Shown here: one piece after another, positions 1 to 64,000 of the stretch
Numbering within the stretch: position 1 is the stretch's first letter
Layout of the letters: each line of letters opens with the position of its first letter
From: Chitinophaga pinensis
Lineage (GTDB): Bacteria > Bacteroidota > Bacteroidia > NS11-12g > UBA955
Direction of reading: 5' to 3'
DNA length: 64,000 bases
Assembly (NCBI GenBank): GCA_945877575.1
Contig: CAMDUE010000003.1
Span: forward strand, 88,174 to 152,173
Program-made: the position numbers and the translations under genes
The notes under the pieces: model-generated
Database searches by the model: none
The model's input: the letters and a program-made list of their open reading frames with translations, nothing else
Told to the model about the DNA's origin: nothing

Positions 1-408
1 GAACTTTTAAGAATGTTCTTATACCATGAACTACCTGAGAAAATTCACCAAGGACTTATTGATCGTTACCAATTAACCAAAGAGTCTATTTTTGAAGCGG
101 TTTACAATAAGCCCAATCCAAACGTTTATCTAGCATCTTTTATGCGCTTCTTGAGCGATAATCGCGACAGCAAATGGGTTCGTGATTTCATTTATAATGG
201 ATTTAGTAAATTCATCAATATCCATATCTGGAAATACGAAAACCACAAAGACGTTCCTGTACACTTTGTAGGTTCAGTGGCATTCCACTTCCAAGATTTG
301 CTCCGTGAAGCTTGCAAAATTCACCGCTTAAACATTGGTGTAATCACCAGCGAGCCCGTGGTTAATTTGGTGGAATACCATCTGAAAAAATTGGGCGTTC
401 ACGCATGA
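1..408 (+). CDS. 3' fragment of a BadF/BadG/BcrA/BcrD-type sugar kinase (N-acetylglucosamine-kinase-like). The ORF runs off the window start.
   Basis: The ORF is open to the window edge. The C-terminal region (HFVGSVAFHF...VVNLVEYHL) looks like the ROK/BadF-family sugar kinase C-terminus. The stop overlaps the pgmB start (ATGA), which suggests an operon with pgmB and the GH65 gene. Confidence 0.4.
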   Translation, partial: ELLRMFLYHELPEKIHQGLIDRYQLTKESIFEAVYNKPNPNVYLASFMRFLSDNRDSKWVRDFIYNGFSKFINIHIWKYENHKDVPVHFVGSVAFHFQDLLREACKIHRLNIGVITSEPVVNLVEYHLKKLGVHA

Positions 409-1046
409 AACAAGGAATCATCCTTGACTTAGATGGAGTAATTTGCGATACCGCCGAATTCCATTTCAAAGCTTGGAAAAGGCTCGCCGCTGAGTACGAC
501 CTTCTCCTTACTCATGATCACAACGAACAACTCAAAGGAGTTTCTCGTGGGGACTCACTTAAGCTAATTTTAAAATGGGCCGGTCGAGTACTAAGTACAG
601 ATCAATTTAACAGAGATCTTGAACGAAAAAACGGTTGGTACCTTGAACTAGTTGATTCTATGTCAACCAAAGACTTGCTACCGGGTGTTCGCGATTTTTT
701 TGAACGCGCCGTGCGATACAACGTTCCCCTTGCATTAGGTTCTGCCAGTAAGAATGCTCGTTTGGTGCTATCTAAAGTAGGATTGGTTGACACTTTTAAA
801 GGAATTGTAGATGCCTCTACCGTCACCTACGGTAAACCTCATCCCGAAACCTTTTTGAAAGCCGCTGAAATACTGAATATAGCTCCCGAAAACTGCATCG
901 TTTTTGAAGATAGCCTTTCCGGTGTTCAAGCTGCAAAGGCTGCCAACATGTATACCGTTGGAGTTGGAATTCCTCAAGATTTGCCTCTAGCCGATGAATA
1001 CGTGACAAATCTCGGCAATTACGATTTTCACACCTATTTGAATTAA
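405..1046 (+). CDS. pgmB: beta-phosphoglucomutase (HAD superfamily)
   Basis: The N-terminal HAD motif LDLDGVICDT is present. It is the right length at 213 aa. The conserved pairing is kept, with a GH65 phosphorylase gene 15 nt downstream. Confidence 0.85.
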   Translation: MKQGIILDLDGVICDTAEFHFKAWKRLAAEYDLLLTHDHNEQLKGVSRGDSLKLILKWAGRVLSTDQFNRDLERKNGWYLELVDSMSTKDLLPGVRDFFERAVRYNVPLALGSASKNARLVLSKVGLVDTFKGIVDASTVTYGKPHPETFLKAAEILNIAPENCIVFEDSLSGVQAAKAANMYTVGVGIPQDLPLADEYVTNLGNYDFHTYLN

Positions 1047-1061
1047 CAACACATTATTTCC

Positions 1062-3368
1062 ATGAAATCCTATTTCAAAGTTCACCCTTGGAAGGTCATT
1101 GAAGAAGGTTTTGACCCTCAATACAACGAAGTTGCTGAAAGCGTTTTTGCCATCGGAAATGGCATGATGGGGCAACGCGCAAATTTAGAAGAAACGTACA
1201 CCGGTCATACCCTTCAAGGTACCTATGTGGGTGGGGTTTATTACCCAGATAAAACCCGAGTGGGCTGGTGGAAAAACGGCTATCCAGAATATTTTGCCAA
1301 AGTCATAAACAGTACTTATTGGAGCGGTATTGTATTGAAAATCAACAATGAAGAAGTTGATTTAAAGAATGCCACCATCAACCAGTTCTATCGTGAATTA
1401 GACATGTTCAACGGTGTGTTAAATCGCCGTAGCACCATCACCTTATACAACGGCATTGAGGTTACCATTGAGTCTACCCGTTTTTACAGCCTCATCAACA
1501 AAGAATATTCCGCCCTCCGATACCGCGTTAAAACCAATCAGAATTGCGAGGTTTCCTTAACCAACTACCTAGATGGTGATATATCCAACAAAGACAGCAA
1601 CTACGACGAGAAATTCTGGCTCGAAGAGCATCAAGAAAGCACGTCCAACGAGCTTCATCTATTGGTTAGAACCAAGAAACTCGATTGGCTTTTAGCTACC
1701 TCTTGCGTGGCTCAGTTTTTCCTCGACGGCGAAACTTTTTCTCCCGAACCGCATCACCAAACGCGCTCTAAATATGCGGAAAGTACTTATTCTTTTTCTC
1801 TTTCCGGGGGACATGAATTCGTGTTTGTGAAACACGTCATCTCTGCCAGCAACTTCAATCATCCTAATGATGCTGTCTTAATTCACGCGAAAAATGCCGT
1901 AAAAAAAATGGCTTCCTCCACTTTTGAATCTCACCTCGAAATGAGTTCAAAAGCATGGAACGAAAAATGGAACAACCACGATGTAGTTGTTGAAGGCGAT
2001 GATGCTGCCCAACAAGCCGTTCGTTTCAATATTTATCATCTTAACCAAACCTACTGCGGCGACGACCCACGATTGAACATCGGTCCTAAAGGATTCACCG
2101 GCGAAAAATACGGCGGAAGTACCTATTGGGACACTGAAGCGTATTGCCTCCCGTTCTATCTCGTTTCCAGCCATTCCAGCATATCCAAGCAACTGCTTGT
2201 TTACAGATATAAACAGCTCAATAAGGCCATTGAAAATGCCGCAAAACTAGGATTCAATAACGGTGCGGCTTTATATCCCATGGTTACCATGAACGGTGAA
2301 GAATGCCACAACGAGTGGGAAATCACCTTCGAAGAAATCCACCGAAACGGAGCCATTGCTTATGCCATTCACAACTACATTGAGCATACTGGAGATCGCG
2401 CATACCTTGCCGAAGGCGGATTTGAAGTCCTTTTGGGGATATCCAGATTTTGGGCACAACGAGTTCATTGGAACGCGAGAAAGGAACGTTATGAAATGCA
2501 CGGCGTAACCGGCCCCAACGAATACGAAAATAACGTAAACAACAATTGGTATACCAGTTACATTGCTATGTGGTGTTTGAAATACACCCGTCAATCTGCT
2601 GAATTTTTACAATCCAAATTCCCACAAATTTTTGCAGAAATCAGTCGTAAAACTGCATTTGACCTAGCTGGTGAAACGGCAAAGTGGAATCACGTGGTTG
2701 AAAATATGTATCTCCCCTACGACAAGGAAGATAATGTTTTTGTGCAGCACGATGGTTTCTTAGATAAAGAACTCATTCCCGTTAATGATCTTCCTGCCGC
2801 TGATAGACCCCTAAACCAAAAATGGAGTTGGGACCGAATTTTGCGCAGCGTTTACATCAAACAAGCCGATGTCTTACAAGGTCTCTATTTCTTTGAAGAC
2901 GACTTTGATCAGGAAACACATAAGCGAAACTTCCTATTCTACGAACCCTTCACCGTGCACGAAAGCTCGTTAAGTCCTTGTGTTCACAGCATTTTGGCGG
3001 CCAAAATAGGAGAATTTGACAAGGCATATGAAATGTACTTACGTACTGCTAGGTTAGACCTTGACAATTACAACAACGACACCGAAGACGGACTCCACAT
3101 TACCTCTATGGCAGGAAGTTACTTGAGCATTGTTCAGGGTTTCGGGGGACTAAGAATCAAAAATCTGCATCTTCAACTGTCTCCTTCCCTACCCAATCAG
3201 TGGAAGAAATATGCCTTTAAGATTCTTTATCACAATCAACCTGTAAACATTGAGGTTTCACAGAATCAAGTTTGCATCAGCAACTTGGGTGAATCTACCA
3301 TTGAATTCAGTTTGTATGATCAATTGCATACCTTAAATGCTGGTCAGAGTTCGGTTTTCAATCGTTAA
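1062..3368 (+). CDS. GH65 family disaccharide phosphorylase (maltose/kojibiose/trehalose phosphorylase-like)
   Basis: The 768 aa length and the N-terminal region (HPWKVIEEGFDP...FAIGNGMMGQRANLEE) are typical of GH65 phosphorylases. It sits directly downstream of beta-PGM. Confidence 0.85.
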   Translation: MKSYFKVHPWKVIEEGFDPQYNEVAESVFAIGNGMMGQRANLEETYTGHTLQGTYVGGVYYPDKTRVGWWKNGYPEYFAKVINSTYWSGIVLKINNEEVDLKNATINQFYRELDMFNGVLNRRSTITLYNGIEVTIESTRFYSLINKEYSALRYRVKTNQNCEVSLTNYLDGDISNKDSNYDEKFWLEEHQESTSNELHLLVRTKKLDWLLATSCVAQFFLDGETFSPEPHHQTRSKYAESTYSFSLSGGHEFVFVKHVISASNFNHPNDAVLIHAKNAVKKMASSTFESHLEMSSKAWNEKWNNHDVVVEGDDAAQQAVRFNIYHLNQTYCGDDPRLNIGPKGFTGEKYGGSTYWDTEAYCLPFYLVSSHSSISKQLLVYRYKQLNKAIENAAKLGFNNGAALYPMVTMNGEECHNEWEITFEEIHRNGAIAYAIHNYIEHTGDRAYLAEGGFEVLLGISRFWAQRVHWNARKERYEMHGVTGPNEYENNVNNNWYTSYIAMWCLKYTRQSAEFLQSKFPQIFAEISRKTAFDLAGETAKWNHVVENMYLPYDKEDNVFVQHDGFLDKELIPVNDLPAADRPLNQKWSWDRILRSVYIKQADVLQGLYFFEDDFDQETHKRNFLFYEPFTVHESSLSPCVHSILAAKIGEFDKAYEMYLRTARLDLDNYNNDTEDGLHITSMAGSYLSIVQGFGGLRIKNLHLQLSPSLPNQWKKYAFKILYHNQPVNIEVSQNQVCISNLGESTIEFSLYDQLHTLNAGQSSVFNR

Positions 3369-3371
3369 TGA

Positions 3372-4640
3372 TTACTTCATCAGTTTGTAAAGGAATTCCA
3401 AATTCACCTCATCTATTCTTGTCATACCATTGGATTTAATTACCGTTTGGGCATTGACAATCTGTACATTGAAATAAGGCAACAACTGTGATAGATCAGT
3501 TGCTTGACTTTCACTCAATTCAACGGCTTTGCTAAAATCAAATCCCAAAGGGGTACAAATGAGCATTGCTGCATACTTTACTTCATCTGAATTCTTAAAC
3601 AAAGCCTTATCAGCTTCTGTCAATTGACTGTTCCTCAAATCAGGAAACGTCTTCACCATGCGCTGCACGTTCACAAACTTAGATTCAAACCCTTGTATCA
3701 TCCAGGCTGCAGAAATGTATTTACCAGTTTTAAATGGTAGAGGGGTGTTGGTAGTTGGTACTGGGTTGTTGGTAGTTGGTAGGGGGTCGTTGGTAGGGGG
3801 CAGAGGGTCGGGGGTAGTTGGTAGACTGTCTTGATTTATTACTGAGCCGACGGGGAATTCACTATATAGTAGTCTTTTTCCATAGCGATAACGGTCTTTA
3901 TTTACCATGGCAATATAATTTTGCATATTGTCTTGGCGGTAGTTGATTCTAAATTTGACTTTTTTGGAGGTATTTTGAAGTTCATGAATCACTACCTCTG
4001 GAATGGCCGTCCAATTCAATACGAAGCCTGCCCCTAAAACTGCACCAATGGGGGCTAATATTAAACCTGCTACTGGCTCTTCAATTTCATAATTCACAAT
4101 AACAAAGGTAATAATCGCACCAGCAACAGCACCAACAGAACCATCTCTAATCAACTTATCTTCTAAGGTATTTCCGCGTCTGATATACCAAATATCATTA
4201 TATGGCACAAAGCCCAATTTCTTGACTGATTTTCGATACAAATAAACTCCGTTTGAATCTGCTGCAATTAATTTCCCTTTTGTAAGCTTCCGTTTTTGAG
4301 AAAAGATCTTGTCTTTCCTTTTTTGATCTCCGAATTTCAAATAAACCTGCTGTCTTACTAAACCACTCCTTGAAAACTGTCCAATTGACATTTTCACTTT
4401 ATAATAAGGCGTCTTCTGTAAGCGATATCTATTTCGCAGAGAATCAAGCAGTTCTTGGGTGATATCGTAATATGAAATGGTGCCAAGATTCGTATTATTT
4501 AAAGGCGGCAAAGGTCTATTGGAAATACTGAGAGCCGATTCGCTTCCACTTCCCATAAGTCCTTGCCCGAAGGAATATCCCCCGGAAAAAAAAGAAAAAA
4601 CTAACGCAATAATCCTTAAAGACAAAGCACTTTTTTGCAT
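3372..4640 (-). CDS. hypothetical membrane protein with a Pro/Thr-rich repeat linker
   Basis: There is an N-terminal signal or TM segment and an internal PTTPDPLPPTNDPLPTTNNPVPTTNTPLP repeat (a GTTGGTAG DNA repeat at 3740..3830). Hydrophobic segments follow downstream. There is no recognisable catalytic domain. Confidence 0.5.
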   Translation of the reverse strand: MQKSALSLRIIALVFSFFSGGYSFGQGLMGSGSESALSISNRPLPPLNNTNLGTISYYDITQELLDSLRNRYRLQKTPYYKVKMSIGQFSRSGLVRQQVYLKFGDQKRKDKIFSQKRKLTKGKLIAADSNGVYLYRKSVKKLGFVPYNDIWYIRRGNTLEDKLIRDGSVGAVAGAIITFVIVNYEIEEPVAGLILAPIGAVLGAGFVLNWTAIPEVVIHELQNTSKKVKFRINYRQDNMQNYIAMVNKDRYRYGKRLLYSEFPVGSVINQDSLPTTPDPLPPTNDPLPTTNNPVPTTNTPLPFKTGKYISAAWMIQGFESKFVNVQRMVKTFPDLRNSQLTEADKALFKNSDEVKYAAMLICTPLGFDFSKAVELSESQATDLSQLLPYFNVQIVNAQTVIKSNGMTRIDEVNLEFLYKLMK

Positions 4641-4702
4641 GGAACGAAACTAACAACTCTCATTCAAACAAATTTTGCATTTTTTGCAAATGACCCAAAA
4701 AG

Positions 4703-4723
4703 AATTACGGAAAATCCTTAATT
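4703..4723. promoter_or_regulatory. dyad motif AATTACGGA-AAA-TCCtTAATT, with one mismatch, about 60 nt upstream of the 3372..4640 gene
   Basis: The sequence was read directly. It is a near-identical copy of the perfect dyad at 46112..46132. Confidence 0.45.
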
Positions 4724-4725
4724 GT

Positions 4726-6264
4726 CTAATTCTTTATGAATCTAAATATTGAATCCCCTTGCGAGCCAGCGCTATGAATAATATATACGCCAACCGGCCA
4801 ATCCTGAATATTGATGGAGATTGTGGGAGAAATTACATTATCTCCATACATCAGATTGCCAACGGAATTGTACACGCGAATATTAGACCTGTAAGGCAAA
4901 TTAATAACTCTGATCTCATTGGTTGAGGGATTTGGATAAGCCACGATTTTATTTTTATTTATCCCTGAAACATTCAACATCTTTAAAGGTGTGGTATCTA
5001 ACTCCAAGTTTTCATCGCCCGTTTTATAGAGGGTATACCAATAATAAATGAGAAACATTTCATCAGCAGTTCCCTCACCCGCGGCAACATCTCTGGGCGG
5101 CATGTTGGGATTGTGAGGATTGGCATACGTATTGTCATAGGTGGCCTTGCCCCATAATACGGAACCCTTGGGTGATACGATAGGTTTCCTGAATTGATAA
5201 GCCATTTGCCAGTGAAAATCCCACTTTGGAATGTCAATAATATCTGTGGTATCAACGCCGTTTACGAGGAAAGATTTAATCGAATCCCCCAAAAGATGCA
5301 TATGAGGTGCAACAGCAAGGAGGCTGATTTTAGCGGGCATAACAAATCGATTGGAAAAGGATTTAATGGTATTAGCCTCGATATACAAAGGTCCGTTTAT
5401 CAATGAGTTGTTGCTAAAATTCAAAGGGGATTGCACAAAAACCTCCCTTTGACTTTTGGGGTCTTCTAACATTAAATTCAACTTAGTAGAATCCCAAATT
5501 TGATTGATACCCGGAGGATAGTGTATTTGTATAACAATGACACTGTTCTTTTTCAATCTTGCAGCAAAGTCCAAAGGATAGATAAAAGGAGATTGACCAG
5601 GAACATACATACCCATTAGGACCGACGTAGCACTACCGGTACTTCCAAAAGCGGAATATCCCGGCTCCGGATCGGCATTATCCAATTGAAGTGGTTTTTG
5701 AGAAGTATCTTGAAAGATCAATACGTGATGTACAATTTTTCGATTACCAGGAACAACTTCCATTCCCTTAATCATTTTATCAATAAATAAATTACTTGGA
5801 ATAGCGAAACATCGATAAACATCATCATTGGTTTTCACCAAATAAGGAGTCATTTTATAGGTAGCATCAACCCTTGGCAAATCACTTTTTGAATTTTGAA
5901 CGGGCTTCTTCGGCTCTTTGGAAGTATCTCCTTGGGGATGATTGTTCTCGTTCCAACGCTTAATTACATCTATTTCATAAGCTGATAATACATTTTCATG
6001 GGCATACCTATTCTTCTCGAGGCTTGCTGGGAATGGTGGCATTCGCTTTGCTTGTGTAGCGGAAACCACAGCATTACCTAAATATTTCACCTCATTATAA
6101 TTGCTCAATGCGAAAGGAGCAATACCTCCCGCACTGTGGCAGGGTGTGCAACTCTTATAGATGATGGGTGCCACATGCTCGCTCCAGTTGGGGCCAGATT
6201 GAGCGTCGATCTTTAATACCGAAAAAATCAAAAAAGATAAAACTGAAAACCGCTTGAATTGCAT
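4726..6264 (-). CDS. secreted fusion protein: c-type cytochrome (CXXCH) domain plus a copper monooxygenase (PHM/DBH-like) domain, with a T9SS C-terminal sorting domain
   Basis: A signal peptide is present. The CTPCH heme-binding motif lies near the N-terminus. HHVLIF and PHMHLLG, with ...ADEMF, look like the CuH/CuM His/Met ligand motifs of type II copper monooxygenases. The last ~75 aa (YPNPSTNEIRVINL...VGVYIIHS...) are a typical Por/T9SS sorting tail. Confidence 0.5.
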   Translation of the reverse strand: MQFKRFSVLSFLIFSVLKIDAQSGPNWSEHVAPIIYKSCTPCHSAGGIAPFALSNYNEVKYLGNAVVSATQAKRMPPFPASLEKNRYAHENVLSAYEIDVIKRWNENNHPQGDTSKEPKKPVQNSKSDLPRVDATYKMTPYLVKTNDDVYRCFAIPSNLFIDKMIKGMEVVPGNRKIVHHVLIFQDTSQKPLQLDNADPEPGYSAFGSTGSATSVLMGMYVPGQSPFIYPLDFAARLKKNSVIVIQIHYPPGINQIWDSTKLNLMLEDPKSQREVFVQSPLNFSNNSLINGPLYIEANTIKSFSNRFVMPAKISLLAVAPHMHLLGDSIKSFLVNGVDTTDIIDIPKWDFHWQMAYQFRKPIVSPKGSVLWGKATYDNTYANPHNPNMPPRDVAAGEGTADEMFLIYYWYTLYKTGDENLELDTTPLKMLNVSGINKNKIVAYPNPSTNEIRVINLPYRSNIRVYNSVGNLMYGDNVISPTISINIQDWPVGVYIIHSAGSQGDSIFRFIKN

Positions 6265-6326
6265 ACCTTAATTAGACGACTTAAACCTAAAAAGGTTTAC
6301 TTGCATTTTAAAATTATCTTTGCAAT

Positions 6327-7220
6327 GTGCTTTTAACCGTAACTCCAGATACGCTGCCCGAATACGAACTCATTGACAGCGGCAACTTCGAAAAATTAGA
6401 ACGCTTCGGCAAGTGGGTCCTCAGAAGGCCAGAACCACAAGCAGTTTGGAGTAAAAGTCTTCCCGAAGAACAATGGAAGAATCTATCTCATGCCGAATTC
6501 TTCAGAAAGACCAACGATAAATTGGATGCAGATGCTGGTAACTGGACCATTAAAAGAGGAATGCCAGACAGATGGTTAGTCAATTACAAAAAAGGAAGTC
6601 TTAATTTCAACATGAGGTTGGCTTTGACCTCTTTCAAACATGTGGGAATTTTCCCTGAGCAAGCGAGCAATTGGGACTTTATTGCAACCAAATGTAAGAC
6701 ATTCAAACACCAACCTAAAGTATTGAACTTGTTTGCCTACACTGGAGGTGCATCGCTAGCTGCATGTCAATCGGGCGCAGACATTACTCACGTTGATAGC
6801 GTGAAACAAGTAGTAACATGGAGCAGAGAAAATATGGAATCATCTAACCTAGACGGAATTCGTTGGGTCATTGAAGATGCCTTTAAATTTGTTCAACGAG
6901 AAGTGAAACGAGGCAAAAAATACGACGGCATTATACTTGATCCACCCGCTTATGGAAGGGGACCGCAAGGCGAAAAATGGGTACTTGAAAAACAGATCAA
7001 TGAGTTGTTGCAAATGTGCTCGGAAATTCTTGCCCCTCAAGGGTTTTTCATCATTAATTTATATTCTTTGGGATTTTCAGCGTTGATCACTGAGAACTTA
7101 ATTTATCAGCATTTTAAAACCCATTTAAAGAATTCCAATGCAAAGATTGAGCTGGGTGAATTATATTTAACTGATAAATTCAAGAAGAAACTTCCGTTGG
7201 GTACGTTTTTGAGGTTTTAA
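6327..7220 (+). CDS. class I SAM-dependent methyltransferase (RlmI/YccW-like, Methyltrans_SAM type)
   Basis: The LNLFAYTGGASL (SAM-binding) and ILDPPAY (catalytic DPPxF/Y) motifs match. Confidence 0.7.
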   Translation: MLLTVTPDTLPEYELIDSGNFEKLERFGKWVLRRPEPQAVWSKSLPEEQWKNLSHAEFFRKTNDKLDADAGNWTIKRGMPDRWLVNYKKGSLNFNMRLALTSFKHVGIFPEQASNWDFIATKCKTFKHQPKVLNLFAYTGGASLAACQSGADITHVDSVKQVVTWSRENMESSNLDGIRWVIEDAFKFVQREVKRGKKYDGIILDPPAYGRGPQGEKWVLEKQINELLQMCSEILAPQGFFIINLYSLGFSALITENLIYQHFKTHLKNSNAKIELGELYLTDKFKKKLPLGTFLRF

Positions 7221-7261
7221 ACACTTCAAACGATACCCTTATCGCAAAAAGAAACCTACTT

Positions 7262-7393
7262 TTAAAACGAAGGACAAGATCTAACTGATTTTCTCTTTAT
7301 GGGATTAAAATCAGCCCTGTGCGTTGATTTACAGGCACTTAAAAACACAATAAGACCTAAAACAAGTGTAATAATCTTAAAAGACTTTTTCAT
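7262..7393 (-). CDS. possible small lipoprotein ORF (43 aa)
   Basis: Translated by hand: MKKSFKIITLVLGLIVFLSACKSTHRADFNPIKRKSVRSCPSF. It has a signal peptide plus an LSAC lipobox. It is short and unsupported otherwise. Confidence 0.25.
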   Translation of the reverse strand: MKKSFKIITLVLGLIVFLSACKSTHRADFNPIKRKSVRSCPSF

Positions 7394-7572
7394 TTACGAA
7401 TTATTTATGATGCAAAGTTAAGATATAAAATAGTTAACGCAGAAGCTCAAAATTTATTTTACAAATGATTAATCTACTACTAACAGGTTTAAAACCTCAA
7501 ATAATTTGGACTAGCAAGTTGTTACATCTTGAAAAATAAATAAAAATACGAATCCAATTATGTTTTAAATCA

Positions 7573-7624
7573 AAAAGAGATACCCTATTGTAAATGATTA
7601 ATATTTACAATAGGGTATCTCTTC
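7573..7624. terminator. rho-independent terminator-like hairpin (about 20 bp perfect stem) downstream of the TonB-dependent receptor gene
   Basis: aaagagataccctattgtaaa / tttacaatagggtatctctt is a perfect inverted repeat with a ~10 nt loop. It lies 30 nt past the minus-strand stop at 7653 and is followed by T-rich sequence on the minus strand. Confidence 0.5.
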
Positions 7625-7652
7625 AAATGAAACTATTGAGTAAAAAAAAAGA

Positions 7653-10235
7653 TTAATCTAAGGTCCAGACAACACCTAAAGATACTGCACATGGGTCTCT
7701 GCGATGAGAAAAGATATTATCACCGGTCACAGCCGAACTATTTATATAACCATTATAAAACTGCAAAGAACCATTGGCATTGACGTCATTGTACAAAATA
7801 TCTGAAACATTAAGTACATTATCAACTTTGAATCTTAAATCAATATTCTTCTTGATATTATAATTTGAAGTTATATTCAACATGAATCCAGTTTTTTGGA
7901 TAATTGAAAAGAAATCAACTTCAGTTCCCGCAATCAGGTATCTATCTCCTTGGTAAAATCCAGAAATTGATACATAACCTTTATTCTTAGGGAATATACC
8001 CGTTATCTGAGCGTTAATCACGTAAGGTGATTGTCCTATCATTGGGGTCTTTGTTAAAACAATACTATCCTTCTCTTTAGTCCCTTGGTTTTCGAATAAT
8101 AATGAAATATTATAACTAAAATTCATCATCAACTCAATTCTTTCAAAATATTTTTTAGACCTTAGTTTGATCATCTTTTGAAGTTCAATTTCTCCACCAT
8201 AAGTGATTGAGTTGTGATAATTGCTAAAAATAAAAGCATTTTGACCTTGAATTTTACCAATTACGGGATCATGGATATTCTTATAAAACAAACCGTAATT
8301 AAGTGTAAGATTTTTTGCATAAGTCTCATATCGAATCTCAAAATTATCTACCACTGACACTGGCTTCAAACTTGCATTTCCGTATGCTTCTAACCAATTC
8401 TTAATATCCAAATACTCCAACGGTGAAAACTCCCTTAATTCAGGTCTATTACACGTTTTACCAGCCGCAAATCGAATTTGTTTCGCTGGATTAATCTTGT
8501 AAGTCACATTCAAACTTGGGAAGAAATTATTGCTCTTTCTAACAATTTCGCCAGTATTATATTTCAATTCAAATCCTTCACTTCTCAATGTGAAATTTGT
8601 ATATTCATAGCGAACTCCAGTGTTTATATTCCATTTCTTACCACTGTAATTATATTGTACGAAACCTGCATTAGTAGTTAATGTTGCCTCGTATGAATTG
8701 TAGGGCCAAGTATATTCATCTATCAACACACCGGTATGGCTATCCACAGTATCTGTCCATGTTGAATTTACCATACCTAAACAACGCAAGTCGAAATCTC
8801 TTTTGGTTTGATCTAATCTAAGCCCGGTTTTAAAACTAGAACTTTCATTTACCTTATAGGTAAAATCAAGTCTACCTTGAAGAGCATCCTCTGGAAGACT
8901 ATAAAACCACCTACCGTATTTCAATTGATCCATGATAAAGGCATATTCCTTTCGAAAGTCAAAAGTAGTTGTATTTCCAAGCGGGCTATCATCACGAGTC
9001 AATAAAGCATTTTTTCGATCCAAATCTAGAAATCTAGATAGATTCATACTTCCACCACCTTCAATTTTGAATTTCCCGTTATTGAAATCTTTAGAAAGAT
9101 TTAATGAACTAATTAAAAATCTTCTGTAAACATTAGAACTAGAATATTGCTTAAAGGAAATATATTCATAAATTCCATTCTCCCCATAATTGCCGGGAAG
9201 GGCATAACCTTGTCTATTTAAAACATTGAATTCCGCATTGTTAACCAATAACGTTTTAAAATCAGCCCTAAACCCAGTTTTATTCCCATACGTGAAATTA
9301 TTCAAAAGGCTCACTCTGTTAGTGGTTGTAAAGTTGTTGTCGGAAAAATTCAAAGTCCTAGAAATGTCTGGTATAGTTCTCAATGAAGATCGACGTAAAA
9401 CTCTATTCTCATGTCTATTCTCTACAACAAACATATGACTTGAACCGAAAAAACCGTTTCTAACTTTTACTCTATTAGTACGTAAGATTCTGAAATTAAA
9501 ATTGGGCACCAATTGCGATTTTAATTCAATCGGAAAATAATTATCATTAAATTCACTGGTTAACTGTTTTCTTTCAGCCACACTAATATCAGATTCATCA
9601 ATTCTCCTGTCTTTCCAGTCATTTGGAAGGTCATTGATTCCAGGATTTAATCCAAACAAATTTTTACCCTTATTATCCTGAACAAAAAATTTCTGACCCA
9701 AGGTTTGAAAATCTCCACCCATGGAAAAACTGAATTTCCATTGATTCTTATCGGGTAAGGATAAAGTTTCAATATTTACAATTCCACCGCAAAAATCAGC
9801 TGGATACTCTGCAGAAGCCGATTTCAAGACCTTAATATTGTCTAAAACTGCGGAAGGTAAAACATCCAAAGAAAACATACGAATATCTGGATCAAAACTT
9901 GGAGCTTTAAAGTTATCCAACATCACCACATTGTAACGTGGAGACACGCCACGTATTACGAGTTTTCCATCGTCCATGACATTAACACCTGAAATTTTCT
10001 TGACTGCATCGCTGGCGTTGTTAACCTGAATAACTCCTATGGTTTCTGCACTAAGACCATTCATTACCAAACCAGCACTTTTAATATCCTGGTTCATTGC
10101 CTGTCTGCTTCGTGAATTTCTAAATACTTTTATGTTCACTTCTTCAGATCTCATAGTATCTGAATCTTCATTCAAATTTTGCGAAAAAGAAAAATGAACG
10201 CTAAATATTAAGACGAATAAAAATATATGTCTCAT
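7653..10235 (-). CDS. TonB-dependent outer-membrane receptor (plug plus beta-barrel)
   Basis: A signal peptide is present. The N-terminal plug-like region reads VLKSASAEYPADFCGGIVNIET. The 860 aa protein is rich in beta-strand and aromatic residues. Confidence 0.65.
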   Translation of the reverse strand: MRHIFLFVLIFSVHFSFSQNLNEDSDTMRSEEVNIKVFRNSRSRQAMNQDIKSAGLVMNGLSAETIGVIQVNNASDAVKKISGVNVMDDGKLVIRGVSPRYNVVMLDNFKAPSFDPDIRMFSLDVLPSAVLDNIKVLKSASAEYPADFCGGIVNIETLSLPDKNQWKFSFSMGGDFQTLGQKFFVQDNKGKNLFGLNPGINDLPNDWKDRRIDESDISVAERKQLTSEFNDNYFPIELKSQLVPNFNFRILRTNRVKVRNGFFGSSHMFVVENRHENRVLRRSSLRTIPDISRTLNFSDNNFTTTNRVSLLNNFTYGNKTGFRADFKTLLVNNAEFNVLNRQGYALPGNYGENGIYEYISFKQYSSSNVYRRFLISSLNLSKDFNNGKFKIEGGGSMNLSRFLDLDRKNALLTRDDSPLGNTTTFDFRKEYAFIMDQLKYGRWFYSLPEDALQGRLDFTYKVNESSSFKTGLRLDQTKRDFDLRCLGMVNSTWTDTVDSHTGVLIDEYTWPYNSYEATLTTNAGFVQYNYSGKKWNINTGVRYEYTNFTLRSEGFELKYNTGEIVRKSNNFFPSLNVTYKINPAKQIRFAAGKTCNRPELREFSPLEYLDIKNWLEAYGNASLKPVSVVDNFEIRYETYAKNLTLNYGLFYKNIHDPVIGKIQGQNAFIFSNYHNSITYGGEIELQKMIKLRSKKYFERIELMMNFSYNISLLFENQGTKEKDSIVLTKTPMIGQSPYVINAQITGIFPKNKGYVSISGFYQGDRYLIAGTEVDFFSIIQKTGFMLNITSNYNIKKNIDLRFKVDNVLNVSDILYNDVNANGSLQFYNGYINSSAVTGDNIFSHRRDPCAVSLGVVWTLD

Positions 10236-10241
10236 AATAAA

Positions 10242-11168
10242 TTAAAAAGGCATTAAATAACTTTGGAAATAAATACTATCAAATTTTACAAAATCGGTCT
10301 GATTGGTGGTATCATAAAAAATAACTTGCTTCAAGGTCCCTACAAAACTACTTTCAAACACATATTCATTTAAACTTAATACACTCCCTACCTCACTATT
10401 GTAGAATTTACCCTTTCTTTTGTATTGTATATCTTTTGAATCCAAGATAATATTACTCCTATTTGATAAATTCAAATTCCCAAAATCAAACCTTCCTAAA
10501 ATGAAATCATTTGGGGACTTATAATCATTTTTGAATAATATCGTTGGAGATGGAAAATATTTACTCCCACCCTTCACATCAATATCCCAAGAAGATTTCT
10601 CCACTTCAATCGGTTGGTTCTTCCCCTTTTCAAAAACTAAGAAACAAGAATTGTTAACTTTTAAATTTATTGAATTACTCAAGTTAAAAACCTGAATCTT
10701 TCCGTTTTCTTTATATTTCATAGAAATATTCATTATTTCTATTACGTCAATAGTTAACGTTGAATACTTACGCTTAAAATTAAATCCATCTATAGTAAAC
10801 GAGTCTTTGTTCAACCTTCCCTTTCGAGAACTATAAACCTCAAAATCTAAAAGATCTTTAAGTTCAATTTGAGCGTTAGAAAAACTGCTAGAATTGTACT
10901 TGTAACTAACTTCTGAAATACCAGAAATATTATTTTGAAATTGCAATGTAACAGTTTTAATGGTATCATTACCAACAGTAAAATAATTAGAACTAGTCTT
11001 ACATTTTACTTCAGTCGAATTCAATATTACGGTCTCATCAAATTGATTGATTTTAGACCAGTCAGTTAGATTCAATGGTGGTGACAATTCAAAAATTGGC
11101 TCGTTCTTGCATGCAGCAATTACAGAGCCCGCAATGATCAAAATTGCGACCTTCTGAAATAGTTTCAT
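10242..11168 (-). CDS. hypothetical lipoprotein
   Basis: A signal peptide ends in AACKNE (lipobox). There are no recognisable domains. Confidence 0.45.
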   Translation of the reverse strand: MKLFQKVAILIIAGSVIAACKNEPIFELSPPLNLTDWSKINQFDETVILNSTEVKCKTSSNYFTVGNDTIKTVTLQFQNNISGISEVSYKYNSSSFSNAQIELKDLLDFEVYSSRKGRLNKDSFTIDGFNFKRKYSTLTIDVIEIMNISMKYKENGKIQVFNLSNSINLKVNNSCFLVFEKGKNQPIEVEKSSWDIDVKGGSKYFPSPTILFKNDYKSPNDFILGRFDFGNLNLSNRSNIILDSKDIQYKRKGKFYNSEVGSVLSLNEYVFESSFVGTLKQVIFYDTTNQTDFVKFDSIYFQSYLMPF

Positions 11169-11178
11169 GTTCTAATTA

Positions 11179-13122
11179 TTAATCAATGATAACTACTTTC
11201 TTAGACCATCCTAAGTCACCCTTAAGAATGTATAATCCAACATCACATTTTGAAATATCCAAATGATTTGAATCTTCTTCACGCAGTATTAAATTGCCCG
11301 AAAAGTCATACAAATTCAAGTTATCTTTAATATTGATATTTAATACTTTACCATTTACATTACCAATACTAATTGGATTAGGGAAAGCAATAACCTCAAC
11401 CATTTGTTTCTCCATTTCAATAATTGTATTCGACTCTTCACATTTTATAGGATCGATGAATTGTTCAGCAAAACCCTTTAATACAGTTATTGAATCTGAT
11501 GTTAAATTTGAAGAATTACCTAAAACAATCAAGGGTAAATAAGCTTCAGAATATTTGGCAATAGAAATTGAAGCTCCAGAAGTTTCAACCCCAACCAAGC
11601 GATAATCTAATTTGGTAAAATCTACTGAGACACCTTCAAAATCAACTCCATTTAAATTTGCCAAATAAATTTCATTTTGAAAATTATTAACTCCCGTTTT
11701 ATGCGAAGGATTCTGTCCTTGTTGATTAGAGAATACAGATTCACTAAATACTAAAAATTGAGCATCCTGTGGGATTGAATTTTCATCTTCATACTGCACG
11801 TTATACAAGTTTATTGAAACTGGATTAGTGAATTTACGACCTCTACCAAAATCAAAATTACATTTGGTGATTAATGCTAAATCATCTGATCCCTTTATTT
11901 CTATGATCGAACCATAAGGGTCACTTACTAAACCACTGCTTAAAAATTCTTTCAGATTAGAAGCCAACACAGGTCCTGATGTTTCTGTAGTTTTCAAACC
12001 ATAACTATTTATAAATTGATCGAAATCTTCAGTTCCACCCTGACTAGTTAAAATGATGTTTTGATTGGCTCTATTGTAATGCAAATCTTTAACATTCAAG
12101 AATACAGTGTATTGCAATGTAGAATCCTTAATTATGCTTGAATACAAATCTATGAGATAATTTTTACCCAAGGACTCAACCTTTCCTGATACCTCTGGGT
12201 TAATTCTTGTCCAATGATTCTCTTGTGCTGTTTCTTCTTCTGAATATACATAGAACTCATGCACCTTGTTATTCTCAACGGTTTTAATTAGAATATTAAA
12301 TCCATCATCACCTAAGACCTGATAAGTTTCAGTTATTTTAGAAGTAGTTGCATCGCTAATTCGCTCAGACACTATTTTAAATGCACTGCGAGGAGAGCGA
12401 CCCAAATCAAATCTTCTGTATTGTACGTTATTGTTAATTCTATCCAATTCCAAAATCCAACCCTCATATTCGGATGAAGATAGTTTAGAAAGTAAAGTTT
12501 TAAAATTAGTTTTTAAACCCTCAAATTGTGGTGTGATAACTCCTTTATCATTTGCACTACTAAATGTATCTTTGTTTACTATGTATAAATCATTATTATT
12601 TCTGTAAAACTTGGTAGTGACAAACAAATTACCTCTAGAATTTGAAGAACTAAAACTTGATTCACCCGTAATCATTTTTTGAAGACGTGTAGGTATTGGA
12701 ACTATATTTGATGCATAAGGAACTGTTTCTGTGCCACTAAGTGCAGGTTGTCCTAGTACGGGAAGGGAAACAGAATTTTTATTAATCGCAGTCAATTGAC
12801 TTCCTGAACTGAAATTGTGTAGTGTATATAAAATACCTGATTCGAATGATTTCAACTTACCTTTACCTTCGTAATTGGTAAATGTTGAACTCCTATTAAA
12901 TCCTATACCCGAAATTTCACCGTTTAATTGACCATCAGCAAAATTGCTAGTTTTCAAAGAATTTATTATAGTTGTTGAGTTAACAGTATTTGAAAAGCGT
13001 TTGGCGCTATTAAATAATGTGTCACTTGAACATAAATAATCCGTAAAGGGAACCTGCGCTTTAGCAGCTTTTACGCAAGTCAAACTCAAAAAGAGAATTT
13101 TAAAATAATTATATGCTTTCAT
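11179..13122 (-). CDS. hypothetical secreted protein with a T9SS C-terminal sorting domain
   Basis: The C-terminal tail ...CDVGLYILKGDLGWSKKVVIID is a Por_Secre_tail. I moved the start to the internal Met (MKAYNYFKILFLSL..., a signal peptide), because the 5' extension in the ORF track (to 13155) overlaps the terminator hairpin. Confidence 0.55.
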   Translation of the reverse strand: MKAYNYFKILFLSLTCVKAAKAQVPFTDYLCSSDTLFNSAKRFSNTVNSTTIINSLKTSNFADGQLNGEISGIGFNRSSTFTNYEGKGKLKSFESGILYTLHNFSSGSQLTAINKNSVSLPVLGQPALSGTETVPYASNIVPIPTRLQKMITGESSFSSSNSRGNLFVTTKFYRNNNDLYIVNKDTFSSANDKGVITPQFEGLKTNFKTLLSKLSSSEYEGWILELDRINNNVQYRRFDLGRSPRSAFKIVSERISDATTSKITETYQVLGDDGFNILIKTVENNKVHEFYVYSEEETAQENHWTRINPEVSGKVESLGKNYLIDLYSSIIKDSTLQYTVFLNVKDLHYNRANQNIILTSQGGTEDFDQFINSYGLKTTETSGPVLASNLKEFLSSGLVSDPYGSIIEIKGSDDLALITKCNFDFGRGRKFTNPVSINLYNVQYEDENSIPQDAQFLVFSESVFSNQQGQNPSHKTGVNNFQNEIYLANLNGVDFEGVSVDFTKLDYRLVGVETSGASISIAKYSEAYLPLIVLGNSSNLTSDSITVLKGFAEQFIDPIKCEESNTIIEMEKQMVEVIAFPNPISIGNVNGKVLNINIKDNLNLYDFSGNLILREEDSNHLDISKCDVGLYILKGDLGWSKKVVIID

Positions 13123-13144
13123 ATTTTCAAAGTGCAAATTAAAC

Positions 13145-13175
13145 ACAAAGAGCACTCCAAATTGGAGTGCTCTTT
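13145..13175. terminator. perfect 13 to 14 bp hairpin downstream of the 13196..15196 gene
   Basis: caaagagcactcca-aat-tggagtgctctttg, read directly from the sequence. Confidence 0.55.
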
Positions 13176-13195
13176 GTTAACTTTTTGTTATTGAA

Positions 13196-15196
13196 TTACT
13201 TTACAAATACTTTAACTGAATCTTCGAAACTAGCTCCACTAACTAAAACAGTGTATAAACCAGTTTGGAAACCATTTAATTCAAAAGTATTACCAGTTGA
13301 TTTAGTGCTACGCACCAATTTACCAGACATATCATAAATTTGAACATCATACATTTCGTTTGATTTAGCTCCATCAATTTTCGCATTGATAGCGCCTTCA
13401 ACAGAACCTAGAGCGATTAAAGAAGTCTCAGCGATATTCATAGACAAATCGTTTGATTTATCTGAGTTATCACCACCAAAAGGAGTAGTAACTGAGCAAT
13501 AATCATCAGTAGGATCTAAATCAGAGAACCCACCTAAAGTTGAATTCTTTACACCACGATTAGCGAATACCTTGAAAGTAGATTTCAGAGCAGAATCTAA
13601 AGTTTTATTTGAACCAAATCCTGAACCGAATTTGTTAAATGCATAAGCCAAATTTCCGTAATCTTTAGCAAAAGTGCTGTAGAATGTAATAGCAGAAATT
13701 GCTGGTATTGAACCTTGTGTAGTGGTCACATTATAACCTAAGTTCTTAACGTTATCAGTTTTTCCCTTGTAGTTACCTTCTTGGTAATACAAACCCCAGT
13801 TGTTTACATTATCATATGGGAATGCAGAATCCTTATTAAAGGTTACACCACTTGTTGTTGTGAAATCAGATTTACACAAATTCCAAGAATTGTAAGCAAA
13901 TTCTGGACCTCTCCATTTACCAACATTCTTTGCTTCGTTTTCACCATCAATGTTAAATGCTTGATCGTAACCGTGAACGATACAGTTGTAAATTCTCGCA
14001 GAAGCAGTTTTGTCAATGCTGAATCCAAAAACTGAAGGTCTCCATTCGTTACCAGTAATACCACTAGATTTAGCAGCTCCACCAAATGAAGCATCCTTAC
14101 CGAAATGTCCACGAGGACCAAAAGCAGTAACATTTGAAATGATTGGGAAAGTGTTACGAGCGTTTGATGTGCCATTAGCATCTGATATCTCTGCAACTCT
14201 AGAACGTGAAATATCTCTAGAAGCAGTATCCATGCGGTAAATCAACACGTTTTGAATTGTACCTTGATATCCAGCATCTAAATCCAAATCATCATCTAAA
14301 GTGTTGATGATTACCATATCTTGAACGTTAACAGAACCACCGAAAATTTCGATAGCATCATCGTTAGCTTCAAAAACTTGCAAACCCTTCATGATTGTAG
14401 CATTACCAACACCATAAAGTGAAAAAGAATTTAACTCATTACCAGAACCAGCTGCACCAACGTTCATACCCGCATAGTTACACTGTACGTTAACCCACTG
14501 ACCTGAGTTATCAGCTTCAGTAGATCCACCAACCAAGTATCTATTTAAAGTTACTGGAAGTCCTTCAATGTGAGACTGAACACCTGATTTAGAAGCTGTA
14601 CCATTCTTGGCAACTTCACCAGCAATAGGTGCTCTACCAGAAATAACGATACCAGCCCAGTCTCCGCGCTTTCTAACAGCTTTTGCAGAAGTGAAAACAA
14701 TAGGAGCACTTGCAGTACCTTTCGCCATAACCGTTGATTTTGGCAACTGAACAAATGCACTGTAAGTTAAAGTAGAACCATAAATTACTACTCCAGCTGG
14801 AATGTTCAATCTAATTCCTGAGTCAAGATGAACAACACCTGGTAGATAATAACACTCACTAGATTTCAACGTGATTTGAGTACCGTTTACAGTCCAAGCG
14901 TTACCATTTACCACTTCTGTTCCATTTCCAGTTTTAGTTAAATCATAACCTGATCCGTCACCTTTTAGTCTACCACCGCGGTGAGCAGTAATTTTGTTAC
15001 TAGCATTCATACCTAAGTGGAAAGTTGTATCCATAACGTAACAACCACAACCGTTAGCATAAGCAGTTGCAATCGAATCCAATACAACTTTTTGGCCAAT
15101 TCTCTTAAGAGCATACTGCTCTCCAGATTGAGCAGCTACCATTCCGATAGATGCTACACTAAATAATAATACAAGAAGTTTTTTCATACGGTACAA
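13196..15196 (-). CDS. hypothetical secreted protein (probably beta-helix-like) with a T9SS C-terminal sorting domain
   Basis: A signal peptide is present. The C-terminal tail reads ...YDVQIYDMSGKLV...GLYTVLVSGASFEDSVKVFVK. Confidence 0.55.
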   Translation of the reverse strand: MYRMKKLLVLLFSVASIGMVAAQSGEQYALKRIGQKVVLDSIATAYANGCGCYVMDTTFHLGMNASNKITAHRGGRLKGDGSGYDLTKTGNGTEVVNGNAWTVNGTQITLKSSECYYLPGVVHLDSGIRLNIPAGVVIYGSTLTYSAFVQLPKSTVMAKGTASAPIVFTSAKAVRKRGDWAGIVISGRAPIAGEVAKNGTASKSGVQSHIEGLPVTLNRYLVGGSTEADNSGQWVNVQCNYAGMNVGAAGSGNELNSFSLYGVGNATIMKGLQVFEANDDAIEIFGGSVNVQDMVIINTLDDDLDLDAGYQGTIQNVLIYRMDTASRDISRSRVAEISDANGTSNARNTFPIISNVTAFGPRGHFGKDASFGGAAKSSGITGNEWRPSVFGFSIDKTASARIYNCIVHGYDQAFNIDGENEAKNVGKWRGPEFAYNSWNLCKSDFTTTSGVTFNKDSAFPYDNVNNWGLYYQEGNYKGKTDNVKNLGYNVTTTQGSIPAISAITFYSTFAKDYGNLAYAFNKFGSGFGSNKTLDSALKSTFKVFANRGVKNSTLGGFSDLDPTDDYCSVTTPFGGDNSDKSNDLSMNIAETSLIALGSVEGAINAKIDGAKSNEMYDVQIYDMSGKLVRSTKSTGNTFELNGFQTGLYTVLVSGASFEDSVKVFVK

Positions 15197-15310
15197 AATT
15201 CAAACTCTAAAATGATTGAAATATTATTGAATAGTCAAATCATCAAGATGATTTGTTAATGTTTTTATACCCATAAATTAACAATTTAATTACTTTGGAT
15301 ATTTTGAAAC

Positions 15311-16579
15311 TCAACTAATCATTCCAACAGCGATGGTCTCATTCGTGGTCTGATCGATTACTATCAATGAACCCGTCTTACGGTTTCTGTGATAGGAGTC
15401 TACAAATAAATCTTGACTAACTCGAATTTTAGCCTTGAAAATATCATTAATTCCAATGAATTTATCCTCTAAATTGCGGGTTAAGGTAGTGATTTCCATT
15501 TTATAAATAATTTCCTCAATTTTCCCAAATACTTCAGAAGTTCCTTGGCGAATGATATACTTGGTATTCGGATTCAGTGGTTTATCGTGAAACCAGCAGG
15601 CTGCAATCTCAAATTCTTTACTCGGTTCTGGTTGATTATTGACTTTTGCAATGATATTTCCTCGAGAAATATCAATATCATCGTTTAGAGTCATAGACAC
15701 CGACATGGGAGCAAAGCATTCTATTAATGATCTATCTCCCAAGAAAATTTCTTTTATTGTAGATCGTTTACCACTGGGCAATACAACAATTTCTTCCCCA
15801 ACCCGAAAAATTCCTCCATCAATGCGTCCAGCGTAACCCCGGAAATCATGATAAGCGTCTGAATGCGGCCTTATCACCGTTTGAATGGGGAACCGTGCAT
15901 CAGTATGATTTTCATCGCTTCCGATGTGAATGGTTTCTAAATTGTGCATCAATGTGGCACCTTGATACCAATCCATATTATTAGAACGATTTACTACATT
16001 ATCACCCTTTAAAGCAGAAATTGGTATGAATCGAATATCTTTTACCTCTAATTTCGAAGCGAACTCCTCGTATACTTTTACAATATTTTGGTATACTTCC
16101 TCAGAAAAACTAACCAAATCCATCTTGTTAATACAAACGATGATATGAGGAATTTGCAACAAACTTGCTATATATGAATGCCTGTAAGTCTGCTCAATTA
16201 CACCTTTCCTTGCATCTATCAAAATCAAAGCTACATTGGCTGTTGATGCACCCGTAACCATATTTCGTGTATATTGAATGTGCCCTGGAGTATCAGCAAT
16301 GATGAATTTCCGTTTTGGAGTGGCGAAATACCGGTAGGCTACATCTATGGTAATACCTTGTTCACGTTCATCTTTTAGTCCATCAGTCAGTAAACTTAAA
16401 TCAATATGATCCAATCCTTTTCGTTCAGAACTACCCTTTACTTGTTCTAATTGATCTTCAAAAATGGCCTTAGAATCGTATAACAATCTACCAATCAACG
16501 TACTTTTTCCATCGTCTACACTACCAGCAGTGGTGAAGCGAAGAAGCTCCATATCCAAATAATTATTGCTTTGTTCCAT
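15311..16579 (-). CDS. cysN: sulfate adenylyltransferase subunit 1 (GTPase)
   Basis: The GTPase P-loop is GSVDDGKSTLIGRL. The 422 aa length and a 1 nt overlap with cysD upstream fit. Confidence 0.9.
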   Translation of the reverse strand: MEQSNNYLDMELLRFTTAGSVDDGKSTLIGRLLYDSKAIFEDQLEQVKGSSERKGLDHIDLSLLTDGLKDEREQGITIDVAYRYFATPKRKFIIADTPGHIQYTRNMVTGASTANVALILIDARKGVIEQTYRHSYIASLLQIPHIIVCINKMDLVSFSEEVYQNIVKVYEEFASKLEVKDIRFIPISALKGDNVVNRSNNMDWYQGATLMHNLETIHIGSDENHTDARFPIQTVIRPHSDAYHDFRGYAGRIDGGIFRVGEEIVVLPSGKRSTIKEIFLGDRSLIECFAPMSVSMTLNDDIDISRGNIIAKVNNQPEPSKEFEIAACWFHDKPLNPNTKYIIRQGTSEVFGKIEEIIYKMEITTLTRNLEDKFIGINDIFKAKIRVSQDLFVDSYHRNRKTGSLIVIDQTTNETIAVGMIS

Positions 16580-17484
16580 TAAAAATATCCTTGCTTTTTA
16601 CGGTCCTCCATAGCAGTTTCTGATCTTTTATCATCAGCGCGAGAGCCGCGTTCAGTTGTGCGAGTAGTGGCCACTTCTTGAATGATTTTTTCTAAGGTAT
16701 CTGCTTCACTTTCAACAGCACCAGTAATAGGCATATCACCGCAAGTACGGTAGCGAATGCGTTTGGTTATAAGTATTTCAGTGGGTTTCAAATTCACGAA
16801 AGGACCATTGGAAATCCATGTATCGTTTCGCCAAAAAACCACCCGGTCATGAGCAAAATAAAGCGAGGGAAGGCTAATATTTTCAGCTAAAATGTATTGC
16901 CAAACATCCATCTCAGTCCAATTTGAAATAGGGAATACACGGAAATGCTCACCCATATTCTTGCGCCCATTGAACAGGTTCCATAATTCAGGTCTTTGGT
17001 TCTTGGGATTCCACTGCCCAAAATCATCACGATGCGAAAAAAAACGTTCCTTAGCACGGGCTTTTTCTTCATCCCTGCGAGCACCACCCATAGCAGCATC
17101 GAACCGGTACTTCTCGATGGTGTCTAACAACGTAGTAGTTTGTAGAGCATTTCTACTAGCATTTAGTCCAGTTTCTTCTTGTACTCTACCATTGTCGATT
17201 GACTCCTGTACCGAGCCAACAATAAGTTTTACACCCAATTCTTTCACCAAATTATCTCTATATTGAATGGTTTCAGGGAAATTATGACCTGTATCAATAT
17301 GTACTAATGGAAAAGGTATTTTAGCAGGCCAAAATGCTTTTTTAGCTAAATGAGTTACTAATATGCTGTCTTTACCCCCAGAAAACAAAATTGCTGGATT
17401 CTGGAATTGTGCATATACCTCACGAATAACAAAAATGGCTTCCGCCTCTAACTCTTGTAAATGACTCAATAAATATTTCATCAA
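16579..17484 (-). CDS. cysD: sulfate adenylyltransferase subunit 2
   Basis: The PAPS-reductase-like N-terminus is FSGGKDS. The 301 aa length and its place in the cysDN operon fit. Confidence 0.9.
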   Translation of the reverse strand: MMKYLLSHLQELEAEAIFVIREVYAQFQNPAILFSGGKDSILVTHLAKKAFWPAKIPFPLVHIDTGHNFPETIQYRDNLVKELGVKLIVGSVQESIDNGRVQEETGLNASRNALQTTTLLDTIEKYRFDAAMGGARRDEEKARAKERFFSHRDDFGQWNPKNQRPELWNLFNGRKNMGEHFRVFPISNWTEMDVWQYILAENISLPSLYFAHDRVVFWRNDTWISNGPFVNLKPTEILITKRIRYRTCGDMPITGAVESEADTLEKIIQEVATTRTTERGSRADDKRSETAMEDRKKQGYF

Positions 17485-17491
17485 ATGATCA

Positions 17492-18328
17492 TTAAAAACT
17501 AAACTTTGGAACTTCTCTTAACAGTATTCTAACACTTTCATCAACCGTAAGTTCAGAGGTTTTAATGTGAACTTTGGGCATTCTAGGAATTTCAAATGGG
17601 CTATCTATACCCGTAAATTGAGTTATTTCTCCATTTCTCGCTTTTTGGTAAAGCCCTTTAACATCACGTTTTTCACAAACTTCTAAAGGTGTATCAATAA
17701 AAACCTCACAAAAATTTTGCTCACCAATTATCTCAAGAGCTAATTTTCGGTCGCTCTCAAAAGGAGAGATGAAAGCAGTAATTACCACAAATCCCGAATC
17801 CAAAAACAATTTTGCCACCTCGGAAACACGTCGAATATTTTCATTTCTACTCAAATCTGAAAAATCAAGATCTTGATTCAACCCTTTTCTCATATTGTCC
17901 CCGTCTAATACCATAACTTGATACCCTTTAAGAAATAACTCATTTTGAAATGCGTTCGCAATGGTTGATTTCCCAGAACCACTCAAACCTGTCATCCAAA
18001 AAACTTTAGGTTCATGTTTATTCTTCCTAATTCTTTGTTCCAAAGACAATTGATATGCTTGTTTTTCTACATGCAATTTCTGATTTCCAATAGAATCATT
18101 GGTTTTCCATTTTCTATTTTTCAACCTCCCAATCGAAATATAGTTATACCAAACTCGTTCGTGCAAATAATAGAGCACCATTTTCGTGAAAACTTCAAAA
18201 CCGCCTATTGCTAACCCAATTTTAATTGAACCAGTAACAATGTATGAAACAATCATTGTGTCAATGGTGCCAACAATTCTCCATGAAATAGTCTTTAAAA
18301 TATGTCGTAATTGATCGCTATTTTTCAT
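17492..18328 (-). CDS. cysC: adenylyl-sulfate (APS) kinase with an N-terminal DUF2061-like membrane domain
   Basis: The C-terminal ~200 aa carry the P-loop GLSGSGKST and APS kinase motifs. The N-terminal ~75 aa are hydrophobic (ISWRIVGTIDTMIVSYIVTG...YYLHERVW) and resemble DUF2061. Confidence 0.85.
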   Translation of the reverse strand: MKNSDQLRHILKTISWRIVGTIDTMIVSYIVTGSIKIGLAIGGFEVFTKMVLYYLHERVWYNYISIGRLKNRKWKTNDSIGNQKLHVEKQAYQLSLEQRIRKNKHEPKVFWMTGLSGSGKSTIANAFQNELFLKGYQVMVLDGDNMRKGLNQDLDFSDLSRNENIRRVSEVAKLFLDSGFVVITAFISPFESDRKLALEIIGEQNFCEVFIDTPLEVCEKRDVKGLYQKARNGEITQFTGIDSPFEIPRMPKVHIKTSELTVDESVRILLREVPKFSF

Positions 18329-19104
18329 GATTTTCGCTTTACTAAAAAATGAGGATTTATTAAATCAACTTTGTTGTATACCAAGGGGAGCTGTGTTTCA
18401 AAATTTATGATTTCACAATTCGCATAATTAAGAATGGCATGAGCAGCTGCTGTATCCCATTCCATTGTAGGCCCTAATCTCGGATAAACTTCAGCCTTAC
18501 CCTCAGCCACTAAACAAATTTTCAAACTACTACCCATTGATACTATTTCTACATCACCATACTCCTGTCGCATTTGAGAAATGAATGCTTCCGTTTTCTC
18601 GTTATTGTGTGACCTGGAAGCAACTATCCTAAAGGATCTTGTATTCTCTTCGCTTTCATTTAATTGATGTTCTTCAAATTCCCTAAATTGATTCAACTCA
18701 AAAATTTGAAAACCGTGTTCGGGTGAACCACAATACATTCTATTAAGACAAGGAGCAAAAACAACTCCTCGCAAAGGAATTCCATTTTCCAAATAGGCAA
18801 TGTTTACAGTAAATTCCCCATTCTTTCGCAAAAACTCTTTGGTTCCATCTAAGGGGTCAATTAAAAAAAATCGGTCCCAATTTTGCCTTAATTCAAATGC
18901 TATTGATTTGTTTTCTTCTGAAATTATCGGAATACTTGGAAAGTATTTTTTAAGCTGAGATATTATAATAGTATTTGATCTCTGATCAGCCATTGTCAAA
19001 GGAGAACCATCAAGTTTATACTCTAATCCAACGTTCAATTGGTTGTATATACTCAATATCTCCTCGCCTGCTTCCAAAGAAATATTCATTAATTTATCAA
19101 TCAC
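18325..19104 (-). CDS. cysQ: 3'(2'),5'-bisphosphate nucleotidase
   Basis: Inositol-monophosphatase-family motifs are present (ISEEN, DPLDGTKEF). It overlaps cysC by 4 nt. Confidence 0.8.
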   Translation of the reverse strand: MIDKLMNISLEAGEEILSIYNQLNVGLEYKLDGSPLTMADQRSNTIIISQLKKYFPSIPIISEENKSIAFELRQNWDRFFLIDPLDGTKEFLRKNGEFTVNIAYLENGIPLRGVVFAPCLNRMYCGSPEHGFQIFELNQFREFEEHQLNESEENTRSFRIVASRSHNNEKTEAFISQMRQEYGDVEIVSMGSSLKICLVAEGKAEVYPRLGPTMEWDTAAAHAILNYANCEIINFETQLPLVYNKVDLINPHFLVKRKS

Positions 19105-19193
19105 TCAGCAAATATAAAACAAAACCCTATTAACCCATCGTTTTGATAGGTTTTTCATTTACAAATACCGTCTAAAAAAACTAATTTTGCCGA

Positions 19194-19604
19194 GTGCTTA
19201 CGAAAAAGGCTAAATACGCATTAAACGCTTTGGTGTATCTATCGAATAATGCTACAGAAAACATACCCATTACAGCTTTTAAAATTGCTCAAGACAATGA
19301 TATTTCACAGAAATTTCTTGAATCCATTTTGATAGAAATGAAAAAAGTTGGTTTACTCGGAAGCATGCACGGTAAGGGTGGAGGATATTATTTACGAAGA
19401 TCTCCAAATGAAATTCAATTGGTTGAAATTATTCGAATGTTCGATGGAGCTGTTGGCCTTATACCCTGTGTTACCCACCAATTTTTTGAGCCATGCAAGG
19501 AATGTAAAGACATTGAGACCTGTAAAATTAGATTTACTTTCAAAGAATTGAGAGATCTTAATGTTGAATTTTTGAAAAAAAGAACTCTAAAAGACCTATT
19601 GTAA
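19194..19604 (+). CDS. Rrf2-family transcriptional regulator
   Basis: The N-terminal winged HTH (KAKYALNALVYL...) and the 136 aa length fit. It is transcribed divergently from the cys operon. Confidence 0.8.
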   Translation: MLTKKAKYALNALVYLSNNATENIPITAFKIAQDNDISQKFLESILIEMKKVGLLGSMHGKGGGYYLRRSPNEIQLVEIIRMFDGAVGLIPCVTHQFFEPCKECKDIETCKIRFTFKELRDLNVEFLKKRTLKDLL

Positions 19605-19609
19605 GATGT

Positions 19610-20968
19610 TTAATGATTCACAGATTGAATTTTAGCTTTATTCTCTAACTCATCGTAGATCGTTCTTGCCTTGGTAAGTAATATTTTGTTCCTGATTTGT
19701 ATTTCTTTTTTGTCTTTGTAAAACTTCTGTAGCCCATCACAAGAAACAACTTCATTTGTATTCTTCGAAATAGTACTCAATATTTTTTCCGGAGATGATA
19801 AGAACTCTTCGTAGGAGAGAAAAGTGCATGCCTCAATGTTCAATGCATAGGAATAGTATTCAATCCAACATTCAACCCAATATTCAATATCGAAAGGCGT
19901 ATAACTCGACTTACCAAAATCTGAATTGAATAAAAACGGCTTGTGATTTAGACCAAACTCATGATGACCTAACCAATTCATATATTGCAGTGCAAATGGA
20001 TCATCCTTTTGAATTCTACAAAAATTCAAATGTTGTGATAATAAACTATAGGAATGTTCCAATGGATCTCTGTAAAGTATAAAAACATGAGTATCTCGGT
20101 GAAATTCCATTATACTTTTCAATCTGAGTATCTGATTATTATTTTTAGCTAGGTATGTTTTTCCCTTTGATATACTTACTTGATAAGAATAATAATGTTG
20201 CAATAATTCCTCTGACAATTCATGCTTCATTAAACCGTGTGGTTGTATGTATGAATCATTCAAAACAACTTTAAAGAAATACTCCTCCAATGCTTCAACA
20301 CTTGCCAAACCAACTTTAATACCATCATTGTGCGCTCTTTGCTTTAATTCAATTTTACTTGGCTTGTAAATTCTACTCCAAATTCTAGGGTACAATAAAA
20401 ATGGCATATTTGAATAATTCAAACTAGTAAAATTTCCATTCTTATTCAACAAATCAACCAAAGCCGTGGTTCCTGAACGAGCTAATCCGGTTATAATAAT
20501 TGACTTATGCGTAACAATATCGGTATTTGTAACAAACCTAATTTGCTTCATTAGCATCCACTTACCCAGATTATAATGATTCAATATTATTCTGTGAAGC
20601 AACTGAGATAAAAAAGAATAATCTGACTTATTAGTAATAAATCTTGAAACTATAAAAAAAGGCAAAGTAGATCCTAAAAAAAATAAAAAAACATGAAGTA
20701 AAGAAGAATTTTTTGAATCGAAATAATGAAGGTAAAATAAAATTGGAATTAATATAAAAACTACACAAAATATGAAAACAACTATATCCTTTACCGCTCT
20801 CTTCAAGTTTTGTTGAAGAGCAACAATAAATTCCTCTTCTTTTTCTTGAATCAATAATGTATCCAACAAACTTGTTGCTGACAATGCCAATCTTTCAAAT
20901 GGCTTTTTTGAAATAATTACAATAACTGAAGTTAAAAATCCAAATAAAAACTGAAGTGAATAACTCAC
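19610..20968 (-). CDS. membrane-anchored sulfotransferase
   Basis: About 120 aa of N-terminal TM region, then the 5'-PSB motif GLARSGTT. Confidence 0.65.
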   Translation of the reverse strand: MSYSLQFLFGFLTSVIVIISKKPFERLALSATSLLDTLLIQEKEEEFIVALQQNLKRAVKDIVVFIFCVVFILIPILFYLHYFDSKNSSLLHVFLFFLGSTLPFFIVSRFITNKSDYSFLSQLLHRIILNHYNLGKWMLMKQIRFVTNTDIVTHKSIIITGLARSGTTALVDLLNKNGNFTSLNYSNMPFLLYPRIWSRIYKPSKIELKQRAHNDGIKVGLASVEALEEYFFKVVLNDSYIQPHGLMKHELSEELLQHYYSYQVSISKGKTYLAKNNNQILRLKSIMEFHRDTHVFILYRDPLEHSYSLLSQHLNFCRIQKDDPFALQYMNWLGHHEFGLNHKPFLFNSDFGKSSYTPFDIEYWVECWIEYYSYALNIEACTFLSYEEFLSSPEKILSTISKNTNEVVSCDGLQKFYKDKKEIQIRNKILLTKARTIYDELENKAKIQSVNH

Positions 20969-20985
20969 AGGTAACTAACTAAAAT

Positions 20986-21123
20986 TTACTTTTTTCTTTT
21001 ATGGGTGATTTTATACCAAACAAAATAACCAAAAGAAAAAATTATCAATCCTAAGATAATGATTAAAAGTACTATCGCGCCGACACCTAATCCTGGTCCT
21101 ATATATAAAAAAGTATTCGTCAT
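20986..21123 (-). CDS. possible small hydrophobic peptide (45 aa) at the head of the polysaccharide operon
   Basis: Translated by hand: MTNTFLYIGPGLGVGAIVLLIIILGLIIFSFGYFVWYKITHKRKK. It has one TM helix plus a basic tail. It falls below the ORF-track cutoff. Confidence 0.3.
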   Translation of the reverse strand: MTNTFLYIGPGLGVGAIVLLIIILGLIIFSFGYFVWYKITHKRKK

Positions 21124-21176
21124 AATTTATTTCAGTTCTTTACTTTCGAGATTCTTAAAATGCCTGATTAATTTCA

Positions 21177-22397
21177 TTAAAAGGGTAATTCATGATATAA
21201 TCTAGGCCAATGTGTTCGTTCATTTACATTATTCAGCACACCGCGATACATTAATTCTCCGCTCTTCTTAAAATAGTAAACAACCCCATTATTTTGACTC
21301 TCAACAAAAATACTTCCATCGGGGCAAATTTCATGTAACCCTTGTGTCTTTGTAAAAATTCCTTGTTTTGAAATACTGTCTTTAATTGGGTAAGAGAAAC
21401 TCCGCGAATTAAAATTGTAAACACAAATATTTGATAGGTTAAATTTGCCTTTCAGTACATGATATTTACCCCAAATATTGGGATCCACATTATTGTTAAA
21501 AACCGATATTTGACTATCACTAAGAATATCAACATCGTGTTGCATTGCAAATGGACCACAAATCACGGATAAAATAGAATCAACATTGGGCCTGTAATGT
21601 ACAATGGATGATCGATGACGGAGACTTAAAAATAAATCGCCTTTTTTCCAATGTTTTGCGTCACTTTTTACAACTTCAACATCGTTCAGATGATAAGGAT
21701 CATTACCTTTGGGTGTAGATGTATTCGAATTCCCTAAGAGCCAATAATTATTTGATTCAAGGAATAATTTCGACAACGGTGAACTTCTGAAGACAGTTTT
21801 ACCTGTGTTAATGTCTAATGCAACCACATAATTTTCCCAAGCTCTTCGGTTAACCAATTCTCTGGTACAAACCCAAATGGTTTGTTCATCGACGTTAAAA
21901 GTATGATGAAAACGATGTTCATTATTGGACCATATGATATTCGAATTTGAATCTACCCGAAAAAAACAATCCAATCCTTCAAAATAAAAAACACAAGATT
22001 TATCCTTTAGGATATAGGGGGATCTGGGTTCAGAATGCGAAAATTTCCTATTTCGTTTGTTCGTTACTTGATTTCTTAACATTGTGTTTTCATCCATGGA
22101 CCAGCTGTAAATCACATTCTTATTACCCAAAGCCATTAACTCAATAACCCATTTATCTTCAACAAATCGCGCATTTGTATAATACAACTTTTCATTGTTC
22201 AAATTATTGACAAAACTATTCGTATCTAAATTTATCAGTCGAGAGTTGTTTGACTTTAAGCCATTTCTAATTTCATTGTAATAACCGAAAAACGTTTTAA
22301 GAGTTCTACTCTTGGTATTTAAAGCTATGACACCAATTATATTAACAAAAGTAACAAGTAGAAATAAAATTGAGATTAAGTAAAGGAATTTCTTCAT
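21177..22397 (-). CDS. hypothetical membrane-anchored protein (possibly a beta-propeller or arylsulfotransferase-like; uncertain)
   Basis: An N-terminal TM anchor is present. I could not verify any diagnostic motif. Confidence 0.4.
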   Translation of the reverse strand: MKKFLYLISILFLLVTFVNIIGVIALNTKSRTLKTFFGYYNEIRNGLKSNNSRLINLDTNSFVNNLNNEKLYYTNARFVEDKWVIELMALGNKNVIYSWSMDENTMLRNQVTNKRNRKFSHSEPRSPYILKDKSCVFYFEGLDCFFRVDSNSNIIWSNNEHRFHHTFNVDEQTIWVCTRELVNRRAWENYVVALDINTGKTVFRSSPLSKLFLESNNYWLLGNSNTSTPKGNDPYHLNDVEVVKSDAKHWKKGDLFLSLRHRSSIVHYRPNVDSILSVICGPFAMQHDVDILSDSQISVFNNNVDPNIWGKYHVLKGKFNLSNICVYNFNSRSFSYPIKDSISKQGIFTKTQGLHEICPDGSIFVESQNNGVVYYFKKSGELMYRGVLNNVNERTHWPRLYHELPF

Positions 22398-22556
22398 TCG
22401 TCGCGAATTTCGTTTATCAGCCCTGAAAGGTCATGAACTCAATGTAATTATTATGTTTATATAAAGTAACCAATTATTTATTTGAAACCCAAACAATTTC
22501 CTTAATCAGCCAGTTACACAACTCCACCAAACTCCCTAAAAAATCTTATGAATAAA

Positions 22557-23786
22557 TTAAGATACCGCCAATGGAATCTCTTCCATATTTACATAAATTG
22601 GTTTGGCTTTGGGCAATTCCTGTAAAGGACCATAAAATAGATTGACAGCTTTTAAGATATTATGATAAATAATATCACTACAGAATCTATTCTCAAACAA
22701 ACTTCTACTATTATTGGACATTACTTGATATTCTTCAGAAGTGCATTTTTCAAAATCAATCAAACTTTGCGCCAAGCAAATATTGCTTTTCTCACTCAAT
22801 ATAATACCATTATTAAAAGAGCACGTCTCTTTACTTCCCTTGTTATCGGTTGTTATTATTGGTAATCCGAATGCCAATGATTCAATTAAAATTCTTGGTA
22901 CCCCTTCCGGATAATTTGTAGGCAAAACTGAAACCTGACTTAATTTCAACAATGGCCTGACATCATTGATGTAGCCTAAAAAATGTATGGATTTTATACC
23001 CTCCGTTTGATCATTAAATCTTGGGATAATTGATTTATTTGGAAACCATCCAGCGATGATTAACTCCCAGTTTTTTAGGTGACCCAATCTTTTTGCTGTT
23101 TTAAATCCTTCAATTAACTCAAAAACCCCCTTCTCTTCCATTATTCTGCCACAATACAAAAAATAGTTAGACTGAGTACTTAAGTTATATTCTTGATAAA
23201 AATCTTTAGGTATGCTGTAATTTAAATTGAATCTAACTTCATCAACACCACTTCCGTCAGTTTGCATAATCTTCGCACGTTTACACCAACTTTGAATGAA
23301 TAAAAAATCCTCGAAATTCTGAACCACTATTAAGTCCGCACGGTCAATTACATAAATATACAATCGGAGAATTGCCAATTCATAAGAGGTTGGCTTTTTA
23401 TTATTTGAAAAAAATCTTCCTAACCCTGCTAATGTGACACAAATAAAATCAACCCCAAGTAACCTTCCAATTAATACACCTAAGAAATTTGGCACAAACT
23501 TATACGTAAAAATCATATCGGGTTTGAACCTGATTATTTCAAAGATTAATTGAAAAATAAGAACGGGCAATTTCCAAAAGTCACTCAATTTCATAATCTT
23601 AACAAGAAAACCTATAGAAAGATTCAACCTTTTCACTTCTTGTTTAAGTTCACCATTTGGCACCAATGCCCTTGAAGTAAAATTGTATTTATCTTTTAAA
23701 AAGTGAATAAAATTTACACGCGAATTCAAGAAGTCTTCGTCATGATTGGTGTAAATAAGTGCTTTCCTGTTCAAACTATTTTTCAT
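22557..23786 (-). CDS. glycosyltransferase family 4
   Basis: The C-terminal GT-B motif is EGVPRILIESLAFGLPIITTDNKGSKE. Confidence 0.7.
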   Translation of the reverse strand: MKNSLNRKALIYTNHDEDFLNSRVNFIHFLKDKYNFTSRALVPNGELKQEVKRLNLSIGFLVKIMKLSDFWKLPVLIFQLIFEIIRFKPDMIFTYKFVPNFLGVLIGRLLGVDFICVTLAGLGRFFSNNKKPTSYELAILRLYIYVIDRADLIVVQNFEDFLFIQSWCKRAKIMQTDGSGVDEVRFNLNYSIPKDFYQEYNLSTQSNYFLYCGRIMEEKGVFELIEGFKTAKRLGHLKNWELIIAGWFPNKSIIPRFNDQTEGIKSIHFLGYINDVRPLLKLSQVSVLPTNYPEGVPRILIESLAFGLPIITTDNKGSKETCSFNNGIILSEKSNICLAQSLIDFEKCTSEEYQVMSNNSRSLFENRFCSDIIYHNILKAVNLFYGPLQELPKAKPIYVNMEEIPLAVS

Positions 23787-23793
23787 ATTCCAA

Positions 23794-24948
23794 TCATTTA
23801 TTTAAAAGTTCTTCATAAACTGTATAAACCTCATCTGCCGTTTTATTCCAATCAAACTCTCTTGAATACGTCACCGCCTTTTGGCTTAAGGAGTCTCTCT
23901 GAAATTCATTAAGCTCATTTAATTCTCTCAAGGCCTGAACTATACCTTCCATTGACAATTCCTCCAACCGAATTCCTTGATTTTGTGCAATCTCTGAAAT
24001 AGAACTATTGTCTGGCCAAATCACAATACTTCCTAGTGACATGGCTTCAATCAATGGCAAACCAAAGCCTTCAAACAATGAAGGATAAATCAAAGCGGTG
24101 CAAGCTGTGTAATACAATTTTAATTCTTGGTTATCAACATAACCCATAAAATGCACGCGATCAGCTAATTGCAACTCCGAAACCAAATCCAATAAGCCTT
24201 CTTCACTACCGTCACTCCCTACCACAACCAAATGCAGGTCCAATTCTGAACGGAGATGATTGAGTGCTAATATTACATCTTTATAGTTCTTTCTGTAGCT
24301 TGATTTACCAACTAGCAAAATAAAATTATCTAAAATATTCCCCTTGGAATTTTTGAAGATTTCAATCTCTTCTTTCGTCGGAATGTCTTTGAATACCTTA
24401 TTGACACCTTCATAAATTACTTTGGTTTTAACGGAAACCTTTGGAAAGTTAGAGTCAACCCAATTTAGAAAAGTAGATTCCGTAAATTTTGAAACACAAA
24501 TAAAGCAATCGTATTGACTAAGCCCAAATTCGAGGGCTTTTGACAATTGCACATTTTTAAACGCAGGGAACCAACTCGAATATAAAAGTGGTGCAATATC
24601 GTGAATGGTTGCCACCGATTTCTTCCCAGTAGGCACCGGGTGTCCTAAAAATGTTGTGTGTAAAATATCAAATTGATGTTTAGAAAGTCTTTCAATTTTG
24701 GGAGCATTAAGATATGTCCAGGACAACATGTTGAGGTACCTTCCGAGCCCTAAAACTTCAAGTCCAATACTTGATTTCAACTCCGCTAAATGTTCACTAG
24801 GCAAATCACTCCAAGTCGATATGGGAATTAATTTCAACGCCTGTTTTTCATTTAAATGTTCCAATAGGTCGAGGGAGTATCGCTTCACCCCGTATCCGAA
24901 GGACATTGAAATTTGATTTGAAAAATACGCCACTCTCATCTGCACCAT
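23794..24948 (-). CDS. glycosyltransferase family 4
   Basis: The EX7E-like region is PSLFEGFGLPLIEAMSLGSIVI. Confidence 0.75.
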   Translation of the reverse strand: MVQMRVAYFSNQISMSFGYGVKRYSLDLLEHLNEKQALKLIPISTWSDLPSEHLAELKSSIGLEVLGLGRYLNMLSWTYLNAPKIERLSKHQFDILHTTFLGHPVPTGKKSVATIHDIAPLLYSSWFPAFKNVQLSKALEFGLSQYDCFICVSKFTESTFLNWVDSNFPKVSVKTKVIYEGVNKVFKDIPTKEEIEIFKNSKGNILDNFILLVGKSSYRKNYKDVILALNHLRSELDLHLVVVGSDGSEEGLLDLVSELQLADRVHFMGYVDNQELKLYYTACTALIYPSLFEGFGLPLIEAMSLGSIVIWPDNSSISEIAQNQGIRLEELSMEGIVQALRELNELNEFQRDSLSQKAVTYSREFDWNKTADEVYTVYEELLNK

Positions 24949-24951
24949 AGT

Positions 24952-25932
24952 TTAATGACTTTTAATTTGAAACCTATTCAAAAAAATCAAACGGTTCCAT
25001 TTGAGATGAATATTCCTTCTTAGATTAGGACTAAGATATATGCCTATCAGAACGAAATAGTGATCTAAATTAAATGGCCAAATCAAAATAGACTTGAAAA
25101 TATTCAAATTGGCCTTAATGAAATTCTTTTGATAATGAACGTTTACCCTCGCTTTTCTTTTATAAAAATTAGACCAAGATTGAAGTTTATAACCAAAACC
25201 AATATTTGAATTCTTAACATGATTTTTTAATATCCATAAATAGGACTCAATTTCATTATTGGAATTTGAATATGTTCTAACTCCCTGATGATTCCGATAG
25301 TAAACAAGAAATTCCTTCATGAATTGGACTTGCGTGTTTAATAATATCCGAATGCTCAGTTCCCAATCCTGTCTCGCCTTCAATTGTGGGTTAAACTGAC
25401 CAATACTTAACAGTGAACTACGACGAATCAATATGGTAGAAGTAGGCCCACAATGATCTTTTATTAAAATTCTGTTTGTGTCAACAAGCACTTTATCCTG
25501 TGGAATGCCATTTACGTCCATCAAATTACCGTTCTCGTCTATTTCCTCCCAGCCACAATAAACTGTATCACATTTGAATTCAATGTTATTTAAAAACTGA
25601 ATTTGTGAACTTAATTTATTTTTTCTCCATAAATCATCGGAATCTAAAAACCCTATCCACTCACATTGAGTAAAATGGATTCCTAAATTACGGGCAATAT
25701 TAGAACCTTTGTTTTCTTGGAAGAGATAGGTTACTTTACGATTTAAATAATTTTCTTGTACAAATTGCTGAATTACAGAGTTGGTTTCGTCTGTTGACCC
25801 ATCATCTACAATTAGTACTTCAATAAATCCTGAATAATCTTGTTCCAAGACTGATTTCAGTGCCAATACCAAATAATGGGCCCTATTAAAAGTGGGAATG
25901 ACAACTGAAACTGATGGATAAATCATAGTCAT
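24952..25932 (-). CDS. glycosyltransferase family 2
   Basis: VSVVIPTFNRAHYL...VDDGSTDET and a DSDD (DxD) motif are present. Confidence 0.8.
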   Translation of the reverse strand: MTMIYPSVSVVIPTFNRAHYLVLALKSVLEQDYSGFIEVLIVDDGSTDETNSVIQQFVQENYLNRKVTYLFQENKGSNIARNLGIHFTQCEWIGFLDSDDLWRKNKLSSQIQFLNNIEFKCDTVYCGWEEIDENGNLMDVNGIPQDKVLVDTNRILIKDHCGPTSTILIRRSSLLSIGQFNPQLKARQDWELSIRILLNTQVQFMKEFLVYYRNHQGVRTYSNSNNEIESYLWILKNHVKNSNIGFGYKLQSWSNFYKRKARVNVHYQKNFIKANLNIFKSILIWPFNLDHYFVLIGIYLSPNLRRNIHLKWNRLIFLNRFQIKSH

Positions 25933-26762
25933 TTTATCACCCCCTTCTGAATACTATTATCATGATAAATAACAACACAAGCTTGAAACCTAGCAATACC
26001 TGAATGTATTGCCCAAATCAACCCTCTTCTACCGTCAAATAGACCAAGTTTAAAAAAATACAATCGCAAAAAGTATAGAATTGGGAAAAGCAAAACAAAA
26101 TAAAACCCGAAAATCTTGTGATATTTATTTGTAATTTCTTGAACCAAATCATTCAGATATCTCCTTGACTTATCAATTCTATCAATATACAGTGGCTCAT
26201 TTAAATGAATCATCCGAGATCTCATTTGACCTATTCGGGTATTTGACGTATTCACCTGAACCAATTCGTGATTCAAACCTTCAAACTTAAGTATAGACTT
26301 GCGAGCCAAATGAACCTTATTCCAAAGATTTAAATCCCCAAAATTCATGGGCTTACCCAGGAAATAATTCAACCTTTTGAACCGAAAAGCATCATACGCT
26401 TCTAATGAATTACCTTCCAAGAAAATACTGCGAAGCTCTAAATAAAACTCCTTAGAGATCCGCTCATCAATATCCATGTGCAAAATCCAATTTGACCTGC
26501 ACAACGAAATTCCAAAATTTCTTAAGTGAGATAGATATTGTTTTTCAGATTTTTGAAATAGATGATAGGTTATTTTATCTGGAAATTTAGATTGATATTC
26601 CTTAATAATCTGAGCCGTTTGATCTTCAGAACTATCGTCAACTATAATAATCTCCTCTACCCAGTCAATCAATTGCTGAATGAACTCGCCAATTATGTGA
26701 GCTTCATTCTTGCAAATCGCACTAACTGCTATTCCCGGTATTATTTTTTTTGAACTCATCAA
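25929..26762 (-). CDS. glycosyltransferase family 2
   Basis: IIVDDSSEDQT and MDIDE motifs are present. Confidence 0.7.
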   Translation of the reverse strand: MMSSKKIIPGIAVSAICKNEAHIIGEFIQQLIDWVEEIIIVDDSSEDQTAQIIKEYQSKFPDKITYHLFQKSEKQYLSHLRNFGISLCRSNWILHMDIDERISKEFYLELRSIFLEGNSLEAYDAFRFKRLNYFLGKPMNFGDLNLWNKVHLARKSILKFEGLNHELVQVNTSNTRIGQMRSRMIHLNEPLYIDRIDKSRRYLNDLVQEITNKYHKIFGFYFVLLFPILYFLRLYFFKLGLFDGRRGLIWAIHSGIARFQACVVIYHDNSIQKGVIK

Positions 26763-27690
26763 AGGCCAACTTTACGTTTTTAATATATCGATAATAAACT
26801 TTTGATTTGATCGCTTTAACATAACGTTTGAACCTATTAAATTTTCCAAATTTCTTTAAATCTTTAATTTCAGAATCACCAGAACCGATGTGATTATGGT
26901 ATCCTACGAAATTCGCCAATATCTCAACATACATATTTAAGCCATTGTTAAGTAAAGATGAATTTTGCCACCTATTAACTGAGTCTTGCTTTATAGATTT
27001 AAACGATTTACTGTCCCAAACATCAATACCCAACCTACTCGAAATTTGACCGAAAATCAAAGCCGGTTGGTGTACCATGTCTTCGTACCTGATAATCTCA
27101 ACAGCATCCTCATCTAAGAGACCTTTAATGAAAAATAAATTTCTGTAAGCGTCTAACCACCCAAATTGTCTTAATTCAGGGTTAGTTCCAAAAAGTTCAT
27201 AAGCGCTATTCATGACTGCAAATGGATTGCGCACCAAGCCAAAAATAAAAACCTCTTTTTTAGTGATTTTCAACCATTTGACTAACAATAAAACAGCGGG
27301 AAAAGAGGCTATTAGTTGAGGTGATTTCTCAAAGAAAAAAAGGCTATTTACACTTTCAATAAGCTTCTCCCAATAATAAAAGATATCTTCAACAGTTAAA
27401 ATTTCTCTGTCTAATTCTACACCATTTTCGAGAAGTAAACGATTTAGTAATGTACGCGTAACCGACACATTTCCATAACCATTGTATTTATTGAAAATGG
27501 TCTGTTTATTCATTTTATCATCATCTAGAATGGTTGCAGCCATTGTCCAAAAATGTGTTTCACCATTGGAATGAGGGGTAAATTTGACAGAAGAGATCTC
27601 ATTTCTACCTTTCAACATTTCTTGAAAGAATGTTGAACCTGAGCGTTTATCTGACAACAAAATGATTACTTTATTTGTACAAACACCCAT
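26722..27690 (-). CDS. sulfotransferase
   Basis: The 5'-PSB motif is LSDKRSGSTFF. Confidence 0.65.
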   Translation of the reverse strand: MGVCTNKVIILLSDKRSGSTFFQEMLKGRNEISSVKFTPHSNGETHFWTMAATILDDDKMNKQTIFNKYNGYGNVSVTRTLLNRLLLENGVELDREILTVEDIFYYWEKLIESVNSLFFFEKSPQLIASFPAVLLLVKWLKITKKEVFIFGLVRNPFAVMNSAYELFGTNPELRQFGWLDAYRNLFFIKGLLDEDAVEIIRYEDMVHQPALIFGQISSRLGIDVWDSKSFKSIKQDSVNRWQNSSLLNNGLNMYVEILANFVGYHNHIGSGDSEIKDLKKFGKFNRFKRYVKAIKSKVYYRYIKNVKLAFDEFKKNNTGNSS

Positions 27691-27698
27691 ACTAATTA

Positions 27699-28991
27699 TT
27701 ATAAAATATTAGATTTCGTTTTAAAGAAATCTGCAGAAATAATAAAAATTGTAATCATTAAAATATTCATCCCACGTGTTTCTGAAATAATTGCATGTCC
27801 TAATAATTGCCAAATAAATATAACTACAAAAAATTGAACTTGATTCGGTCTATAAATACTGCTTGAATTTATTATTTTAAAAATCAAATACCCCAATAAT
27901 GAGATAAAAAGCATAGCAAAAACTAAACCATATGAATATATTGCACTTGCAAATACTGCATGATCTGACAAATTCCTTCCTTGAAAATCAATAATATTTC
28001 TTTCACTAATACCGAGTCCAAAAAAAATCAGAAATAAATTCCTACCAATAACTTCAAACGGCTCAATATAAGCCAATAACCTCTCATTCTCGCTTTCACC
28101 AAAACCTTCATTGCCATCAATTAATTTTTCTGATCCGTCAATCACTCGGTTAAAATAAAGCTCTAGATCACTGAGATCAAATACAAATGTAATACCAATG
28201 ATTATTACTGAGGAAATAACGATTGAACTAATTTTCCGAAACGAATTTAAATATAGAAAATCAACCAATATAACTAAGATCAACGTTAAAATTGGCCCTC
28301 TACTATTGGTGAACAACACACCAATAATGATTATATATTGAAATATCTTTTGGGTTATTTTACTTAAGGAATTTCGGTTAATCTTGGTTACAATCATGTT
28401 TAATACATAAACAAACACGAGATAGTATCCCGTTATTATGGAAACACCAATCAATGATCTTCCCCTCAACACTTCATCAATATCTGCCTTGTCCCATTTA
28501 TCTAAAAACCCTTTTGCGGGATCTAAAAAGCTTAATTCAAAAACATTTTTAGTGATAAAATCTCTTGTTTGTGGAATAGAAGATAAGACGACCAGTAAAA
28601 CCGTAACTAACGAAAATCTCACAACCCAAATAAATGCACGATAAAATTCTTGTTCACTTTGAATTCTCCTAAATAACAAAATAAGCAGTGAATAAGTTAG
28701 TAGAGTCCGTATTAGTGAATAAAATGGTTCAATTGAATAATTCAATGTTAAAAATGCGAAAAGTTCAGAAATAAAAATGAAAAAAATACTAGAAAAAAAA
28801 ATTGTAAATATTATTTTATCTAAGCTTTTTTGATTTTTCCTATCAACCACTAACCAATTTAAAATCAATAAAAAATCAATAATATAAAGCGGGATTCCAG
28901 CAAAATTCAAATTCAATTTTGGAAATGTAAACATCACAACCAATGTGATATTCAGTAAAACTTTATTAAATTCTAGATTTTTTGTAGACAT
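27699..28991 (-). CDS. O-antigen/EPS polymerase (Wzy-like, O-antigen ligase family)
   Basis: A 430 aa polytopic membrane protein with more than 10 predicted TM helices. It sits where Wzy would be expected in the cluster. Confidence 0.6.
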   Translation of the reverse strand: MSTKNLEFNKVLLNITLVVMFTFPKLNLNFAGIPLYIIDFLLILNWLVVDRKNQKSLDKIIFTIFFSSIFFIFISELFAFLTLNYSIEPFYSLIRTLLTYSLLILLFRRIQSEQEFYRAFIWVVRFSLVTVLLVVLSSIPQTRDFITKNVFELSFLDPAKGFLDKWDKADIDEVLRGRSLIGVSIITGYYLVFVYVLNMIVTKINRNSLSKITQKIFQYIIIIGVLFTNSRGPILTLILVILVDFLYLNSFRKISSIVISSVIIIGITFVFDLSDLELYFNRVIDGSEKLIDGNEGFGESENERLLAYIEPFEVIGRNLFLIFFGLGISERNIIDFQGRNLSDHAVFASAIYSYGLVFAMLFISLLGYLIFKIINSSSIYRPNQVQFFVVIFIWQLLGHAIISETRGMNILMITIFIISADFFKTKSNIL

Positions 28992-30051
28992 TTTGATATA
29001 AAGTTAAATATTCCTGAAACATCCTTTCATCGCTAAAATAACTAGCTCTTTCTATATTATTTAGACTCCAAATTTCCCATAAATCAATGTTATCCAGAAC
29101 AGTTTGTAAATTCGAATTAAAATCGTCTTGACTGTTTGGGTTCACTAAAAAAATTCCTTTATTAAGAGACTTATGGCAACATAACTCATTCAAACCATCC
29201 ACATCAGAAACTATACAAATCAAACCATTCGACATAGATTCGAGCACTGCCAGTCCAAACCCTTCATATTCACTCAACAAGAGAAATGTTGAATAAGACG
29301 TAAAATCTATATTATCACTGTAGCCTTTGAGCATAATGCAATTATCCAGATCACGAGAATTAATTAGGGCCTTCAGATTCTCAAATTCAGGACCTTCACC
29401 GTAAATATCTAAATTTATTCTTGCTTCTTTGGAATTTTTATTAAAAGAGTCAATATAACGTATCAACAAATCGAAGTTTTTCATATTTACTAATCTCCCG
29501 ATGGAAACAGCTCTAATATTCTTCCTATCAATAACTTGTAAAGTACTTTTCCCCTCCGTATTTTTTGAATAAGCTTGCTCAATTCCATTGTAAATTAGAA
29601 CTAATTTATCTTTAATGGTTGGCATATACTTCAATAATGACTCTCCTACACCATTACTTATGACCACAACTTTGTGTAATCCTGAGTAAATCCATCGATC
29701 TAATAAATAAAACAATCTCCTATTTCTGCGGTTGTTTTGGGTAGAATGTTCAGTAAAAATAATGAATGTTTGGGGCCAAAAATATTGTAATATTCTAACA
29801 TAAAATACCGCTGGAAATAAATGCACATGGATTAATTCATATTTCTTAATTTGTAATTTTTTTAATTGAAAATACAAATTAAAAATAGTCGAAATTGAAT
29901 AATATCCTATTTTGTCATATCTACTTTTCTTCAAGACTATTGAATGAATTTCAAATCCACTCACACCTAGGTAACTCGCTAACTTACAGACAATTTTCTG
30001 AGCACCACCGTTTTTTAATTCTAAATCATTGATTACTTGAATTACCCTCAT
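28966..30051 (-). CDS. glycosyltransferase family 4
   Basis: EYEGFGLAVLESMSNGLICIVSDVDG. Confidence 0.75.
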   Translation of the reverse strand: MRVIQVINDLELKNGGAQKIVCKLASYLGVSGFEIHSIVLKKSRYDKIGYYSISTIFNLYFQLKKLQIKKYELIHVHLFPAVFYVRILQYFWPQTFIIFTEHSTQNNRRNRRLFYLLDRWIYSGLHKVVVISNGVGESLLKYMPTIKDKLVLIYNGIEQAYSKNTEGKSTLQVIDRKNIRAVSIGRLVNMKNFDLLIRYIDSFNKNSKEARINLDIYGEGPEFENLKALINSRDLDNCIMLKGYSDNIDFTSYSTFLLLSEYEGFGLAVLESMSNGLICIVSDVDGLNELCCHKSLNKGIFLVNPNSQDDFNSNLQTVLDNIDLWEIWSLNNIERASYFSDERMFQEYLTLYQNVYKKSRI

Positions 30052-30863
30052 TTAAAAAATATATCACCTATTATTTTTTGCCATGCAGTTTCATTGTTAT
30101 TCTCAAAACTCCTGTTTGTAATGACCTTTCTATTTCCTGAAAAAAGATGTGAAATTCCTATTCCCCTTGGAACAGATTTCAAGGTATGTATTTTATCCTG
30201 AAGATACTGTATTTTTTGATCATTTGATAGTGCAATTAAGTCATCAAAATCTACTTCGCTTTTCAATCCTTTCCACTTTTTAAAGAAGTAATGAAATCTA
30301 ATATCCCTCCAAATCAAACCCAATGTTACCACCAATAATTTAAGTCGACCAAATTTAGAATATTTTTTAGGCCTAATAATCAAAGATCTGAAGACATCTC
30401 TTAGATTTCTTCTTAAGTAAACCAATTCAATTTGAACTCCTGTTTGCAATATTACTTTTAAAAAATCAATAGACTTAGAGGAATCTATAAATATGCCAGG
30501 ATGTTGTTGGCTTGAGGAGAGTACATTTAATATTTTACCGTATTGATTTTTAATTTCCAATTGCAGTTTTTTATGACAATTTAATTGCACATTAAGCATA
30601 AATTGTACCCTATTATTTAAAATATTGGCTTTCGCTATTTTTGAAACTTCTTTAAATATGGGTTTCCAAATTGGACATTCACAAAGTTTTCGTTCACAAC
30701 TGCATGGCCTGTCATCATTAAAATCCTTATTGAAAAAATACAGTTCCCCTAAATAATGTACCGTAAAAAACGAACTCATCCACGTACTAAAAATAGTACT
30801 CCCACTATGGGGCTGGCCCAATATATATATAACTTTTAATTCGCTATTTTTAAGCTCTGTCAA
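30048..30863 (-). CDS. sulfotransferase
   Basis: The 5'-PSB-like motif is ILGQPHSGSTIF. Confidence 0.6.
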   Translation of the reverse strand: MTELKNSELKVIYILGQPHSGSTIFSTWMSSFFTVHYLGELYFFNKDFNDDRPCSCERKLCECPIWKPIFKEVSKIAKANILNNRVQFMLNVQLNCHKKLQLEIKNQYGKILNVLSSSQQHPGIFIDSSKSIDFLKVILQTGVQIELVYLRRNLRDVFRSLIIRPKKYSKFGRLKLLVVTLGLIWRDIRFHYFFKKWKGLKSEVDFDDLIALSNDQKIQYLQDKIHTLKSVPRGIGISHLFSGNRKVITNRSFENNNETAWQKIIGDIFFK

Positions 30864-32055
30864 AATAATATCTTTTTAGAGCAAACATCAATGACTTCAA
30901 ATCACTGCTTGAGTAACTAGGTCTTTTAAACTTGAAATCACTCACATCCCTATCATTTTGAAATTCATCATTTTTCAACAATTCCTTGATGAGCCCCGCG
31001 TAACTTTCTGCAGAAACTAAATGTGAAAATCTCGTTTGATTTTTCATCCGGCGATTGATAGATCCTTCTCTTAATTCTTGTAAATTAAGTTGAGATAATT
31101 CATTTGCAATTCCAATGTAGTCAGCCATTTCAAATACTTTCCCAGAATGATCATCAATTATTTCGTCGGTGATACCTTTTAAATTCCATGATATTAAATA
31201 ATTACCTGAACATAAACTTTCAATTAAAACATTAGACATTCCCTCAAAGTGAGAAGGAAATAACAAAACATCAAATTTCTGATAATATTTCAACAACTCT
31301 GAACGATTTAACCCGCCCACTAATGAAACTAGATTTTTTTCTATGTGATGACCAAGTTCTTGTTCCAACTTATTTTTATCTTTCCCCGTCCCAACAATAT
31401 CTAGTTTATATTTTACTCCAAGTTTATCTAATTCTTCTAAAATTGGTTTTAGATGAAACACTCCTTTTTGGTTGTGTTCCAAACGACCGACAAAGCCTAT
31501 TTGAATTGCATTAGAATGGTAAAATAAGTCATCATCCTTACCTGAATTGCCTGTATCTTCGAAATTTAATTGAGATAGATCAAATCCGTTTGGAATCTTA
31601 GTTATTTTATTTTTTTGTATTCCTAAATTGAGCAGATCAAATTCTGATTTACTATTTAAAATGACGTATTGGTGAATATAATTGTCATACTCAGTGGCAA
31701 TTTGGTACCCAAGTTTAAAACTATTCGCAACTCTTGAAATTATTTTGACCCTTTTTGGTAGCAAAGTTACACTTGCGTTCATAGGCTCTGAGTTTACCGG
31801 TATGACTACCTGAATATTCTCTCTCTTAGCCCATTCCACAAATTTTATAGCCTGCTTTTCTAGCCTAAATTCATTTTTAGCCAAGTATATACAACCTTCA
31901 GAATGAAAGTTCTTATTAACCAAAAGATTAGACTGATAACCAACAGTTACACAATACAATTCAATTCCAAAAGATTTCAAGATATCTCTATGATTCAAAA
32001 AAAATGAATACGTGCCACCTTCTTTGGGTATTGAACCGTATGCAACTTTAATCAT
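30850..32055 (-). CDS. glycosyltransferase family 4
   Basis: FPSHFEGMSNVLIESLCSGNYLIS. Confidence 0.7.
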   Translation of the reverse strand: MIKVAYGSIPKEGGTYSFFLNHRDILKSFGIELYCVTVGYQSNLLVNKNFHSEGCIYLAKNEFRLEKQAIKFVEWAKRENIQVVIPVNSEPMNASVTLLPKRVKIISRVANSFKLGYQIATEYDNYIHQYVILNSKSEFDLLNLGIQKNKITKIPNGFDLSQLNFEDTGNSGKDDDLFYHSNAIQIGFVGRLEHNQKGVFHLKPILEELDKLGVKYKLDIVGTGKDKNKLEQELGHHIEKNLVSLVGGLNRSELLKYYQKFDVLLFPSHFEGMSNVLIESLCSGNYLISWNLKGITDEIIDDHSGKVFEMADYIGIANELSQLNLQELREGSINRRMKNQTRFSHLVSAESYAGLIKELLKNDEFQNDRDVSDFKFKRPSYSSSDLKSLMFALKRYYFDRA

Positions 32056-32972
32056 TGCGGTAATTTATAATTTGAACTTGATATCCAATGGGATAAATCT
32101 CGATTCATGATGCTCGACAATTGAATTACATCGTTTTTGTAAAATTCTATTAATTCAGGGTAATATTTTGTATGACCCAATTCAATTTCCGACGGCTTCA
32201 CATTACTAGATAAATTTTCAACTAATAACTTTCTTTTTGAACGCGATATATATTTATTTAATAATTTAAATAAGAAATTTCCAAAATAATTGTTTTTTAA
32301 TCTCTTAATTAAATTCTTTATTTGATCAGGAATTACACTTTTCACTACCAAGAAACTAATTTTCTCAGACAAATCTTCGACTTCAAGAAAATTAAATATT
32401 TTCGACAATTCCAATGCACCGTTTTTCTTCAAATTCTCAAAATCCATGAGATAAATCTCCTTAAACATTTCTCGATACTCAATTATTGAATCGCAGTATA
32501 GACCTTTATGAAGCTTTGACCTTTCTCCGTTATAGGCTTTGATTAATTCAGCATTGATAAAATCGTCATATGATATTGTTAGTCTTTCTTTATTCTTCAA
32601 TAACACATACTCAGAAAACAATCTATCAATAGGATTTCTTACACAAACAATGATTTTTGAATTCTCATTAAACGAATGTATCACTTTTGCATTTCCTGGG
32701 CGATACATATAATGCGAGCTCTCTCCAACTATTTTTTCTTTTTTTACAGCTGAAAACAACGAGATATAGCTATCATATGTTCTATACTTGCCTTTTTCTA
32801 TGTACTCTTGATAAACATTTAAATCTCCTTCTTTCCTCAATAGTTCGGATGTGAAAAATTGAGGTTCTTTAATTTCAGACATAAAAATATCTGGATGTAA
32901 ATTTAATGTAAGATGCAAACTGGTAGTAGCAGCCCTTTGGGCTCCTATAATAAAAAGATTAGGTTTCCTCAT
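32052..32972 (-). CDS. sulfotransferase (Sulfotransfer_1-like)
   Basis: The 5'-PSB motif is IIGAQRAATTSL. The 3'-PB motif is VRNPIDRLFSEY. Confidence 0.8.
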   Translation of the reverse strand: MRKPNLFIIGAQRAATTSLHLTLNLHPDIFMSEIKEPQFFTSELLRKEGDLNVYQEYIEKGKYRTYDSYISLFSAVKKEKIVGESSHYMYRPGNAKVIHSFNENSKIIVCVRNPIDRLFSEYVLLKNKERLTISYDDFINAELIKAYNGERSKLHKGLYCDSIIEYREMFKEIYLMDFENLKKNGALELSKIFNFLEVEDLSEKISFLVVKSVIPDQIKNLIKRLKNNYFGNFLFKLLNKYISRSKRKLLVENLSSNVKPSEIELGHTKYYPELIEFYKNDVIQLSSIMNRDLSHWISSSNYKLPQ

Positions 32973-33777
32973 TTTTTATTATCTCCGTATTGAATTTTCT
33001 AATAGGACCCATTAACAAGTAGGCAAGCAACCATTCATTTCTATGAAACCATCTGTAATCGTAAACAATTCTGTCGATATCAGAAGTTAATCTGGAATTA
33101 TTACCGGTTAAAATATGATGAACAGAATCAGCTTTTTTGGGGTTGATAATATTTAAGGGATTATTTAATCCATTCACCTTATTGAGAAACATAAAAGTCG
33201 GCTCAATGGCCCATTTTTCATAACTCATTAAAATAGAATTAAGTTGGTTATCATTTAAGAATTTTATAAGCCTTTGGTGTTGTTGCCACCAAAAAAAGTG
33301 ATGTCTAAAACCTGGTAATTTTCTACGGACGCCTTTTTTCAGTGCATTATCAATTTGAGAAACCGTATAATTTCGAACATCTTTTACTAAATGTATTACT
33401 CGTAAATCTACATTCTCAAATTCCATCCATGGGGAAATACCTTTGATGTATTTAGATGAATCAACAATTGTAAATTCCGGATATTGATTCATGCAAAATT
33501 TCACCAATTCCGAATATGCATTCTGCAATCCATGATTCAAATTCCAAATTGAAAATATCTCGCTCCAAAAATTACAGGATGCAGCAGATTGACCACAAGA
33601 ACAAATCTCCTTCATCAGTACATCTTTATCCGATAAATATTTTAGCCAGGTGAGATGTATCTCACCTAATGACAAAAAGCCCTTCTCTTTGCATAAATAT
33701 CGACTCAAAATCGTAGTCCCAGAATGACTTGATGAAGCAATATAGCAAACTCTTACAGGTTCATTTTGTTTTCCCAT
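32959..33777 (-). CDS. sulfotransferase
   Basis: The 5'-PSB motif is SSSHSGTTIL. Confidence 0.65.
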   Translation of the reverse strand: MGKQNEPVRVCYIASSSHSGTTILSRYLCKEKGFLSLGEIHLTWLKYLSDKDVLMKEICSCGQSAASCNFWSEIFSIWNLNHGLQNAYSELVKFCMNQYPEFTIVDSSKYIKGISPWMEFENVDLRVIHLVKDVRNYTVSQIDNALKKGVRRKLPGFRHHFFWWQQHQRLIKFLNDNQLNSILMSYEKWAIEPTFMFLNKVNGLNNPLNIINPKKADSVHHILTGNNSRLTSDIDRIVYDYRWFHRNEWLLAYLLMGPIRKFNTEIIKNEET

Positions 33778-34766
33778 ATTGATACTGCTTTTTTAACTGA
33801 ATATTCATTTCTCACATGCATTTGAGCATTAAACCCTATTTCATTCCTTAGTTTGGTGTTGTGAATCAATAAACGAATTTGACTGATCCAGTCGTCAGAC
33901 TTATCACACAACATGCCTGTAACACCGTTGTTAATATACGCGTTCATCCCCAATATGTTACTAGCAACTGTTGGTACACCGCAGGCTCCATATTCTAGAG
34001 CTTTAAAACCGCACTTGTACAAATTGAAATTTTGCTCCAACAAGGGATAGATACCAATATCAAATTTACCAATCCAAGAACTAACCTCTTGAGTGTCTGA
34101 CCAATTCAAATCTTCAATCATAGCAAACTTATCGGTTAATTTTAAACTTTCAATCAAAGAAAACAATTTATTGCAGTTTTTCACACCAATAAAACAAAAT
34201 TGCAAGGGTGTTTCTAAATAATGCTTGGTCAATGGTGTAACAATCTCATTTACAAACCAAATTAACTCCTCCTCATAATGCGATCCATTGCCTATCCATC
34301 CAACAATCACTTTTTTATCATTCAATTTTAAATTGTACTGACCATATAAATCAACATCAATGCAGGTTGGAATTAAAAAACTATTTTTATTATATAAAAG
34401 ACAATAATTTAACAGATTGATATTCCCACAAGATATTCCATGTACCGATTCAGAAAACCTTTGGAAATTTTTTAAAGTAACCTCTGAAAATGACCTCGAA
34501 GGAAAATCATCAATGTCTAAATAAATCGATTTCCCTAAATACTTCAAATACCACAACAAATATAAATGCCACCTAGAAAATACCTTTTGGAAAATAATTA
34601 TTTGATAATTGTGAACTGTGAAAAATAAAATTAATATGTCAAGTGGATTGTTTGACACTTTAATTTTAGTTTGAAGTTTGTTTATTCTCGGGAATACCCA
34701 AAAAACCCTGGCTCTACTGCTGGCTTTATTAATATCGCCAACGGAAACAACCAATAATTTTTTCAT
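33753..34766 (-). CDS. glycosyltransferase (GT-B, family 4-like)
   Basis: The C-terminal region is GACGVPTVASNILGMNAYINNGVTG. Confidence 0.6.
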   Translation of the reverse strand: MKKLLVVSVGDINKASSRARVFWVFPRINKLQTKIKVSNNPLDILILFFTVHNYQIIIFQKVFSRWHLYLLWYLKYLGKSIYLDIDDFPSRSFSEVTLKNFQRFSESVHGISCGNINLLNYCLLYNKNSFLIPTCIDVDLYGQYNLKLNDKKVIVGWIGNGSHYEEELIWFVNEIVTPLTKHYLETPLQFCFIGVKNCNKLFSLIESLKLTDKFAMIEDLNWSDTQEVSSWIGKFDIGIYPLLEQNFNLYKCGFKALEYGACGVPTVASNILGMNAYINNGVTGMLCDKSDDWISQIRLLIHNTKLRNEIGFNAQMHVRNEYSVKKAVSIWENKMNL

Positions 34767-35860
34767 TGAAAATTCAATAGAATCTCGTTCAACATAGTTC
34801 TTGCATTCTCCTCTGAGTAGCTGTTCAAAATCTTCGATCTAGAATCACTTATTTTGAAAAAATAATCTTTCTCTCTCAAAGCTTTATAATTTGCAATGAA
34901 CCTTAACGTTTTATAAATCCTTGAATAATCAAAATTATTTACTTCGAAAAAACTCTGTTTATCAAGAAATTCTCTACCTCCGCCTGCTGAAGACCCTACA
35001 ATAATGTTTCCGCAAGCAATTGCTTCAGCCAATGGCAATCCAAATCCTTCGAATTCCGAAAAACTAAGAAAAACATGTGAACTAAGCAGAATCGAGAACA
35101 CATCTTCTTGTGGTAATCCATCAATCTTTATAAATTCAAAATCATCTGTTTTTACATTTTTATGATTCAAATAATTCAATAATGCACCGAAGAAATTATT
35201 ACCTCGTCTAGGCATATAAGCTATTTTTAATTTACTTGAATGTGATTTTTTTTCTAATAGTTCTTCATCTGCAACTTGCAAATAGAGTTTAGGATTTAAA
35301 ATCACTGTAAATCTATGTAAATTCTTGTTTTCTGTCTGTAATAATGGATTATTTGAACCTATCAAATTGTACATTATCTGAAAATTCAACTGAGAAAAGC
35401 AAATCAAATGAACCTTTTCATTTTTAAACAACCTTAATAATCTATCAATTAATTGATTTTCTTTATTCAATAAAAAATAGGAATTTTGAATTGCAAACCA
35501 AACATTGAATTCTTCCTCAATAATTTTTAACGTTTGATTGGATAGCCAAGTTTCTGGAAAAATGAGTAAATCTTCGTTTTTATTAATTTCAATTACATCA
35601 GAGTAAATAATGGAATACACAAATTGCTTTAGTCTGCTCTTAATTGACTTTTGATACAAATAATCCAATTTGTTAGGGAAGTATTTTACAGTGGTTTGAT
35701 TGCTAAACCAACTTAATTTAAATCTGGGATTTTTATGAACAACGCATGCCTCAATATTCATTGAATTAAGAGTATCAGACATCCAATAAATCATTTTGCG
35801 CCCGCCTGAAGGAGCCTCTAAATCATGACAAAAAAACAATACTCGTTTGAATCTAAACAT
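34763..35860 (-). CDS. glycosyltransferase family 4
   Basis: EFEGFGLPLAEAIACGNIIV. Confidence 0.7.
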   Translation of the reverse strand: MFRFKRVLFFCHDLEAPSGGRKMIYWMSDTLNSMNIEACVVHKNPRFKLSWFSNQTTVKYFPNKLDYLYQKSIKSRLKQFVYSIIYSDVIEINKNEDLLIFPETWLSNQTLKIIEEEFNVWFAIQNSYFLLNKENQLIDRLLRLFKNEKVHLICFSQLNFQIMYNLIGSNNPLLQTENKNLHRFTVILNPKLYLQVADEELLEKKSHSSKLKIAYMPRRGNNFFGALLNYLNHKNVKTDDFEFIKIDGLPQEDVFSILLSSHVFLSFSEFEGFGLPLAEAIACGNIIVGSSAGGGREFLDKQSFFEVNNFDYSRIYKTLRFIANYKALREKDYFFKISDSRSKILNSYSEENARTMLNEILLNFQ

Positions 35861-35866
35861 AAATTC

Positions 35867-36676
35867 TCAACTTCCCGAATTTTGAAAATAATCGGTTAAT
35901 TTAGAAATAATTTCAGCTTTTGATGAATTTCCTAAAAACCCATTATTGATATAATACTTATTGAACCAATCAAAATTAAAATCGACTTTTGTATTCAAGA
36001 AAGTCTCCAATTTAGGAATATAATTAATTGCAGTGTACTTAGAATCAAATAAATTATCATAATCAATGATTAATAAGGATTCACTGCCAAACTTTGAAAC
36101 AATATTATCAATTTGCCATTGATATTGGCCCAACTTCAGTGCATTAAAAACAGGTCTCGAACTAAATTCTACCTCACAAAATCTCTCTAATGAAAAACTC
36201 TCATTTTCAGAGAGAAACTTAAATACCTTTTTATTGTACTCGGTAGGGTATTTTTTAAGAATATATTGAACTTTAGAGGAGAAATAATAGTTATATGCTA
36301 AAAAAAATCTTTCAATTGGATCTCGTTTAATGAATACAAAAATTTTCTTGGCTTCTAATGAAGCTATGCGATCTAAATTTAATCCTTCTGTGCAATAATC
36401 CCAACTTAAGTCTATATTCACATCAACCAAATTACTTTTCTTTGTTGATTTGAATGATTTTTTATAAAAATCTAAGGATTTGCTTTCAAATAAACCACTG
36501 TTGAAGAAATTAGCTTCACGGCCGAGGTTGCTATAATTCAAATTTAAACTTTTACTTAAACTTTGTGTAAATTCAAACCCGCCACAATGTTGACCACCCA
36601 CAACGAACAAAAATGCACCTTCATCCACCAATTTTAGTTTGTTTTTTGATATAAGTTTTTGTATAAGCATTCCCAA
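35867..36676 (-). CDS. sulfotransferase
   Basis: The 3'-PB motif is IKRDPIERFFLAY. The N-terminal P-loop-like stretch is VVGGQHCGG. Confidence 0.55.
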   Translation of the reverse strand: MGMLIQKLISKNKLKLVDEGAFLFVVGGQHCGGFEFTQSLSKSLNLNYSNLGREANFFNSGLFESKSLDFYKKSFKSTKKSNLVDVNIDLSWDYCTEGLNLDRIASLEAKKIFVFIKRDPIERFFLAYNYYFSSKVQYILKKYPTEYNKKVFKFLSENESFSLERFCEVEFSSRPVFNALKLGQYQWQIDNIVSKFGSESLLIIDYDNLFDSKYTAINYIPKLETFLNTKVDFNFDWFNKYYINNGFLGNSSKAEIISKLTDYFQNSGS

Positions 36677-36743
36677 GATTTTGTGGGGCGAAATAAACCA
36701 ATTCTTATTATCGATATATCACTGAATTATTGTTTTACAAATG

Positions 36744-38414
36744 CTACAACTCTGTGACTCTATCGGCAACTTCATCAAACTCGTTATCGTGTGTGATAAC
36801 AATCACAAATTTGTCTTTCTTGAGTTTGTTGATTTCGTTCAAAACTAGTTTGGTTGAATCAGTATCTAATTGGCTCGATGGCTCATCAAAAATCCAAACA
36901 TCAGAATCAGTCAAAAGACTCCTCATCAAATTAACTCGCTGAAGCTCTCCTGCACTCAATTGAGACTCTAGCGGGGGTGTTTCAGACAATTGAAACAGAT
37001 TCTGAATGTTTAAGTTAGAGGAAATTGAATTAATGCCAAACTCATTCTTTGCATCTGAATGAAAACAGCTGTGATAGTATTTCAATTCTCCAGAAAACAG
37101 AAAATACCGACCTCCAGAATAACTAGTTGCCATTCTTAGGGAGTTAAAATCATCTTCTGAAGGTTGAATACCATCAAACAAAATATGCCCGTTTACAGGT
37201 TGTATTAACCCAACAAACAACCTAATTAAAGTAGATTTCCCCTTACCACTTTGTCCTTTGATTATATGTAACTCCCCTCGATTAAATGTTAAATTAATGT
37301 TATGCAGGATGATTTTGTTTGAATTCGGATAACTAAAACAAACATCCTCGAACACAATTTTTTCAAATTGGAAAACTGTATTTCTAACTTCGGTTGGTTT
37401 CTTATGACTAGCATGAGTTTCCAAAAAATCTGTAATCAACTTGACTGAACCGAATGACATTAAAAAGCTATTCCAACTGTTTTGTATGATCACAGAATTC
37501 CCCATGATTCTATACAACAGCAATAAAGGTAAAATTGTACTTTTAATCTCGAGACCGAAATACACCACTTCTATAAAAACAACAAACAAGACTACCGAAA
37601 GAGATAAAAATTCTCTTGAACTCATTGCGAAAGATTGCAATCTGCCCATCTTTTCGTATTCAACCTCTACATCTTTGGAAACATCGTTAAACTCTTTATT
37701 AGGGTCTGTAAAATTACCGTTGATTTTAAAATACTCCCAATTATAAATAAAGTTGCTTATTGTTTTTGAAAGCCTTCCTTGTAGTTGGGCAATATTTGCA
37801 GATGAATTTTTAGTCAGTGAATAAATTTTTCGATAAATAATAAACACGAAAAAAGAACATATCAAAATCAATAAAGTGAATTTGGTATAAAGCAAGATTG
37901 CCAGAATAAAATATGAGGCGACTTGAATTACTCCGCTCCAAGACTTGAAATAAGAATCAAAAGCACCGAATAATTTTTGTACCTCATTATTCAATAAAGA
38001 ATACAGAGAATCGCTGCTCAAATCATGAAAAGTAGAAAATTCTAAATTAAAAACCGAAGTATAAATTCTTTGTCTAATTGATTTGATAAAATAGGAACGC
38101 ATTTGTATTCGTATGAAATTCAAACTAAAACGCATAATTGCTTTTAATAAAAAAACAACAACCACAAAAACTATTGCCTCTCTTAACTCTAAATTAAAAT
38201 CCAAATTGAACCTGGATAATAATCCAACACTGCTGTTACCAAAAGAATAGTGTAAATCATTTCCATTACTGTTTAAAAGGGGAACTATTATTCCAATACC
38301 AAAACCATCAAAAATTGCAATTAGTAATGACAACAGTAAAATAATGAACACTGATTTTCGCCTAGAATATTTAACTAGAATATTCGGCTTAAATAGAGAC
38401 TTTAAATTTATCAT
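36744..38414 (-). CDS. ABC exporter with fused TMD and NBD (MsbA/PglK/Wzk-like), a candidate flippase for the lipid-linked oligosaccharide
   Basis: The N-terminal half has 6 TM helices. Walker A is GQSGKGKST. The variant signature motif is LSAGELQR. Walker B is IFDEPSSQLD. Confidence 0.75.
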   Translation of the reverse strand: MINLKSLFKPNILVKYSRRKSVFIILLLSLLIAIFDGFGIGIIVPLLNSNGNDLHYSFGNSSVGLLSRFNLDFNLELREAIVFVVVVFLLKAIMRFSLNFIRIQMRSYFIKSIRQRIYTSVFNLEFSTFHDLSSDSLYSLLNNEVQKLFGAFDSYFKSWSGVIQVASYFILAILLYTKFTLLILICSFFVFIIYRKIYSLTKNSSANIAQLQGRLSKTISNFIYNWEYFKINGNFTDPNKEFNDVSKDVEVEYEKMGRLQSFAMSSREFLSLSVVLFVVFIEVVYFGLEIKSTILPLLLLYRIMGNSVIIQNSWNSFLMSFGSVKLITDFLETHASHKKPTEVRNTVFQFEKIVFEDVCFSYPNSNKIILHNINLTFNRGELHIIKGQSGKGKSTLIRLFVGLIQPVNGHILFDGIQPSEDDFNSLRMATSYSGGRYFLFSGELKYYHSCFHSDAKNEFGINSISSNLNIQNLFQLSETPPLESQLSAGELQRVNLMRSLLTDSDVWIFDEPSSQLDTDSTKLVLNEINKLKKDKFVIVITHDNEFDEVADRVTEL

Positions 38415-40978
38415 TATTTAAATGTAAAGAAGGCTCTAAATGGCATTACAACTATATGCACCAAGAATGAAAGAGTTTTATTAATGACTGTTGGATTTTT
38501 ATTATTATCGCTTCCATTTGAGTTATAAGCGAGGTATTTAGAATCATAATTATAGTTGTACGCCCCATAGTCATGAAAATAGTAATTCCCTAATGTGTAA
38601 TAGGCACCACTGTAATTTGAGTAAGCCTTTAAATTACCGTATCCATAATCATAACCATAACCATAACCAGCAATACCACCTTTGACCCCGTTTAACAAGC
38701 AGGCGATGTTGTTTGATTTGCTTAATTTCTTGAATGTCAAAGCAATTTCCTTGACTTTATTCAACTCGGAAACACCAAAGCGAACCACAAAAATACTTAA
38801 ATCAGCAAAACGAGAAACCTCAAGAGAGTCACTCACCAAACCTATTGGTGGACAATCAAAAATGATAATATCAAACTTACTTTTTAAGTCATCCATAACT
38901 TCCAACATTCGGTCTGAAGCTAATAGTTCTAGTGGATTTGGCGGGATAGGACCTGAGGAAATAATAGACAAATTTTCATACCCTACATCTTTAATCACTT
39001 GATCAACAGTTATTTGTGAATTTGAAAGCAAATTACTCAGTCCTATTTCACGTTTGGATATGTTGAAGTTCCTACTAATGCCTGGTTTCCGTAAGTCACC
39101 CTCAATAACTAGCGTTTTCTTACCTGAAATAGCATAAACAGCTCCTAAATTTAAACTGCAAAATGACTTACCCTCTGTTGAAATTGAACTGGTAATGAGT
39201 ATGACTTTCGTATTGATACTTTCTTCAGTGATGAATCCTATGTTGGTTCTAATACTTCTGAATTGTTCTGCAACAATATTTCTTGAATTATCTTGTTCAA
39301 TAACCAACGAAGATTTATCAGATGTTTCAGTGTATATGATGGAACCTAAAATTGGAATATTTAATACTTCACGTAATTCACCTACATTATAAACCTTATT
39401 TCTCAAGATGCTTTTGACCACCAAGATTATCGTTACCAAAAGAAATCCAATAAACGTGAAAAGTATTTGTGTAAGTTTTACCTGAGGAACAACTAGTTTC
39501 TCTCCGGTAGTATTTTCTAAAATCCTGACATTAGATAAGGTTCCAGCCATTTGTATTGCCGACTCCTCTCTTTTTTGGAGAAGATATTGATACAGTGAGT
39601 TTAAAACATTTTGTTGCCTCGTTAAATTTAGCAAAGTCCTTTCCTTTTCAGGAATTGACCTAATTAATTTGTTATAATTAGTATTGGTTCCAGACCGGTC
39701 TTGTAAAATTCCTTCTTTTATTTTATATAGATTTTCCAAGGAATTATCTATTAGATTATCTATGGCCGTTCTAACTAAGTTTAACTCCGATTTAACAACA
39801 CCTAACTGATTGTTTTTATTTCCCACCAAACTATTAAGCTTGTTGTAGTTTAATTTCAATTCATTAAATCGATCAAAATAGGGTTGTATCTGCCTCATAT
39901 TACCCTCGCTCAGACCCGTTAATCCTGGGGCAATTTGATCTGATGCAACACCACGCAAAATGTAACTTTTGATTTGTTTTAAAACAATTATTTCAAATTC
40001 AAATTCCCAAATTTTATTATCACTCAATCTCATTTTATCTAAGAAATACTCAGACTCTTTAGATAATCTTGAAATATCATTAGTACTTTTAAATACTTCA
40101 ATTCTTCTTTCTATTGTGTCTAAATCTCTTCCCAGAAAATCTAGCCTGCGATCAATAAATTCTACAGTAAATTTCGCTTTTTTCCGTTTCTCAGATTGAG
40201 TGTAGCTTTGATAGCTTTCAACCAGAGAATTCAACATTTTTTCCGAATACCGTGGTGAAACTGATTCTGCAAATAAATGAATAATAGAGCTCCTTTTATC
40301 TTTCTCTATCCTGACATTTTCTAAAAATTGCTTTGCCGCTTTCCTATTGTCTAAAATCTCAATCCAATTGTTGTTCTTGAATTGCATTTTTAAAAACTCA
40401 TCAACAATTTTATCTCCTTTTTTGAAATTATAATTTCGCCGAAAAATTAACTTATTTCCATCAATTTCAGTAATAACTTCATATTTAACTATTTTTCCTT
40501 TTACACGAAGTCTTCCATCATTCAACAGTTTGAAAGCAAACTTTGAATTGGATATTTTATCTTTATTGATTACGTCTATATAAAAAGGCAATCCCTCTAA
40601 AGGTATATTGACTTTTTTCATAACACCTTCTGACTTGATAGTAAAAAAATAACCACATTTCTCTACAGCTCCTTTGATTACTTGAAATCCCTTAATCACT
40701 CCAATTTCATCATCAATGAAGGTAGGAGATTTACCAGCCACCTGTTGCAATATTTGATCACTTGAAGTATTGGACTCATCTTTCAACAAAAGTCCAGTTT
40801 CAGTTTCAAATATCGATTGAGTGTAATTGATTTTTAGGTTACCAAGGAATAGAAATAACAGAATAAAGAATGCATATACCGGCCAAAATGGTAAAAAATC
40901 TCTTAAAACCGTATGATATATTTTTAATGCACTTTTATCGTCACTATTCTGAATATTATTTTGTTGTAATTGATCCAC
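38414..40978 (-). CDS. polysaccharide co-polymerase / tyrosine autokinase (Wzc/EpsB-type, PCP-2a)
   Basis: The Wzz-like periplasmic domain lies between two TM segments. The Walker A is ISTEGKSF, the Walker A' DxD motif is LVIEGDLRKP, and the Walker B is IIIFDCPP. The C-terminal tail is tyrosine-rich (GYGYGYDYGYG...YNYNYDSKY). Confidence 0.8.
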   Translation of the reverse strand: MDQLQQNNIQNSDDKSALKIYHTVLRDFLPFWPVYAFFILLFLFLGNLKINYTQSIFETETGLLLKDESNTSSDQILQQVAGKSPTFIDDEIGVIKGFQVIKGAVEKCGYFFTIKSEGVMKKVNIPLEGLPFYIDVINKDKISNSKFAFKLLNDGRLRVKGKIVKYEVITEIDGNKLIFRRNYNFKKGDKIVDEFLKMQFKNNNWIEILDNRKAAKQFLENVRIEKDKRSSIIHLFAESVSPRYSEKMLNSLVESYQSYTQSEKRKKAKFTVEFIDRRLDFLGRDLDTIERRIEVFKSTNDISRLSKESEYFLDKMRLSDNKIWEFEFEIIVLKQIKSYILRGVASDQIAPGLTGLSEGNMRQIQPYFDRFNELKLNYNKLNSLVGNKNNQLGVVKSELNLVRTAIDNLIDNSLENLYKIKEGILQDRSGTNTNYNKLIRSIPEKERTLLNLTRQQNVLNSLYQYLLQKREESAIQMAGTLSNVRILENTTGEKLVVPQVKLTQILFTFIGFLLVTIILVVKSILRNKVYNVGELREVLNIPILGSIIYTETSDKSSLVIEQDNSRNIVAEQFRSIRTNIGFITEESINTKVILITSSISTEGKSFCSLNLGAVYAISGKKTLVIEGDLRKPGISRNFNISKREIGLSNLLSNSQITVDQVIKDVGYENLSIISSGPIPPNPLELLASDRMLEVMDDLKSKFDIIIFDCPPIGLVSDSLEVSRFADLSIFVVRFGVSELNKVKEIALTFKKLSKSNNIACLLNGVKGGIAGYGYGYDYGYGNLKAYSNYSGAYYTLGNYYFHDYGAYNYNYDSKYLAYNSNGSDNNKNPTVINKTLSFLVHIVVMPFRAFFTFK

Positions 40979-41304
40979 AAATTTTTAGATTGAAGGGTTA
41001 TTTTGAATGATTAATCCGTTAACTCTTTCAAATTTATGTCTCCATTGTTAATTGTGTGTTAATTTAGAGTTTATACTTTGAGAATCTATGAGTTTACCAT
41101 TTTTTGAATGGCACTTAATGGCACCTTATTAATATCGGCATCTCCTACGAAATGTGAACGCCAAGAAATATTGGAAATAACAGAAGTAAATATTGATTAT
41201 TTCTCATCCAATAATGATTGGAGTGAAGTGGGAGTTAAATCTAGAATCTGGGCCTGAAAAGGAGAATGTCATTCACATCAACAAAGGAGATGACCGCACA
41301 AAAA

Positions 41305-42108
41305 TCATCTATCAATAATTGCATCCCAAAGTAGCGATCTCTGTTTCAGCGATTCGATAGAAAATTTTTCAGCTTCTGACCATTTTTGAGCGTCATCGCC
41401 ACAAAGTTGAGCCACCATTTCCAAGGCGAGGTGCGAGTGATGATCGCCATCTACCTCAATATGTCTTTCTATGTAATATTTGAATGTAGATACTTTTTCA
41501 GGGAATTCTTGGTGGATTTCTCTGAGGATTTCAACAAACATATCGGGAATCAAGTCTTCACGTCCGAAGGTAAAAACAGCAGCCTTAATATGAGCAGGTT
41601 GATTGATGGCAACATCAAACGTGAAATTCAAGAATGATTTAACTTTGGGGTGGAGTTCGGCATTTTCTATAGCATTGAAAATATTTTTATCAATGGCTTG
41701 GGACAAAAATGCTTGAATGGTTAGGGTGTCGGCACCCATTTGTTGCATGGCTTTGAGATACAATTCAAAATGCGATATTCTCACTCCGTGTTCGTCTACG
41801 TCAGATTCTTCTCCGAGTACAATTTCATTGATTAGATATCGAGTATCAGCTGTACCAACGGGCCTCCATGGCAATTCAACGCAAGTCAAATCTCTTTGGA
41901 GCGATTTCAACAAGCTCATAAAGTCCCAAACCGCATACACATGCTTTTCTGAGAACTGAATCAATCCATTGAGGTCATTGATACTCTTATACACCGGATG
42001 TTGAAGTAACAATTCTCTCTGCGCTTGGATGTTTTTCTGTAGGGATTCAATGAAATTATTTGACATGATGCTGCAAAAATACGCTGAAATGTCAGTGAAT
42101 TTTGTCAA
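41305..42108 (-). CDS. DUF3050-family (heme-oxygenase-like fold) protein
   Basis: I recognise the overall pattern (HVYAVWDFMSLLKSL...HSHLALEM) from memory. Confidence 0.45.
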   Translation of the reverse strand: MTKFTDISAYFCSIMSNNFIESLQKNIQAQRELLLQHPVYKSINDLNGLIQFSEKHVYAVWDFMSLLKSLQRDLTCVELPWRPVGTADTRYLINEIVLGEESDVDEHGVRISHFELYLKAMQQMGADTLTIQAFLSQAIDKNIFNAIENAELHPKVKSFLNFTFDVAINQPAHIKAAVFTFGREDLIPDMFVEILREIHQEFPEKVSTFKYYIERHIEVDGDHHSHLALEMVAQLCGDDAQKWSEAEKFSIESLKQRSLLWDAIIDR

Positions 42109-42139
42109 GTTTTGGTAGTGAAAAGTCTAATTTCGCACC

Positions 42140-42919
42140 ATGAAAAATAAGTGGAATGTGATTCTTGCCGCCATCATTCTTGGGGGATGCTCATTGTTTT
42201 CAAATGGCATCAACGTATTTCCTGTCACTACAGATTTAGCCTTCGGAGCTCAAGTTGCCGCTGATATCGATAAAGAAAACAGCAAAAACTTGCTTGACAG
42301 TGCATCTAACAGCGTTATTTACCGTTACTTATATTCCATAAGAGACAGTATCCTTAGAAACAATGAAATTGAGCACGAAAACAAATTCCCTTGGCGAATC
42401 AGAATCATTAAAGACGATCAAACCCTGAACGCCTTTTGCACCCCAGGAGGATACATTTATTTCTACACCGGAATATTGAAATATTTACAATCAGAAGACG
42501 AATTAGCCGGTGTCATGGGGCACGAAATGGCACATGCCGCTAAACGCCACAGCACCGACGCTTTAACCCGTCAATACGGTGTCACCATCTTTACCCAGTT
42601 GTTAATTGACACACAATACCATGATCTGACCCAAATTGCTGCAGGCCTAGCGCTGTTGAAATACGGCCGAAAAGATGAATTGCAATCCGATGAATTTAGT
42701 GTTCGTTGGTTGTATAACACCAGTTATAATCCCACAGGTGCTGCAGGATTTTTTGAGAGAATGAACGCCTCAGGCGGACAAAGAGTGCCTGCATTTTTAA
42801 GTACTCACCCCGATCCAGGCAAAAGAGTAGAAAAAATTCATGCCTTGCATAAAAAATTGGGTGGAAAATCAGGGAATAAATACGAAGAGCGCTACAAACA
42901 GATGATTAAGTACATCTAA
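42140..42919 (+). CDS. M48-family zinc metallopeptidase lipoprotein
   Basis: The lipobox is LGGC. The zinc-binding motif is HEMAHAAKRH (HExxH). Confidence 0.75.
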   Translation: MKNKWNVILAAIILGGCSLFSNGINVFPVTTDLAFGAQVAADIDKENSKNLLDSASNSVIYRYLYSIRDSILRNNEIEHENKFPWRIRIIKDDQTLNAFCTPGGYIYFYTGILKYLQSEDELAGVMGHEMAHAAKRHSTDALTRQYGVTIFTQLLIDTQYHDLTQIAAGLALLKYGRKDELQSDEFSVRWLYNTSYNPTGAAGFFERMNASGGQRVPAFLSTHPDPGKRVEKIHALHKKLGGKSGNKYEERYKQMIKYI

Positions 42920-45225
42920 TATATAGCCAATCCCATCAAATACCGCAAAGCCGTTTTTACCACTCGTCCAGCAAATTCATAGTGCGATTCAGATCCTCCG
43001 GAAACGCAGTACAAGGAGAATCTCGTTAATATCAAGCTTTTTAAAGAATAGCGCGCCGTTTTTACATATTCCAACCAATCTTCATCTAAAAGAGCTGCAT
43101 GTTTCTTTGCGTGTCCCTCGAAATCATCATACGGCAAGTCTAGAAAGCTCAAAAACTCCATGATGTCGCGGTGAGGATAGTCGTTCATGCATAATTCCCA
43201 ATCGTAAATCACGGGCTCACCGTTGTTCAATATCATGATATTCCGTGGATTAAAATCATTGTGAATGACACAAATACGCGAACTAAGTGTAGAGAACTCA
43301 AGTTCCAATTGACTCAATTGTAACGATTCCAAACAACGAAAATCAACTTCGTCAAACTGAATATCTTTGCGAACGGAATCCAAAAATAATGCATTCAATC
43401 GTTGATAGAATTTCATTGCCTTCCAAGGCCGTTGCAGTGGAAACTCATTTGCAATTTCAGCTTTGAATTGAAGATTATGGAAATCATGAATCGCTTCAAT
43501 ACAAGCATCTATATCACCCAAACTCCATTTTTCAGGCTCATTCTCGCAGTTCAGAATCTTTGTTTCTGTTGGATGTATGAACCGTTGAAGAAGCAAATAA
43601 ATCTCTCGCTTTTCATCTTGTTTGATGCCAAATAATTTGGGAAAATACGGATATTCAACCTCGTTAAGCCATTGAGCCATTGAAACTTCTTTCAGATGGC
43701 ATTGATCAAATTCTAGTTTCTTTCTGTCTTCCAAAATGGCAGCAGCTAAGGCAGAATCAATTCCACTGGCTACCAAATGCAACCCTTTATAAACTTCTTC
43801 ACTTGTGGGTCTAGACTTCAATAGCACACGATCAACTTCGTTGATCTTCAACAAATAATAGCCTTGCAACTTCGAAGTGACCCGAGTGGTCAGCTGGGTA
43901 ATGATACCGTTATCAAAATACTCGTGACTTTGCCACTCAATTTTTTCTACTTTAGATTTGTAGGAATCATACAAGCAGGCCCTCAGAAAATCAACATCCA
44001 CTTCCGATTTCAACAACCAATCAACTGGTTTATTTCGTCCTAACTTTTGATGCGCTCGAGCAAATTCTCCACTAACAATGGCTCCAAAAGTAGAAATCTC
44101 TAACCCTAGAGCCGCACCCGCAATGATCCTAGAAAAACGCTGTAATTGACCACGGCCATGACAACCCATCATCTGAAGTGCTTCTTTTTGCTTGGGAAGA
44201 TGAGTACCACCGCCCACGGTTCCAACCACTAAATTGGGAAACGTAATTTCAAAACAAAGTCCTTTTTGCGTCTTTTCAATATTCAAAAACGCCGTTGATG
44301 ATTCATGCAAACACGCTGCATCTTGCCCAGTAGCCAAAAATATCGAAGCCAAGGCATTAGCTACATTGATATTGTAACCCACCATACCTTCTTTTTCAGC
44401 AGCCTCTTTCGAAGGATGATAGAATTTGAAAAATTGATTTGAATCTACCCTTAATACATCTTTCAACACTTCGTCTGAAACCTCTACCGACGCAGATACT
44501 TTGCAACCGCGGCCATGATCAATGTTGTACTGAGATATTTTCTTATCGGCGGCGCCATTTCCTTCAATGACATAATCTAAATGCACATGGGGATACAGTT
44601 CCCCAAACTCTGCCGCAATATGCAACAAAGCATGCCAAGTGCAAGTAGTTGTCATATTTTGACCCGCTGCATCACCCGTTTGGTAATAAAACTTGGTATT
44701 TAAATTAGATCCAAATACATCTGTTTTCATTTCGAGTAGCTTGGCGTGATTGCTGTAAGACTCAGCCACTGATTTAATTTCTTCAAAATGGGAGTTTAAA
44801 TATTCTTCAAGCAATTTCGCATTTTGATTTGAATCCAAAATAAACAGTGGCGCGCGCAACATTCGTTGATAATGAAAGTCAGAATCAAATCCTCCTGAAA
44901 GAGCGATTACGCGAGCTCCGCGATTCATGGAATACACCAATGCACCTTCAAGGGTTGCGGCGGGTAAAAAAACAACTTCAGCTGGAAATTCTGATAATTC
45001 TTTATATGCAATGGGACCAACCAATCCAACGGGAATTTCAACGCTACCAACAAAAGATTCGATGTTGTGATTGATTTCATCAAGGGGAAGCTGATGGCTG
45101 AAAAGTCGAGACGAGTCTAATTGCAAGCCCTTCAAAAAATCTTGCCTCAACAAAACCGCTTGGCTTGTGTTAAACCCTCTTCCTGGTACTTTTGGTGCTC
45201 TATCAAAAAAATGCCCCTCTGACAT
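42916..45225 (-). CDS. fusion protein: HMG-CoA-reductase-like domain (N-terminal ~400 aa) plus an APH/choline-kinase-type phosphotransferase domain (C-terminal ~350 aa)
   Basis: The N-terminal half has HMGR class I-like blocks (...GSVEIPVGLVGP..., DAAGQNM, GTVGGGT). The C-terminal half has the APH catalytic loop IHNDFNPRNIMI and the DWE metal-binding block IYDWELCMND. Confidence 0.65.
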   Translation of the reverse strand: MSEGHFFDRAPKVPGRGFNTSQAVLLRQDFLKGLQLDSSRLFSHQLPLDEINHNIESFVGSVEIPVGLVGPIAYKELSEFPAEVVFLPAATLEGALVYSMNRGARVIALSGGFDSDFHYQRMLRAPLFILDSNQNAKLLEEYLNSHFEEIKSVAESYSNHAKLLEMKTDVFGSNLNTKFYYQTGDAAGQNMTTTCTWHALLHIAAEFGELYPHVHLDYVIEGNGAADKKISQYNIDHGRGCKVSASVEVSDEVLKDVLRVDSNQFFKFYHPSKEAAEKEGMVGYNINVANALASIFLATGQDAACLHESSTAFLNIEKTQKGLCFEITFPNLVVGTVGGGTHLPKQKEALQMMGCHGRGQLQRFSRIIAGAALGLEISTFGAIVSGEFARAHQKLGRNKPVDWLLKSEVDVDFLRACLYDSYKSKVEKIEWQSHEYFDNGIITQLTTRVTSKLQGYYLLKINEVDRVLLKSRPTSEEVYKGLHLVASGIDSALAAAILEDRKKLEFDQCHLKEVSMAQWLNEVEYPYFPKLFGIKQDEKREIYLLLQRFIHPTETKILNCENEPEKWSLGDIDACIEAIHDFHNLQFKAEIANEFPLQRPWKAMKFYQRLNALFLDSVRKDIQFDEVDFRCLESLQLSQLELEFSTLSSRICVIHNDFNPRNIMILNNGEPVIYDWELCMNDYPHRDIMEFLSFLDLPYDDFEGHAKKHAALLDEDWLEYVKTARYSLKSLILTRFSLYCVSGGSESHYEFAGRVVKTALRYLMGLAIY

Positions 45226-45287
45226 ATCAAAGGGGCAAATATATCGTGTTAACAGACAATTGATTTACGATTTATCACAAATCGCAA

Positions 45288-45305
45288 ATTTGAAATTACG
45301 GATTT
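45288..45305. promoter_or_regulatory. half-site of the AATTACGGA dyad motif (as TCCGTAATTTCAAA on the minus strand), about 65 nt upstream of the HMGR-kinase gene start
   Basis: aaatccgtaatt(t)caaa occurs both here, on the minus strand, and at 46121..46136. Confidence 0.35.
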
Positions 45306-45317
45306 ACGCAACTACCC

Positions 45318-46060
45318 TTACCTCGGATGTCCAAGGGCACTTTCTATCAGGAAGCGTCTCATCAAATGGTTGTTGGTTGCGGTACCTGTCCAAGCTCCGA
45401 CACCAAAATAATTTCCACCAGCTGTAAATGAACCAATGTATGAAGTACCAATGAAGGTTCCATCAATTTTAATATCCAGGTTCCATCGCCACCATTTGTG
45501 ACGCTTCCTGCGTACAAATTAGCAGCAATATGCAAAGGCTTGCTCCAATCAATGGTTTGTTGCCAATAGATCTTGCCGTTTTGATTTGCTGAATTGGGTG
45601 TAAGTTGAACGTATCCCGTAGTATTTGAAGCGTTGCCAACAAAAGTAGCTGCTGGAGATAATGATGTGGGATTTCCGAGTGTCCAGTTCCATTCCATTAC
45701 ACCAGGGCTCGTGGTTTGATCTTCAAATCTAACCCATGCAGTTCCGTTCCAATAGTAATACCCAGGAGTAACGTTGTTAGGATAAGACCCTGCAGTGGCA
45801 GTATTGTATACCAACATGGATGTAGTTGGCGAGGTTAACGGTGAAGCAGAAGTCAAAGAAGTAAGTGCCACTCTCGACAACAAAACACCCTTTGTGCTCG
45901 ATGTAACATCCAACTGTGCTGAACTAGAAGGCGTTGTAGTACCAATTCCGACTTGTGCTTTCACAGTGCAAAATGGCGTTGTGATCAAGACAAATAAGGA
46001 GAAGAATCTAAGCGGAGACATAGTATTTAAGTTGATAAATTTACAAACAAAATAGTTCAC
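45318..46060 (-). pseudogene. disrupted paralog of the L-type lectin-like secreted protein family (an internal deletion of about 80 codons with a frameshift)
   Basis: The N-terminal ~190 aa (to NGGDGTW) align with the 55329 and 56260 paralogs. After a frame change the C-terminal homology continues in another frame (...DIKIDGTFIGTSYIGSFTAGGNYFGVGAWTGTATNNHLMRRFLIESALGHPR) and ends at the TAA at 45318..45320. Confidence 0.6.
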
Positions 46061-46111
46061 ATAAAACCGATTATTTACATCACTTTTTTTTCTATATTTA
46101 CACTACCCTGA

Positions 46112-46132
46112 AATTACGGAAAATCCGTAATT
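46112..46132. promoter_or_regulatory. perfect dyad AATTACGGA-AAA-TCCGTAATT, about 65 nt upstream of the UbiA operon start. A candidate operator.
   Basis: The 9 bp inverted-repeat arms were read directly. A related copy lies at 4703..4723 and a half-site at 45288..45305. Confidence 0.5.
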
Positions 46133-46198
46133 CAAAGTTGTGTATTTGCGTTTATCCTTTTTGTACAATAACCAAAACTGCATAGATTCGCCGCCCTA

Positions 46199-47146
46199 TT
46201 GAAAACCCAATTCAACCCAATGAACCAAAATCAACCCCTATACTCCCGTTTTTGGATATATCTTACCGAACGATTTCCACTTCACTCACACGGAATTTTA
46301 ATTGCCGCATTTAGTTTTAGCGCCATTGGTTACTCCCGATTGTGCCAACAACTGCCTCATTTTATTGACCTCAAGGCCTTCTTAGTTTGCATCTTCAATA
46401 CCGTTTCCTTGTTTTTTCTTCTTCGTGTATTCGATGAACACAAAGACGCTGAAGACGATGCAAAATTCAGATCGGAATTACCCGTTCCACGCGGACTTAT
46501 TTCGCTCAAAGAACTACGCAACATTGGCTTGACCATATTTGTTTTTCAACTGATCATCAGCGCTGTAACCTTTCCTAAAATGCTTCCGCTTTATGCGGTG
46601 GTTATTGCTTATTTATTGCTCATGGGAAAAGAATTTTTCATGGCTGATTGGCTTAAAAAACACCAATTCTGGTACGTCACCAGTCACATGATCATCATTC
46701 CACTCATTGACATTTATGCCTCTGGTTACGATTGGCATTTAAATCAACGTCCTGCGCCGTTCGGATTGATCTACTTTTTTGGTGTCTCCTTCTTTAATGG
46801 AATTGTGCTAGAGCTCGGCCGGAAAATCCGTGCCCCCCACGATGAAAAACCAGGAGTTCAGACGTATTCCAGCATGTTGGGATTGTATAAATCAGTCTAT
46901 CTATGGATAGCAGTCCTTTTTGCAACTCTAGTTCTCGCTTTGCTTGCCGCAGAATTTGCAAAACTTCCAACGGGCGTTTTTACCGCTCTTTGTGTTTACT
47001 TTGTTTTGACCTTGTTGGCCGCCGTTTGGCACCTAAAAAAGCAAAGTTCTGCTTCTGCTAAAATCATTGAAATTGCCAGCGGAGCTTGGACCATACTCAT
47101 GTATTTAACCCTTGGCGGTATTCTAACCATTACTCACATTTTATGA
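46199..47146 (+). CDS. UbiA-family prenyl/alkyl-transferase (integral membrane)
   Basis: The Asp-rich motif is RVFDEHKDAEDD (NDxxDxxxD-like). There are about 8 TM helices in 315 aa. Confidence 0.7.
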   Translation: MKTQFNPMNQNQPLYSRFWIYLTERFPLHSHGILIAAFSFSAIGYSRLCQQLPHFIDLKAFLVCIFNTVSLFFLLRVFDEHKDAEDDAKFRSELPVPRGLISLKELRNIGLTIFVFQLIISAVTFPKMLPLYAVVIAYLLLMGKEFFMADWLKKHQFWYVTSHMIIIPLIDIYASGYDWHLNQRPAPFGLIYFFGVSFFNGIVLELGRKIRAPHDEKPGVQTYSSMLGLYKSVYLWIAVLFATLVLALLAAEFAKLPTGVFTALCVYFVLTLLAAVWHLKKQSSASAKIIEIASGAWTILMYLTLGGILTITHIL

Positions 47147-49620
47147 GTAAATTCATCGATACAAATAGCCCGTTTGACATCCAGTTTAATCAAATGTATA
47201 CGGGTGGCAAAGGATTTCACCTATTGCAACTTGCTCGAAACGGATTTCAAGTTCCTGAATTCATCATTTATAACGCGACTGAAACATCCATCAAAACACC
47301 CTTGAATCCAGATGAAATTCAACTCATCAAAGAATCTCTGGGCTTCCCTCATAGGGTATCGATAAGATCTTCGGCTCTTGGTGAGGATGGATTTTCACAC
47401 AGTTTTGCTGGACAATTTCTCACTGAGCTCAATGTTTCTTGGGAAACCCTTAACGATAGCATTGAACGCGTTTGGAACTCCTTGAACCGCACCGAAATCG
47501 AAACGTATTGCAAAGAACACGGAATCAATGTCCCAAATAAAATGTCCATCATCATCCAAACCATGCTCCAACCTGACTTTTCAGGCGTTGCATTTGGTGT
47601 AAATCCGGTGAATGGACACCGCAACGAAATGATCATTACGGCAGCCCCGGGACTTGGAGAAGCACTTGTGAGTGGGGCCGTAAATGGCGATACTTTTGTT
47701 GTGAAGGATGACTCAGTTGAATGTATTTCAGGCGAAGCCGCATCCCCAGAAACACTAAGCACTGAACAGGTAGTTGCCGTGGGCGAACAACTCAAACGGC
47801 TCAAAAAACTATACGGAAAACCCCAAGACATTGAATTTTCTTGGGTCAAAAATGAGTTGTTTTTACTTCAAACAAGACCAGTAACTTCCTTAGATAAATT
47901 GGCTGATACCGGGGCAGAGATGATTCTCTGGGACAATTCAAACATCATTGAATCTTACCCCGGCGTAACCACCCCTTTGACGTTTAGTTTCATCATCAAA
48001 ATGTATGAATCCGTCTATCTGCAACTTTGCAGATTGTTGGGAGTAAGCGAAAAAGACTTACGTGAAAATGCCGCCGTATTTTCCAATATGCTCGGCCTAA
48101 TTGAAGGAAGGGTTTACTACAATTTATTGTCGTGGTATAAAGCGTTGGCGCTGCTTCCTGGATATCATTTGAACGCAGAGTTCATGGAAAAAATGATGGG
48201 GGTTAAAGAACGATTTGAGTTGAAAAATCGGCCTCAAAGAAGTAAGCTAATTGAGCGCTTAAGAGTTTTGGTCATGGTAAAATCCATGATATCCAATCTC
48301 AGGGCATTGCCTAAAATGCGAATCAACTTTCAAAGTGATTTCCAAAAAGAATTAGACCGGTTCAATGCCATAGCTTTGGATAAAAAGAACGTTGTTGAAC
48401 TGATGGAACTCATGATTGATTTCCAAAGCACGCTTCTTAAAAAATGGAAAGCACCCTTGGTGAACGATTTTTACGCCATGATTTACTTCGGCTTACTTCA
48501 AAAAACTGCCGAAAAATATGGTTTACCTCCAGGAATACACAACGATCTTTTATGCGGGGCTAGCGATATTATTTCTACCGAACCCATAAAGCGCATGAAG
48601 GAAATCAGTTCAGCCATTGTACAATTTCACACCCTTGAAAATGCATTTCTCATTGAGTCGCCAGAACAAATTCTGAGGTTGATCAATGAACCTAATTATG
48701 AACCGGTGCAAAAACTCTTCGATACCTATTTGAATCAATTTGGCGACCGAACTGTGGGAGAGTTAAAATTAGAAACCATCACCTATAAACAAGAACCTAC
48801 CGCTTTGATTCAATTGATCCAATCGTACATAAGACAAGGCTTTGGGCATTCTGAAAATGTGAATGAACGAGTGGATCTCAAAATGCGTAAAAACGCAGAA
48901 GAAAAAGTAGGTCACATTTTGAAAGGTAAGCCTTTCAAAAAATGGTTCTTCCACTATTTACTGAAGCGCACTCGCATATTGGTCAGTGCCAGAGAAAACC
49001 TCCGATTTGAACGAACCCGAGGATTTGGAAAAGTACGCGAAATATTTTTGGCTATAGGCAATCAATTCTTCAGTGAAGGCATTTTGGAGCATCCCAGAGA
49101 TATTTTTTACCTTACCCAAGAGGAAATCTTCGACTTCATCAAAGGCACATCGGTAACCCCAGAAATTTCAGAATTGGTATCCTTCCGAAAGGAAAAATTT
49201 GCAAAATACGAAACCACTACCACATCTGAACGCATCAGAACTTACGGAGCAGTTTACCACGGGAACTCATTCTCACAAGAAAAATCAACATCCCTTGACG
49301 GAGAAGATCTGAAAGGCATTGGTTGTTGCCCAGGAATCGTAAAAGCAAAGGTGCGTATAGTTTTAGACCCCAAAGAGGTGAGCGATTTAAACGGTGACAT
49401 ATTGGTAACCGCCTCAACTGACCCCGGCTGGGTAACACTATTCCCCACGGCTTCAGCCATCATTGTAGAACGAGGTTCACTGCTCTCGCACAGTGCCATC
49501 GTATCTCGCGAATTAGGCAAACCCTGCATTGTAGGTGTGACCCATCTGTTATCAAAAATCAAAACCGGCGACTGGGTAGAGATGGATGGTTCAACAGGAC
49601 AAATCAAAATAATCAAATAA
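47143..49620 (+). CDS. PEP-synthase-family dikinase with rifampin-phosphotransferase-like architecture (ATP-grasp N-domain, central domain, C-terminal swivelling phospho-His domain; no PEP/pyruvate TIM barrel)
   Basis: The N-terminal PPDK_N block is YTGGKGFHLLQL. The C-terminal mobile domain is ...GDILVTASTDPGWV...SLLSHSAIVSRELGKPCIVG (catalytic His), and the protein ends straight after it. I moved the start to MSKFIDTN (ATGA overlap with the UbiA stop). Confidence 0.7.
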   Translation: MSKFIDTNSPFDIQFNQMYTGGKGFHLLQLARNGFQVPEFIIYNATETSIKTPLNPDEIQLIKESLGFPHRVSIRSSALGEDGFSHSFAGQFLTELNVSWETLNDSIERVWNSLNRTEIETYCKEHGINVPNKMSIIIQTMLQPDFSGVAFGVNPVNGHRNEMIITAAPGLGEALVSGAVNGDTFVVKDDSVECISGEAASPETLSTEQVVAVGEQLKRLKKLYGKPQDIEFSWVKNELFLLQTRPVTSLDKLADTGAEMILWDNSNIIESYPGVTTPLTFSFIIKMYESVYLQLCRLLGVSEKDLRENAAVFSNMLGLIEGRVYYNLLSWYKALALLPGYHLNAEFMEKMMGVKERFELKNRPQRSKLIERLRVLVMVKSMISNLRALPKMRINFQSDFQKELDRFNAIALDKKNVVELMELMIDFQSTLLKKWKAPLVNDFYAMIYFGLLQKTAEKYGLPPGIHNDLLCGASDIISTEPIKRMKEISSAIVQFHTLENAFLIESPEQILRLINEPNYEPVQKLFDTYLNQFGDRTVGELKLETITYKQEPTALIQLIQSYIRQGFGHSENVNERVDLKMRKNAEEKVGHILKGKPFKKWFFHYLLKRTRILVSARENLRFERTRGFGKVREIFLAIGNQFFSEGILEHPRDIFYLTQEEIFDFIKGTSVTPEISELVSFRKEKFAKYETTTTSERIRTYGAVYHGNSFSQEKSTSLDGEDLKGIGCCPGIVKAKVRIVLDPKEVSDLNGDILVTASTDPGWVTLFPTASAIIVERGSLLSHSAIVSRELGKPCIVGVTHLLSKIKTGDWVEMDGSTGQIKIIK

Positions 49621-49625
49621 ATTGA

Positions 49626-51539
49626 ATGGCGGAGCAATCTGAACTCAATATATCTCAAAAAGCCTCGTTTGATTTCATCCGATATGCCACGGTTTGGGAA
49701 GACCCCGTGGTACTTCTTCAGGCGCTCAACATCGAAAAAAACGACCAGGTTTTGAGCATCGCTTCTGCCGGAGATAATTGCTTCAGCTTATTGATGGCAG
49801 ACCCAAAATTGATTGTTGCAGCCGACATCAATCCCGTTCAATTGCATCTCACGGAGCTAAAAATCAAAGCCATTCAGGAGCTTTCTTACCAGGAAGTTCT
49901 TGCTTTTTTGGGATATTCATCTGAGTCAAATCGAGCGGAATTATTCAATAAAATCGAGCCCCACCTTTCCAAAGAAGCTGCTCATTATTTTAGAAATTCC
50001 CTTCCCACTTGGGAAAAAACAGGCATCATACATCAAGGAAAATTCGAAAAATACTTCCAAATTTTCTCCAGAAAAGTACTGCCCCTGATTCACAGTTACA
50101 AAACCATTGAACAGTTGCTTACACCCAAATCGGAACATGAGCAACGCCAATTTTTCCTCCGACATTGGAACACCTGGCGTTGGCGATGGTTGTTCAAATT
50201 ATTCTTCAGTCGTACCGTCATGGGTTGGTTGGGCCGCGATCCAGAATTCCTAAAACAGGTAGAAATTCCAGTTTCAGAATTCATCTTAAGGCAAGCAGAA
50301 ATACACCTCAGCTCCAGTCGGGCCGCACAAAATCCGTTTTTAAGATACAACCTAACAGGCAGTTTTGGAACCCTTTTACCGCACTACCTTCAACCCGAAA
50401 ACTTCGAATTCATCAAAGACAGAATTCACCGAATTTCACTCTTTCACGGCTTCGCCGAGGATGCAATAGCTCAATACGGACATTTTCACGCCATGAACCT
50501 GAGCAACATCTTCGAGTACATGAATGTTCAAGAATTTGAGCAAACAGCTCAAAAATTAGTAAGTGGCCTATTCCCTGGCGGACGATTAGCCTATTGGAAT
50601 CTCATGGTAAAACGAAGGTGCTCAGAGGTAGTTGCTGACTGCACAGAACAGACCAATCTCATGTCCGAGCTTCGGCTCAAAGACGATGGCTACTTTTACA
50701 GCACCATTGTAACGGATGTTTGTCTTAAATCTTTTGACTTTGGAATTTATAGGCTCAATTCAGAAACACTTGCAGTAGGTTACCCATCGAAAGAGGGAAG
50801 CAATTTAAATTTAACCGAGCAACTCAAAGCCCTTACACTATGGGCCAAAAATGAGGGATTCAAACACCTAATAGGCCCAATGAATGGCAGCACTTGGGAA
50901 AATTATCGTTTAAAAACCTCTTCCCATCGCATTTTTTTGGGGGATCTCTCGTATCAGCCACAAGTTGTAGAAAGCTTTGAAAGTGCAGGATTTAAAACCA
51001 TTGAGAGATATGTGAGTGCCCTGATGCATGAAATTCCAGGTAGTATTTCCAGATTGGATGAGCGAAAGAGCCAACTAGAGAAACAAGGAATCAAATTCCG
51101 ACACTTAAACATGGAGTCTTGGGAACAAGAACTTCAAAAAATCCACGAGCTCAGCCTCGTGGCCTTCCAAAATAACCCTTTCTACACCCCCATTCTTTGG
51201 AAAGACTTCTTGTTGAAGTACAACGAAATCAAACAATTCATTGACCCGCAATGGGTCCTTTTAGCAGAATTGGAACAAAATTTGCAGGGGTTTGTCTTTG
51301 CTTACTTAGACCTTGAATATAAATGCATCATCATGAAAACTGTTGCTCGAAAACCTGACTTTAGACTTGGTGGATTGGGATTGGTGATGACCGATATTTT
51401 ACAACAAAAAGCCAAAAAAGAAGGCATTTTTCAAGTCGTTCACTCATTCATGCATCAAGACGCTGCATCTCTTAGATGCTCTGAATCTTTAGAAGCTGAA
51501 ATTATTTCTGAATACCATCTGTACGGAATAGAACTTTAA
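49626..51539 (+). CDS. fusion protein: DUF3419 (BtaA-like SAM 3-amino-3-carboxypropyl transferase) N-domain plus a GNAT-like acyltransferase C-domain
   Basis: The N-terminal ~400 aa carry a ...YATVWEDPVVLL... block typical of BtaA/DUF3419. The C-terminal ~230 aa carry a GNAT motif-A-like FRLGGLGLVM (R-x-x-G-x-G). Confidence 0.5.
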   Translation: MAEQSELNISQKASFDFIRYATVWEDPVVLLQALNIEKNDQVLSIASAGDNCFSLLMADPKLIVAADINPVQLHLTELKIKAIQELSYQEVLAFLGYSSESNRAELFNKIEPHLSKEAAHYFRNSLPTWEKTGIIHQGKFEKYFQIFSRKVLPLIHSYKTIEQLLTPKSEHEQRQFFLRHWNTWRWRWLFKLFFSRTVMGWLGRDPEFLKQVEIPVSEFILRQAEIHLSSSRAAQNPFLRYNLTGSFGTLLPHYLQPENFEFIKDRIHRISLFHGFAEDAIAQYGHFHAMNLSNIFEYMNVQEFEQTAQKLVSGLFPGGRLAYWNLMVKRRCSEVVADCTEQTNLMSELRLKDDGYFYSTIVTDVCLKSFDFGIYRLNSETLAVGYPSKEGSNLNLTEQLKALTLWAKNEGFKHLIGPMNGSTWENYRLKTSSHRIFLGDLSYQPQVVESFESAGFKTIERYVSALMHEIPGSISRLDERKSQLEKQGIKFRHLNMESWEQELQKIHELSLVAFQNNPFYTPILWKDFLLKYNEIKQFIDPQWVLLAELEQNLQGFVFAYLDLEYKCIIMKTVARKPDFRLGGLGLVMTDILQQKAKKEGIFQVVHSFMHQDAASLRCSESLEAEIISEYHLYGIEL

Positions 51540-51540
51540 A

Positions 51541-53118
51541 ATGTCTAACATCATTCATATCGCAAAAACCCTGAAAAATGGAAACATCATGGAGCATTTC
51601 CATGCTGCCGCGATCATGAATTCAAATCGCCTTGCCATTGCCGATCAGCATTCGCAAGTGACTTTTGATGAATTAAGACATAAAATTGAAAACGCTCATT
51701 CATTATTTATGGAGCGTGGCCTTAAATCCGGCGACCGTGTTTTGGTCTTTGTGCCCATGAGTATTGATTTATACATCAGCGTTTTAGCTTTATTCAAAAT
51801 GGGCTGTACCGCCGTTTTCATTGATGAGTGGGCCAAAATAGACCGTTTAAAAAAGTCATGCCAAATAGCAGATTGTAAAGGATTTATAGGCATTCCCGCT
51901 GCATCTTCTTTGGGATTCTTAATCCAGGAAATTAGAAAAATCCCCGTCCGCATGACCACACGAGAAATTCGACATGCAAAGAAAAGTCATTACCATGATT
52001 TGGCAACTATTGATGGTTCAAACGACACCGCGCTCATCACTTTCACTACGGGCAGCACAGGCACACCCAAAGCGGTAAAACGCAGCCATGAAATTCTCCA
52101 TCAACAGTTTTTGTCCCTCCAAAACACCATACAAACCCGCGATGACACTGTAGATATGCCGGTGTTACCCATTGTTTTATTGATTAATTTAGGGTTAGGG
52201 GTCAGCAGCGTAATCGTAAAATGGAGCAGCAAAAAGCCTTACGCACTGAAGGCAAAAAAGATCATCAAAACCATACAAAAATTTCGGGTCAATCGCATCA
52301 TTGCTTCCCCTTATTTCATTGATCAACTTTGCATTAAGAGCCTTACCGAAAACAATTCTCCAAAATTAAGTTCGGTGCGCGAAGTCTTCAGCGGAGGAGC
52401 GCCTGTTTTCCCATCTGAAGCCAAATTATGGCTCACTGCATTTCCAGACTCTAAAGTTGAAATTGTATACGGAAGCACCGAGGCCGAACCTATTTCAAGC
52501 ATCAATGCACGGAAACTCATGCAAACCACCGACTCCACTTTTGAGGATGGGCTTTTTGTGGGAAGAGTAGAATCTTGTACACAAGTTAAAATTCTAAATC
52601 TAAAAACTCAGGAAACTCTCAAACCCATAGAAATCGGGGAGATTGCGGTTGCAGGAAATCATGTTGTAAAAGAGTATTTTGGTCCTGATTCTGCTGCTCA
52701 AATGGCTGAATCAAAGCTTCTCATTGATGGACATTTATTCCACAAAACGGGAGATTCCGGCTACATTGACCACCAAGGAAACCTTCATTTATTGGGCCGC
52801 TGCCAACAAATCATTGAGTGGCAGGGACAACCGTTGTACCCATTTCTGATGGAATATCAACTGCGCCACATTCCTGGCGTAATTATGGGTACCGTCTTAA
52901 AAATCAACGATAAACTCGTTTACTTCTTAGAGTTAAAACGCTGTAAATCCTTCCAGCATCTAGCATACCCAAAACTGGGTTGCTTCTCGCCCATTACCGA
53001 GGATTTGCGTTCCTTGGGACTGCCTGACGGCGACATTCGACTGGTCAAGATACCAAGAGATCCCAGACATTTCAGCAAGATTGATTATAGAGTTTTGCAA
53101 AAAATGCAAAAAATGTAA
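51541..53118 (+). CDS. AMP-forming acyl/aryl-CoA (or carrier-protein) ligase
   Basis: The AMP-binding motif is TFTTGSTGTPKAV, with ...YGSTE... The start is 2 nt after the upstream stop. Confidence 0.75.
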   Translation: MSNIIHIAKTLKNGNIMEHFHAAAIMNSNRLAIADQHSQVTFDELRHKIENAHSLFMERGLKSGDRVLVFVPMSIDLYISVLALFKMGCTAVFIDEWAKIDRLKKSCQIADCKGFIGIPAASSLGFLIQEIRKIPVRMTTREIRHAKKSHYHDLATIDGSNDTALITFTTGSTGTPKAVKRSHEILHQQFLSLQNTIQTRDDTVDMPVLPIVLLINLGLGVSSVIVKWSSKKPYALKAKKIIKTIQKFRVNRIIASPYFIDQLCIKSLTENNSPKLSSVREVFSGGAPVFPSEAKLWLTAFPDSKVEIVYGSTEAEPISSINARKLMQTTDSTFEDGLFVGRVESCTQVKILNLKTQETLKPIEIGEIAVAGNHVVKEYFGPDSAAQMAESKLLIDGHLFHKTGDSGYIDHQGNLHLLGRCQQIIEWQGQPLYPFLMEYQLRHIPGVIMGTVLKINDKLVYFLELKRCKSFQHLAYPKLGCFSPITEDLRSLGLPDGDIRLVKIPRDPRHFSKIDYRVLQKMQKM

Positions 53119-53120
53119 GG

Positions 53121-53160
53121 AATGTGTATTTTTTTTAATCATACACATTGTTTATTTTTG
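53121..53160. terminator. hairpin plus T-run after the ligase gene
   Basis: aatgtgtat-N11-atacacatt followed by gtttattttt. Confidence 0.4.
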
Positions 53161-53164
53161 ATGT

Positions 53165-53566
53165 ATGAATAAAATCAGGGTAAACATTACCATTAACAAA
53201 GAAATACACGAGAAGGCCAAATTTTTTTCATTAAAGGAAGGAAAAAGCCTGAGTGAAAATATCGAAGATTTACTCACTCAATATTATTGGCAAAAAGCAG
53301 AGGGTATTGTATCTGAGCCTACTTCTCATTACAATTCCACATTGGAGCTGAATGGAATGTCTCCATTGCAAAATTCAATGTCCGATATTTTCAATCAATT
53401 ACACCCAGAACAGCAGATTGAACTGTTCCATTATGGGGAATACTTATTATCTAAGAATCCTTCTCCCACAAAAAAAATAAGTCTGCACGGAATTTTCAGA
53501 GACCAAATCATGATATCTGAAGATTTCGATGAACCTCTCGACATTTTCAAAGATTACATGCCATGA
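53165..53566 (+). CDS. type II antitoxin (RHH-like N-domain plus DUF2281-like C-terminal motif)
   Basis: The C-terminal DFDEPLDIFKDY motif is present. There is a 4 nt overlap (ATGA) with the downstream PIN gene. Confidence 0.55.
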   Translation: MNKIRVNITINKEIHEKAKFFSLKEGKSLSENIEDLLTQYYWQKAEGIVSEPTSHYNSTLELNGMSPLQNSMSDIFNQLHPEQQIELFHYGEYLLSKNPSPTKKISLHGIFRDQIMISEDFDEPLDIFKDYMP

Positions 53567-53949
53567 ATCACTTGATTGATACTCATACATTATTGTGGTA
53601 TTTGAATGCAGACAAAAAACTGTCAAAAAATGCTTTACATACCATCGAAGACCCCAATAACCGAATTTTCATCAGTCAAGCAACCCTCATTGAAATGGCC
53701 ATTAAAGTAAGCATGGGGAAATTAAAATTACCTTGCGAATGGGATGAATTATTTTTTCAGTTCAATAAAATAGGCTGGTCTATTTTGCCCTTTCGAAACG
53801 TCGATTTTGCAAGGTTGAGTAAACTACCCTTCCACCACGGTGACCCATTCGATAGATTGATGGCATGTCAGTGTTTAAATCAGAAACTTGACATTATTAG
53901 CAAGGACCCAATCTTTGAAAAACACAAAATAAAACGGATTTGGAATTAG
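53563..53949 (+). CDS. PIN-domain ribonuclease toxin (VapC-like)
   Basis: The N-terminus MNHLIDTHTLLWY (catalytic Asp) and the 128 aa length fit. Confidence 0.7.
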   Translation: MNHLIDTHTLLWYLNADKKLSKNALHTIEDPNNRIFISQATLIEMAIKVSMGKLKLPCEWDELFFQFNKIGWSILPFRNVDFARLSKLPFHHGDPFDRLMACQCLNQKLDIISKDPIFEKHKIKRIWN

Positions 53950-54557
53950 GCTGAAAACGCCTGAGGAATTTTTCTCAAATTCTTGAAAACAAGAGTGAAA
54001 AATCCTAATAAGGAATATTGCGAAATCACTTTGTAATCTTCTGAAGACTTTTTAAAGATTGATTTGAGTGATTTATTGCTCGCTCCATCTACACGCATAT
54101 GTGTGGTGTAAATATTTAAATACTTGATTTGAAATTTATTTGAAGAAAAGAGTCTTAAAATAAAATCGTAATCGGCTGCTATCCTAAAATTGGTGTTGAA
54201 TCCACCTAGAGTATTGTAAAAGTCTCTCTTTAAAAATAGGGTTGGATGAGGTGGCATCCATCCGTATTTCAAATTTTCAGACTTAAAAGGCTTTGACTTC
54301 CAATCTCTCACTACTTTATTTGAATCGCTCTGAGACACATATTTCAAGTTTGCATACACGCCATCAACTTGTTCTGAATGCAGTGATTTATAAAGATTCT
54401 CGAGCACATTAACATCTGGAAAGAAATCATCGGAATGAATAAATCCAACCACATCACCGGTTGCCATTGAGATTCCTTTATTCAAAGCATAATACAGGCC
54501 GTCATCTTTTTCAGATATAACCTTAATTCTTGGATCATTGAATTGCTGAATTTTCAA
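53946..54557 (-). pseudogene. 5'-truncated family 2 glycosyltransferase
   Basis: The DxD region (GFIHSDDFF) and the ISEKDDGLYYALNKGI block are kept. The ~60 aa N-terminal (V)DDGSxD region is missing. The ORF starts about 120 nt from a tRNA gene. Confidence 0.45.
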
Positions 54558-54681
54558 AAGAGTTTAGTACCTAATGGGGTGTGCGTATAACCTAGTTAGT
54601 CGTGTGTAATCTTTGCAATAGAAATAGTAAAGGATTGAAACAAGCCATAAAAAAAGCCCCCAATTACTTGGAGGCTTCTTG

Positions 54682-54755
54682 TGGGCCCACTTGGAATCGA
54701 ACCAAGCACCTACTGATTATGAGTCAGTTGCTCTAACCGAATGAGCTATAGGCCC
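54682..54755 (-). tRNA. tRNA-Met (anticodon CAT; elongator or possibly Ile-lysidine type), copy 1
   Basis: Hand-folded: GGGCCTA-TA-GCTC-ATTCGGTT-AGAGC-A-ACTGA-CTCATAA-TCAGT-AGGTG-CTTGG-TTCGATT-CCAAG-TGGGCCC-A. G1-C72 are paired. CCA is not encoded. Confidence 0.8.
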
Positions 54756-54897
54756 GAAATAGGTTGCAAAGATACACATTTTGAGGATTTTTAAAGTCCA
54801 ATTGCAACCTATTTGTAATTAGGGCTGTTTATCTTACCTACTATGAACCCAACTATCCATAAAGGTTTATTCGGTCTTATTCAATAACTCCCCCATC

Positions 54898-55023
54898 CTA
54901 CTGTATGATTAAACGGGTTGAAAACACGTTTCCAGACGCCATAACTTGAATTTGATAAACCCCAGCACCCAACTTAAGATCTAGTGTTTCATTGCTTACG
55001 TCTTCAAAAGATTGCTCCAAAAC
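54898..55023 (-). pseudogene. remnant: the C-terminal ~41 codons of a T9SS sorting domain
   Basis: The reverse-strand translation is VLEQSFEDVSNETLDLKLGAGVYQIQVMASGNVFSTRLIIQ*, with no upstream ORF (stops in frame). Confidence 0.45.
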
Positions 55024-55328
55024 CTATAGTCGTTATAATTACTTAATTAGACATCGGTCATTCCAATCTTATATATCTCAAAATCTATCAGCGCTTATGG
55101 TGCTAGATCATATAATAAAGTGTATTTTTTTAAAATAAGTCCGATTGATTTTGTCACAAAATTGTACCCTCATAATAAATTTAATCCCCGCGACTAAAAG
55201 AGTTCGTCTGTGTTCATCATTTTTTTCGTATAATTGTAACGAATTTATGTACCACCAAACAACAAACTGAAATAAAAATCTTAAACGTTAGAAATTTATA
55301 TAAGTCTTTTATTATTGCTTTTGTTGGC

Positions 55329-56213
55329 TTGTCGGTACAAACTCTTTTTGCCCAAGTGGGAATTGGAACCACAACCCCGTCGAATTCATCACAATTGGAA
55401 ATTTCATCAAGTGCTAGGGGTTTATTAATTCCACGTGTAGCGTTAACCAGTTTAACTTCTGCTTCACCAGTAACCTCTCCTGCTACTTCCTTAATGGTTT
55501 ACAATTCAGCAAGTGCAGGAACATATCCAAACAATGTAACCCCTGGGCACTACTATTGGAATGGAACCGCTTGGCAACGTCTGGAAAATCAAACAAGCAA
55601 TCCTGCCGAGTTTCATTGGAATCATGTCGAAGGAAATCCGACCCAAAATGGTTTGGGCGCCACATTGGTGGGCAACGCTTCATGGCAAACCAATTTTGTT
55701 AGATTAACACCTGCACAGAATAATCAAAATGGCAGTGTTTATTGGGTAAAAGATATCGATTGGAACGCACCACTACATATTTCAGCTCAAACGTCTGCCG
55801 GTGGTGGAAACGGTGGGGATGGTATTTGGTTGTTTTGGGGTGCTACCTCATCTGCCGTGGGTTCCACTGCAAGAGCCAATACCGTTGCCGGTGGAATATC
55901 CATTTACTATGAAGAAATTGGCGATAAAGTCCAAGTGTACAAAAATGGAACACTCGTACAAACATTCTCAGATATTTCTACCTTTGATAACGGAAAATGG
56001 CAAGTTCAAGATGTTTATTTTGGCGTAAATTCAGACGGCACTCGATATTTAGACATTCGCATAAATAATGGTATTTATTTGGGAACTGTGCAACTAGGCT
56101 CCTTTACTGCTGGAGGAGATTATTTTGGCTTTGGTTCTTTCACCGGTCTATCCGACCACAATCATGACGTACGCAGAATACTAATCCAATCGGGAGTTCA
56201 TAAACCACGATAA
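55329..56213 (+). CDS. secreted L-type (legume-like) lectin-domain protein, paralog 1. It may lack a canonical start.
   Basis: It is homologous throughout to 56260..57186. The blocks GDGIWLFWGATSS and GFGSFTG look like the legume-lectin ADGLAFF and VGFSASTG blocks. The signal-peptide-coding sequence (…KSFIIAFVGLSVQTLFAQ) lies in frame upstream, from about 55272. No ATG, GTG or TTG precedes it, and the only candidate starts are ATA or ATC. Confidence 0.5.
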   Translation: MSVQTLFAQVGIGTTTPSNSSQLEISSSARGLLIPRVALTSLTSASPVTSPATSLMVYNSASAGTYPNNVTPGHYYWNGTAWQRLENQTSNPAEFHWNHVEGNPTQNGLGATLVGNASWQTNFVRLTPAQNNQNGSVYWVKDIDWNAPLHISAQTSAGGGNGGDGIWLFWGATSSAVGSTARANTVAGGISIYYEEIGDKVQVYKNGTLVQTFSDISTFDNGKWQVQDVYFGVNSDGTRYLDIRINNGIYLGTVQLGSFTAGGDYFGFGSFTGLSDHNHDVRRILIQSGVHKPR

Positions 56214-56259
56214 CCAAATAACAATATTTAAAAACTAGCGCTCTTCGCCATTAAGAATT

Positions 56260-57186
56260 ATGAAAAATTTCAATAGGCAACTCGCCATAATTTCTATGCT
56301 GATTTTATCGGCAAATTTGAATGCCCAAATCGGGATTGGAACTACCAGTCCTGCTGCATCGGCTGAATTGGATGTAACTTCCACTACCAAAGGGGTTTTA
56401 ATTCCGAGATTAGCGTTGGGCAGTATAACGTCAGCATCTCCTGTTACGAGTCCCACAACTTCATTATTGGTTTACAATACGGCGACTGCCGGGACATTCC
56501 CCAACAATGTTACCCCAGGATATTACTACTGGAATGGAACCACTTGGCAACGTTTAGAAGATCAAACTAACAATCCCGGTGAATTCCATTGGAATTATGT
56601 GGAAGGAAATCCAACTACCGGTGGTTTGGGAGCAACATTGGTAGGCAATGCATCGTGGCAAACCAGTCATGTACGTCTAACCTCTGCAGGTGGCAGTCTA
56701 ACGGGCAACGTTTATTGGGTTAAAGATATCGATTGGACTGCTCCGCTATATTTCTCAGTACAAACCTGGGCCGGTGGAGGCACCGGTGCGGATGGAATTT
56801 GGTTATTTTTCGGAGCTACCTCCTCTGCTGTGGGTTCCACTGCATTACATTCTACGGCTGCCAGTGGAATTTCGGTTTTTTTGGATGAAATAGGTGACCA
56901 AGTTTCCGTTTACAAAAACGGGACATTGGTAAAATCATTATCCACCGTTACGAACTTAGACAATAGCCAGTGGCAAGTTCATGAGTTCTTCTTTGGTAAA
57001 AATGCGGATGGAACACGCTTTTTGGATGTCAAAACCAATAACGGCGAATATCTAGGCACCGTTGATGTAGGTTCGTTCACTGCAGGTGGAGACTATGTTG
57101 GCGTTGGGGGTTGGACAGGAGCCTCAACAAACGAACACAGAGTGAGACGATTATTGATACAAAGCGCTGTTCACAAACCGCGTTAA
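56260..57186 (+). CDS. secreted L-type (legume-like) lectin-domain protein, paralog 2
   Basis: The signal peptide is MKNFNRQLAIISMLILSANLNAQ. The lectin-like blocks are ADGIWLFFGATSS, YVGVGGWTGAS and HRVRRLLIQS. Confidence 0.55.
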   Translation: MKNFNRQLAIISMLILSANLNAQIGIGTTSPAASAELDVTSTTKGVLIPRLALGSITSASPVTSPTTSLLVYNTATAGTFPNNVTPGYYYWNGTTWQRLEDQTNNPGEFHWNYVEGNPTTGGLGATLVGNASWQTSHVRLTSAGGSLTGNVYWVKDIDWTAPLYFSVQTWAGGGTGADGIWLFFGATSSAVGSTALHSTAASGISVFLDEIGDQVSVYKNGTLVKSLSTVTNLDNSQWQVHEFFFGKNADGTRFLDVKTNNGEYLGTVDVGSFTAGGDYVGVGGWTGASTNEHRVRRLLIQSAVHKPR

Positions 57187-57216
57187 TACGAAATAGATAG
57201 CCCCGTTACCAACTGT

Positions 57217-57253
57217 CCTCTGCGTAAGACCCTAATCAGGTCTTACGCAGAGG
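57217..57253. terminator. perfect 15 bp GC-rich hairpin between convergent genes (bidirectional terminator)
   Basis: cctctgcgtaagacc-ctaatca-ggtcttacgcagagg. Confidence 0.6.
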
Positions 57254-57268
57254 TTGTGCCCAATACAT

Positions 57269-57752
57269 TTATTCTGATTCAACCCAAATCCCTAATCGTC
57301 TAAACACGTATTGGTGATTCATAAAGTCGAGTACCATAGTTTCAGGGGTTAATTCTTTCAAGTTGAATTTCCCGTTGGAGGAAATACCGCCCATTCCCAT
57401 GATTTTGGTCTTTTTAATGATCAAACTGGTCGTATTGAACAGCCATTCACTTTCGAATCCGTATGCATCGCAATTTTCAATGGGTTGGCATTTAACTAGT
57501 AATCTGCGGGTGGTACTGTCTTTATAGAACACCCAAGGCATTGAGGGTTAAAGGCATGCGCTTTTTAGACTGAGGTCCGTGCTTGAACCTTACTAATTTC
57601 CACGATCCGATAATATCATTTTCGGTAATTTTCTTTTTGGTGGAAGACAGCCTGGCCCTGCCGGTGCTTCTACTGGTATTGGCATGTTGTGAAACAGCTT
57701 CCCCCGAAAGGAAAAACAAGAGGGCTGTAAGTAGTGCAAATTTCAGGTTCAT
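57269..57752 (-). pseudogene. lipocalin-like lipoprotein gene split by a frameshift near 57522..57541
   Basis: Two overlapping ORFs in different frames (76 aa with a signal peptide and GSWKLV, then 90 aa) read as one protein across the junction. This is either a real frameshift or a sequencing error. Confidence 0.4.
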
Positions 57753-57797
57753 GGGACAAAAATATCGATATTTAACGAATTATATTAAATTGCAAAA

Positions 57798-57896
57798 ATG
57801 AAAAAAGCATTGCAACTGGGTATTTTATTTTTTGGAATGTCGGGCTGTGCAGTAACGATTCCCATTGTAAGTGGACCTAAAATTCGGACTGGATAA
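57798..57896 (+). CDS. possible small lipoprotein (32 aa, entericidin-like)
   Basis: Translated by hand: MKKALQLGILFFGMSGCAVTIPIVSGPKIRTG. It has a signal peptide plus Cys. Confidence 0.3.
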   Translation: MKKALQLGILFFGMSGCAVTIPIVSGPKIRTG

Positions 57897-57927
57897 AATT
57901 CGGCAAAAAAATGCTGAGAGGCTTTCG

Positions 57928-58001
57928 TGGGCCCACTTGGAATCGAACCAAGCACCTACTGATTATGAGTCAGTTGCTCTAACCGAATGAGCTATAGGCC
58001 C
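57928..58001 (-). tRNA. tRNA-Met (CAT), copy 2, identical to copy 1
   Basis: It has the same 74 nt as 54682..54755. The 3' flanks are partly similar (gaggcttcttg versus gaggctttcg). Confidence 0.8.
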
Positions 58002-58125
58002 GCCCTTAAAGGACTGCAAATATAAGGATTTTTCATTTATTTAAACCAACTATCACACCACATTTGCAGTACTTCATCTACTTTTATACTATACTTGTGA
58101 CTGAATCTAACATACCCTAAAGCCT

Positions 58126-58791
58126 ATGAAAATTGGATTGTTGCTTTGCTTGAGCTGGATCAGCGCCTTTTTTCCAACTAATATTTACCAGAATCCACAG
58201 AAAGAAAAAGAGTGGCATAAAAGTCGTGAAGGTGATGGAATCACCGTTTATACCCGATCACAAGAGGGCACTCCCTTCAAAGAAATCAAGGCCATTGTTA
58301 CCATTGAGAGTTCTTTAAATGCAATCGTCGGAGCATTAATTGATTACGACAACTACAAGAACTGGGTATACTCCACTTCAAAGTCCAAATTAGTCAAAAA
58401 AATCAACGAAAAAGAATTCCTGGCCTATCACTACATTGACGCTCCATGGCCTGTAAACGATAGAGATGTAGTCATGTATATTTCCCTAAGTCAAGATGCC
58501 AAAACGCACAAAACCACTGTTTATTCAACATCTCAACACAACTATTTAAAATCGGTAGAAAATGTAGTGCGGGTTAAAAATAATGTAGCGATTTGGGAAC
58601 TTCAGCCTGTAGCCAAAAACAAAATTGAATGTACTTACTACCTTAAATCTGATCCCGGCGGAAGCGTCCCTGCTTGGATTCTCAATATGTTCATAACCGA
58701 AGGGCCTTATGAAAGCATAAAAAAACTTAAAAATATCGAGGTGCAGAAACACAGCAGCTTCAAACACCCCGATATCAAAGAGAAGTTTTAA
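58126..58791 (+). CDS. START/SRPBCC lipid-binding domain protein (secreted)
   Basis: A signal peptide is present. The START-like length and pattern fit (…YHYIDAPWPVNDRDVV…). Confidence 0.45.
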   Translation: MKIGLLLCLSWISAFFPTNIYQNPQKEKEWHKSREGDGITVYTRSQEGTPFKEIKAIVTIESSLNAIVGALIDYDNYKNWVYSTSKSKLVKKINEKEFLAYHYIDAPWPVNDRDVVMYISLSQDAKTHKTTVYSTSQHNYLKSVENVVRVKNNVAIWELQPVAKNKIECTYYLKSDPGGSVPAWILNMFITEGPYESIKKLKNIEVQKHSSFKHPDIKEKF

Positions 58792-60926
58792 TCAATCATC
58801 AACCTGCCTAAATATGCTCCTTTGTTTGATTGAATTTTCAAGGAATAAATTCCAGAACTCAAGAATAATTTCAAATCTTTATCTTGAAACTCTCCTAAAA
58901 ACTCGGTATAAATCAGTTGACCAGCAGAGTTAAACACTTGTATTTCTGCATTTTGAACCACATCCGCCAAACGTATTTGGAACTTTCCATTCGAAGGATT
59001 CGGAACGATTTGCATTGAATTATGAGCTAAATCTTTAATTCCTGTGTAAGCAAACACCAGGCAGGTACTGGTATCAGTACAACCATTTTGTTTCACCTCC
59101 ACAGCAAACTTACCGTTGCCCGAAGGAGAATATGAAGACGTTGTCTCTCCATTTATTGGTGCATTGGCTTGGTTGCAATCCAACCATTGGAAACCAGCGC
59201 CGGTGGCTTTGGAATTCAATGTATTCCAATCGCGAGTCACGCCAATTTCCACATTAACAATGGTCACATCAATGCTGTAAATAATACTATCACAGCCCAG
59301 CTTAGATTTAACCGACTCTGAAACCTTGCCTGATGTGTATACCTTTTTACCCAAGGGGGTTACATACAATCCGCAACCTTTTTCGGTCAAATTGACTGTG
59401 GTTGGCTTCAAAATGGTCAAATCGATGTTAATGAAACTATCACATGCCTTATAATTTCCACCAATCAAGGTGTCGCGGTATTTTCCAGAAACATTCCAAG
59501 TATATTCACCGCTTGGGCTTTTATAGTTTCCACAAGATCTTACACTGATATTTCCGGTAGATTTAGTAGACTTCACTTCGTATTCTATGATGCTGTCGCA
59601 GCCCAAATAATTGGAGATGGTATCGTAATAAAGTCCCTCAGATCTATAAATCACATTTTTATCGGTTGGACAAACCACAAATCGGCAAAAATCGAGTCGC
59701 TTTTTTGCAAAACTGCGTTGTTTGATAATTACATCGTGTATCAATATTGAATCGCATCCACCCCAACCTTTAAGTGTGTCATAGTATTTGCCTGATTTAG
59801 TCACTGTTCTGCCTGAAGGTCCCTTCAAAGAAACTGAGTAACACGCCGAATATTTAAAATTGGTTTCTGCCTTAGATGTCACCGTCAAAAAGATGGTAAT
59901 GATGGAATCACATCCCAAATAGTTGGAAGTTCTTTCTTGATATTTGCCCGAAGTATAATAATATGAACCTTTGTTCGTGGGACTTTCAAATGAATCACAA
60001 ACAACGGTCTTAACGTTGTATGAACTGCTCTTTTTGATGGTCACGTCAAAGGTTATAACTGAATCACAACCATTTACGGAAACAATGGTATCAGAATATG
60101 TACCGGTTTTTGAAGCGAACCTTTTTTTCGAGGGAAAGGTGTACTTATCGCAAGCGGTAACCGTAGCTTTACCGTAAACCGTAGAGTCACAAAACGACCT
60201 ACCAATGACAAAATTCGATGTAGAATCATCCAAATAGAAATTATTCAATTTTCCGTCGTTTCCGTTGGGGGTATCGTCGTTTACTGATGAAATACTGGTG
60301 TTCTTTTTGTAAGGAATACCATCTTCATAGCTGAGCTGCAACAACAACCCTTTTTCGGTTGGAGGGAACTTTTTATACATCCCGTCTTGAATCTGTTTTT
60401 TAGACCTAGCATAATCCCAGATACGGGTTTCCTCTACTATTCCGCCGTAACCAGTAGCTGGATCGCCAATCCAAATGGGTGTAGATGTTGAGCTATAAAC
60501 TAAAGCGCTAAATTTTGCTGTTGAAGAATCTTTTAAAACTCCATCTAAATAGATGCGCATAAAATTTCCGTCAAAAGTACCTGCAATGTGGTGCCATTGA
60601 TTTTGATTCAACCCACTAGATATCGTAAAAGATTGAGTATTGCTTCCATCGCTAATATCAAAATGAATGCCTTTACCATTACCCGTTCCGAATCTATAAG
60701 CGTCATCCTGATGCCAAACCACGGGAGCGCAAACATTGCAAGGGGAGCTATTAAAATTGTCGACGTAAATCCACGTTTCAATGGTAATATACTTTGGGCC
60801 ACTCAGTCCAGTATAATTGGATATTTCTACATAATCATCAACTCCATCAAAATGGAGGGCTCTATTTTGGGCATTCAAGTGGCTTGTAGCCCAATAAAAC
60901 ATTAAAAAAAGTAAAGATTTTTTCAT
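58788..60926 (-). CDS. secreted protein: LamG/ConA-like N-domain, six Cys-containing ~48 aa repeats, and a T9SS C-terminal sorting domain
   Basis: The LamG_3-like block is HFDGVDDYVEI…WHHIAGTFDGNFMRIYLDGV. Six repeats follow, with consensus C-x3-5-[ST]P-x-G-x-Y-x-DT-x4-6-GCDSI-x4-V-x-I. The C-terminal tail is VPNPSNGKFQIRL…GIYSLKIQ. Confidence 0.55.
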   Translation of the reverse strand: MKKSLLFLMFYWATSHLNAQNRALHFDGVDDYVEISNYTGLSGPKYITIETWIYVDNFNSSPCNVCAPVVWHQDDAYRFGTGNGKGIHFDISDGSNTQSFTISSGLNQNQWHHIAGTFDGNFMRIYLDGVLKDSSTAKFSALVYSSTSTPIWIGDPATGYGGIVEETRIWDYARSKKQIQDGMYKKFPPTEKGLLLQLSYEDGIPYKKNTSISSVNDDTPNGNDGKLNNFYLDDSTSNFVIGRSFCDSTVYGKATVTACDKYTFPSKKRFASKTGTYSDTIVSVNGCDSVITFDVTIKKSSSYNVKTVVCDSFESPTNKGSYYYTSGKYQERTSNYLGCDSIITIFLTVTSKAETNFKYSACYSVSLKGPSGRTVTKSGKYYDTLKGWGGCDSILIHDVIIKQRSFAKKRLDFCRFVVCPTDKNVIYRSEGLYYDTISNYLGCDSIIEYEVKSTKSTGNISVRSCGNYKSPSGEYTWNVSGKYRDTLIGGNYKACDSFINIDLTILKPTTVNLTEKGCGLYVTPLGKKVYTSGKVSESVKSKLGCDSIIYSIDVTIVNVEIGVTRDWNTLNSKATGAGFQWLDCNQANAPINGETTSSYSPSGNGKFAVEVKQNGCTDTSTCLVFAYTGIKDLAHNSMQIVPNPSNGKFQIRLADVVQNAEIQVFNSAGQLIYTEFLGEFQDKDLKLFLSSGIYSLKIQSNKGAYLGRLMID

Positions 60927-61048
60927 AGAAATTGTTGTTGTATTATCAAATGTTCATTTTTTTAATGAACATTCAAAACAATTTTTAATAAAAAACCTAT
61001 TTTTTTACTAACAAAACCAACGACTTACAAAATCTTTAGTCGAAAAAA

Positions 61049-61678
61049 TTACTTTACTATAAATAACTCTTCTTTTGATTTGCGAACTTTTTTCGCTTTC
61101 GCCAAAAAGTCTTTTTCGCTGTCTCTATATCCCAATGCCAGCATCACCGTTGAAAACAAACCCTGTTTCTCGAGTTGAAGCAATTCATCCATAGCTTTGT
61201 TGTCAAATCCTTCCATGGGAGTAGTATCAACTTCCAAATGAGCGGCAACGGTCATCGCGGTTCCCATAGCGATATAGGTCTGTTTAGCACACCAATTTCG
61301 AAGATCGCTCACTTCCATCTTAGATGTAAATCCCTGTATGCCCATTTTGAATTTCTCCAACTCCGCCAATGCTTGACTGCGGGTGGTTGCAATTCGGTGC
61401 ATATAATGATCAATTTGCTCTTGCTTCAATTCTGAATATGCGGCAAAAACCAACAAATGACTGGCTTCTACCGTCTGAGGTTGTTTACACACCTTCAAAT
61501 GCATCTCAGCTCTTAACTCAGGATTCTCAATCAAAAAAACTTTAAAAGTCTGCAACCCCAACGATGTAGGTGTCAGTCGAATAGACTCCAGAATTTGCTC
61601 CACTTTCTCTTGTTCAACTATTTGGTTGTTATAGTTTTTAACGGCGTATCTCCAATTCAGCGATTCAATCAATGACAT
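61049..61678 (-). CDS. NAD(P)H nitroreductase family protein
   Basis: The N-terminus is RYAVKNY. The 209 aa length and overall nitroreductase pattern fit. Confidence 0.6.
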   Translation of the reverse strand: MSLIESLNWRYAVKNYNNQIVEQEKVEQILESIRLTPTSLGLQTFKVFLIENPELRAEMHLKVCKQPQTVEASHLLVFAAYSELKQEQIDHYMHRIATTRSQALAELEKFKMGIQGFTSKMEVSDLRNWCAKQTYIAMGTAMTVAAHLEVDTTPMEGFDNKAMDELLQLEKQGLFSTVMLALGYRDSEKDFLAKAKKVRKSKEELFIVK

Positions 61679-61735
61679 AGTCCAAAATTAACACACCGCC
61701 GACACAAAGGTTTGTGTAATTCTTATATTTGTTCC

Positions 61736-62143
61736 ATGAAATACTTTTTATTGTTTCTGGGGATGTTTTTATCGCTTACTTCTCATGCTCAAACACCCGA
61801 TATCAATGTGGTCGACCTTGACGCTATGACCGGCCCTGATTATGTACAAGCAAGCTACCCCGGAGGAAATGAAAAGTTCTACCAATTCATATCTAAAAAT
61901 ATTCAGTATCCCGCACGCTGCATGGATGAAAATATCCAAGGAGAAGTGCGCATCCAATTCACGGTTAACAAAAACGGCGAACTGAGCAACTTCAAACCCA
62001 TTAAAAAGGTTGATGCCTGTCCAGAATTCACCCACGAAGCCATCCGCATACTTAAAAAATCAAAACGCTGGAATCCCGGCACCAAAAACGGACTTCCAAT
62101 CAACAGTTATTTCGCCATTCCGTTGAAGTTTAATTTACAATAA
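61736..62143 (+). CDS. secreted TonB C-terminal-domain-like protein
   Basis: Signal peptide, then YPGGNEKFYQFISKNIQYPARCMDENIQGEVRIQFTVNKNG…WNPGTKNGLPINSYFAIPLKF, which matches the TonB_C fold pattern. I took the start at the second Met. Confidence 0.55.
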   Translation: MKYFLLFLGMFLSLTSHAQTPDINVVDLDAMTGPDYVQASYPGGNEKFYQFISKNIQYPARCMDENIQGEVRIQFTVNKNGELSNFKPIKKVDACPEFTHEAIRILKKSKRWNPGTKNGLPINSYFAIPLKFNLQ

Positions 62144-62145
62144 TG

Positions 62146-62336
62146 GTACTAGGTACCGGGTACCGGGTACCGGGTACCGGGTTTCAGGTACCGGGTTTCG
62201 GGTTTCGGGTTTCGGGGTTCGGGGCTCGGGTACCGGTTTACGGGCTGCAGACCACGGACCACGGACCACGGACCACGGACCACGGACTACCGACTACCGA
62301 CTACCAACTACCAACTACCAATTACCGCCTACCAAC
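62146..62336. repeat. GC-rich array of degenerate heptanucleotide tandem repeats, about 26 units
   Basis: (GGTACCG)x4, (GGGTTTC)x3, GGGGTTC, GGGGCTC … ctgcag … (CCACGGA)x5, (CTACCGA)x3, (CTACCAA)x3. It sits intergenic between convergent genes. The 62143..62340 ORF is only a translation of this repeat. Confidence 0.85.
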
Positions 62337-63326
62337 ATAAACAAGCGCATTCTTTCCCTCGCCTACCGTGTAGTATTTTCGGGAATCGTTTGACCAACAA
62401 ACCGCTTCGCCTTGGGTTTCGATTTTGTAGGGTACAACCTTGGGTTTCTTGCTTAAAGCAGATGTAAGGGGCTCACCGTCGTTGCGGTCCCAAATAAATA
62501 TTTGTCCGTAGTTCTTGATGAGAATCTGGCGTCCATCTGGACTAATATCCCCACCAACCAAACCACTGAAAGGAAGTTGAGCCACCTTTTGCAAAGTGAT
62601 TTTTGACTGTCCCACGGGAACTACGAAAGGATATTCGGCCTTGTAAACACGGGCCTTTGCTTCGCGCTTGGTGACAATGTATAAATGATGGCTCCAGGGG
62701 TCAACCAACAGAGTCTCGGCATCGCGAGGGCCATCGGGATAAACAAACGTTAGTTTTTCGGCAAACGGAACAGAAGTATCCCCAGCGGCTGATGTCAAAA
62801 TAGGTTCGGGGAACCTGTAAATATAAATCTCCGGGTAAACTGCGTTGTTGTCTCCAAAATCAGCCAAATACATGTACTTTTTGCCGTCTATGGGATTGTG
62901 ATCTATGCCCATGTCTTCGCAATCTCGGTTTGAAAAACCAGGCACGGTGATGTGTCTGATGTTTTTTCCTGTAGTATCAAAAACAAAAAATCGATTGAAA
63001 TCTCCGCCGTCATTGTGTCCGTAAAGCCAATCGTTTCGGTAGGTGCAGGCCGCCAAGCCAGAATTTTCTTTGAGGCCCGGATTTTCCAAGGAACCAATCT
63101 GCACAAACGGTCCAAATGAACTATCCAAAACAACATCGCTCACTGAATAATTGAATTCGGTGTACACTTCTTTCCAAGGATCAGGAGTCTGAGGCGGATA
63201 CAGGCCGGGTTTTTGACATCCCCAACAAATAAATCCCGCGAAAAATGCAACAATAGTTTTCAATTGAAGTACCTGCCTCGTCATATAATTGTGCAAATTA
63301 TAATTATTTTTGGGACATGCAATCAC
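62322..63326 (-). CDS. hypothetical lipoprotein (possible beta-propeller fold)
   Basis: The internal Met followed by TIVAFFAGFICWGC looks like a lipoprotein signal, so the true start is probably near 63284. The last 4 codons overlap the repeat array. Confidence 0.45.
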   Translation of the reverse strand: MIACPKNNYNLHNYMTRQVLQLKTIVAFFAGFICWGCQKPGLYPPQTPDPWKEVYTEFNYSVSDVVLDSSFGPFVQIGSLENPGLKENSGLAACTYRNDWLYGHNDGGDFNRFFVFDTTGKNIRHITVPGFSNRDCEDMGIDHNPIDGKKYMYLADFGDNNAVYPEIYIYRFPEPILTSAAGDTSVPFAEKLTFVYPDGPRDAETLLVDPWSHHLYIVTKREAKARVYKAEYPFVVPVGQSKITLQKVAQLPFSGLVGGDISPDGRQILIKNYGQIFIWDRNDGEPLTSALSKKPKVVPYKIETQGEAVCWSNDSRKYYTVGEGKNALVYVGRR

Positions 63327-64000
63327 TCAAGCCAAAGTGGTACCTATTATTCACTTGCTTATTTTATATCACTGCAATATCTGCGCAAACCATTATCACT
63401 ACCCACGATAAAGTCCTTATCCAAACCGATCCCTCTCGCGGAAGTACAGACTATAGCGGTTGGGGAGTCTTCCCTAAAGATAAGAATTTCCAGAAAATGT
63501 ATTGTGAACTTTCGTTTCAATGTCCAACAGGAATGACCTGCGGAGAATGGGACTACCTGAATTACATTTATTTAGACAACCGCCGCGGCACGTTCAATGA
63601 TTCCTTGGGATGGGAAATCATGCGATTCATCACACCTTACGGACTTACCTTCAACAACCAGTGGAAGCACACTTGGAGATTTGATATCACCGATTTTCAA
63701 TCGCTATTTAGGGACTCCATTCAAATCAAATATAGGCATACCGGTTACGAAGCCCGCAATGGACGAGGATGGATCATCACGGTAAAATTCATCATGCATG
63801 AAGGGCCATCCATTAGAGATGTTATTGGCATCCAAAGAATGATGCAAAAGAGCATTCCCTACGGAAATGACTCCATGTTTGAAGCCCGAAGCGAAGAGTT
63901 TTCATGGATACCATCTGAAGGAACCAAATATTCTCGCTTCAAAATCATCCAAACCGGACATGGAATGGACCAGCCGAGCAATTGTGCGGAGTTTTGTCCC
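63317..64000 (+). CDS. PNGase F-like (peptide-N-glycosidase F family) secreted protein, 5' part. It runs off the window end.
   Basis: The signal peptide is MQSLKPKWYLLFTCLFYITAISAQ. Blocks CGEWDYLNYIYL, EIMRFITPY, DITDFQSLF and NCAEFC align with the PNGase F blocks CDEWDRYANVYV, EIGRFITPY, DVTDFKSLL and GCAEWC, recalled from memory. Confidence 0.5.
   Translation, partial: MQSLKPKWYLLFTCLFYITAISAQTIITTHDKVLIQTDPSRGSTDYSGWGVFPKDKNFQKMYCELSFQCPTGMTCGEWDYLNYIYLDNRRGTFNDSLGWEIMRFITPYGLTFNNQWKHTWRFDITDFQSLFRDSIQIKYRHTGYEARNGRGWIITVKFIMHEGPSIRDVIGIQRMMQKSIPYGNDSMFEARSEEFSWIPSEGTKYSRFKIIQTGHGMDQPSNCAEFCP

Follow-up and report, generated by a model that had tools for sequence, protein, structure and literature searches.

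A 21-bp dyad phased with promoter boxes is a probable transcription-factor site of an isoprenoid/lipid gene cluster in uncultured Bacteroidia

An uncultured member of the Bacteroidia, represented by a metagenome-assembled genome in which T9SS sorting domains are present, carries a short palindromic element upstream of a UbiA operon, of a gene for HMG-CoA reductase fused to a kinase (HMGR-APH), and of a gene for a secreted repeat protein. This element is probably a transcription-factor site which regulates the adjoining promoters in cis. In the window, i.e. the whole stretch of 64,000 nucleotides that was analysed, a first-pass annotation had reported a dyad, a one-mismatch copy and a half-site, and all three were found at the positions it gave. 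The perfect 9-3-9 dyad AATTACGGAAAATCCGTAATT, composed of AATTACGGA-AAA-TCCGTAATT, lies at 46112-46132 (site A). The sequence AATTACGGAAAATCCTTAATT at 4703-4723 (site B) differs from it by one mismatch, and the half-site AATTACGGA is found at 45294-45302 (site C), where the minus strand reads TCCGTAATTTCAAA. The sites and their predicted target genes are as follows.

46112..46132, no strand assigned: site A, perfect 9-3-9 dyad, with the UbiA-proximal arm TCCGTAA at 46124-46130
4703..4723, no strand assigned: site B, read gene-ward (minus strand) as AATTAAGGA-TTT-TCCGTAATT, proximal arm intact, C to A change in the distal arm
45294..45314, minus strand: site C, TAGTTGCGTAAATCCGTAATT, upstream of HMGR-APH, proximal arm TCCGTAATT intact, distal arm of the TTGCG type
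46220..53118, plus strand: UbiA operon, predicted target (UbiA prenyltransferase, PPDK/Rph-like PEP-utilising enzyme, DUF3419, AMP-binding enzyme)
42916..45225, minus strand: HMGR-APH gene, predicted target (HMG-CoA reductase fused to an APH-type kinase)
3372..4640, minus strand: secreted-protein gene, predicted target (422 aa, Pro/Thr repeats, without a Pfam family)

Site A occupies the centre of a 198-bp region from which UbiA and a PTL_trimer/lectin-like gene (45362..46021, minus strand) diverge. Site C is flanked on one side by the stop codon of this lectin-like gene and on the other by the start of HMGR-APH, and site B starts 3 nt past the stop codon of a T9SS cargo gene (4726..6264). The estimates that the copies lie about 60 nt upstream of the 3372..4640 gene and about 65 nt upstream of the HMGR-kinase gene agree with the distances of 62 nt (from ATG 4640) and 68 nt (from ATG 45225) that we obtained. 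For the UbiA operon, also put at about 65 nt, the placement was right and the distance was not: the called start is ATG 46220 rather than TTG 46199, so that the dyad ends 87 nt before the gene.

Perfect 9-bp inverted repeats with loops of 0-8 nt produced 15 matches in the window (about 10 of them distinct), as compared to about 6 in Markov-1 resampled sequences. A lone repeat of this kind is not rare, and the signal therefore resides in recurrence and conservation. Full dyads with up to three mismatches occur exactly twice (sites A and B), against 0.07 expected from 100 shuffles. A position weight matrix (PWM) was derived from 18 sites and scanned over the 64 kb and over shuffles. Only sites A, B and C exceeded the shuffle range (site C with a score of 20.7); all three are situated in promoters, and their flanks are mutually unrelated.

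A genome-wide motif search had been proposed as a check for a dispersed REP-like repeat; the scans described here brought out low copy number, promoter or intergenic bias and orthologous conservation. The strict pattern AATTACGGANNNTCCKTAATT was scanned over 185,579 genomes, one per species (596 Gb), the source genome not being among them, and 15 stretches were recovered, close to the estimated chance number. Thirteen of these belong to unrelated organisms; the other two (L101 and L107) are both from a single MAG that shares 94% identity with the window, and they correspond exactly to sites A and B; the whole genome of that MAG contains no further strict copy. The form TCCGTAAT was present in 14 copies in 182 kb, comprising the window, its contig extensions and the relatives, and 11 of the 14 were classed as intergenic (binomial p about 1e-11, for an intergenic fraction of 6% left by a crude ORF mask). 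Two more copies, both in L121, proved intergenic on inspection. The sites lie 42-90 nt upstream of start codons. Many copies, mostly outside promoters, would be expected of a REP-like element; what we observed is three sites in 64 kb, all in promoters. Given the strict and PWM scans and the intergenic bias, the objection that the motif is a dispersed repeat therefore fails. The contig extensions of 10 kb on either side contained no further site or regulator, and a literature search on the sequence words returned nothing relevant.

Orthologous conservation was examined by fetching the loci of UbiA relatives (identities from 97 to 68%) and reading the element upstream of UbiA in each.

Window and 97% relatives (L116 and L101 identical): AATTACGGA-AAA-TCCGTAATT
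L119 (80% UbiA identity): AATTAAGGA-TAT-TCCGTAAAC
L142 (77% UbiA identity): TTTTACGGA-TAA-TCCGTAATT
L120, L122, L123 and L156 (about 70%): only the proximal arm TTTTTCCGTAAAA kept
L144 (68% UbiA identity): AATTACGGA-TTT-CCCTTAAAA

The arms are conserved among relatives and the spacer varies (AAA, TAA, TAT or TTT). Substitutions in the arms are all one-sided and never compensatory, for example the C to A change confined to the distal arm at site B and in L119. Constrained arms, a free spacer and one-sided changes point to a protein that reads duplex DNA rather than to a hairpin. From the dyad to the -7 box described below (46112-46190), no differences from the 94% relative were detected, while its flanks differ at 18/96 and 6/32 positions (about 19%). 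Site B is identical in five strains or species, and a site of the same class as site C precedes HMGR-APH in L116 and L142. Relatives have the element at further, non-orthologous promoters too. In L122, a full dyad with one mismatch, AATTACGGATTTTCCGTAATG (at 15569), lies 40 nt upstream of a lipoprotein gene that follows the operon, and L143 has a half-site at the equivalent place. Tandem sites were encountered twice: 32 nt apart in L121, between the gene of an M16-like peptidase (identified by reading its N-terminal sequence) and a secreted-protein gene, and at a spacing of 31 nt in L143, ahead of a lipoprotein gene. The element is absent from L154 (62% UbiA identity) and from Dyadobacter-like loci, and is therefore lineage-restricted.

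In an alignment of 13 sites, TCCGTAA and the TT of the distal arm are invariant. Two classes can be distinguished, namely true dyads TTACGGA-N3-TCCGTAA and sites in which the distal arm reads TTTGC(G/A), including site C. Since the gene-proximal arm TCCGTAA(T) is the conserved unit and the distal arm is often degenerate, the perfect palindrome is best regarded as the strongest version of a broader site family. The centres of ACGG and CCGT are 9 bp apart. Three properties expected of a transcription-factor site were found: dyad symmetry with half-site centres about one helical turn apart, non-random location in promoters, and orthologous conservation with constrained arms and a free spacer.

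The sites also keep a fixed distance from a core-promoter box. In Bacteroidota, the promoter consensus reportedly consists of a -33 element TTTG and a -7 element TAnnTTTG. We searched for -7-type boxes as TAnnTT[T/C]G or TAnnTTGC within 110 nt downstream of TCCGTAA, and each of the three window promoters contained one.

46183..46190, plus strand: predicted -7 box TAGATTCG of the UbiA promoter, exactly 52 nt after TCCGTAA and 19 nt after TTTG
4645..4652, minus strand: -7-type box TAGTTTCG of the 422-aa gene, exactly 52 nt past the proximal arm of site B and 4 nt before ATG 4640
45236..45243, minus strand: perfect -7 box TATATTTG of HMGR-APH, exactly 52 nt past the arm of site C and 10 nt before ATG 45225

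The offset is thus 52 nt in three of three window promoters, each with only one such box within 110 nt, and 52 or 53 nt in every UbiA ortholog scanned for a -7 box. An offset of 21 nt was found in three further promoters (L142 HMGR, with the box TATCTTTG, and the lipoprotein genes of L122 and L143), and offsets of 41 and 72 nt for the two tandem sites of L143. None of 16 control copies of TCCGTAA had a box at these offsets, the chance being 0.0035 per site. The difference between 52 and 21 is 31 nt, i.e. three helical turns. Assuming a transcription start about 5-6 nt past the box, the centre of the dyad would lie near -74 in the 52-nt class and near -43 in the 21-nt class. In the alignment of relatives, TA..TT.G of the UbiA -7 box is invariant. 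A phased putative -7-type box accompanies all sites, and the canonical TTTG-N19 arrangement is confined to UbiA, the boxes being consensus matches backed by conservation and phasing; promoters with the site at 21 nt lack a canonical -33 element. For the 422-aa gene, an alternative promoter TTTG-N19-AAAATTTG is available at 4699..4669, so the assignment of the box at 4645..4652 is putative.

As the boxes precede the ATG by only 4 nt (422-aa gene) and 10 nt (HMGR-APH), leaderless or very short leader mRNAs are predicted. Either these two genes would have leaderless or near-leaderless mRNAs, or else the boxes are not their promoters, which is the weak point of the model. Boxes of the -7 type situated 4-12 nt before a start codon were noted at 4645-4652 and 45236-45243, near 2380 in L143 and near 15610 in L122, which suggests that several promoters of the putative regulon are leaderless or near-leaderless. 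The annotated ATG of HMGR-APH is itself enclosed in a terminator-like hairpin, TGCCCCTTTGATATGTCAGAGGGGCA followed by a T-run (45212-45237, minus strand); its left arm is not conserved in L116, and L142 has a different hairpin with a T-run just before the ATG.

Downstream of two of the sites, traces of a second unit could be recognized.

46145..46163, plus strand: second block of the UbiA promoter, TTTGC-N5-TCC-TTTTTG, 31 nt downstream of the proximal arm
45263..45283, minus strand: putative degenerate second unit of the HMGR promoter, GATTTGTGATAAATCGTAAAT, about 31 nt downstream of site C

The UbiA block, which can also be written TTTGC-N5-TCC(T/G)TTT, contains the -33-type TTTG at 46160-46163, and its TTGC, TC and T-run are invariant in 10 of 10 aligned relatives. 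Its PWM score of 9.2 falls within noise, so the case for it comes from conservation; from its sequence, it looks like a degenerate second unit. The unit in the HMGR promoter reads TTTGTGATAAATCGTAAAT (PWM score 7.8, within noise); it is unchanged from the window to L116, whereas bases next to it differ.

Three other explanations of the element were weighed. It is unlikely, in our opinion, that TCCGTAA(T) represents an upstream promoter element (-35/-33-like) read by an alternative sigma factor such as an ECF sigma serving envelope genes. Such a factor would account for the single arm as the conserved core, for its distance of 21 nt from the -7-type box in three promoters (canonical TTTG being at 19 nt), and for the predominance of secreted, lipoprotein or lipid-synthesis genes among the targets, which is typical of an ECF regulon. 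However, the perfect or nearly perfect two-fold symmetry present at independent loci (sites A and B, and L122 at 15569) would be useless to a sigma factor, the 52-nt distance between arm and box in three window promoters is too long for sigma contact, and the 84 kb inspected contain no sigma or anti-sigma gene. An ECF promoter is an asymmetric pair of -35 and -10 elements with a single fixed spacing, as a rule with a sigma or anti-sigma gene in its vicinity; the 21-nt class would fit this description, but the palindromes and the 52-nt class do not. A sigma-54 promoter (TGGCAC-N5-TTGC) at the invariant TTGC was also considered and rejected, as there is no GG at the required position.

It is considerably less probable still that the dyad acts as a nucleic-acid hairpin, either as an intrinsic terminator of the upstream gene or as an RNA structure in the 5'-UTR. 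Site A does fold well as RNA (z = -4.8 and -6.2), yet it lies in a divergent region with nothing to terminate, and the fold of site B, where the position 3 nt after a stop codon and the CTTTTT that follows on the minus strand would suit a terminator, is no better than that of shuffles (z = 0.02). Intrinsic terminators are stable G+C-rich hairpins that precede a U-tract and lie downstream of a gene, and none was called at any of the three sites. Long terminator-like palindromes in one phage family and one unrelated MAG do include this core dyad; against this stand the lack of compensatory changes and the retention of one arm only by site C and many relatives. A search of the window with Rfam 15 covariance models at the gathering score yielded only two tRNAs and no match at the dyads, which also speaks against a structured RNA. 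Moreover, transcripts from these promoters probably do not include the dyad, since it is situated upstream of the conserved -33 and -7 boxes. We give hardly any credence to the last explanation, in which the element would be a dispersed repeat (REP-like, MITE-like or of another type) or a functionless chance similarity. Perfect 9-bp inverted repeats are admittedly not rare in this AT-rich window, and in viral and genome collections the 14-base core is about as frequent as chance would predict. Nevertheless, three promoter sites with unrelated flanks in 64 kb, and a related MAG whose only two strict copies are the orthologous ones, are not what such repeats would leave behind, and neutral repeats cannot explain the strict conservation and the phasing with the -7 box.

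A transcription-factor site thus being the preferred reading, the element was compared with known systems. Dyads bound by class I and class II activators of the CRP/FNR type are centred near -41.5, or integral helical turns upstream of this, for example at -72.5. Our element resembles them in being a two-fold symmetric site presented on one helix face, with two positions three turns apart (about -43 and about -74). It differs in its sequence, which is unlike TGTGA-N6-TCACA or TTGAT-N4-ATCAA, in its odd spacer, which places the symmetry axis on a base pair, in the -33/-7 promoters of Bacteroidota it accompanies, and in that its activating role is a putative one; no Crp/Fnr-family gene was seen near the sites. 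NrdR boxes are reportedly tandem palindromes about 31-32 bp apart. Tandem units about three helical turns apart are likewise found here (32 nt in L121, 31 nt in L143 and 31 nt for the second units of UbiA and HMGR), and by analogy this spacing suggests that binding may be cooperative, on one helix face. The sequence and the target genes are different from those of NrdR boxes, and no NrdR-type ATP-cone regulator is implicated. With REP/BIME palindromes, the dyad has in common that it is short and intergenic, but it is low-copy, located upstream rather than downstream of genes, devoid of conserved flanks and phase-locked to promoter boxes. The operators of NrtR-family AraR in Bacteroides are 21-bp palindromes or semipalindromes, often in tandem, which are recognized by a dimeric winged-helix protein through the experimentally defined site GTGT-N7-ACAC (PMC4666351). 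Although length, palindromic form, occurrence in Bacteroidota promoters and tandem arrangement are shared, the core of our dyad is ACGG-N5-CCGT and not GTGT...ACAC, which sets it apart from AraR/NrtR sites. The dyad fails the sequence definitions of CRP/FNR, AraR/NrtR and NrdR sites alike; it is probably a lineage-specific transcription-factor site.

The first-pass annotation saw no cognate regulator in the window, and we likewise found no convincing one there or within 10 kb on either side. The Rrf2 gene at 19194..19604 is an unlikely candidate: it is associated with sulfate-assimilation genes on a 34-kb island which is missing at this place in the 94% relative that keeps both sites, and the motif does not adjoin it. 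An NrtR-family AraR-like gene lies about 0.6 kb outside the window (8202-9146 of the contig extension L146, about 0.45-1.4 kb before window base 1) and is divergent from an operon of BcrAD_BadFG, beta-phosphoglucomutase-like HAD and GH65 genes (window 13..3368). Its product is a close homologue of Bacteroides thetaiotaomicron AraR (BtAraR; E = 9e-41), with the recognition helix DKRNFRR as compared to DKRNFRK, and the divergent region of the gene contains a GTGT-N7-ACAC site of its own, AAGTGTTTTTTTGACACTAA (L146 9067-9086). Accordingly, GTGT sites rather than TTACGGA-N3-TCCGTAA are the predicted targets of the protein. A TTACGGA...TCCGT repeat does occur beside the gene; it has an 8-nt spacer and contains the single polymorphic position seen there when four strains are compared. 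On the basis of the helix, of the GTGT site and of this differently spaced, polymorphic repeat, the gene was rejected as the cognate factor. Most likely, it encodes a local repressor of the sugar operon.

Matches in the viral collection were also inspected. The 14-base core occurs there at or below chance (96 stretches), and the recurrent matches belong to a few phage families. In an AT-rich phage family (about 31% GC; IMG/VR L010, L015, L017, L025, L029, L034, L061, L073, L086 and L089), TTACGGA-N3-TCCGTAA has a variable spacer and conserved flanks (AAGACnAA ... nnTAATGTGTCA) and is located about 30 nt upstream of a gene for a 965-972-aa family-B DNA polymerase; it might serve this gene as an operator at the level of translation or of transcription. 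In L023 (440-478; IMG/VR), a pair of complete dyads is found, 22 bp apart. In L077 (7776-7813; IMG/VR), a Mu-like element, a dyad and a third half-site lie 45-60 nt upstream of an XRE/CI-like HTH gene that is divergent from a 128-aa gene. Neither the window nor the loci of the relatives contained a homologue of this XRE-like protein, so the viral matches do not provide a regulator candidate. Elsewhere, the dyad forms the tip of a long perfect palindrome, GGCTAAAAAGAATTACGGAATTTCCGTAATTCTTTTTAGCC, in an unrelated Bacteroidia MAG (L102, about 1077-1127), and of GAATGAAAAAAGGTCTTACGGA...TCCGTAAGACCTTTTTTCATTC in L008, L038 and related viral loci; these palindromes look like bidirectional terminators unrelated to the window sites.

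According to the model we propose, a sequence-specific DNA-binding protein would bind the element, most likely a homodimeric helix-turn-helix transcription factor in view of the two-fold symmetry. The core recognized would be TCCGTAA(T), with strong sites adding an inverted copy 3 bp away, and the 9-bp spacing of ACGG and CCGT would suit two recognition helices in successive major grooves. Weak sites would have a degenerate distal arm of the TTTGC type, and units might be stacked at intervals of 31-32 bp. As the proximal arm ends 21 or 52 nt before the -7 box, the site would be locked in helical phase with the core promoter, allowing the bound factor to touch RNA polymerase from one face of the helix and to activate transcription, presumably in a class II or class I manner. 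The main alternative mode would be cooperative repression through the degenerate second unit, which overlaps the -33 element. Activation is slightly favoured over repression, because the phase dependence is strict and promoters of the 21-nt class have no -33 element. The predicted regulon would be small and lineage-specific, comprising the operon of UbiA, PPDK-like, DUF3419 and AMP-binding genes, the HMGR-kinase gene and a few genes for secreted proteins or lipoproteins.

It had been suggested earlier that the dyad is the operator of a dimeric regulator. The cis-regulatory nature of the element, as opposed to a REP-like one, stands; the term operator implies repression, however, and the phasing fits an activator at least as well. 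As for the dimer, the two-fold symmetry speaks for it, but the conserved unit is a single arm, and the distal arm upstream of UbiA has been lost in the 70% clade, so dimer binding, where it occurs, would not be required by all sites. The proposed connection between the UbiA operon, the HMGR-kinase gene and the 3372..4640 gene is borne out by the shared word and by the same 52-nt distance to a -7-type box.

A more far-reaching reading can be offered only tentatively and is on balance doubtful: a lineage-restricted regulon whose regulator, of no recognizable family near the locus, would co-ordinate cell-envelope proteins and a bacterial isoprenoid-lipid pathway by activating leaderless or near-leaderless promoters in a phase-locked manner. 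The pathway genes concerned are those for HMG-CoA reductase, UbiA prenyltransferase, the PEP-utilising enzyme and DUF3419, together with CDP-alcohol transferases in relatives. In any case, a 21-bp site with defined arms and a fixed promoter distance represents a testable handle on the control of an unusual isoprenoid/lipid cluster, and the predicted co-regulation of the cluster, the HMGR-kinase gene and the secreted repeat protein helps to delimit the functional unit. The site could also serve as bait for finding the regulator; otherwise, this is ordinary promoter biology.

The organization of the cluster varies in more distant relatives. In L154 (62% UbiA identity; 8703-19764), it forms a single operon in the order HMGR, UbiA, PPDK/Rph-like, CTP_transf_1, CDP-OH_P_transf, DUF3419, acetyltransferase, Polyketide_cyc2 and AMP-binding, and the HMGR is without the kinase fusion. 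The two CDP-alcohol-pathway genes of this operon suggest an isoprenoid-bearing polar lipid as the product of the cluster. In Dyadobacter-like loci, HMGR is located immediately before UbiA.

Site B and the UbiA cluster are separated in the window by a block of 34 kb (about 7333-41199) which is missing at that place from the 94% relative, L107 passing directly from 7333 to 41199. It contains a TonB-dependent receptor, cysQ/cysC/cysD/cysN-like genes, the Rrf2 regulator, many glycosyl- and sulfotransferases, Wzy, an ABC exporter and a GNVR/AAA_31 chain-length regulator, and looks like a strain-variable sulfated-polysaccharide island. In this relative, where the island is missing at that position, no more than about 9 kb would separate the two dyads; the 3372..4640 gene, regarded as distant by the first-pass annotation, may therefore be an original neighbour of the UbiA cluster. 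The Pro/Thr-coding repeats of this gene (window 3735-3832) vary in length among strains, giving proteins of 422, 431 and 452 aa (L146-L149), and in L107 the identity of the repeat part is no higher than 85%. A second gene, near 62.2 kb (62137-62337), contains a similar repeat.

Some further features of the locus were recorded. Three paralogous PTL_trimer/lectin-like genes are present (45362-46021, 55329-56213 and 56260-57186), and the TCCGTAA motif is absent upstream of both paralogs at 55-57 kb. The L101 assembly starts inside the lectin-like copy adjoining UbiA, where there may be a contig break. Two identical tRNA gene copies (54682-54755 and 57928-58001) lie 3.2 kb apart, and a VapBC-type pair (DUF2281/DUF6364 antitoxin-like and PIN-domain genes) is located at 53165-53949, right after the last gene of the UbiA operon.

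Follow-up and report, generated by a model that had tools for sequence, protein, structure and literature searches.

A BtaA-family/tandem-GNAT fusion protein from a conserved gene cluster that probably makes a membrane lipid

In a 64,000-nucleotide stretch of Bacteroidota DNA (hereafter the window), a single reading frame joins a DUF3419 (BtaA-family) SAM-dependent transferase domain to a tandem-GNAT domain, which we call GNAT2. Both belong to a gene cluster that is widespread, uncharacterised, and probably makes an unknown membrane lipid. We tentatively favor the view that the fused protein is a bifunctional enzyme of this conserved, uncharacterised membrane-lipid pathway. The best hypothesis for its chemistry, as we infer it, is transfer of a 3-amino-3-carboxypropyl (ACP) group followed by N-acylation. 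The features on which this reading draws are collected in Table 1.

Table 1. Predicted features of the fusion gene and its neighbors in the window
Feature	Coordinates	Strand	Basis or remarks
Class I HMG-CoA reductase fused to APH/choline-kinase-like kinase	42916..45225	-	Divergent transcription
UbiA-family membrane prenyltransferase, first gene of the operon	46199..47146	+	Pfam E 8.5e-12
PEP-synthase/rifampin-phosphotransferase-like enzyme	47086..49620	+	Pfam PPDK_N, PEP-utilizers
DUF3419/BtaA-family + tandem-GNAT fusion ORF	49626..51539	+	637 aa, ATG start, uninterrupted
DUF3419 (BtaA-family) SAM-dependent transferase domain, aa 1-365	49626..50720	+	Pfam, AF2
Motifs common to DUF3419 domain and Sinorhizobium BtaA	49695..49832	+	Alignment, invariant columns
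Tandem-GNAT domain (GNAT2), aa 366-637	50721..51536	+	Family profile, AlphaFold model, Foldseek
GPMNGSTW, aa 417-424, first GNAT2 lobe	50874..50897	+	Invariant columns
RLGGLG, aa 580-585, GNAT motif A	51363..51380	+	Alignment, model
Adenylate-forming (AMP-binding) acyl ligase	51541..53118	+	Pfam E 2.4e-44; NCBIfam PRK09274 E 3.7e-90

Authenticity of the fusion

The fusion gene is tightly packed between its neighbors, beginning 5 nt past the stop of the upstream gene and ending 1 nt before the start of the AMP-ligase gene. Full-length homologs fall into 14 clusters at 90% identity (49-98% identity, 636-716 aa) drawn from NCBI, ENA, JGI, and Logan assemblies. Because they come from four independent data sources, and because the fused clade is both monophyletic and diverged, an assembly or frameshift artifact can be ruled out. 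The original prediction of one protein that unites a BtaA-like domain with a GNAT is correct, in that there is one reading frame with independent full-length counterparts.

A conserved seven-gene cluster

Among the neighboring genes, the UbiA-family protein matched only generic prenyltransferase models in NCBIfam, with scores below their cut-offs, and a PDB search for its subfamily gave no match. The phosphotransferase encoded next to it has an ATP-grasp domain and a swivelling His domain, and the Rph_4th domain is present in its homologs (precomputed Pfam). Its best PDB matches, 5hv2 and 5fbs (~2e-54), carry the depositors' name phosphoenolpyruvate synthase, and we take them to be Listeria rifampin phosphotransferase; we refer to the enzyme as Rph-like. 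Fusion of HMG-CoA reductase (HMGR) to an APH-type kinase is confined to the closest relatives of the window; HMGR itself is in the cluster of most genomes. Neither NCBIfam nor PDB searches returned anything informative on the specificity of the APH domain.

We surveyed 80 related loci, found through the GNAT2 motif. The cluster comprises HMG-CoA reductase, UbiA, the Rph-like phosphotransferase, DUF3419, a membrane protein that we call TM226, GNAT2, and the AMP-ligase. All seven genes are present in 47 of the 80 loci and five core genes in 60. DUF3419 occurs in 70/80 and UbiA in 62/80; short contigs or contig ends account for the missing gene in nine of the ten loci that lack DUF3419, the exception being L078. 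The most constant pair is GNAT2 and the AMP-ligase, whose genes are together in 76/80 loci and stay together even where the order of the cluster is permuted. Among relatives of TM226, 5/20 match CTP_transf_1, and its motifs resemble those of polyprenol kinases. The cluster ranges over Bacteroidota, Gemmatimonadota, Latescibacterota, Rhodothermales, Acidimicrobiia, Brevibacillus, and Roseinatronobacter, with cultured carriers in Dyadobacter, Sphingobacterium, Parapedobacter, and Brevibacillus laterosporus.

Some loci carry additional genes, namely a CdsA-like protein (E 5e-39) together with a CDP-alcohol phosphatidyltransferase (E 2e-19) in 12 loci and a lipid-binding SRPBCC protein in 19. These additions point to a membrane lipid as the product. 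No glycerol-backbone enzyme is found in the conserved core of the cluster. The lipid acceptor of the original prediction is plausible on these grounds, given UbiA, the CTP_transf_1-like membrane protein, and the CdsA-like, CDP-alcohol phosphatidyltransferase, and SRPBCC genes of some genomes.

Alternatively, the product of the cluster could be a small secondary metabolite, prenylated and N-acylated, rather than a bulk membrane lipid, with the fusion as a tailoring enzyme. The phyletic spread is patchy and looks horizontally transferred, with copies on large secondary replicons of Brevibacillus laterosporus and Roseinatronobacter. Natural-product clusters often hold Rph/PigC-type enzymes and AMP-ligases, and there is partial NCBIfam similarity to the prodigiosin ligases PigC and RedH. 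However, no gene for an NRPS, PKS, carrier protein, transporter, or regulator is among those conserved in the cluster, which has instead recruited phospholipid-type enzymes and lipid-binding SRPBCC proteins. It is also very widely conserved in environmental Bacteroidota: a pattern of the type of the GNAT2 signature IGPMNGSTWxxYR by itself retrieves 217 species, and GNAT2 amounts to 1501 clusters of 50% identity at E <= 1e-30. We therefore consider a secondary metabolite unlikely and continue to regard a membrane lipid as the probable product. Our search of the literature on DUF3419, BtaA-like proteins, and the gene combinations of the cluster found no published description of it; the Lipocone paper mentions UbiA and HMGR neighborhoods, and the seven-gene cluster is absent from it.

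Origin and meaning of the fusion

In most genomes, DUF3419 and GNAT2 are separate genes with the TM226 gene between them. TM226 is missing, and the flanking DUF3419 and GNAT2 genes are joined in frame, in a single Bacteroidota lineage only. The fused clade is monophyletic in neighbor-joining trees (98/100 and 97/100 bootstraps), which identifies the fusion, by sequence phylogeny, as a single event, and it has been retained down to ~45-50% identity. The original prediction treated the fusion itself as the informative unit; this does not hold, as the genes are mostly separate and the fusion goes with the absence of TM226 in one lineage. It may reflect only the loss of an intervening gene, not substrate channelling.

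The correspondence between separate and fused genes was established in locus L001. There, the 226-aa gene after DUF3419 has no similarity to the C-terminal domain of the window protein; it is the gene after that, encoding 322 aa, which corresponds to the domain (E 1e-39). The APH domain of the window, in turn, shows no similarity to this 322-aa protein. That APH is a functional stand-in for TM226 is a guess. A second fused clade lacks both; in that clade HMGR, APH, and TM226 are all missing nearby.

In another lineage, GNAT2 is fused to the AMP-ligase (P0186, 845 aa) inside the same kind of cluster. Two independent fusions centered on GNAT2 argue that the SAM enzyme, the acyltransferase, and the ligase form one functional module. 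The original prediction also linked the GNAT domain to the adjacent AMP-ligase, and both this second fusion and the near-constant pairing of the two genes bear it out.

The DUF3419 domain and its relation to BtaA

The N-terminal assignment rests on a strong match to PF11899 (DUF3419) at aa 13-326 (E 6.4e-71, 240 bits against a cut-off of 28.2), aligned to positions 4-331 of the 385 in the profile. This confirms the BtaA-like identity first proposed for the N terminus, with a domain extent of about aa 1-365 in place of the predicted ~400 aa. The AF2 model (pLDDT 93.8, pTM 0.92) has strands at aa 41-45 and 62-67 and forms a Rossmann core, which a large helical insertion splits at about aa 70-269. 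In an alignment with Sinorhizobium BtaA and cluster homologs, the family hallmark WEDP falls at aa 24-27, SIASAGDN (aa 44-51) makes up the Gly-rich loop past strand 1, and AADIN (aa 65-69) carries the acidic residue past strand 2. The WED, S-x-G-x-N, and D-x-N hallmarks are all common to the domain and Sinorhizobium BtaA. More broadly, the fusion has the PF11899 family and the WED/S-x-G-x-N/D-x-N motifs in common with BtaA of R. sphaeroides and S. meliloti and with the BtaA-like domain of eukaryotic BTA1.

The resemblance does not extend to orthology. The domain shares just 21-28% identity with Sinorhizobium BtaA, whose gene adjoins btaB, versus 35-59% among cluster-type proteins of different phyla. 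No BtaB-like ORF was found in the window at E <= 10 or within the related clusters. The original prediction of a BtaA resemblance thus stands for family membership and hallmark motifs and fails for orthology; judged by sequence, the cluster DUF3419 domain is a BtaA paralog. Since it is no ortholog, we infer ACP transfer only from membership in the family. To our knowledge, BtaA-family enzymes are known only for DGTS betaine lipid synthesis together with BtaB, and ACP transfer, by BtaA and BTA1, is the sole characterized activity in PF11899.

The degree of divergence leaves room for a different chemistry. PDB searches found no close solved structure for the domain, and together with the low identity to BtaA, this means that it may carry out methyl transfer or other SAM chemistry. 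DUF3419 would then act in this way on an isoprenoid or lipid, while GNAT2 and the AMP-ligase acylate an amine from elsewhere, such as an amino-alcohol or amino-acid head group, and the fusion would indicate a shared pathway rather than consecutive steps. The Rossmann core is of the class I methyltransferase type, and the structural neighbors in the PDB, though weak (best E 1.7e-4), are all class I methyltransferases. The distance from the BtaA encoded beside btaB fits this as well, as does the ancestral gene order, which puts DUF3419 beside TM226 and not GNAT2. In addition, the CdsA-like protein and CDP-alcohol phosphatidyltransferase of some clusters could install an amine-bearing head group. 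However, these two occur in only 12 of ~80 loci and so provide no general source of the amine, and the BtaA hallmark residues are present in the domain. The characterized activity of PF11899 is ACP transfer, in which BtaA takes this group from SAM, attaches it at the sn-3 hydroxyl of diacylglycerol, and releases MTA (PMC3972451). In all, we consider methyl transfer or another SAM chemistry somewhat unlikely, and ACP transfer remains our best hypothesis for this domain.

The C-terminal domain is a tandem GNAT

Pfam by itself gives little indication of the nature of the C-terminal domain. Against PF00583, the window sequence alone scores 16.1 bits, a weak, sub-threshold match (cut-off 20.7, E 0.014), whereas 12 of 25 GNAT2 homologs match at E <= 0.01 (best E 1.7e-9), and a profile of the GNAT2 family finds NAA10 in the PDB at E 8e-4. 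The AlphaFold model of the domain (pLDDT 89.4, pTM 0.85) is more informative. Its best Foldseek matches in the PDB are tandem GNATs throughout, with VipF first (E 4.6e-12), followed by MAB_4324, MshD, and the clavulanate tandem GNAT. Structure prediction thus upholds the proposed GNAT fold; the domain is not the single GNAT of ~230 aa that had been predicted, but a tandem of ~270 aa with a reduced first lobe. This lobe is without ~45-55 N-terminal residues that are present in stand-alone homologs, while the second lobe is complete.

Two motifs characterize the domain. GPMNGSTW, in the first lobe, is part of the family-invariant IGPMNGSTWxxYR loop. RLGGLG, predicted from the outset to be motif A, does lie in the CoA-binding loop of the model, between strand E208-216 and helix H225-239. 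This is the position of the pyrophosphate-binding loop from strand 4 to helix 3 of the second lobe (motif R/Q-x-x-G-x-G/A), and an equivalent K/R-x-x-G-x-G/A is conserved throughout the GNAT2 family. On the model, then, the domain has a tandem-GNAT fold in which the CoA-binding motif A is intact. Motif A and the constant AMP-ligase partner suggest that GNAT2 carries out acyl-CoA-dependent N-acylation.

Like GNAT2, the tandem GNATs MshD, VipF, MAB_4324, the clavulanate-pathway enzyme, and a Clostridium glucosamine N-acetyltransferase have two lobes per chain and motif A in the C-lobe. Foldseek relates the domain to such tandem-GNAT N-acyltransferases at E 4.6e-12 to 2e-9, with a sequence identity of only 10-15%. 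Unlike them, the fusion has a shortened first lobe, the invariant IGPMNGSTWxxYR loop, and an obligatory AMP-ligase partner.

Foldseek also matches the domain to FemX and to MprF aminoacyl-phosphatidylglycerol synthase domains (E 1e-9 to 1e-7), which are tandem GNAT folds that work on lipid or peptidoglycan precursors. GNAT2 might accordingly be an aminoacyl-tRNA-dependent transferase of FemX/MprF type that places an amino acid on a lipid head group. We find this highly improbable, since CoA-dependent tandem GNATs give the better scores (E 5e-12 to 1e-9) and GNAT2 is constantly accompanied by a ligase that forms acyl-adenylates, even to the point of fusion in one lineage. Fem/MprF enzymes are not known to have the CoA pyrophosphate loop, which is conserved throughout the GNAT2 family as R/K-x-x-G-x-G/A.

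Another scheme would reverse the order of the two reactions. LuxI-type AHL synthases are related to the GNAT fold and N-acylate SAM prior to release of the C4 unit; by analogy, GNAT2 could acylate a SAM- or methionine-derived donor, and DUF3419 would then move the N-acylated ACP unit. The domain fusion would suit the hand-over of a modified SAM, and the fusion of GNAT2 to the AMP-ligase fits this order equally well. However, in most genomes the two proteins are separate, with a membrane-protein gene between them, and the best structural neighbors are acetyl-CoA-dependent tandem GNATs that act on ordinary amines. The C-terminal domain also has no match to the Autoinducer-synthase family (Pfam, E <= 10, where HMMER filters drop most matches above ~0.1). 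A reverse order is thus very unlikely, and we keep to ACP transfer followed by N-acylation.

A proposed lipid pathway

In the pathway that we propose, the DUF3419 domain would transfer the SAM-derived ACP (homoserine-ether) group to a hydroxyl of a hydrophobic membrane acceptor, probably isoprenoid-derived and made with the help of UbiA. With no BtaB-like methyltransferase in the window or the clusters, the installed amine would stay free for acylation. The AMP-ligase would convert a carboxylic acid to an acyl-CoA as the donor for GNAT2, which would N-acylate the free alpha-amino group in place of the BtaB N-methylation of DGTS synthesis. This would yield an N-acyl homoserine-type amino lipid. 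The obligatory AMP-ligase partner suggests an acyl group that is longer or unusual, rather than acetyl. More speculatively, HMGR, TM226 (or the APH domain in the window), and the Rph-like enzyme may supply and activate the isoprenoid part, for example from prenol via prenyl-P to prenyl-PP for UbiA.

Like BtaA, the cluster DUF3419 plausibly works in lipid biosynthesis. Unlike BtaA, however, it is accompanied by UbiA, the Rph-like enzyme, a polyprenol-kinase-like protein, the tandem GNAT, and the AMP-ligase, with no btaB. It is also fused to a GNAT in the window, and its acceptor is probably not plain diacylglycerol. The final acylation would resemble that of OlsB and OlsF, the N-acyltransferases of ornithine, lysine, and glycine lipids in Bacteroidota and Proteobacteria, in that N-acylation of a head-group alpha-amino group yields a phosphorus-free amino lipid. 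OlsB and OlsF use acyl-ACP (here the carrier protein) and free amino acids, whereas in the proposed scheme SAM would furnish the amino-acid unit and an adenylating ligase the acyl group. The C-terminal domain has no match to the OlsB-type Acetyltransf_5 family (Pfam, E <= 10).

The isoprenoid partners have a counterpart in plants, which salvage phytol into tocopherol by means of VTE5 (phytol kinase), VTE6 (phytyl-phosphate kinase), and VTE2 (UbiA family). The cluster likewise pairs a small membrane protein of the CTP_transf_1 superfamily with a second phosphotransferase and a UbiA-family transferase. In contrast to VTE6, the second kinase is of the Rph/PEP-synthase type, and there is no aromatic acceptor pathway; the window also departs from the plant set in being without TM226 and having an APH-type kinase fused to HMGR instead. 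A further parallel, at superfamily level, is the fungal siderophore branch of Hmg1, SidI (mevalonyl-CoA ligase), and SidF (GNAT-type transacylase), where HMG-CoA reductase, an AMP-forming ligase, and a GNAT-type N-acyltransferase occur together, as in the cluster. By this analogy mevalonyl-CoA would be the acyl donor, which we regard as of low probability; mevalonate as an obligatory donor is disfavored because one fused clade has no HMGR nearby.

Implications

The cluster defines a distinct and very widespread DUF3419 subfamily, in which an AMP-ligase and a tandem GNAT stand in for the N-methyltransferase, and whose partners are isoprenoid-handling proteins, namely HMG-CoA reductase, the polyprenol-kinase-like protein, UbiA, and the Rph-like phosphotransferase. 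It is possible, if doubtful, that the cluster makes an undescribed class of phosphorus-free, isoprenoid-anchored homoserine-ether lipids, N-acylated on the SAM-derived amine by a dedicated AMP-ligase/tandem-GNAT pair. If true, hundreds of species would carry these lipids, across Bacteroidota, Gemmatimonadota, Latescibacterota, Rhodothermales, and further groups. "Unidentified aminolipids" are routinely reported in the polar-lipid profiles of carrier taxa, and some of these might be explained in this way. The cluster offers a way to reach what may be a new class of lipids in phyla that abound in the environment, and assigning its pathway would provide the first functional role for a GNAT family of >1500 clusters and for a large DUF3419 subfamily.

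Domain architecture of the fusion protein

The fusion gene starts 5 nt past the stop codon of its upstream neighbour, and only 1 nt separates its end from the ATG of the next gene, indicating a tightly packed operon. Residues 13 to 326 match the Pfam family PF11899 (DUF3419; E 6.4e-71, 240 bits, cut-off 28.2), which bears out the original prediction of a BtaA-family N-terminal domain. In the AlphaFold model (pLDDT 93.8, pTM 0.92), this domain is predicted to have a Rossmann-type SAM-binding core, split by a ∼200-residue helical insertion. A PDB sequence search found no close solved structure, returning only Trm5 (E 0.16), and Foldseek gave only weak matches, to class I methyltransferases (best 1.7e-4). 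Methyltransferase-type or other SAM chemistry, with the GNAT acting on an unrelated amine, is an unlikely though appreciable alternative.

The characterized DGTS enzymes are BtaA and BtaB of R. sphaeroides and S. meliloti (PMC3972451). Our reference was the Sinorhizobium btaA-btaB locus, taken from chromosome-sized records within the plasmid collection; in the public S. meliloti Ak57 record (L084, CP090106.1, 3.7 Mb, labelled “pSymB”), btaA (3881-5130) is split by a frameshift. The window N-domain and Sinorhizobium BtaA share a WED motif, a Gly-rich loop with Asn at its end and, following strand 2, an acidic residue, but are only 24% identical. Cluster-type DUF3419 proteins, compared across Bacteroidota, Brevibacillus, Roseinatronobacter, Longimicrobiales, Acidimicrobiia, Phycisphaeraceae, Latescibacterota and Rhodothermales, share 35-59% identity between phyla and 21-28% with Sinorhizobium BtaA. 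Neither the window nor the related clusters contain a BtaB-like ORF. On identity and gene content, BtaA itself is rejected, and by its sequence the N-domain is a BtaA-family member of a separate, paralogous subfamily. On Xylella plasmids, a DUF3419 gene adjoins one for an “iron-containing redox enzyme family protein.”

The C-terminal domain matches the Pfam GNAT family weakly and under threshold (PF00583, E 0.014), while 12 of 25 homologues pass (best 1.7e-9) and the family profile matches NAA10 in the PDB (E 8e-4). Its AlphaFold model, built with 24 homologues as input (pLDDT 89.4, pTM 0.85), has two-lobed GNATs as its top Foldseek neighbours (E 4.6e-12 to 2e-9): VipF, MAB_4324, a Sphaerobacter GNAT, the clavulanate tandem GNAT, MshD and glucosamine N-acetyltransferase. 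The predicted GNAT fold thus holds, as a tandem rather than a single GNAT, with a first lobe that lacks its initial 45-55 residues relative to stand-alone members (GNAT2); the window fusion is among the shortest versions. RLGGLG (residues 580-585), proposed as GNAT motif A, lies in a strand-helix loop of the second lobe, in the model exactly where the CoA pyrophosphate-binding loop would be, and its homologues have a conserved K/R-x-x-G-x-G/A there. The two-domain layout was correctly foreseen; the lengths are ∼365 and ∼270 aa, not ∼400 and ∼230. One chain combines a SAM enzyme of the BtaA family with a tandem GNAT of the CoA type; for the GNAT, an aminoacyl-tRNA-dependent reaction of the Fem/MprF type is highly improbable.

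Genomic setting in the window

Features of the window around the fusion gene
Feature	Position	Strand	Remarks
Minus-strand gene run	∼7650-40980	-	GC 29-34%, ∼40% elsewhere
Wzc-like polysaccharide tyrosine autokinase	38414-40978		closes the run
DUF3050 protein	41305-42108	-	weak Haem_oxygenas_2 match
Class I HMGR with C-terminal APH/choline-kinase-like kinase	42916-45225	-	divergent from operon
UbiA	46199-47146	+	operon gene
PEP-synthase / rifampin-phosphotransferase-like (Rph-like) enzyme	47086-49620	+	best PDB 5hv2, 5fbs (∼2e-54)
DUF3419-GNAT2 fusion	49626-51539	+	637 aa, uninterrupted
AMP-binding ligase	51541-53118	+	directly after fusion gene
DUF2281/DUF6364-type antitoxin and PIN-domain toxin	53165-53949	+	directly past operon
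Family-2 glycosyltransferase ORF	53946-54557	-	203 aa
START-domain protein	58126-58791		5 kb downstream of operon

The HMGR domain retains the E, DKK, GQDAA and RAH motifs, which we take to be the catalytic residues of class I HMGR, and so probably makes mevalonate. Its fusion to APH occurs only in the window and its closest relatives (loci L002-L004), all of which lack TM226, a 226-aa polyprenol-kinase-like membrane protein; the APH domain may be a non-homologous kinase replacement for it. The PDB matches of the Rph-like enzyme are presumably Listeria rifampin phosphotransferase.

The toxin-antitoxin pair is syntenic in L002 and L003, and the DUF3050 gene is not kept beside the cluster in L002. 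The glycosyltransferase ORF covers only profile positions 49-141 of PF00535 and may be a 5'-truncated gene, since its L002 homologue has 248 aa; beyond it lie ∼770 bases without an ORF of at least 100 aa. The minus-strand run has the appearance of a capsule or exopolysaccharide locus and may have been acquired horizontally.

A conserved gene cluster

The closest stand-alone DUF3419 homologues (∼363 aa, 51-57% identity) lie within a seven-gene cluster, in the order HMGR, UbiA, Rph-like enzyme, DUF3419, TM226, a 322-aa protein and AMP-ligase. It is the 322-aa protein that is homologous to the window C-domain (32% identity, E 1e-39); TM226, also considered, was rejected. We scanned species-representative genomes for the family-invariant motif IGPM[ND]G[ST]TW, found it in 217 species and retrieved 80 loci. 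AMP-ligase is the constant partner (76/80), followed by DUF3419 and TM226 (70 each), the Rph-like enzyme (66), UbiA (62) and HMGR (51); all seven genes occur in 47 loci and five core genes in 60. Nine of the ten loci lacking DUF3419 are on short contigs or cut by a contig end. The exception, L078, is the only adequately flanked locus (∼5 kb and 10 kb) with a lone GNAT2 homologue (5539-6255, 31% identity) and no other cluster gene near. A circularly permuted order (GNAT2, AMP-ligase, HMGR, UbiA, Rph-like, DUF3419, TM226) in Gemmatimonadota, Latescibacterota, Rhodothermales, Acidimicrobiia and Phycisphaeraceae preserves the pairs GNAT2-AMP-ligase and DUF3419-TM226. Brevibacillus laterosporus and Roseinatronobacter carry the cluster on large secondary replicons, and the GNAT2 family comprises 1501 clusters (50% identity, E ≤ 1e-30). 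The conserved cluster, rather than the fusion, is the real unit.

DUF3419 and GNAT2 share one ORF only in the window's relatives, at loci without TM226 (L002-L005, L088-L090; proteins P0001-P0014). By neighbour-joining, the fused proteins form one clade for both the N-domain and the C-domain (bootstraps 98/100 and 97/100), which indicates a single fusion event, most simply via loss of the gene that lay between. Fused proteins have since diverged to ∼50% identity in the N-domain and ∼45% in the C-domain without losing the fusion. In a second fused clade, neither HMGR nor APH nor TM226 lies nearby. L004 and L005 bear the Bacteroidota-type fused cluster on MAG contigs titled “uncultured Rhizobium sp.,” a label that is probably wrong. 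Independently, in another lineage, GNAT2 is fused to AMP-ligase in an otherwise standard cluster, on five contigs (P0186, 845 aa; L091 and L092, 10001-12538). Two different GNAT2-centred fusions argue for a single functional module made up of DUF3419, GNAT2 and the ligase.

A possible membrane-lipid pathway

The gene neighbourhood resembles that of a membrane-lipid pathway. The UbiA-family enzyme is a membrane-integral prenyltransferase. Of 20 TM226 relatives, five match CTP_transf_1 (best 1.5e-4), and the invariant motifs RKxxH, DxxAxxxG, KTxxGS and E...GxDNxxxP are presumably of the phytol and dolichol kinase type, not the CdsA type. TM226 homologues outside Bacteroidota have ∼450 aa (L087 10044-11399, L071 18406-19764, L085 4932-6248) and carry additional transmembrane helices at the C-terminus, a block without a Pfam match. 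In 12 loci, the cluster has two inserted genes, a genuine CdsA-like one (PF01148, E 5e-39) and one for a CDP-alcohol phosphatidyltransferase (PF01066, E 2e-19), in the HMGR-UbiA or the Rph-like-DUF3419 gap depending on lineage (e.g., L081 3101-4399; L009 6802-8051). An SRPBCC (Polyketide_cyc2-like) lipid-binding protein lies between GNAT2 and AMP-ligase in 19 loci (e.g., L008 10665-11288), and L004 has a START gene placed as in the window. Given UbiA, TM226 and these accessory genes, the product is probably hydrophobic and membrane-bound; that it is instead a prenylated secondary metabolite seems rather improbable.

By homology, the DUF3419 domain would transfer the 3-amino-3-carboxypropyl (ACP) group of SAM to the hydroxyl of a lipid acceptor, the AMP-ligase would supply acyl-CoA, and GNAT2 would N-acylate the alpha-amino group so introduced, standing where BtaB acts in the DGTS pathway. 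More speculatively, HMGR, the polyprenol-kinase-like protein (APH in the window) and the Rph-like phosphotransferase might yield an activated isoprenoid, from which UbiA would build the acceptor. The domain and cluster assignments are near certain; the full mechanism, ACP transfer and N-acylation as originally predicted plus an isoprenoid-built acceptor, is tentative, somewhat short of an even chance. A LuxI-like reversed order of the steps we regard as very unlikely.

The fusion protein belongs to two known superfamilies and is not categorically new. Database names of its relatives are limited to “BtaA family protein” or “DUF3419 family protein,” and the full-text literature on DUF3419, BtaA-like proteins and the gene combination yielded no description of the cluster, so the combination appears to be undescribed. 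The DUF3419-GNAT2 fusion alone would be a modest finding, but the conserved cluster, spread over several phyla and bearing two Rosetta-stone fusions, gives a strong lead towards what may be a new class of lipid.

Follow-up and report, generated by a model that had tools for sequence, protein, structure and literature searches.

Simple sequence repeats (SSRs) in contingency loci, for example the tetra- to heptanucleotide repeats of Haemophilus and Neisseria, bring about phase variation. STRRs are dispersed, multi-copy intergenic tandem heptanucleotides of heterocystous cyanobacteria, which have defined units and vary from strain to strain; Mazel et al. reportedly described in 1990 the cyanobacterial STRR heptamers CCCCAAT, TTGGTCA and CAACAGT. 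The STRR report on Calothrix PCC7601 is cited by Rehm et al. (2015; PMC4692102), whose own work deals with G-rich heptamer SSRs of the types GGGAATC and GGGGATT in Xanthomonas and Nostoc. These repeats comprise up to 26 units, are under-represented in open reading frames and are located preferentially 50 bp or less from a stop codon, with the G-rich strand being the coding strand (PMC4692102). Between 70 and 75 “convergent” inverted pairs are found per Xanthomonas genome, the repeats are mostly transcribed, and the formation of G-quadruplexes (G4) was demonstrated by CD (PMC4692102). Length and sequence vary extensively between close relatives, and neither a link to phase variation nor a function was found (PMC4692102). 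According to the summary of Mrazek, Guo & Shah (2007) given in PMC4679880, heptamers are the commonest class of long SSRs (LSSRs, units of 5–11 nt) and polymerase slippage is invoked for them; in the summary of the same work in PMC4692102, longer repeat runs are described as commoner in non-pathogens whose genomes are large and GC-rich. Finally, MacGregor (2015; PMC4679880) reported TAACTGA heptamer repeats from Beggiatoaceae, cyanobacteria and five Bacteroidetes. Some of these arrays reach 43 units and are mixed with other heptamers, and close relatives have shorter, repeat-free spacers (PMC4679880).

Here, we describe a heptanucleotide array in a window of 64 kb (the whole stretch of DNA that was analysed). 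It is a heptamer LSSR that shows most features of the repeats described by Rehm et al., and it is neither an STRR nor a contingency locus, a canonical terminator or a member of a known RNA family.

The array and its flanking genes

The locus consists of two convergent genes and the repeat between them:

61736..62143, plus strand: TonB_C gene for a small secreted protein of 135 aa, counted from the ATG at 61736 (Pfam TonB_C, E=1.6e-13; NCBIfam tonB_Cterm)
62147-62335: heptamer array of 27–28 units in a single 7-nt register with zero indels
62147..62244, plus strand: G-rich half of 14 heptamers of the type NNNNGGG (GGGTACC, GGGTTTC, GGGGTTC, GGGGCTC)
62245..62251, plus strand: centre unit CTGCAGA, which shares the register of both halves and at which the predicted hairpin turns
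62252..62335, plus strand: C/A-rich half with CCACGGA (five times), CTACCGA (twice), CTACCAA (three times), TTACCGC and CTACCAA
62322..63284, minus strand: convergent gene for a 320-aa hypothetical protein, taken from the list of open reading frames, with a signal peptide and the possible lipobox FICWGC

The TAA stop codon of the TonB_C gene occupies 62141-62143 and the first heptamer starts 3 nt beyond it. On the other side the stop codon of the minus-strand gene (62322-62324) lies inside the unit TTACCGC, and the last four codons of this gene (V-G-R-R) are contained in degenerate units. From 3 nt past the TonB_C stop to TTACCGC the array fills the convergent spacer and reaches these four codons, just as the first-pass annotation of this DNA had it. 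Read from 62147, the order of units in the left half is TACTAGG, four times TACCGGG, TTTCAGG, TACCGGG, three times TTTCGGG, GTTCGGG, GCTCGGG, TACCGGT and TTACGGG.

Tandem Repeats Finder returned overlapping arrays of period 7, 14 and 21 across 62152-62336 with scores of 63–92. In the autocorrelation scan no strong lag-7 signal besides that of the array appeared in 64 kb, and at lags 4–12 almost no other signal was seen across the 64-kb window. A C-rich heptamer pattern had five matches in the array against 0.00 expected from 100 shuffles. The GC content is 61% in the array versus 36.2% in the 64-kb window, and the head-to-tail copies of a unit within the range of 5–11 nt extend far beyond chance length, which defines a heptanucleotide LSSR. 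A GC-rich heptanucleotide array in AT-rich surroundings had been recognised from the beginning, and its 7-nt register is indeed unbroken; only the count of about 26 consecutive 7-mers has to be corrected to 27–28 units. The repeated KpnI sites pointed out on the same occasion are present as well (six copies of GGTACC in the array versus eight in the remaining 64 kb), but they carry no signal, as the six alleles presented below contain 6, 6, 3, 2, 0 and 0 of them. With these counts, a significance of the sites for KpnI cleavage or restriction-modification was rejected.

Another repeat of the window is found at 3735-3825 within a minus-strand ORF (3372-4640) for a 422-aa hypothetical protein. 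This 7/14/21-nt array with the unit CTACCAA/TACCAAC encodes a Pro/Thr-rich linker, PTTPDPLPPTNDPLPTTNNPVPTTNTPLP. The Logan contig L132 breaks exactly at this array; in the ENA contig L131 its sequence is the same as in the window.

An exact-protein look-up showed that the identical TonB_C protein is on record in other assemblies. The 320-aa protein matches no Pfam or NCBIfam family. Its own protein family comprises 802 homologues at E<=1e-10, which are mostly unnamed; the few named ones originate mainly from Bacteroidota (Cryomorphaceae, Saprospiraceae, Limibacter and Pedobacter), and some homologues carry the Por_Secre_tail of the type IX secretion system (T9SS). Genes in the neighbourhood of the array also encode T9SS sorting domains (Por_Secre_tail, CHU_C), and these domains together with the named homologues point to a member of Bacteroidota as the host. 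A plus-strand ORF of 65 aa (62143-62340), which overlaps the TonB_C stop in the sequence TAATG, was considered as a further gene and rejected since it is frame-shifted or shortened in other alleles: only 6 aa remain in L127, and L254 and L255 have no ATG. Because this ORF is not conserved across alleles the array is to be regarded as non-coding, which agrees with the initial description of the 7-nt period.

The similarity to the repeats described by Rehm et al. concerns several features. The units consist of GGG(G) plus 3–4 nt and form at least four consecutive G-tracts (chains of four and six in the window); the array is non-coding, begins 3 nt past the TonB_C TAA, is G-rich on the sense strand and resembles in size the described repeats with their up to 26 units; a G-rich array is followed by a C-rich one with the potential to form a stem-loop; and there is variability between relatives and no connection with phase variation. 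However, the units GGGTACC, GGGTTTC, GGGGTTC, GGGTAGC and GGGCTAC deviate from the consensus GGGAATC / GGGGA(C/T)T, the host is a low-GC member of Bacteroidota, and the C-rich half, instead of being the reverse complement of the G-rich half, is built from related units that keep to its register (a single base separates GGGCTAC from GGACTAC). As to dispersal and over-representation, a single intergenic array was counted in the 64 kb and about 10 kb of adjoining flank. G4 formation of the described repeats was shown by CD, whereas the potential of the array presented here is expressed by sequence scores (G4Hunter about 1.0 over the left half).

As far as LSSRs are characterised in the two summaries mentioned above, the array agrees with them as an intergenic head-to-tail 7-nt repeat whose unit-step polymorphism is consistent with polymerase slippage, and it differs in being isolated in a genome of 36% GC. 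With STRRs it shares the intergenic position of tandem heptamers and the variability between strains, and some units are similar (TGACCAA, which is complementary to STRR2, compared with GGACCAC and CTACCAA), but neither the unit sequences nor the taxon fits, and no dispersal is seen in the 64-kb window. The TAACTGA repeats are comparable in being intergenic heptamer arrays of Bacteroidetes with shorter, repeat-free spacers in relatives; they have another unit, and most sets are found just upstream of start codons, whereas this array is situated downstream of two stop codons. With contingency loci it has in common that a slippage-prone tandem repeat adjoins the gene of a putative surface protein. 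In contrast with them it lies outside the promoters and, apart from the four terminal codons already mentioned, outside both ORFs, and changes in unit number leave the proteins unchanged. As regards REP or MITE elements, the window contains no second composite copy, and only the coding 21-nt array at 3735-3825 shares CTACCAA.

Alleles and relatives of the locus

The locus was retrieved from ENA, Logan and NCBI assemblies by exact-protein look-ups of ATG-start ORFs; the TTG- or GTG-start versions of the flanking ORFs had no exact protein match. At least nine independently assembled contigs from these sources contain the array at this locus, and this excludes the assembly artefact that the first-pass annotation had named as a possible refutation. 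Six of the contigs span the whole spacer, which measures 199 (window), 192, 185, 171, 234 and 255 nt from the TonB_C stop to the conserved AAGCGC, with unit counts taken from short-read assemblies; all these lengths equal 3+7n. Between the six full alleles the proteins on either side do not differ or share an identity of at least 89%, and both stop codons are at fixed positions in all of them. The comparison of unit numbers between strains that had been proposed at the outset therefore reveals six lengths from 171 to 255 nt in steps of seven between nearly identical flanks, i.e. a copy-number polymorphism of whole units among close relatives. Whole-unit length variation between closely related strains is real.

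The arms contain 14/13, 14/12, 15/10, 9/14, 15/17 and 18/17 units (left/right). The window and L003 are just one CCACGGA unit apart (five versus four), and L254 and L255 have 33 versus 36 units next to an identical neighbour protein (P0002). The composition of the blocks changes as well: L127 has GGGTAGC blocks in place of GGGTACC, and in L253/L002 as well as in L254/L255 there are blocks of GGGCTAC, GGGTATC and ACTACAG. Of the first five short-read contigs, four break off within the array, as is to be expected when five identical units (35 nt) exceed a 31-mer and strains are mixed.

An array is also present directly 3' of the stop codon in relatives with 97%, 89% and 78% protein identity, and in the 78% relative it consists of different units (TTTTCGG, CTGACGG). 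Two relatives with 58% identity have no array. There, the homologous gene converges on a nitroreductase gene with a spacer of 1 nt. In these two contigs (L258 3001-4576 and L260 3001-4573) the homologous gene encodes 312 aa and the TonB_C gene is found elsewhere, after a Band_7 gene. This different gene order suggests that the TonB_C gene was relocated in the lineage of the window and that the repeat occupies a new junction. The missing array in the 58% relatives further means that it can be dispensed with. Judged from these comparisons, the array is long-lived at this site yet dispensable.

Even the array-less homologues with 58% identity have their C-terminus in the same position as the 320-aa protein (xYxGxxx). 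Among the alleles the 7-nt register, the polarity with a G-rich part followed by a C-rich part, the position and the presence of GGG in every left half are kept, and unit sequence, unit number and the ratio of arm lengths are free. Persistence down to 78% identity together with the kept polarity and the kept GGG may be signs of a constraint for which purely neutral evolution does not account.

Hairpin, G-quadruplex and terminator potential

The arrangement of a G-rich half, CTG(C/T)AG and a C/A-rich half is kept in all six alleles; the centre unit reads CTGTAGA in other alleles. The plus-strand RNA is predicted to form a long imperfect hairpin with -53 to -94 kcal/mol in the six alleles, and in all of them it folds better than unit-order shuffles (z = -1.7 to -4.1). 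For the minus strand the corresponding fold is weaker (z = -1.4 to -2.6) because the G-U pairs become C-A mismatches. When the window was compared with dinucleotide shuffles z amounted to -1.87 on the plus strand and -0.66 on the minus strand. The predicted hairpin is only modestly better than its controls.

The units are partially self-complementary: GGTACC pairs with itself, GGTAGC with GCTACC, and GGGUUU with GGACC via G-U pairs. The two halves are related in two ways, namely as direct repeats with one substitution (CTACGGG/CTACGGA) and as near reverse complements (TAGTGGG is the reverse complement of CTACCCA). Whether the C-rich half should be read as an inverted copy of the G-rich half appears ambiguous on these grounds; as judged from the units, the complementarity comes from their partly palindromic nature and not from a clean inverted duplication. 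Co-variation of arm lengths was considered as a sign of a selected stem and discarded, as the arms vary independently in the six alleles, which one would not expect under strong selection on a stem.

The region 62158-62244 contains 11 tracts of three or more G, arranged in chains of four and six; two units have no GGG, and two GGGG tracts lead to loops of 3 nt. No other canonical G4 motif occurs on either strand of the 64-kb window. As to the at least ten GGG runs spaced exactly 4 nt apart that had been proposed, the tracts as such are confirmed and number 11, but their spacing is not uniform since they are split into two chains and some loops have 3 nt. At the level of sequence the suggested G4 potential holds: at least five consecutive G3 tracts are kept in every allele, with G4Hunter scores of 0.74–1.08 over the G-rich half and maxima of 1.1–1.9 in 25-nt windows. 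The gquad-aware minimum-free-energy RNA fold of each allele contains a hairpin with the C-rich half and no G4.

Comparison of the array with Rfam 15 gave no family at the gathering score; the best one, mir-9209 with 29.8 bits versus a cut-off of 90, is a low-complexity artefact. A consensus scan for intrinsic terminators in the array revealed none on the plus strand and a 5-bp stem at chance level on the minus strand. There is no U-tract 3' of the hairpin on the plus strand and no T-run after the array. Canonical hairpin and T-tract terminators occur elsewhere in the window, at 13145-13177 (bidirectional stem of 15 bp), 7576-7622 (20 bp) and 45212-45237 (11 bp), and these strong terminators indicate that the genome uses classical terminators at other gene ends.

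Paired arrays elsewhere and the possible role of the locus

A scan of JGI metagenomes for four copies of GACYACN yielded at least 120 arrays (L133-L252), mostly in contigs of 50–70% GC, and the locus under study is absent among the matches listed. The inspected arrays are mostly intergenic and often abut stop or start codons. For 27 of the 120 arrays listed, a second array in inverted orientation lies 300 nt away or less (0 and 1 in the controls), and 26 of these 27 pairs start with the GT-rich arm and continue with the AC-rich one, which is the polarity of the locus described here. Many of the pairs (e.g., L216 1265-1351, L167 1634-1719, L204 12194-12465, L185 2810-3016) are near-perfect palindromes by stop or start codons. 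The single arrays listed show no clear preference under a crude ORF model, with 44 being GT-rich on the sense strand after a stop codon versus 33 AC-rich ones. In the same contigs (654 kb) there are 83 further heptamer arrays with unrelated units, and the numbers of arrays with periods of 5, 6, 8, 9, 10 and 11 nt are 13, 15, 8, 2, 3 and 0, respectively. So many unrelated heptamer units besides so few other periods speak for a propensity that is specific to the 7-nt period and not to one sequence. A special role of the GACYAC core was considered and dropped because of these 83 arrays.

Octamer arrays with a GACYAC core (GGGACCAC, CGACTACC and others) were found in many named phyla by a GACYACNN scan of genome contigs (L006-L125), for example in Alistipes (L009, L017), Verrucomicrobiae (L025, L076), Anaerolineae (L027), Streptomyces (L047) and Gemmatimonadales (L012). 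In these contigs period 8 is dominant, with 140 arrays versus 48 of period 7, and the octamer arrays have no bearing on the locus of the window. Some octamer arrays follow a GT- or G-rich array in the same polarity, such as (ATGGGGGG)n then (GACCACTT)n in L012, and likewise in L020 and L031.

The first-pass annotation had also considered a structured terminator or insulator. A selected bidirectional terminator or insulator, or a stabiliser of the mRNA 3' end, the structure of which is kept during drift of its sequence, would agree with an array that occupies the entire convergent spacer, where there is no other terminator. It would also agree with the polarity kept in six alleles, whose plus-strand folds all beat unit-order shuffles, with a position persisting to 78% protein identity, and with the inverted partners within 300 nt of 27 of the 120 metagenome arrays listed (0 and 1 in the controls), many of which form near-perfect palindromes after stop codons. 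The 70–75 convergent pairs that Rehm et al. (2015, PMC4692102) report for each genome of Xanthomonas fit in with this, too. Such a function is nevertheless rather unlikely in view of the plus strand without a U-tract, the weak minus-strand fold with its C-A mismatches, the modest z-scores, the lack of co-variation between the arm lengths and the spacer of just 1 nt that suffices in the 58%-identical relatives. Quite improbable is an element acting through G-quadruplexes, which would form either in DNA (the plus strand is the template strand of the 320-aa gene) or in RNA of the TonB_C 3' UTR and would block the polymerase or modulate mRNA stability. The 11 G3+ tracts as sole canonical G4 motifs in 64 kb, the five or more consecutive G3 tracts in every allele with 25-nt G4Hunter maxima of 1.1–1.9, and the CD experiments in which G3N4-type repeats (GGGAATC, GGGGATT) gave G4 (PMC4692102) are compatible with it. 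However, the gquad-aware fold returns a hairpin without G4 in each allele, the inspected GACYACN metagenome arrays mostly have GG runs only, so that G4 is not general to such arrays, and Rehm et al. did not find a regulatory role either (PMC4692102).

The first-pass annotation had suggested that changes in repeat number lead to phase or antigenic variation of the C-terminus of the putative lipoprotein. A contingency locus in which unit changes switch or alter this C-terminus or the expression of the 320-aa protein could account for the hypervariability of the array and for terminal degenerate units that encode four lineage-dependent last residues (VGRR, SGSR). Its probability is nonetheless next to negligible: the variation in unit number is located entirely 3' of both stop codons, the stop of the 320-aa gene is fixed, the proteins are identical across array lengths, the C-terminal differences are substitutions, and homologues without an array end at the same place. 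The spacing of promoters is unaffected as well, since the array is downstream of both genes. We consider it very improbable that the array belongs to a dispersed or mobile family of REP-, MITE- or STRR-like repeats with copies at many loci in the genome. This interpretation could draw on the four of five short-read contigs that break in the array, on the second heptamer/21-nt array with CTACCAA at 3735-3825, where a contig breaks too, and on the frequency of GACYACN arrays in metagenomes (at least 120 loci). Yet five identical units, which with 35 nt exceed a 31-mer, and the mixture of strains account for the contig breaks, and none of the 120 metagenome loci listed resembles the window outside the repeat itself. 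Furthermore, no second intergenic array of this kind occurs in the 64-kb window or in about 10 kb of additional flank in L253, so the identical arrays at many loci for which the first-pass annotation had advised to search are not seen in this range.

In our opinion the array is probably a non-coding, minisatellite-like heptanucleotide SSR that fills the 3' spacer and changes by gain and loss of units, with a possible structural effect and without a phase switch. A long SSR made up of blocks of unit variants in one register would have colonised the whole spacer between the convergent genes, and it would evolve through gain and loss of whole 7-nt units together with the spread of unit variants; the whole-unit steps point to slipped-strand mispairing or unequal exchange as the cause. 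As these changes touch neither a reading frame nor a promoter, the array is tolerated and persists with fast turnover of its sequence. Owing to the partly self-complementary units and the polarised halves, the plus-strand transcript (the 3' UTR of TonB_C) can form the long imperfect hairpin, and the G-rich half might adopt G-quadruplexes when single-stranded. The effect, if any, would be structural and would not depend on the exact sequence, presumably that of a barrier or a 3'-end stabiliser between the converging transcription units. A barrier role between the convergent transcripts seems possible to us, if doubtful.

A wider interpretation is that polarised heptamer pairs, which on both strands have a G- or GT-rich 5' arm and a C/A-rich 3' arm, represent a selected intergenic structure shared across phyla, of which this locus would be a Bacteroidota example. 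It is compatible with the inverted partners of 27 of the 120 metagenome arrays listed, the common polarity of 26 of these 27 pairs, the convergent pairing in Xanthomonas and the conservation of polarity and position down to at least 78% identity, and we think it unlikely. If such a class were selected, it might serve as a bidirectional transcription insulator or as a platform for nucleic-acid-binding proteins, with its placement being kept and its sequence turned over via slippage.

Heptamer SSRs are known from Xanthomonas, cyanobacteria and a few members of Bacteroidetes, and this locus is an ordinary example of them. The array is of little consequence for the two flanking genes, as it changes neither protein, and it accounts for the breaks of short-read assemblies in this place. 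With co-occurring alleles in sister samples it provides a natural high-resolution strain marker for an uncultured Bacteroidota population. It also adds a low-GC Bacteroidota case together with a series of alleles to the poorly understood G-rich heptamer SSRs adjacent to stop codons. If the polarity bias of paired heptamer arrays should prove to be general and functional, such loci would be convenient test cases.
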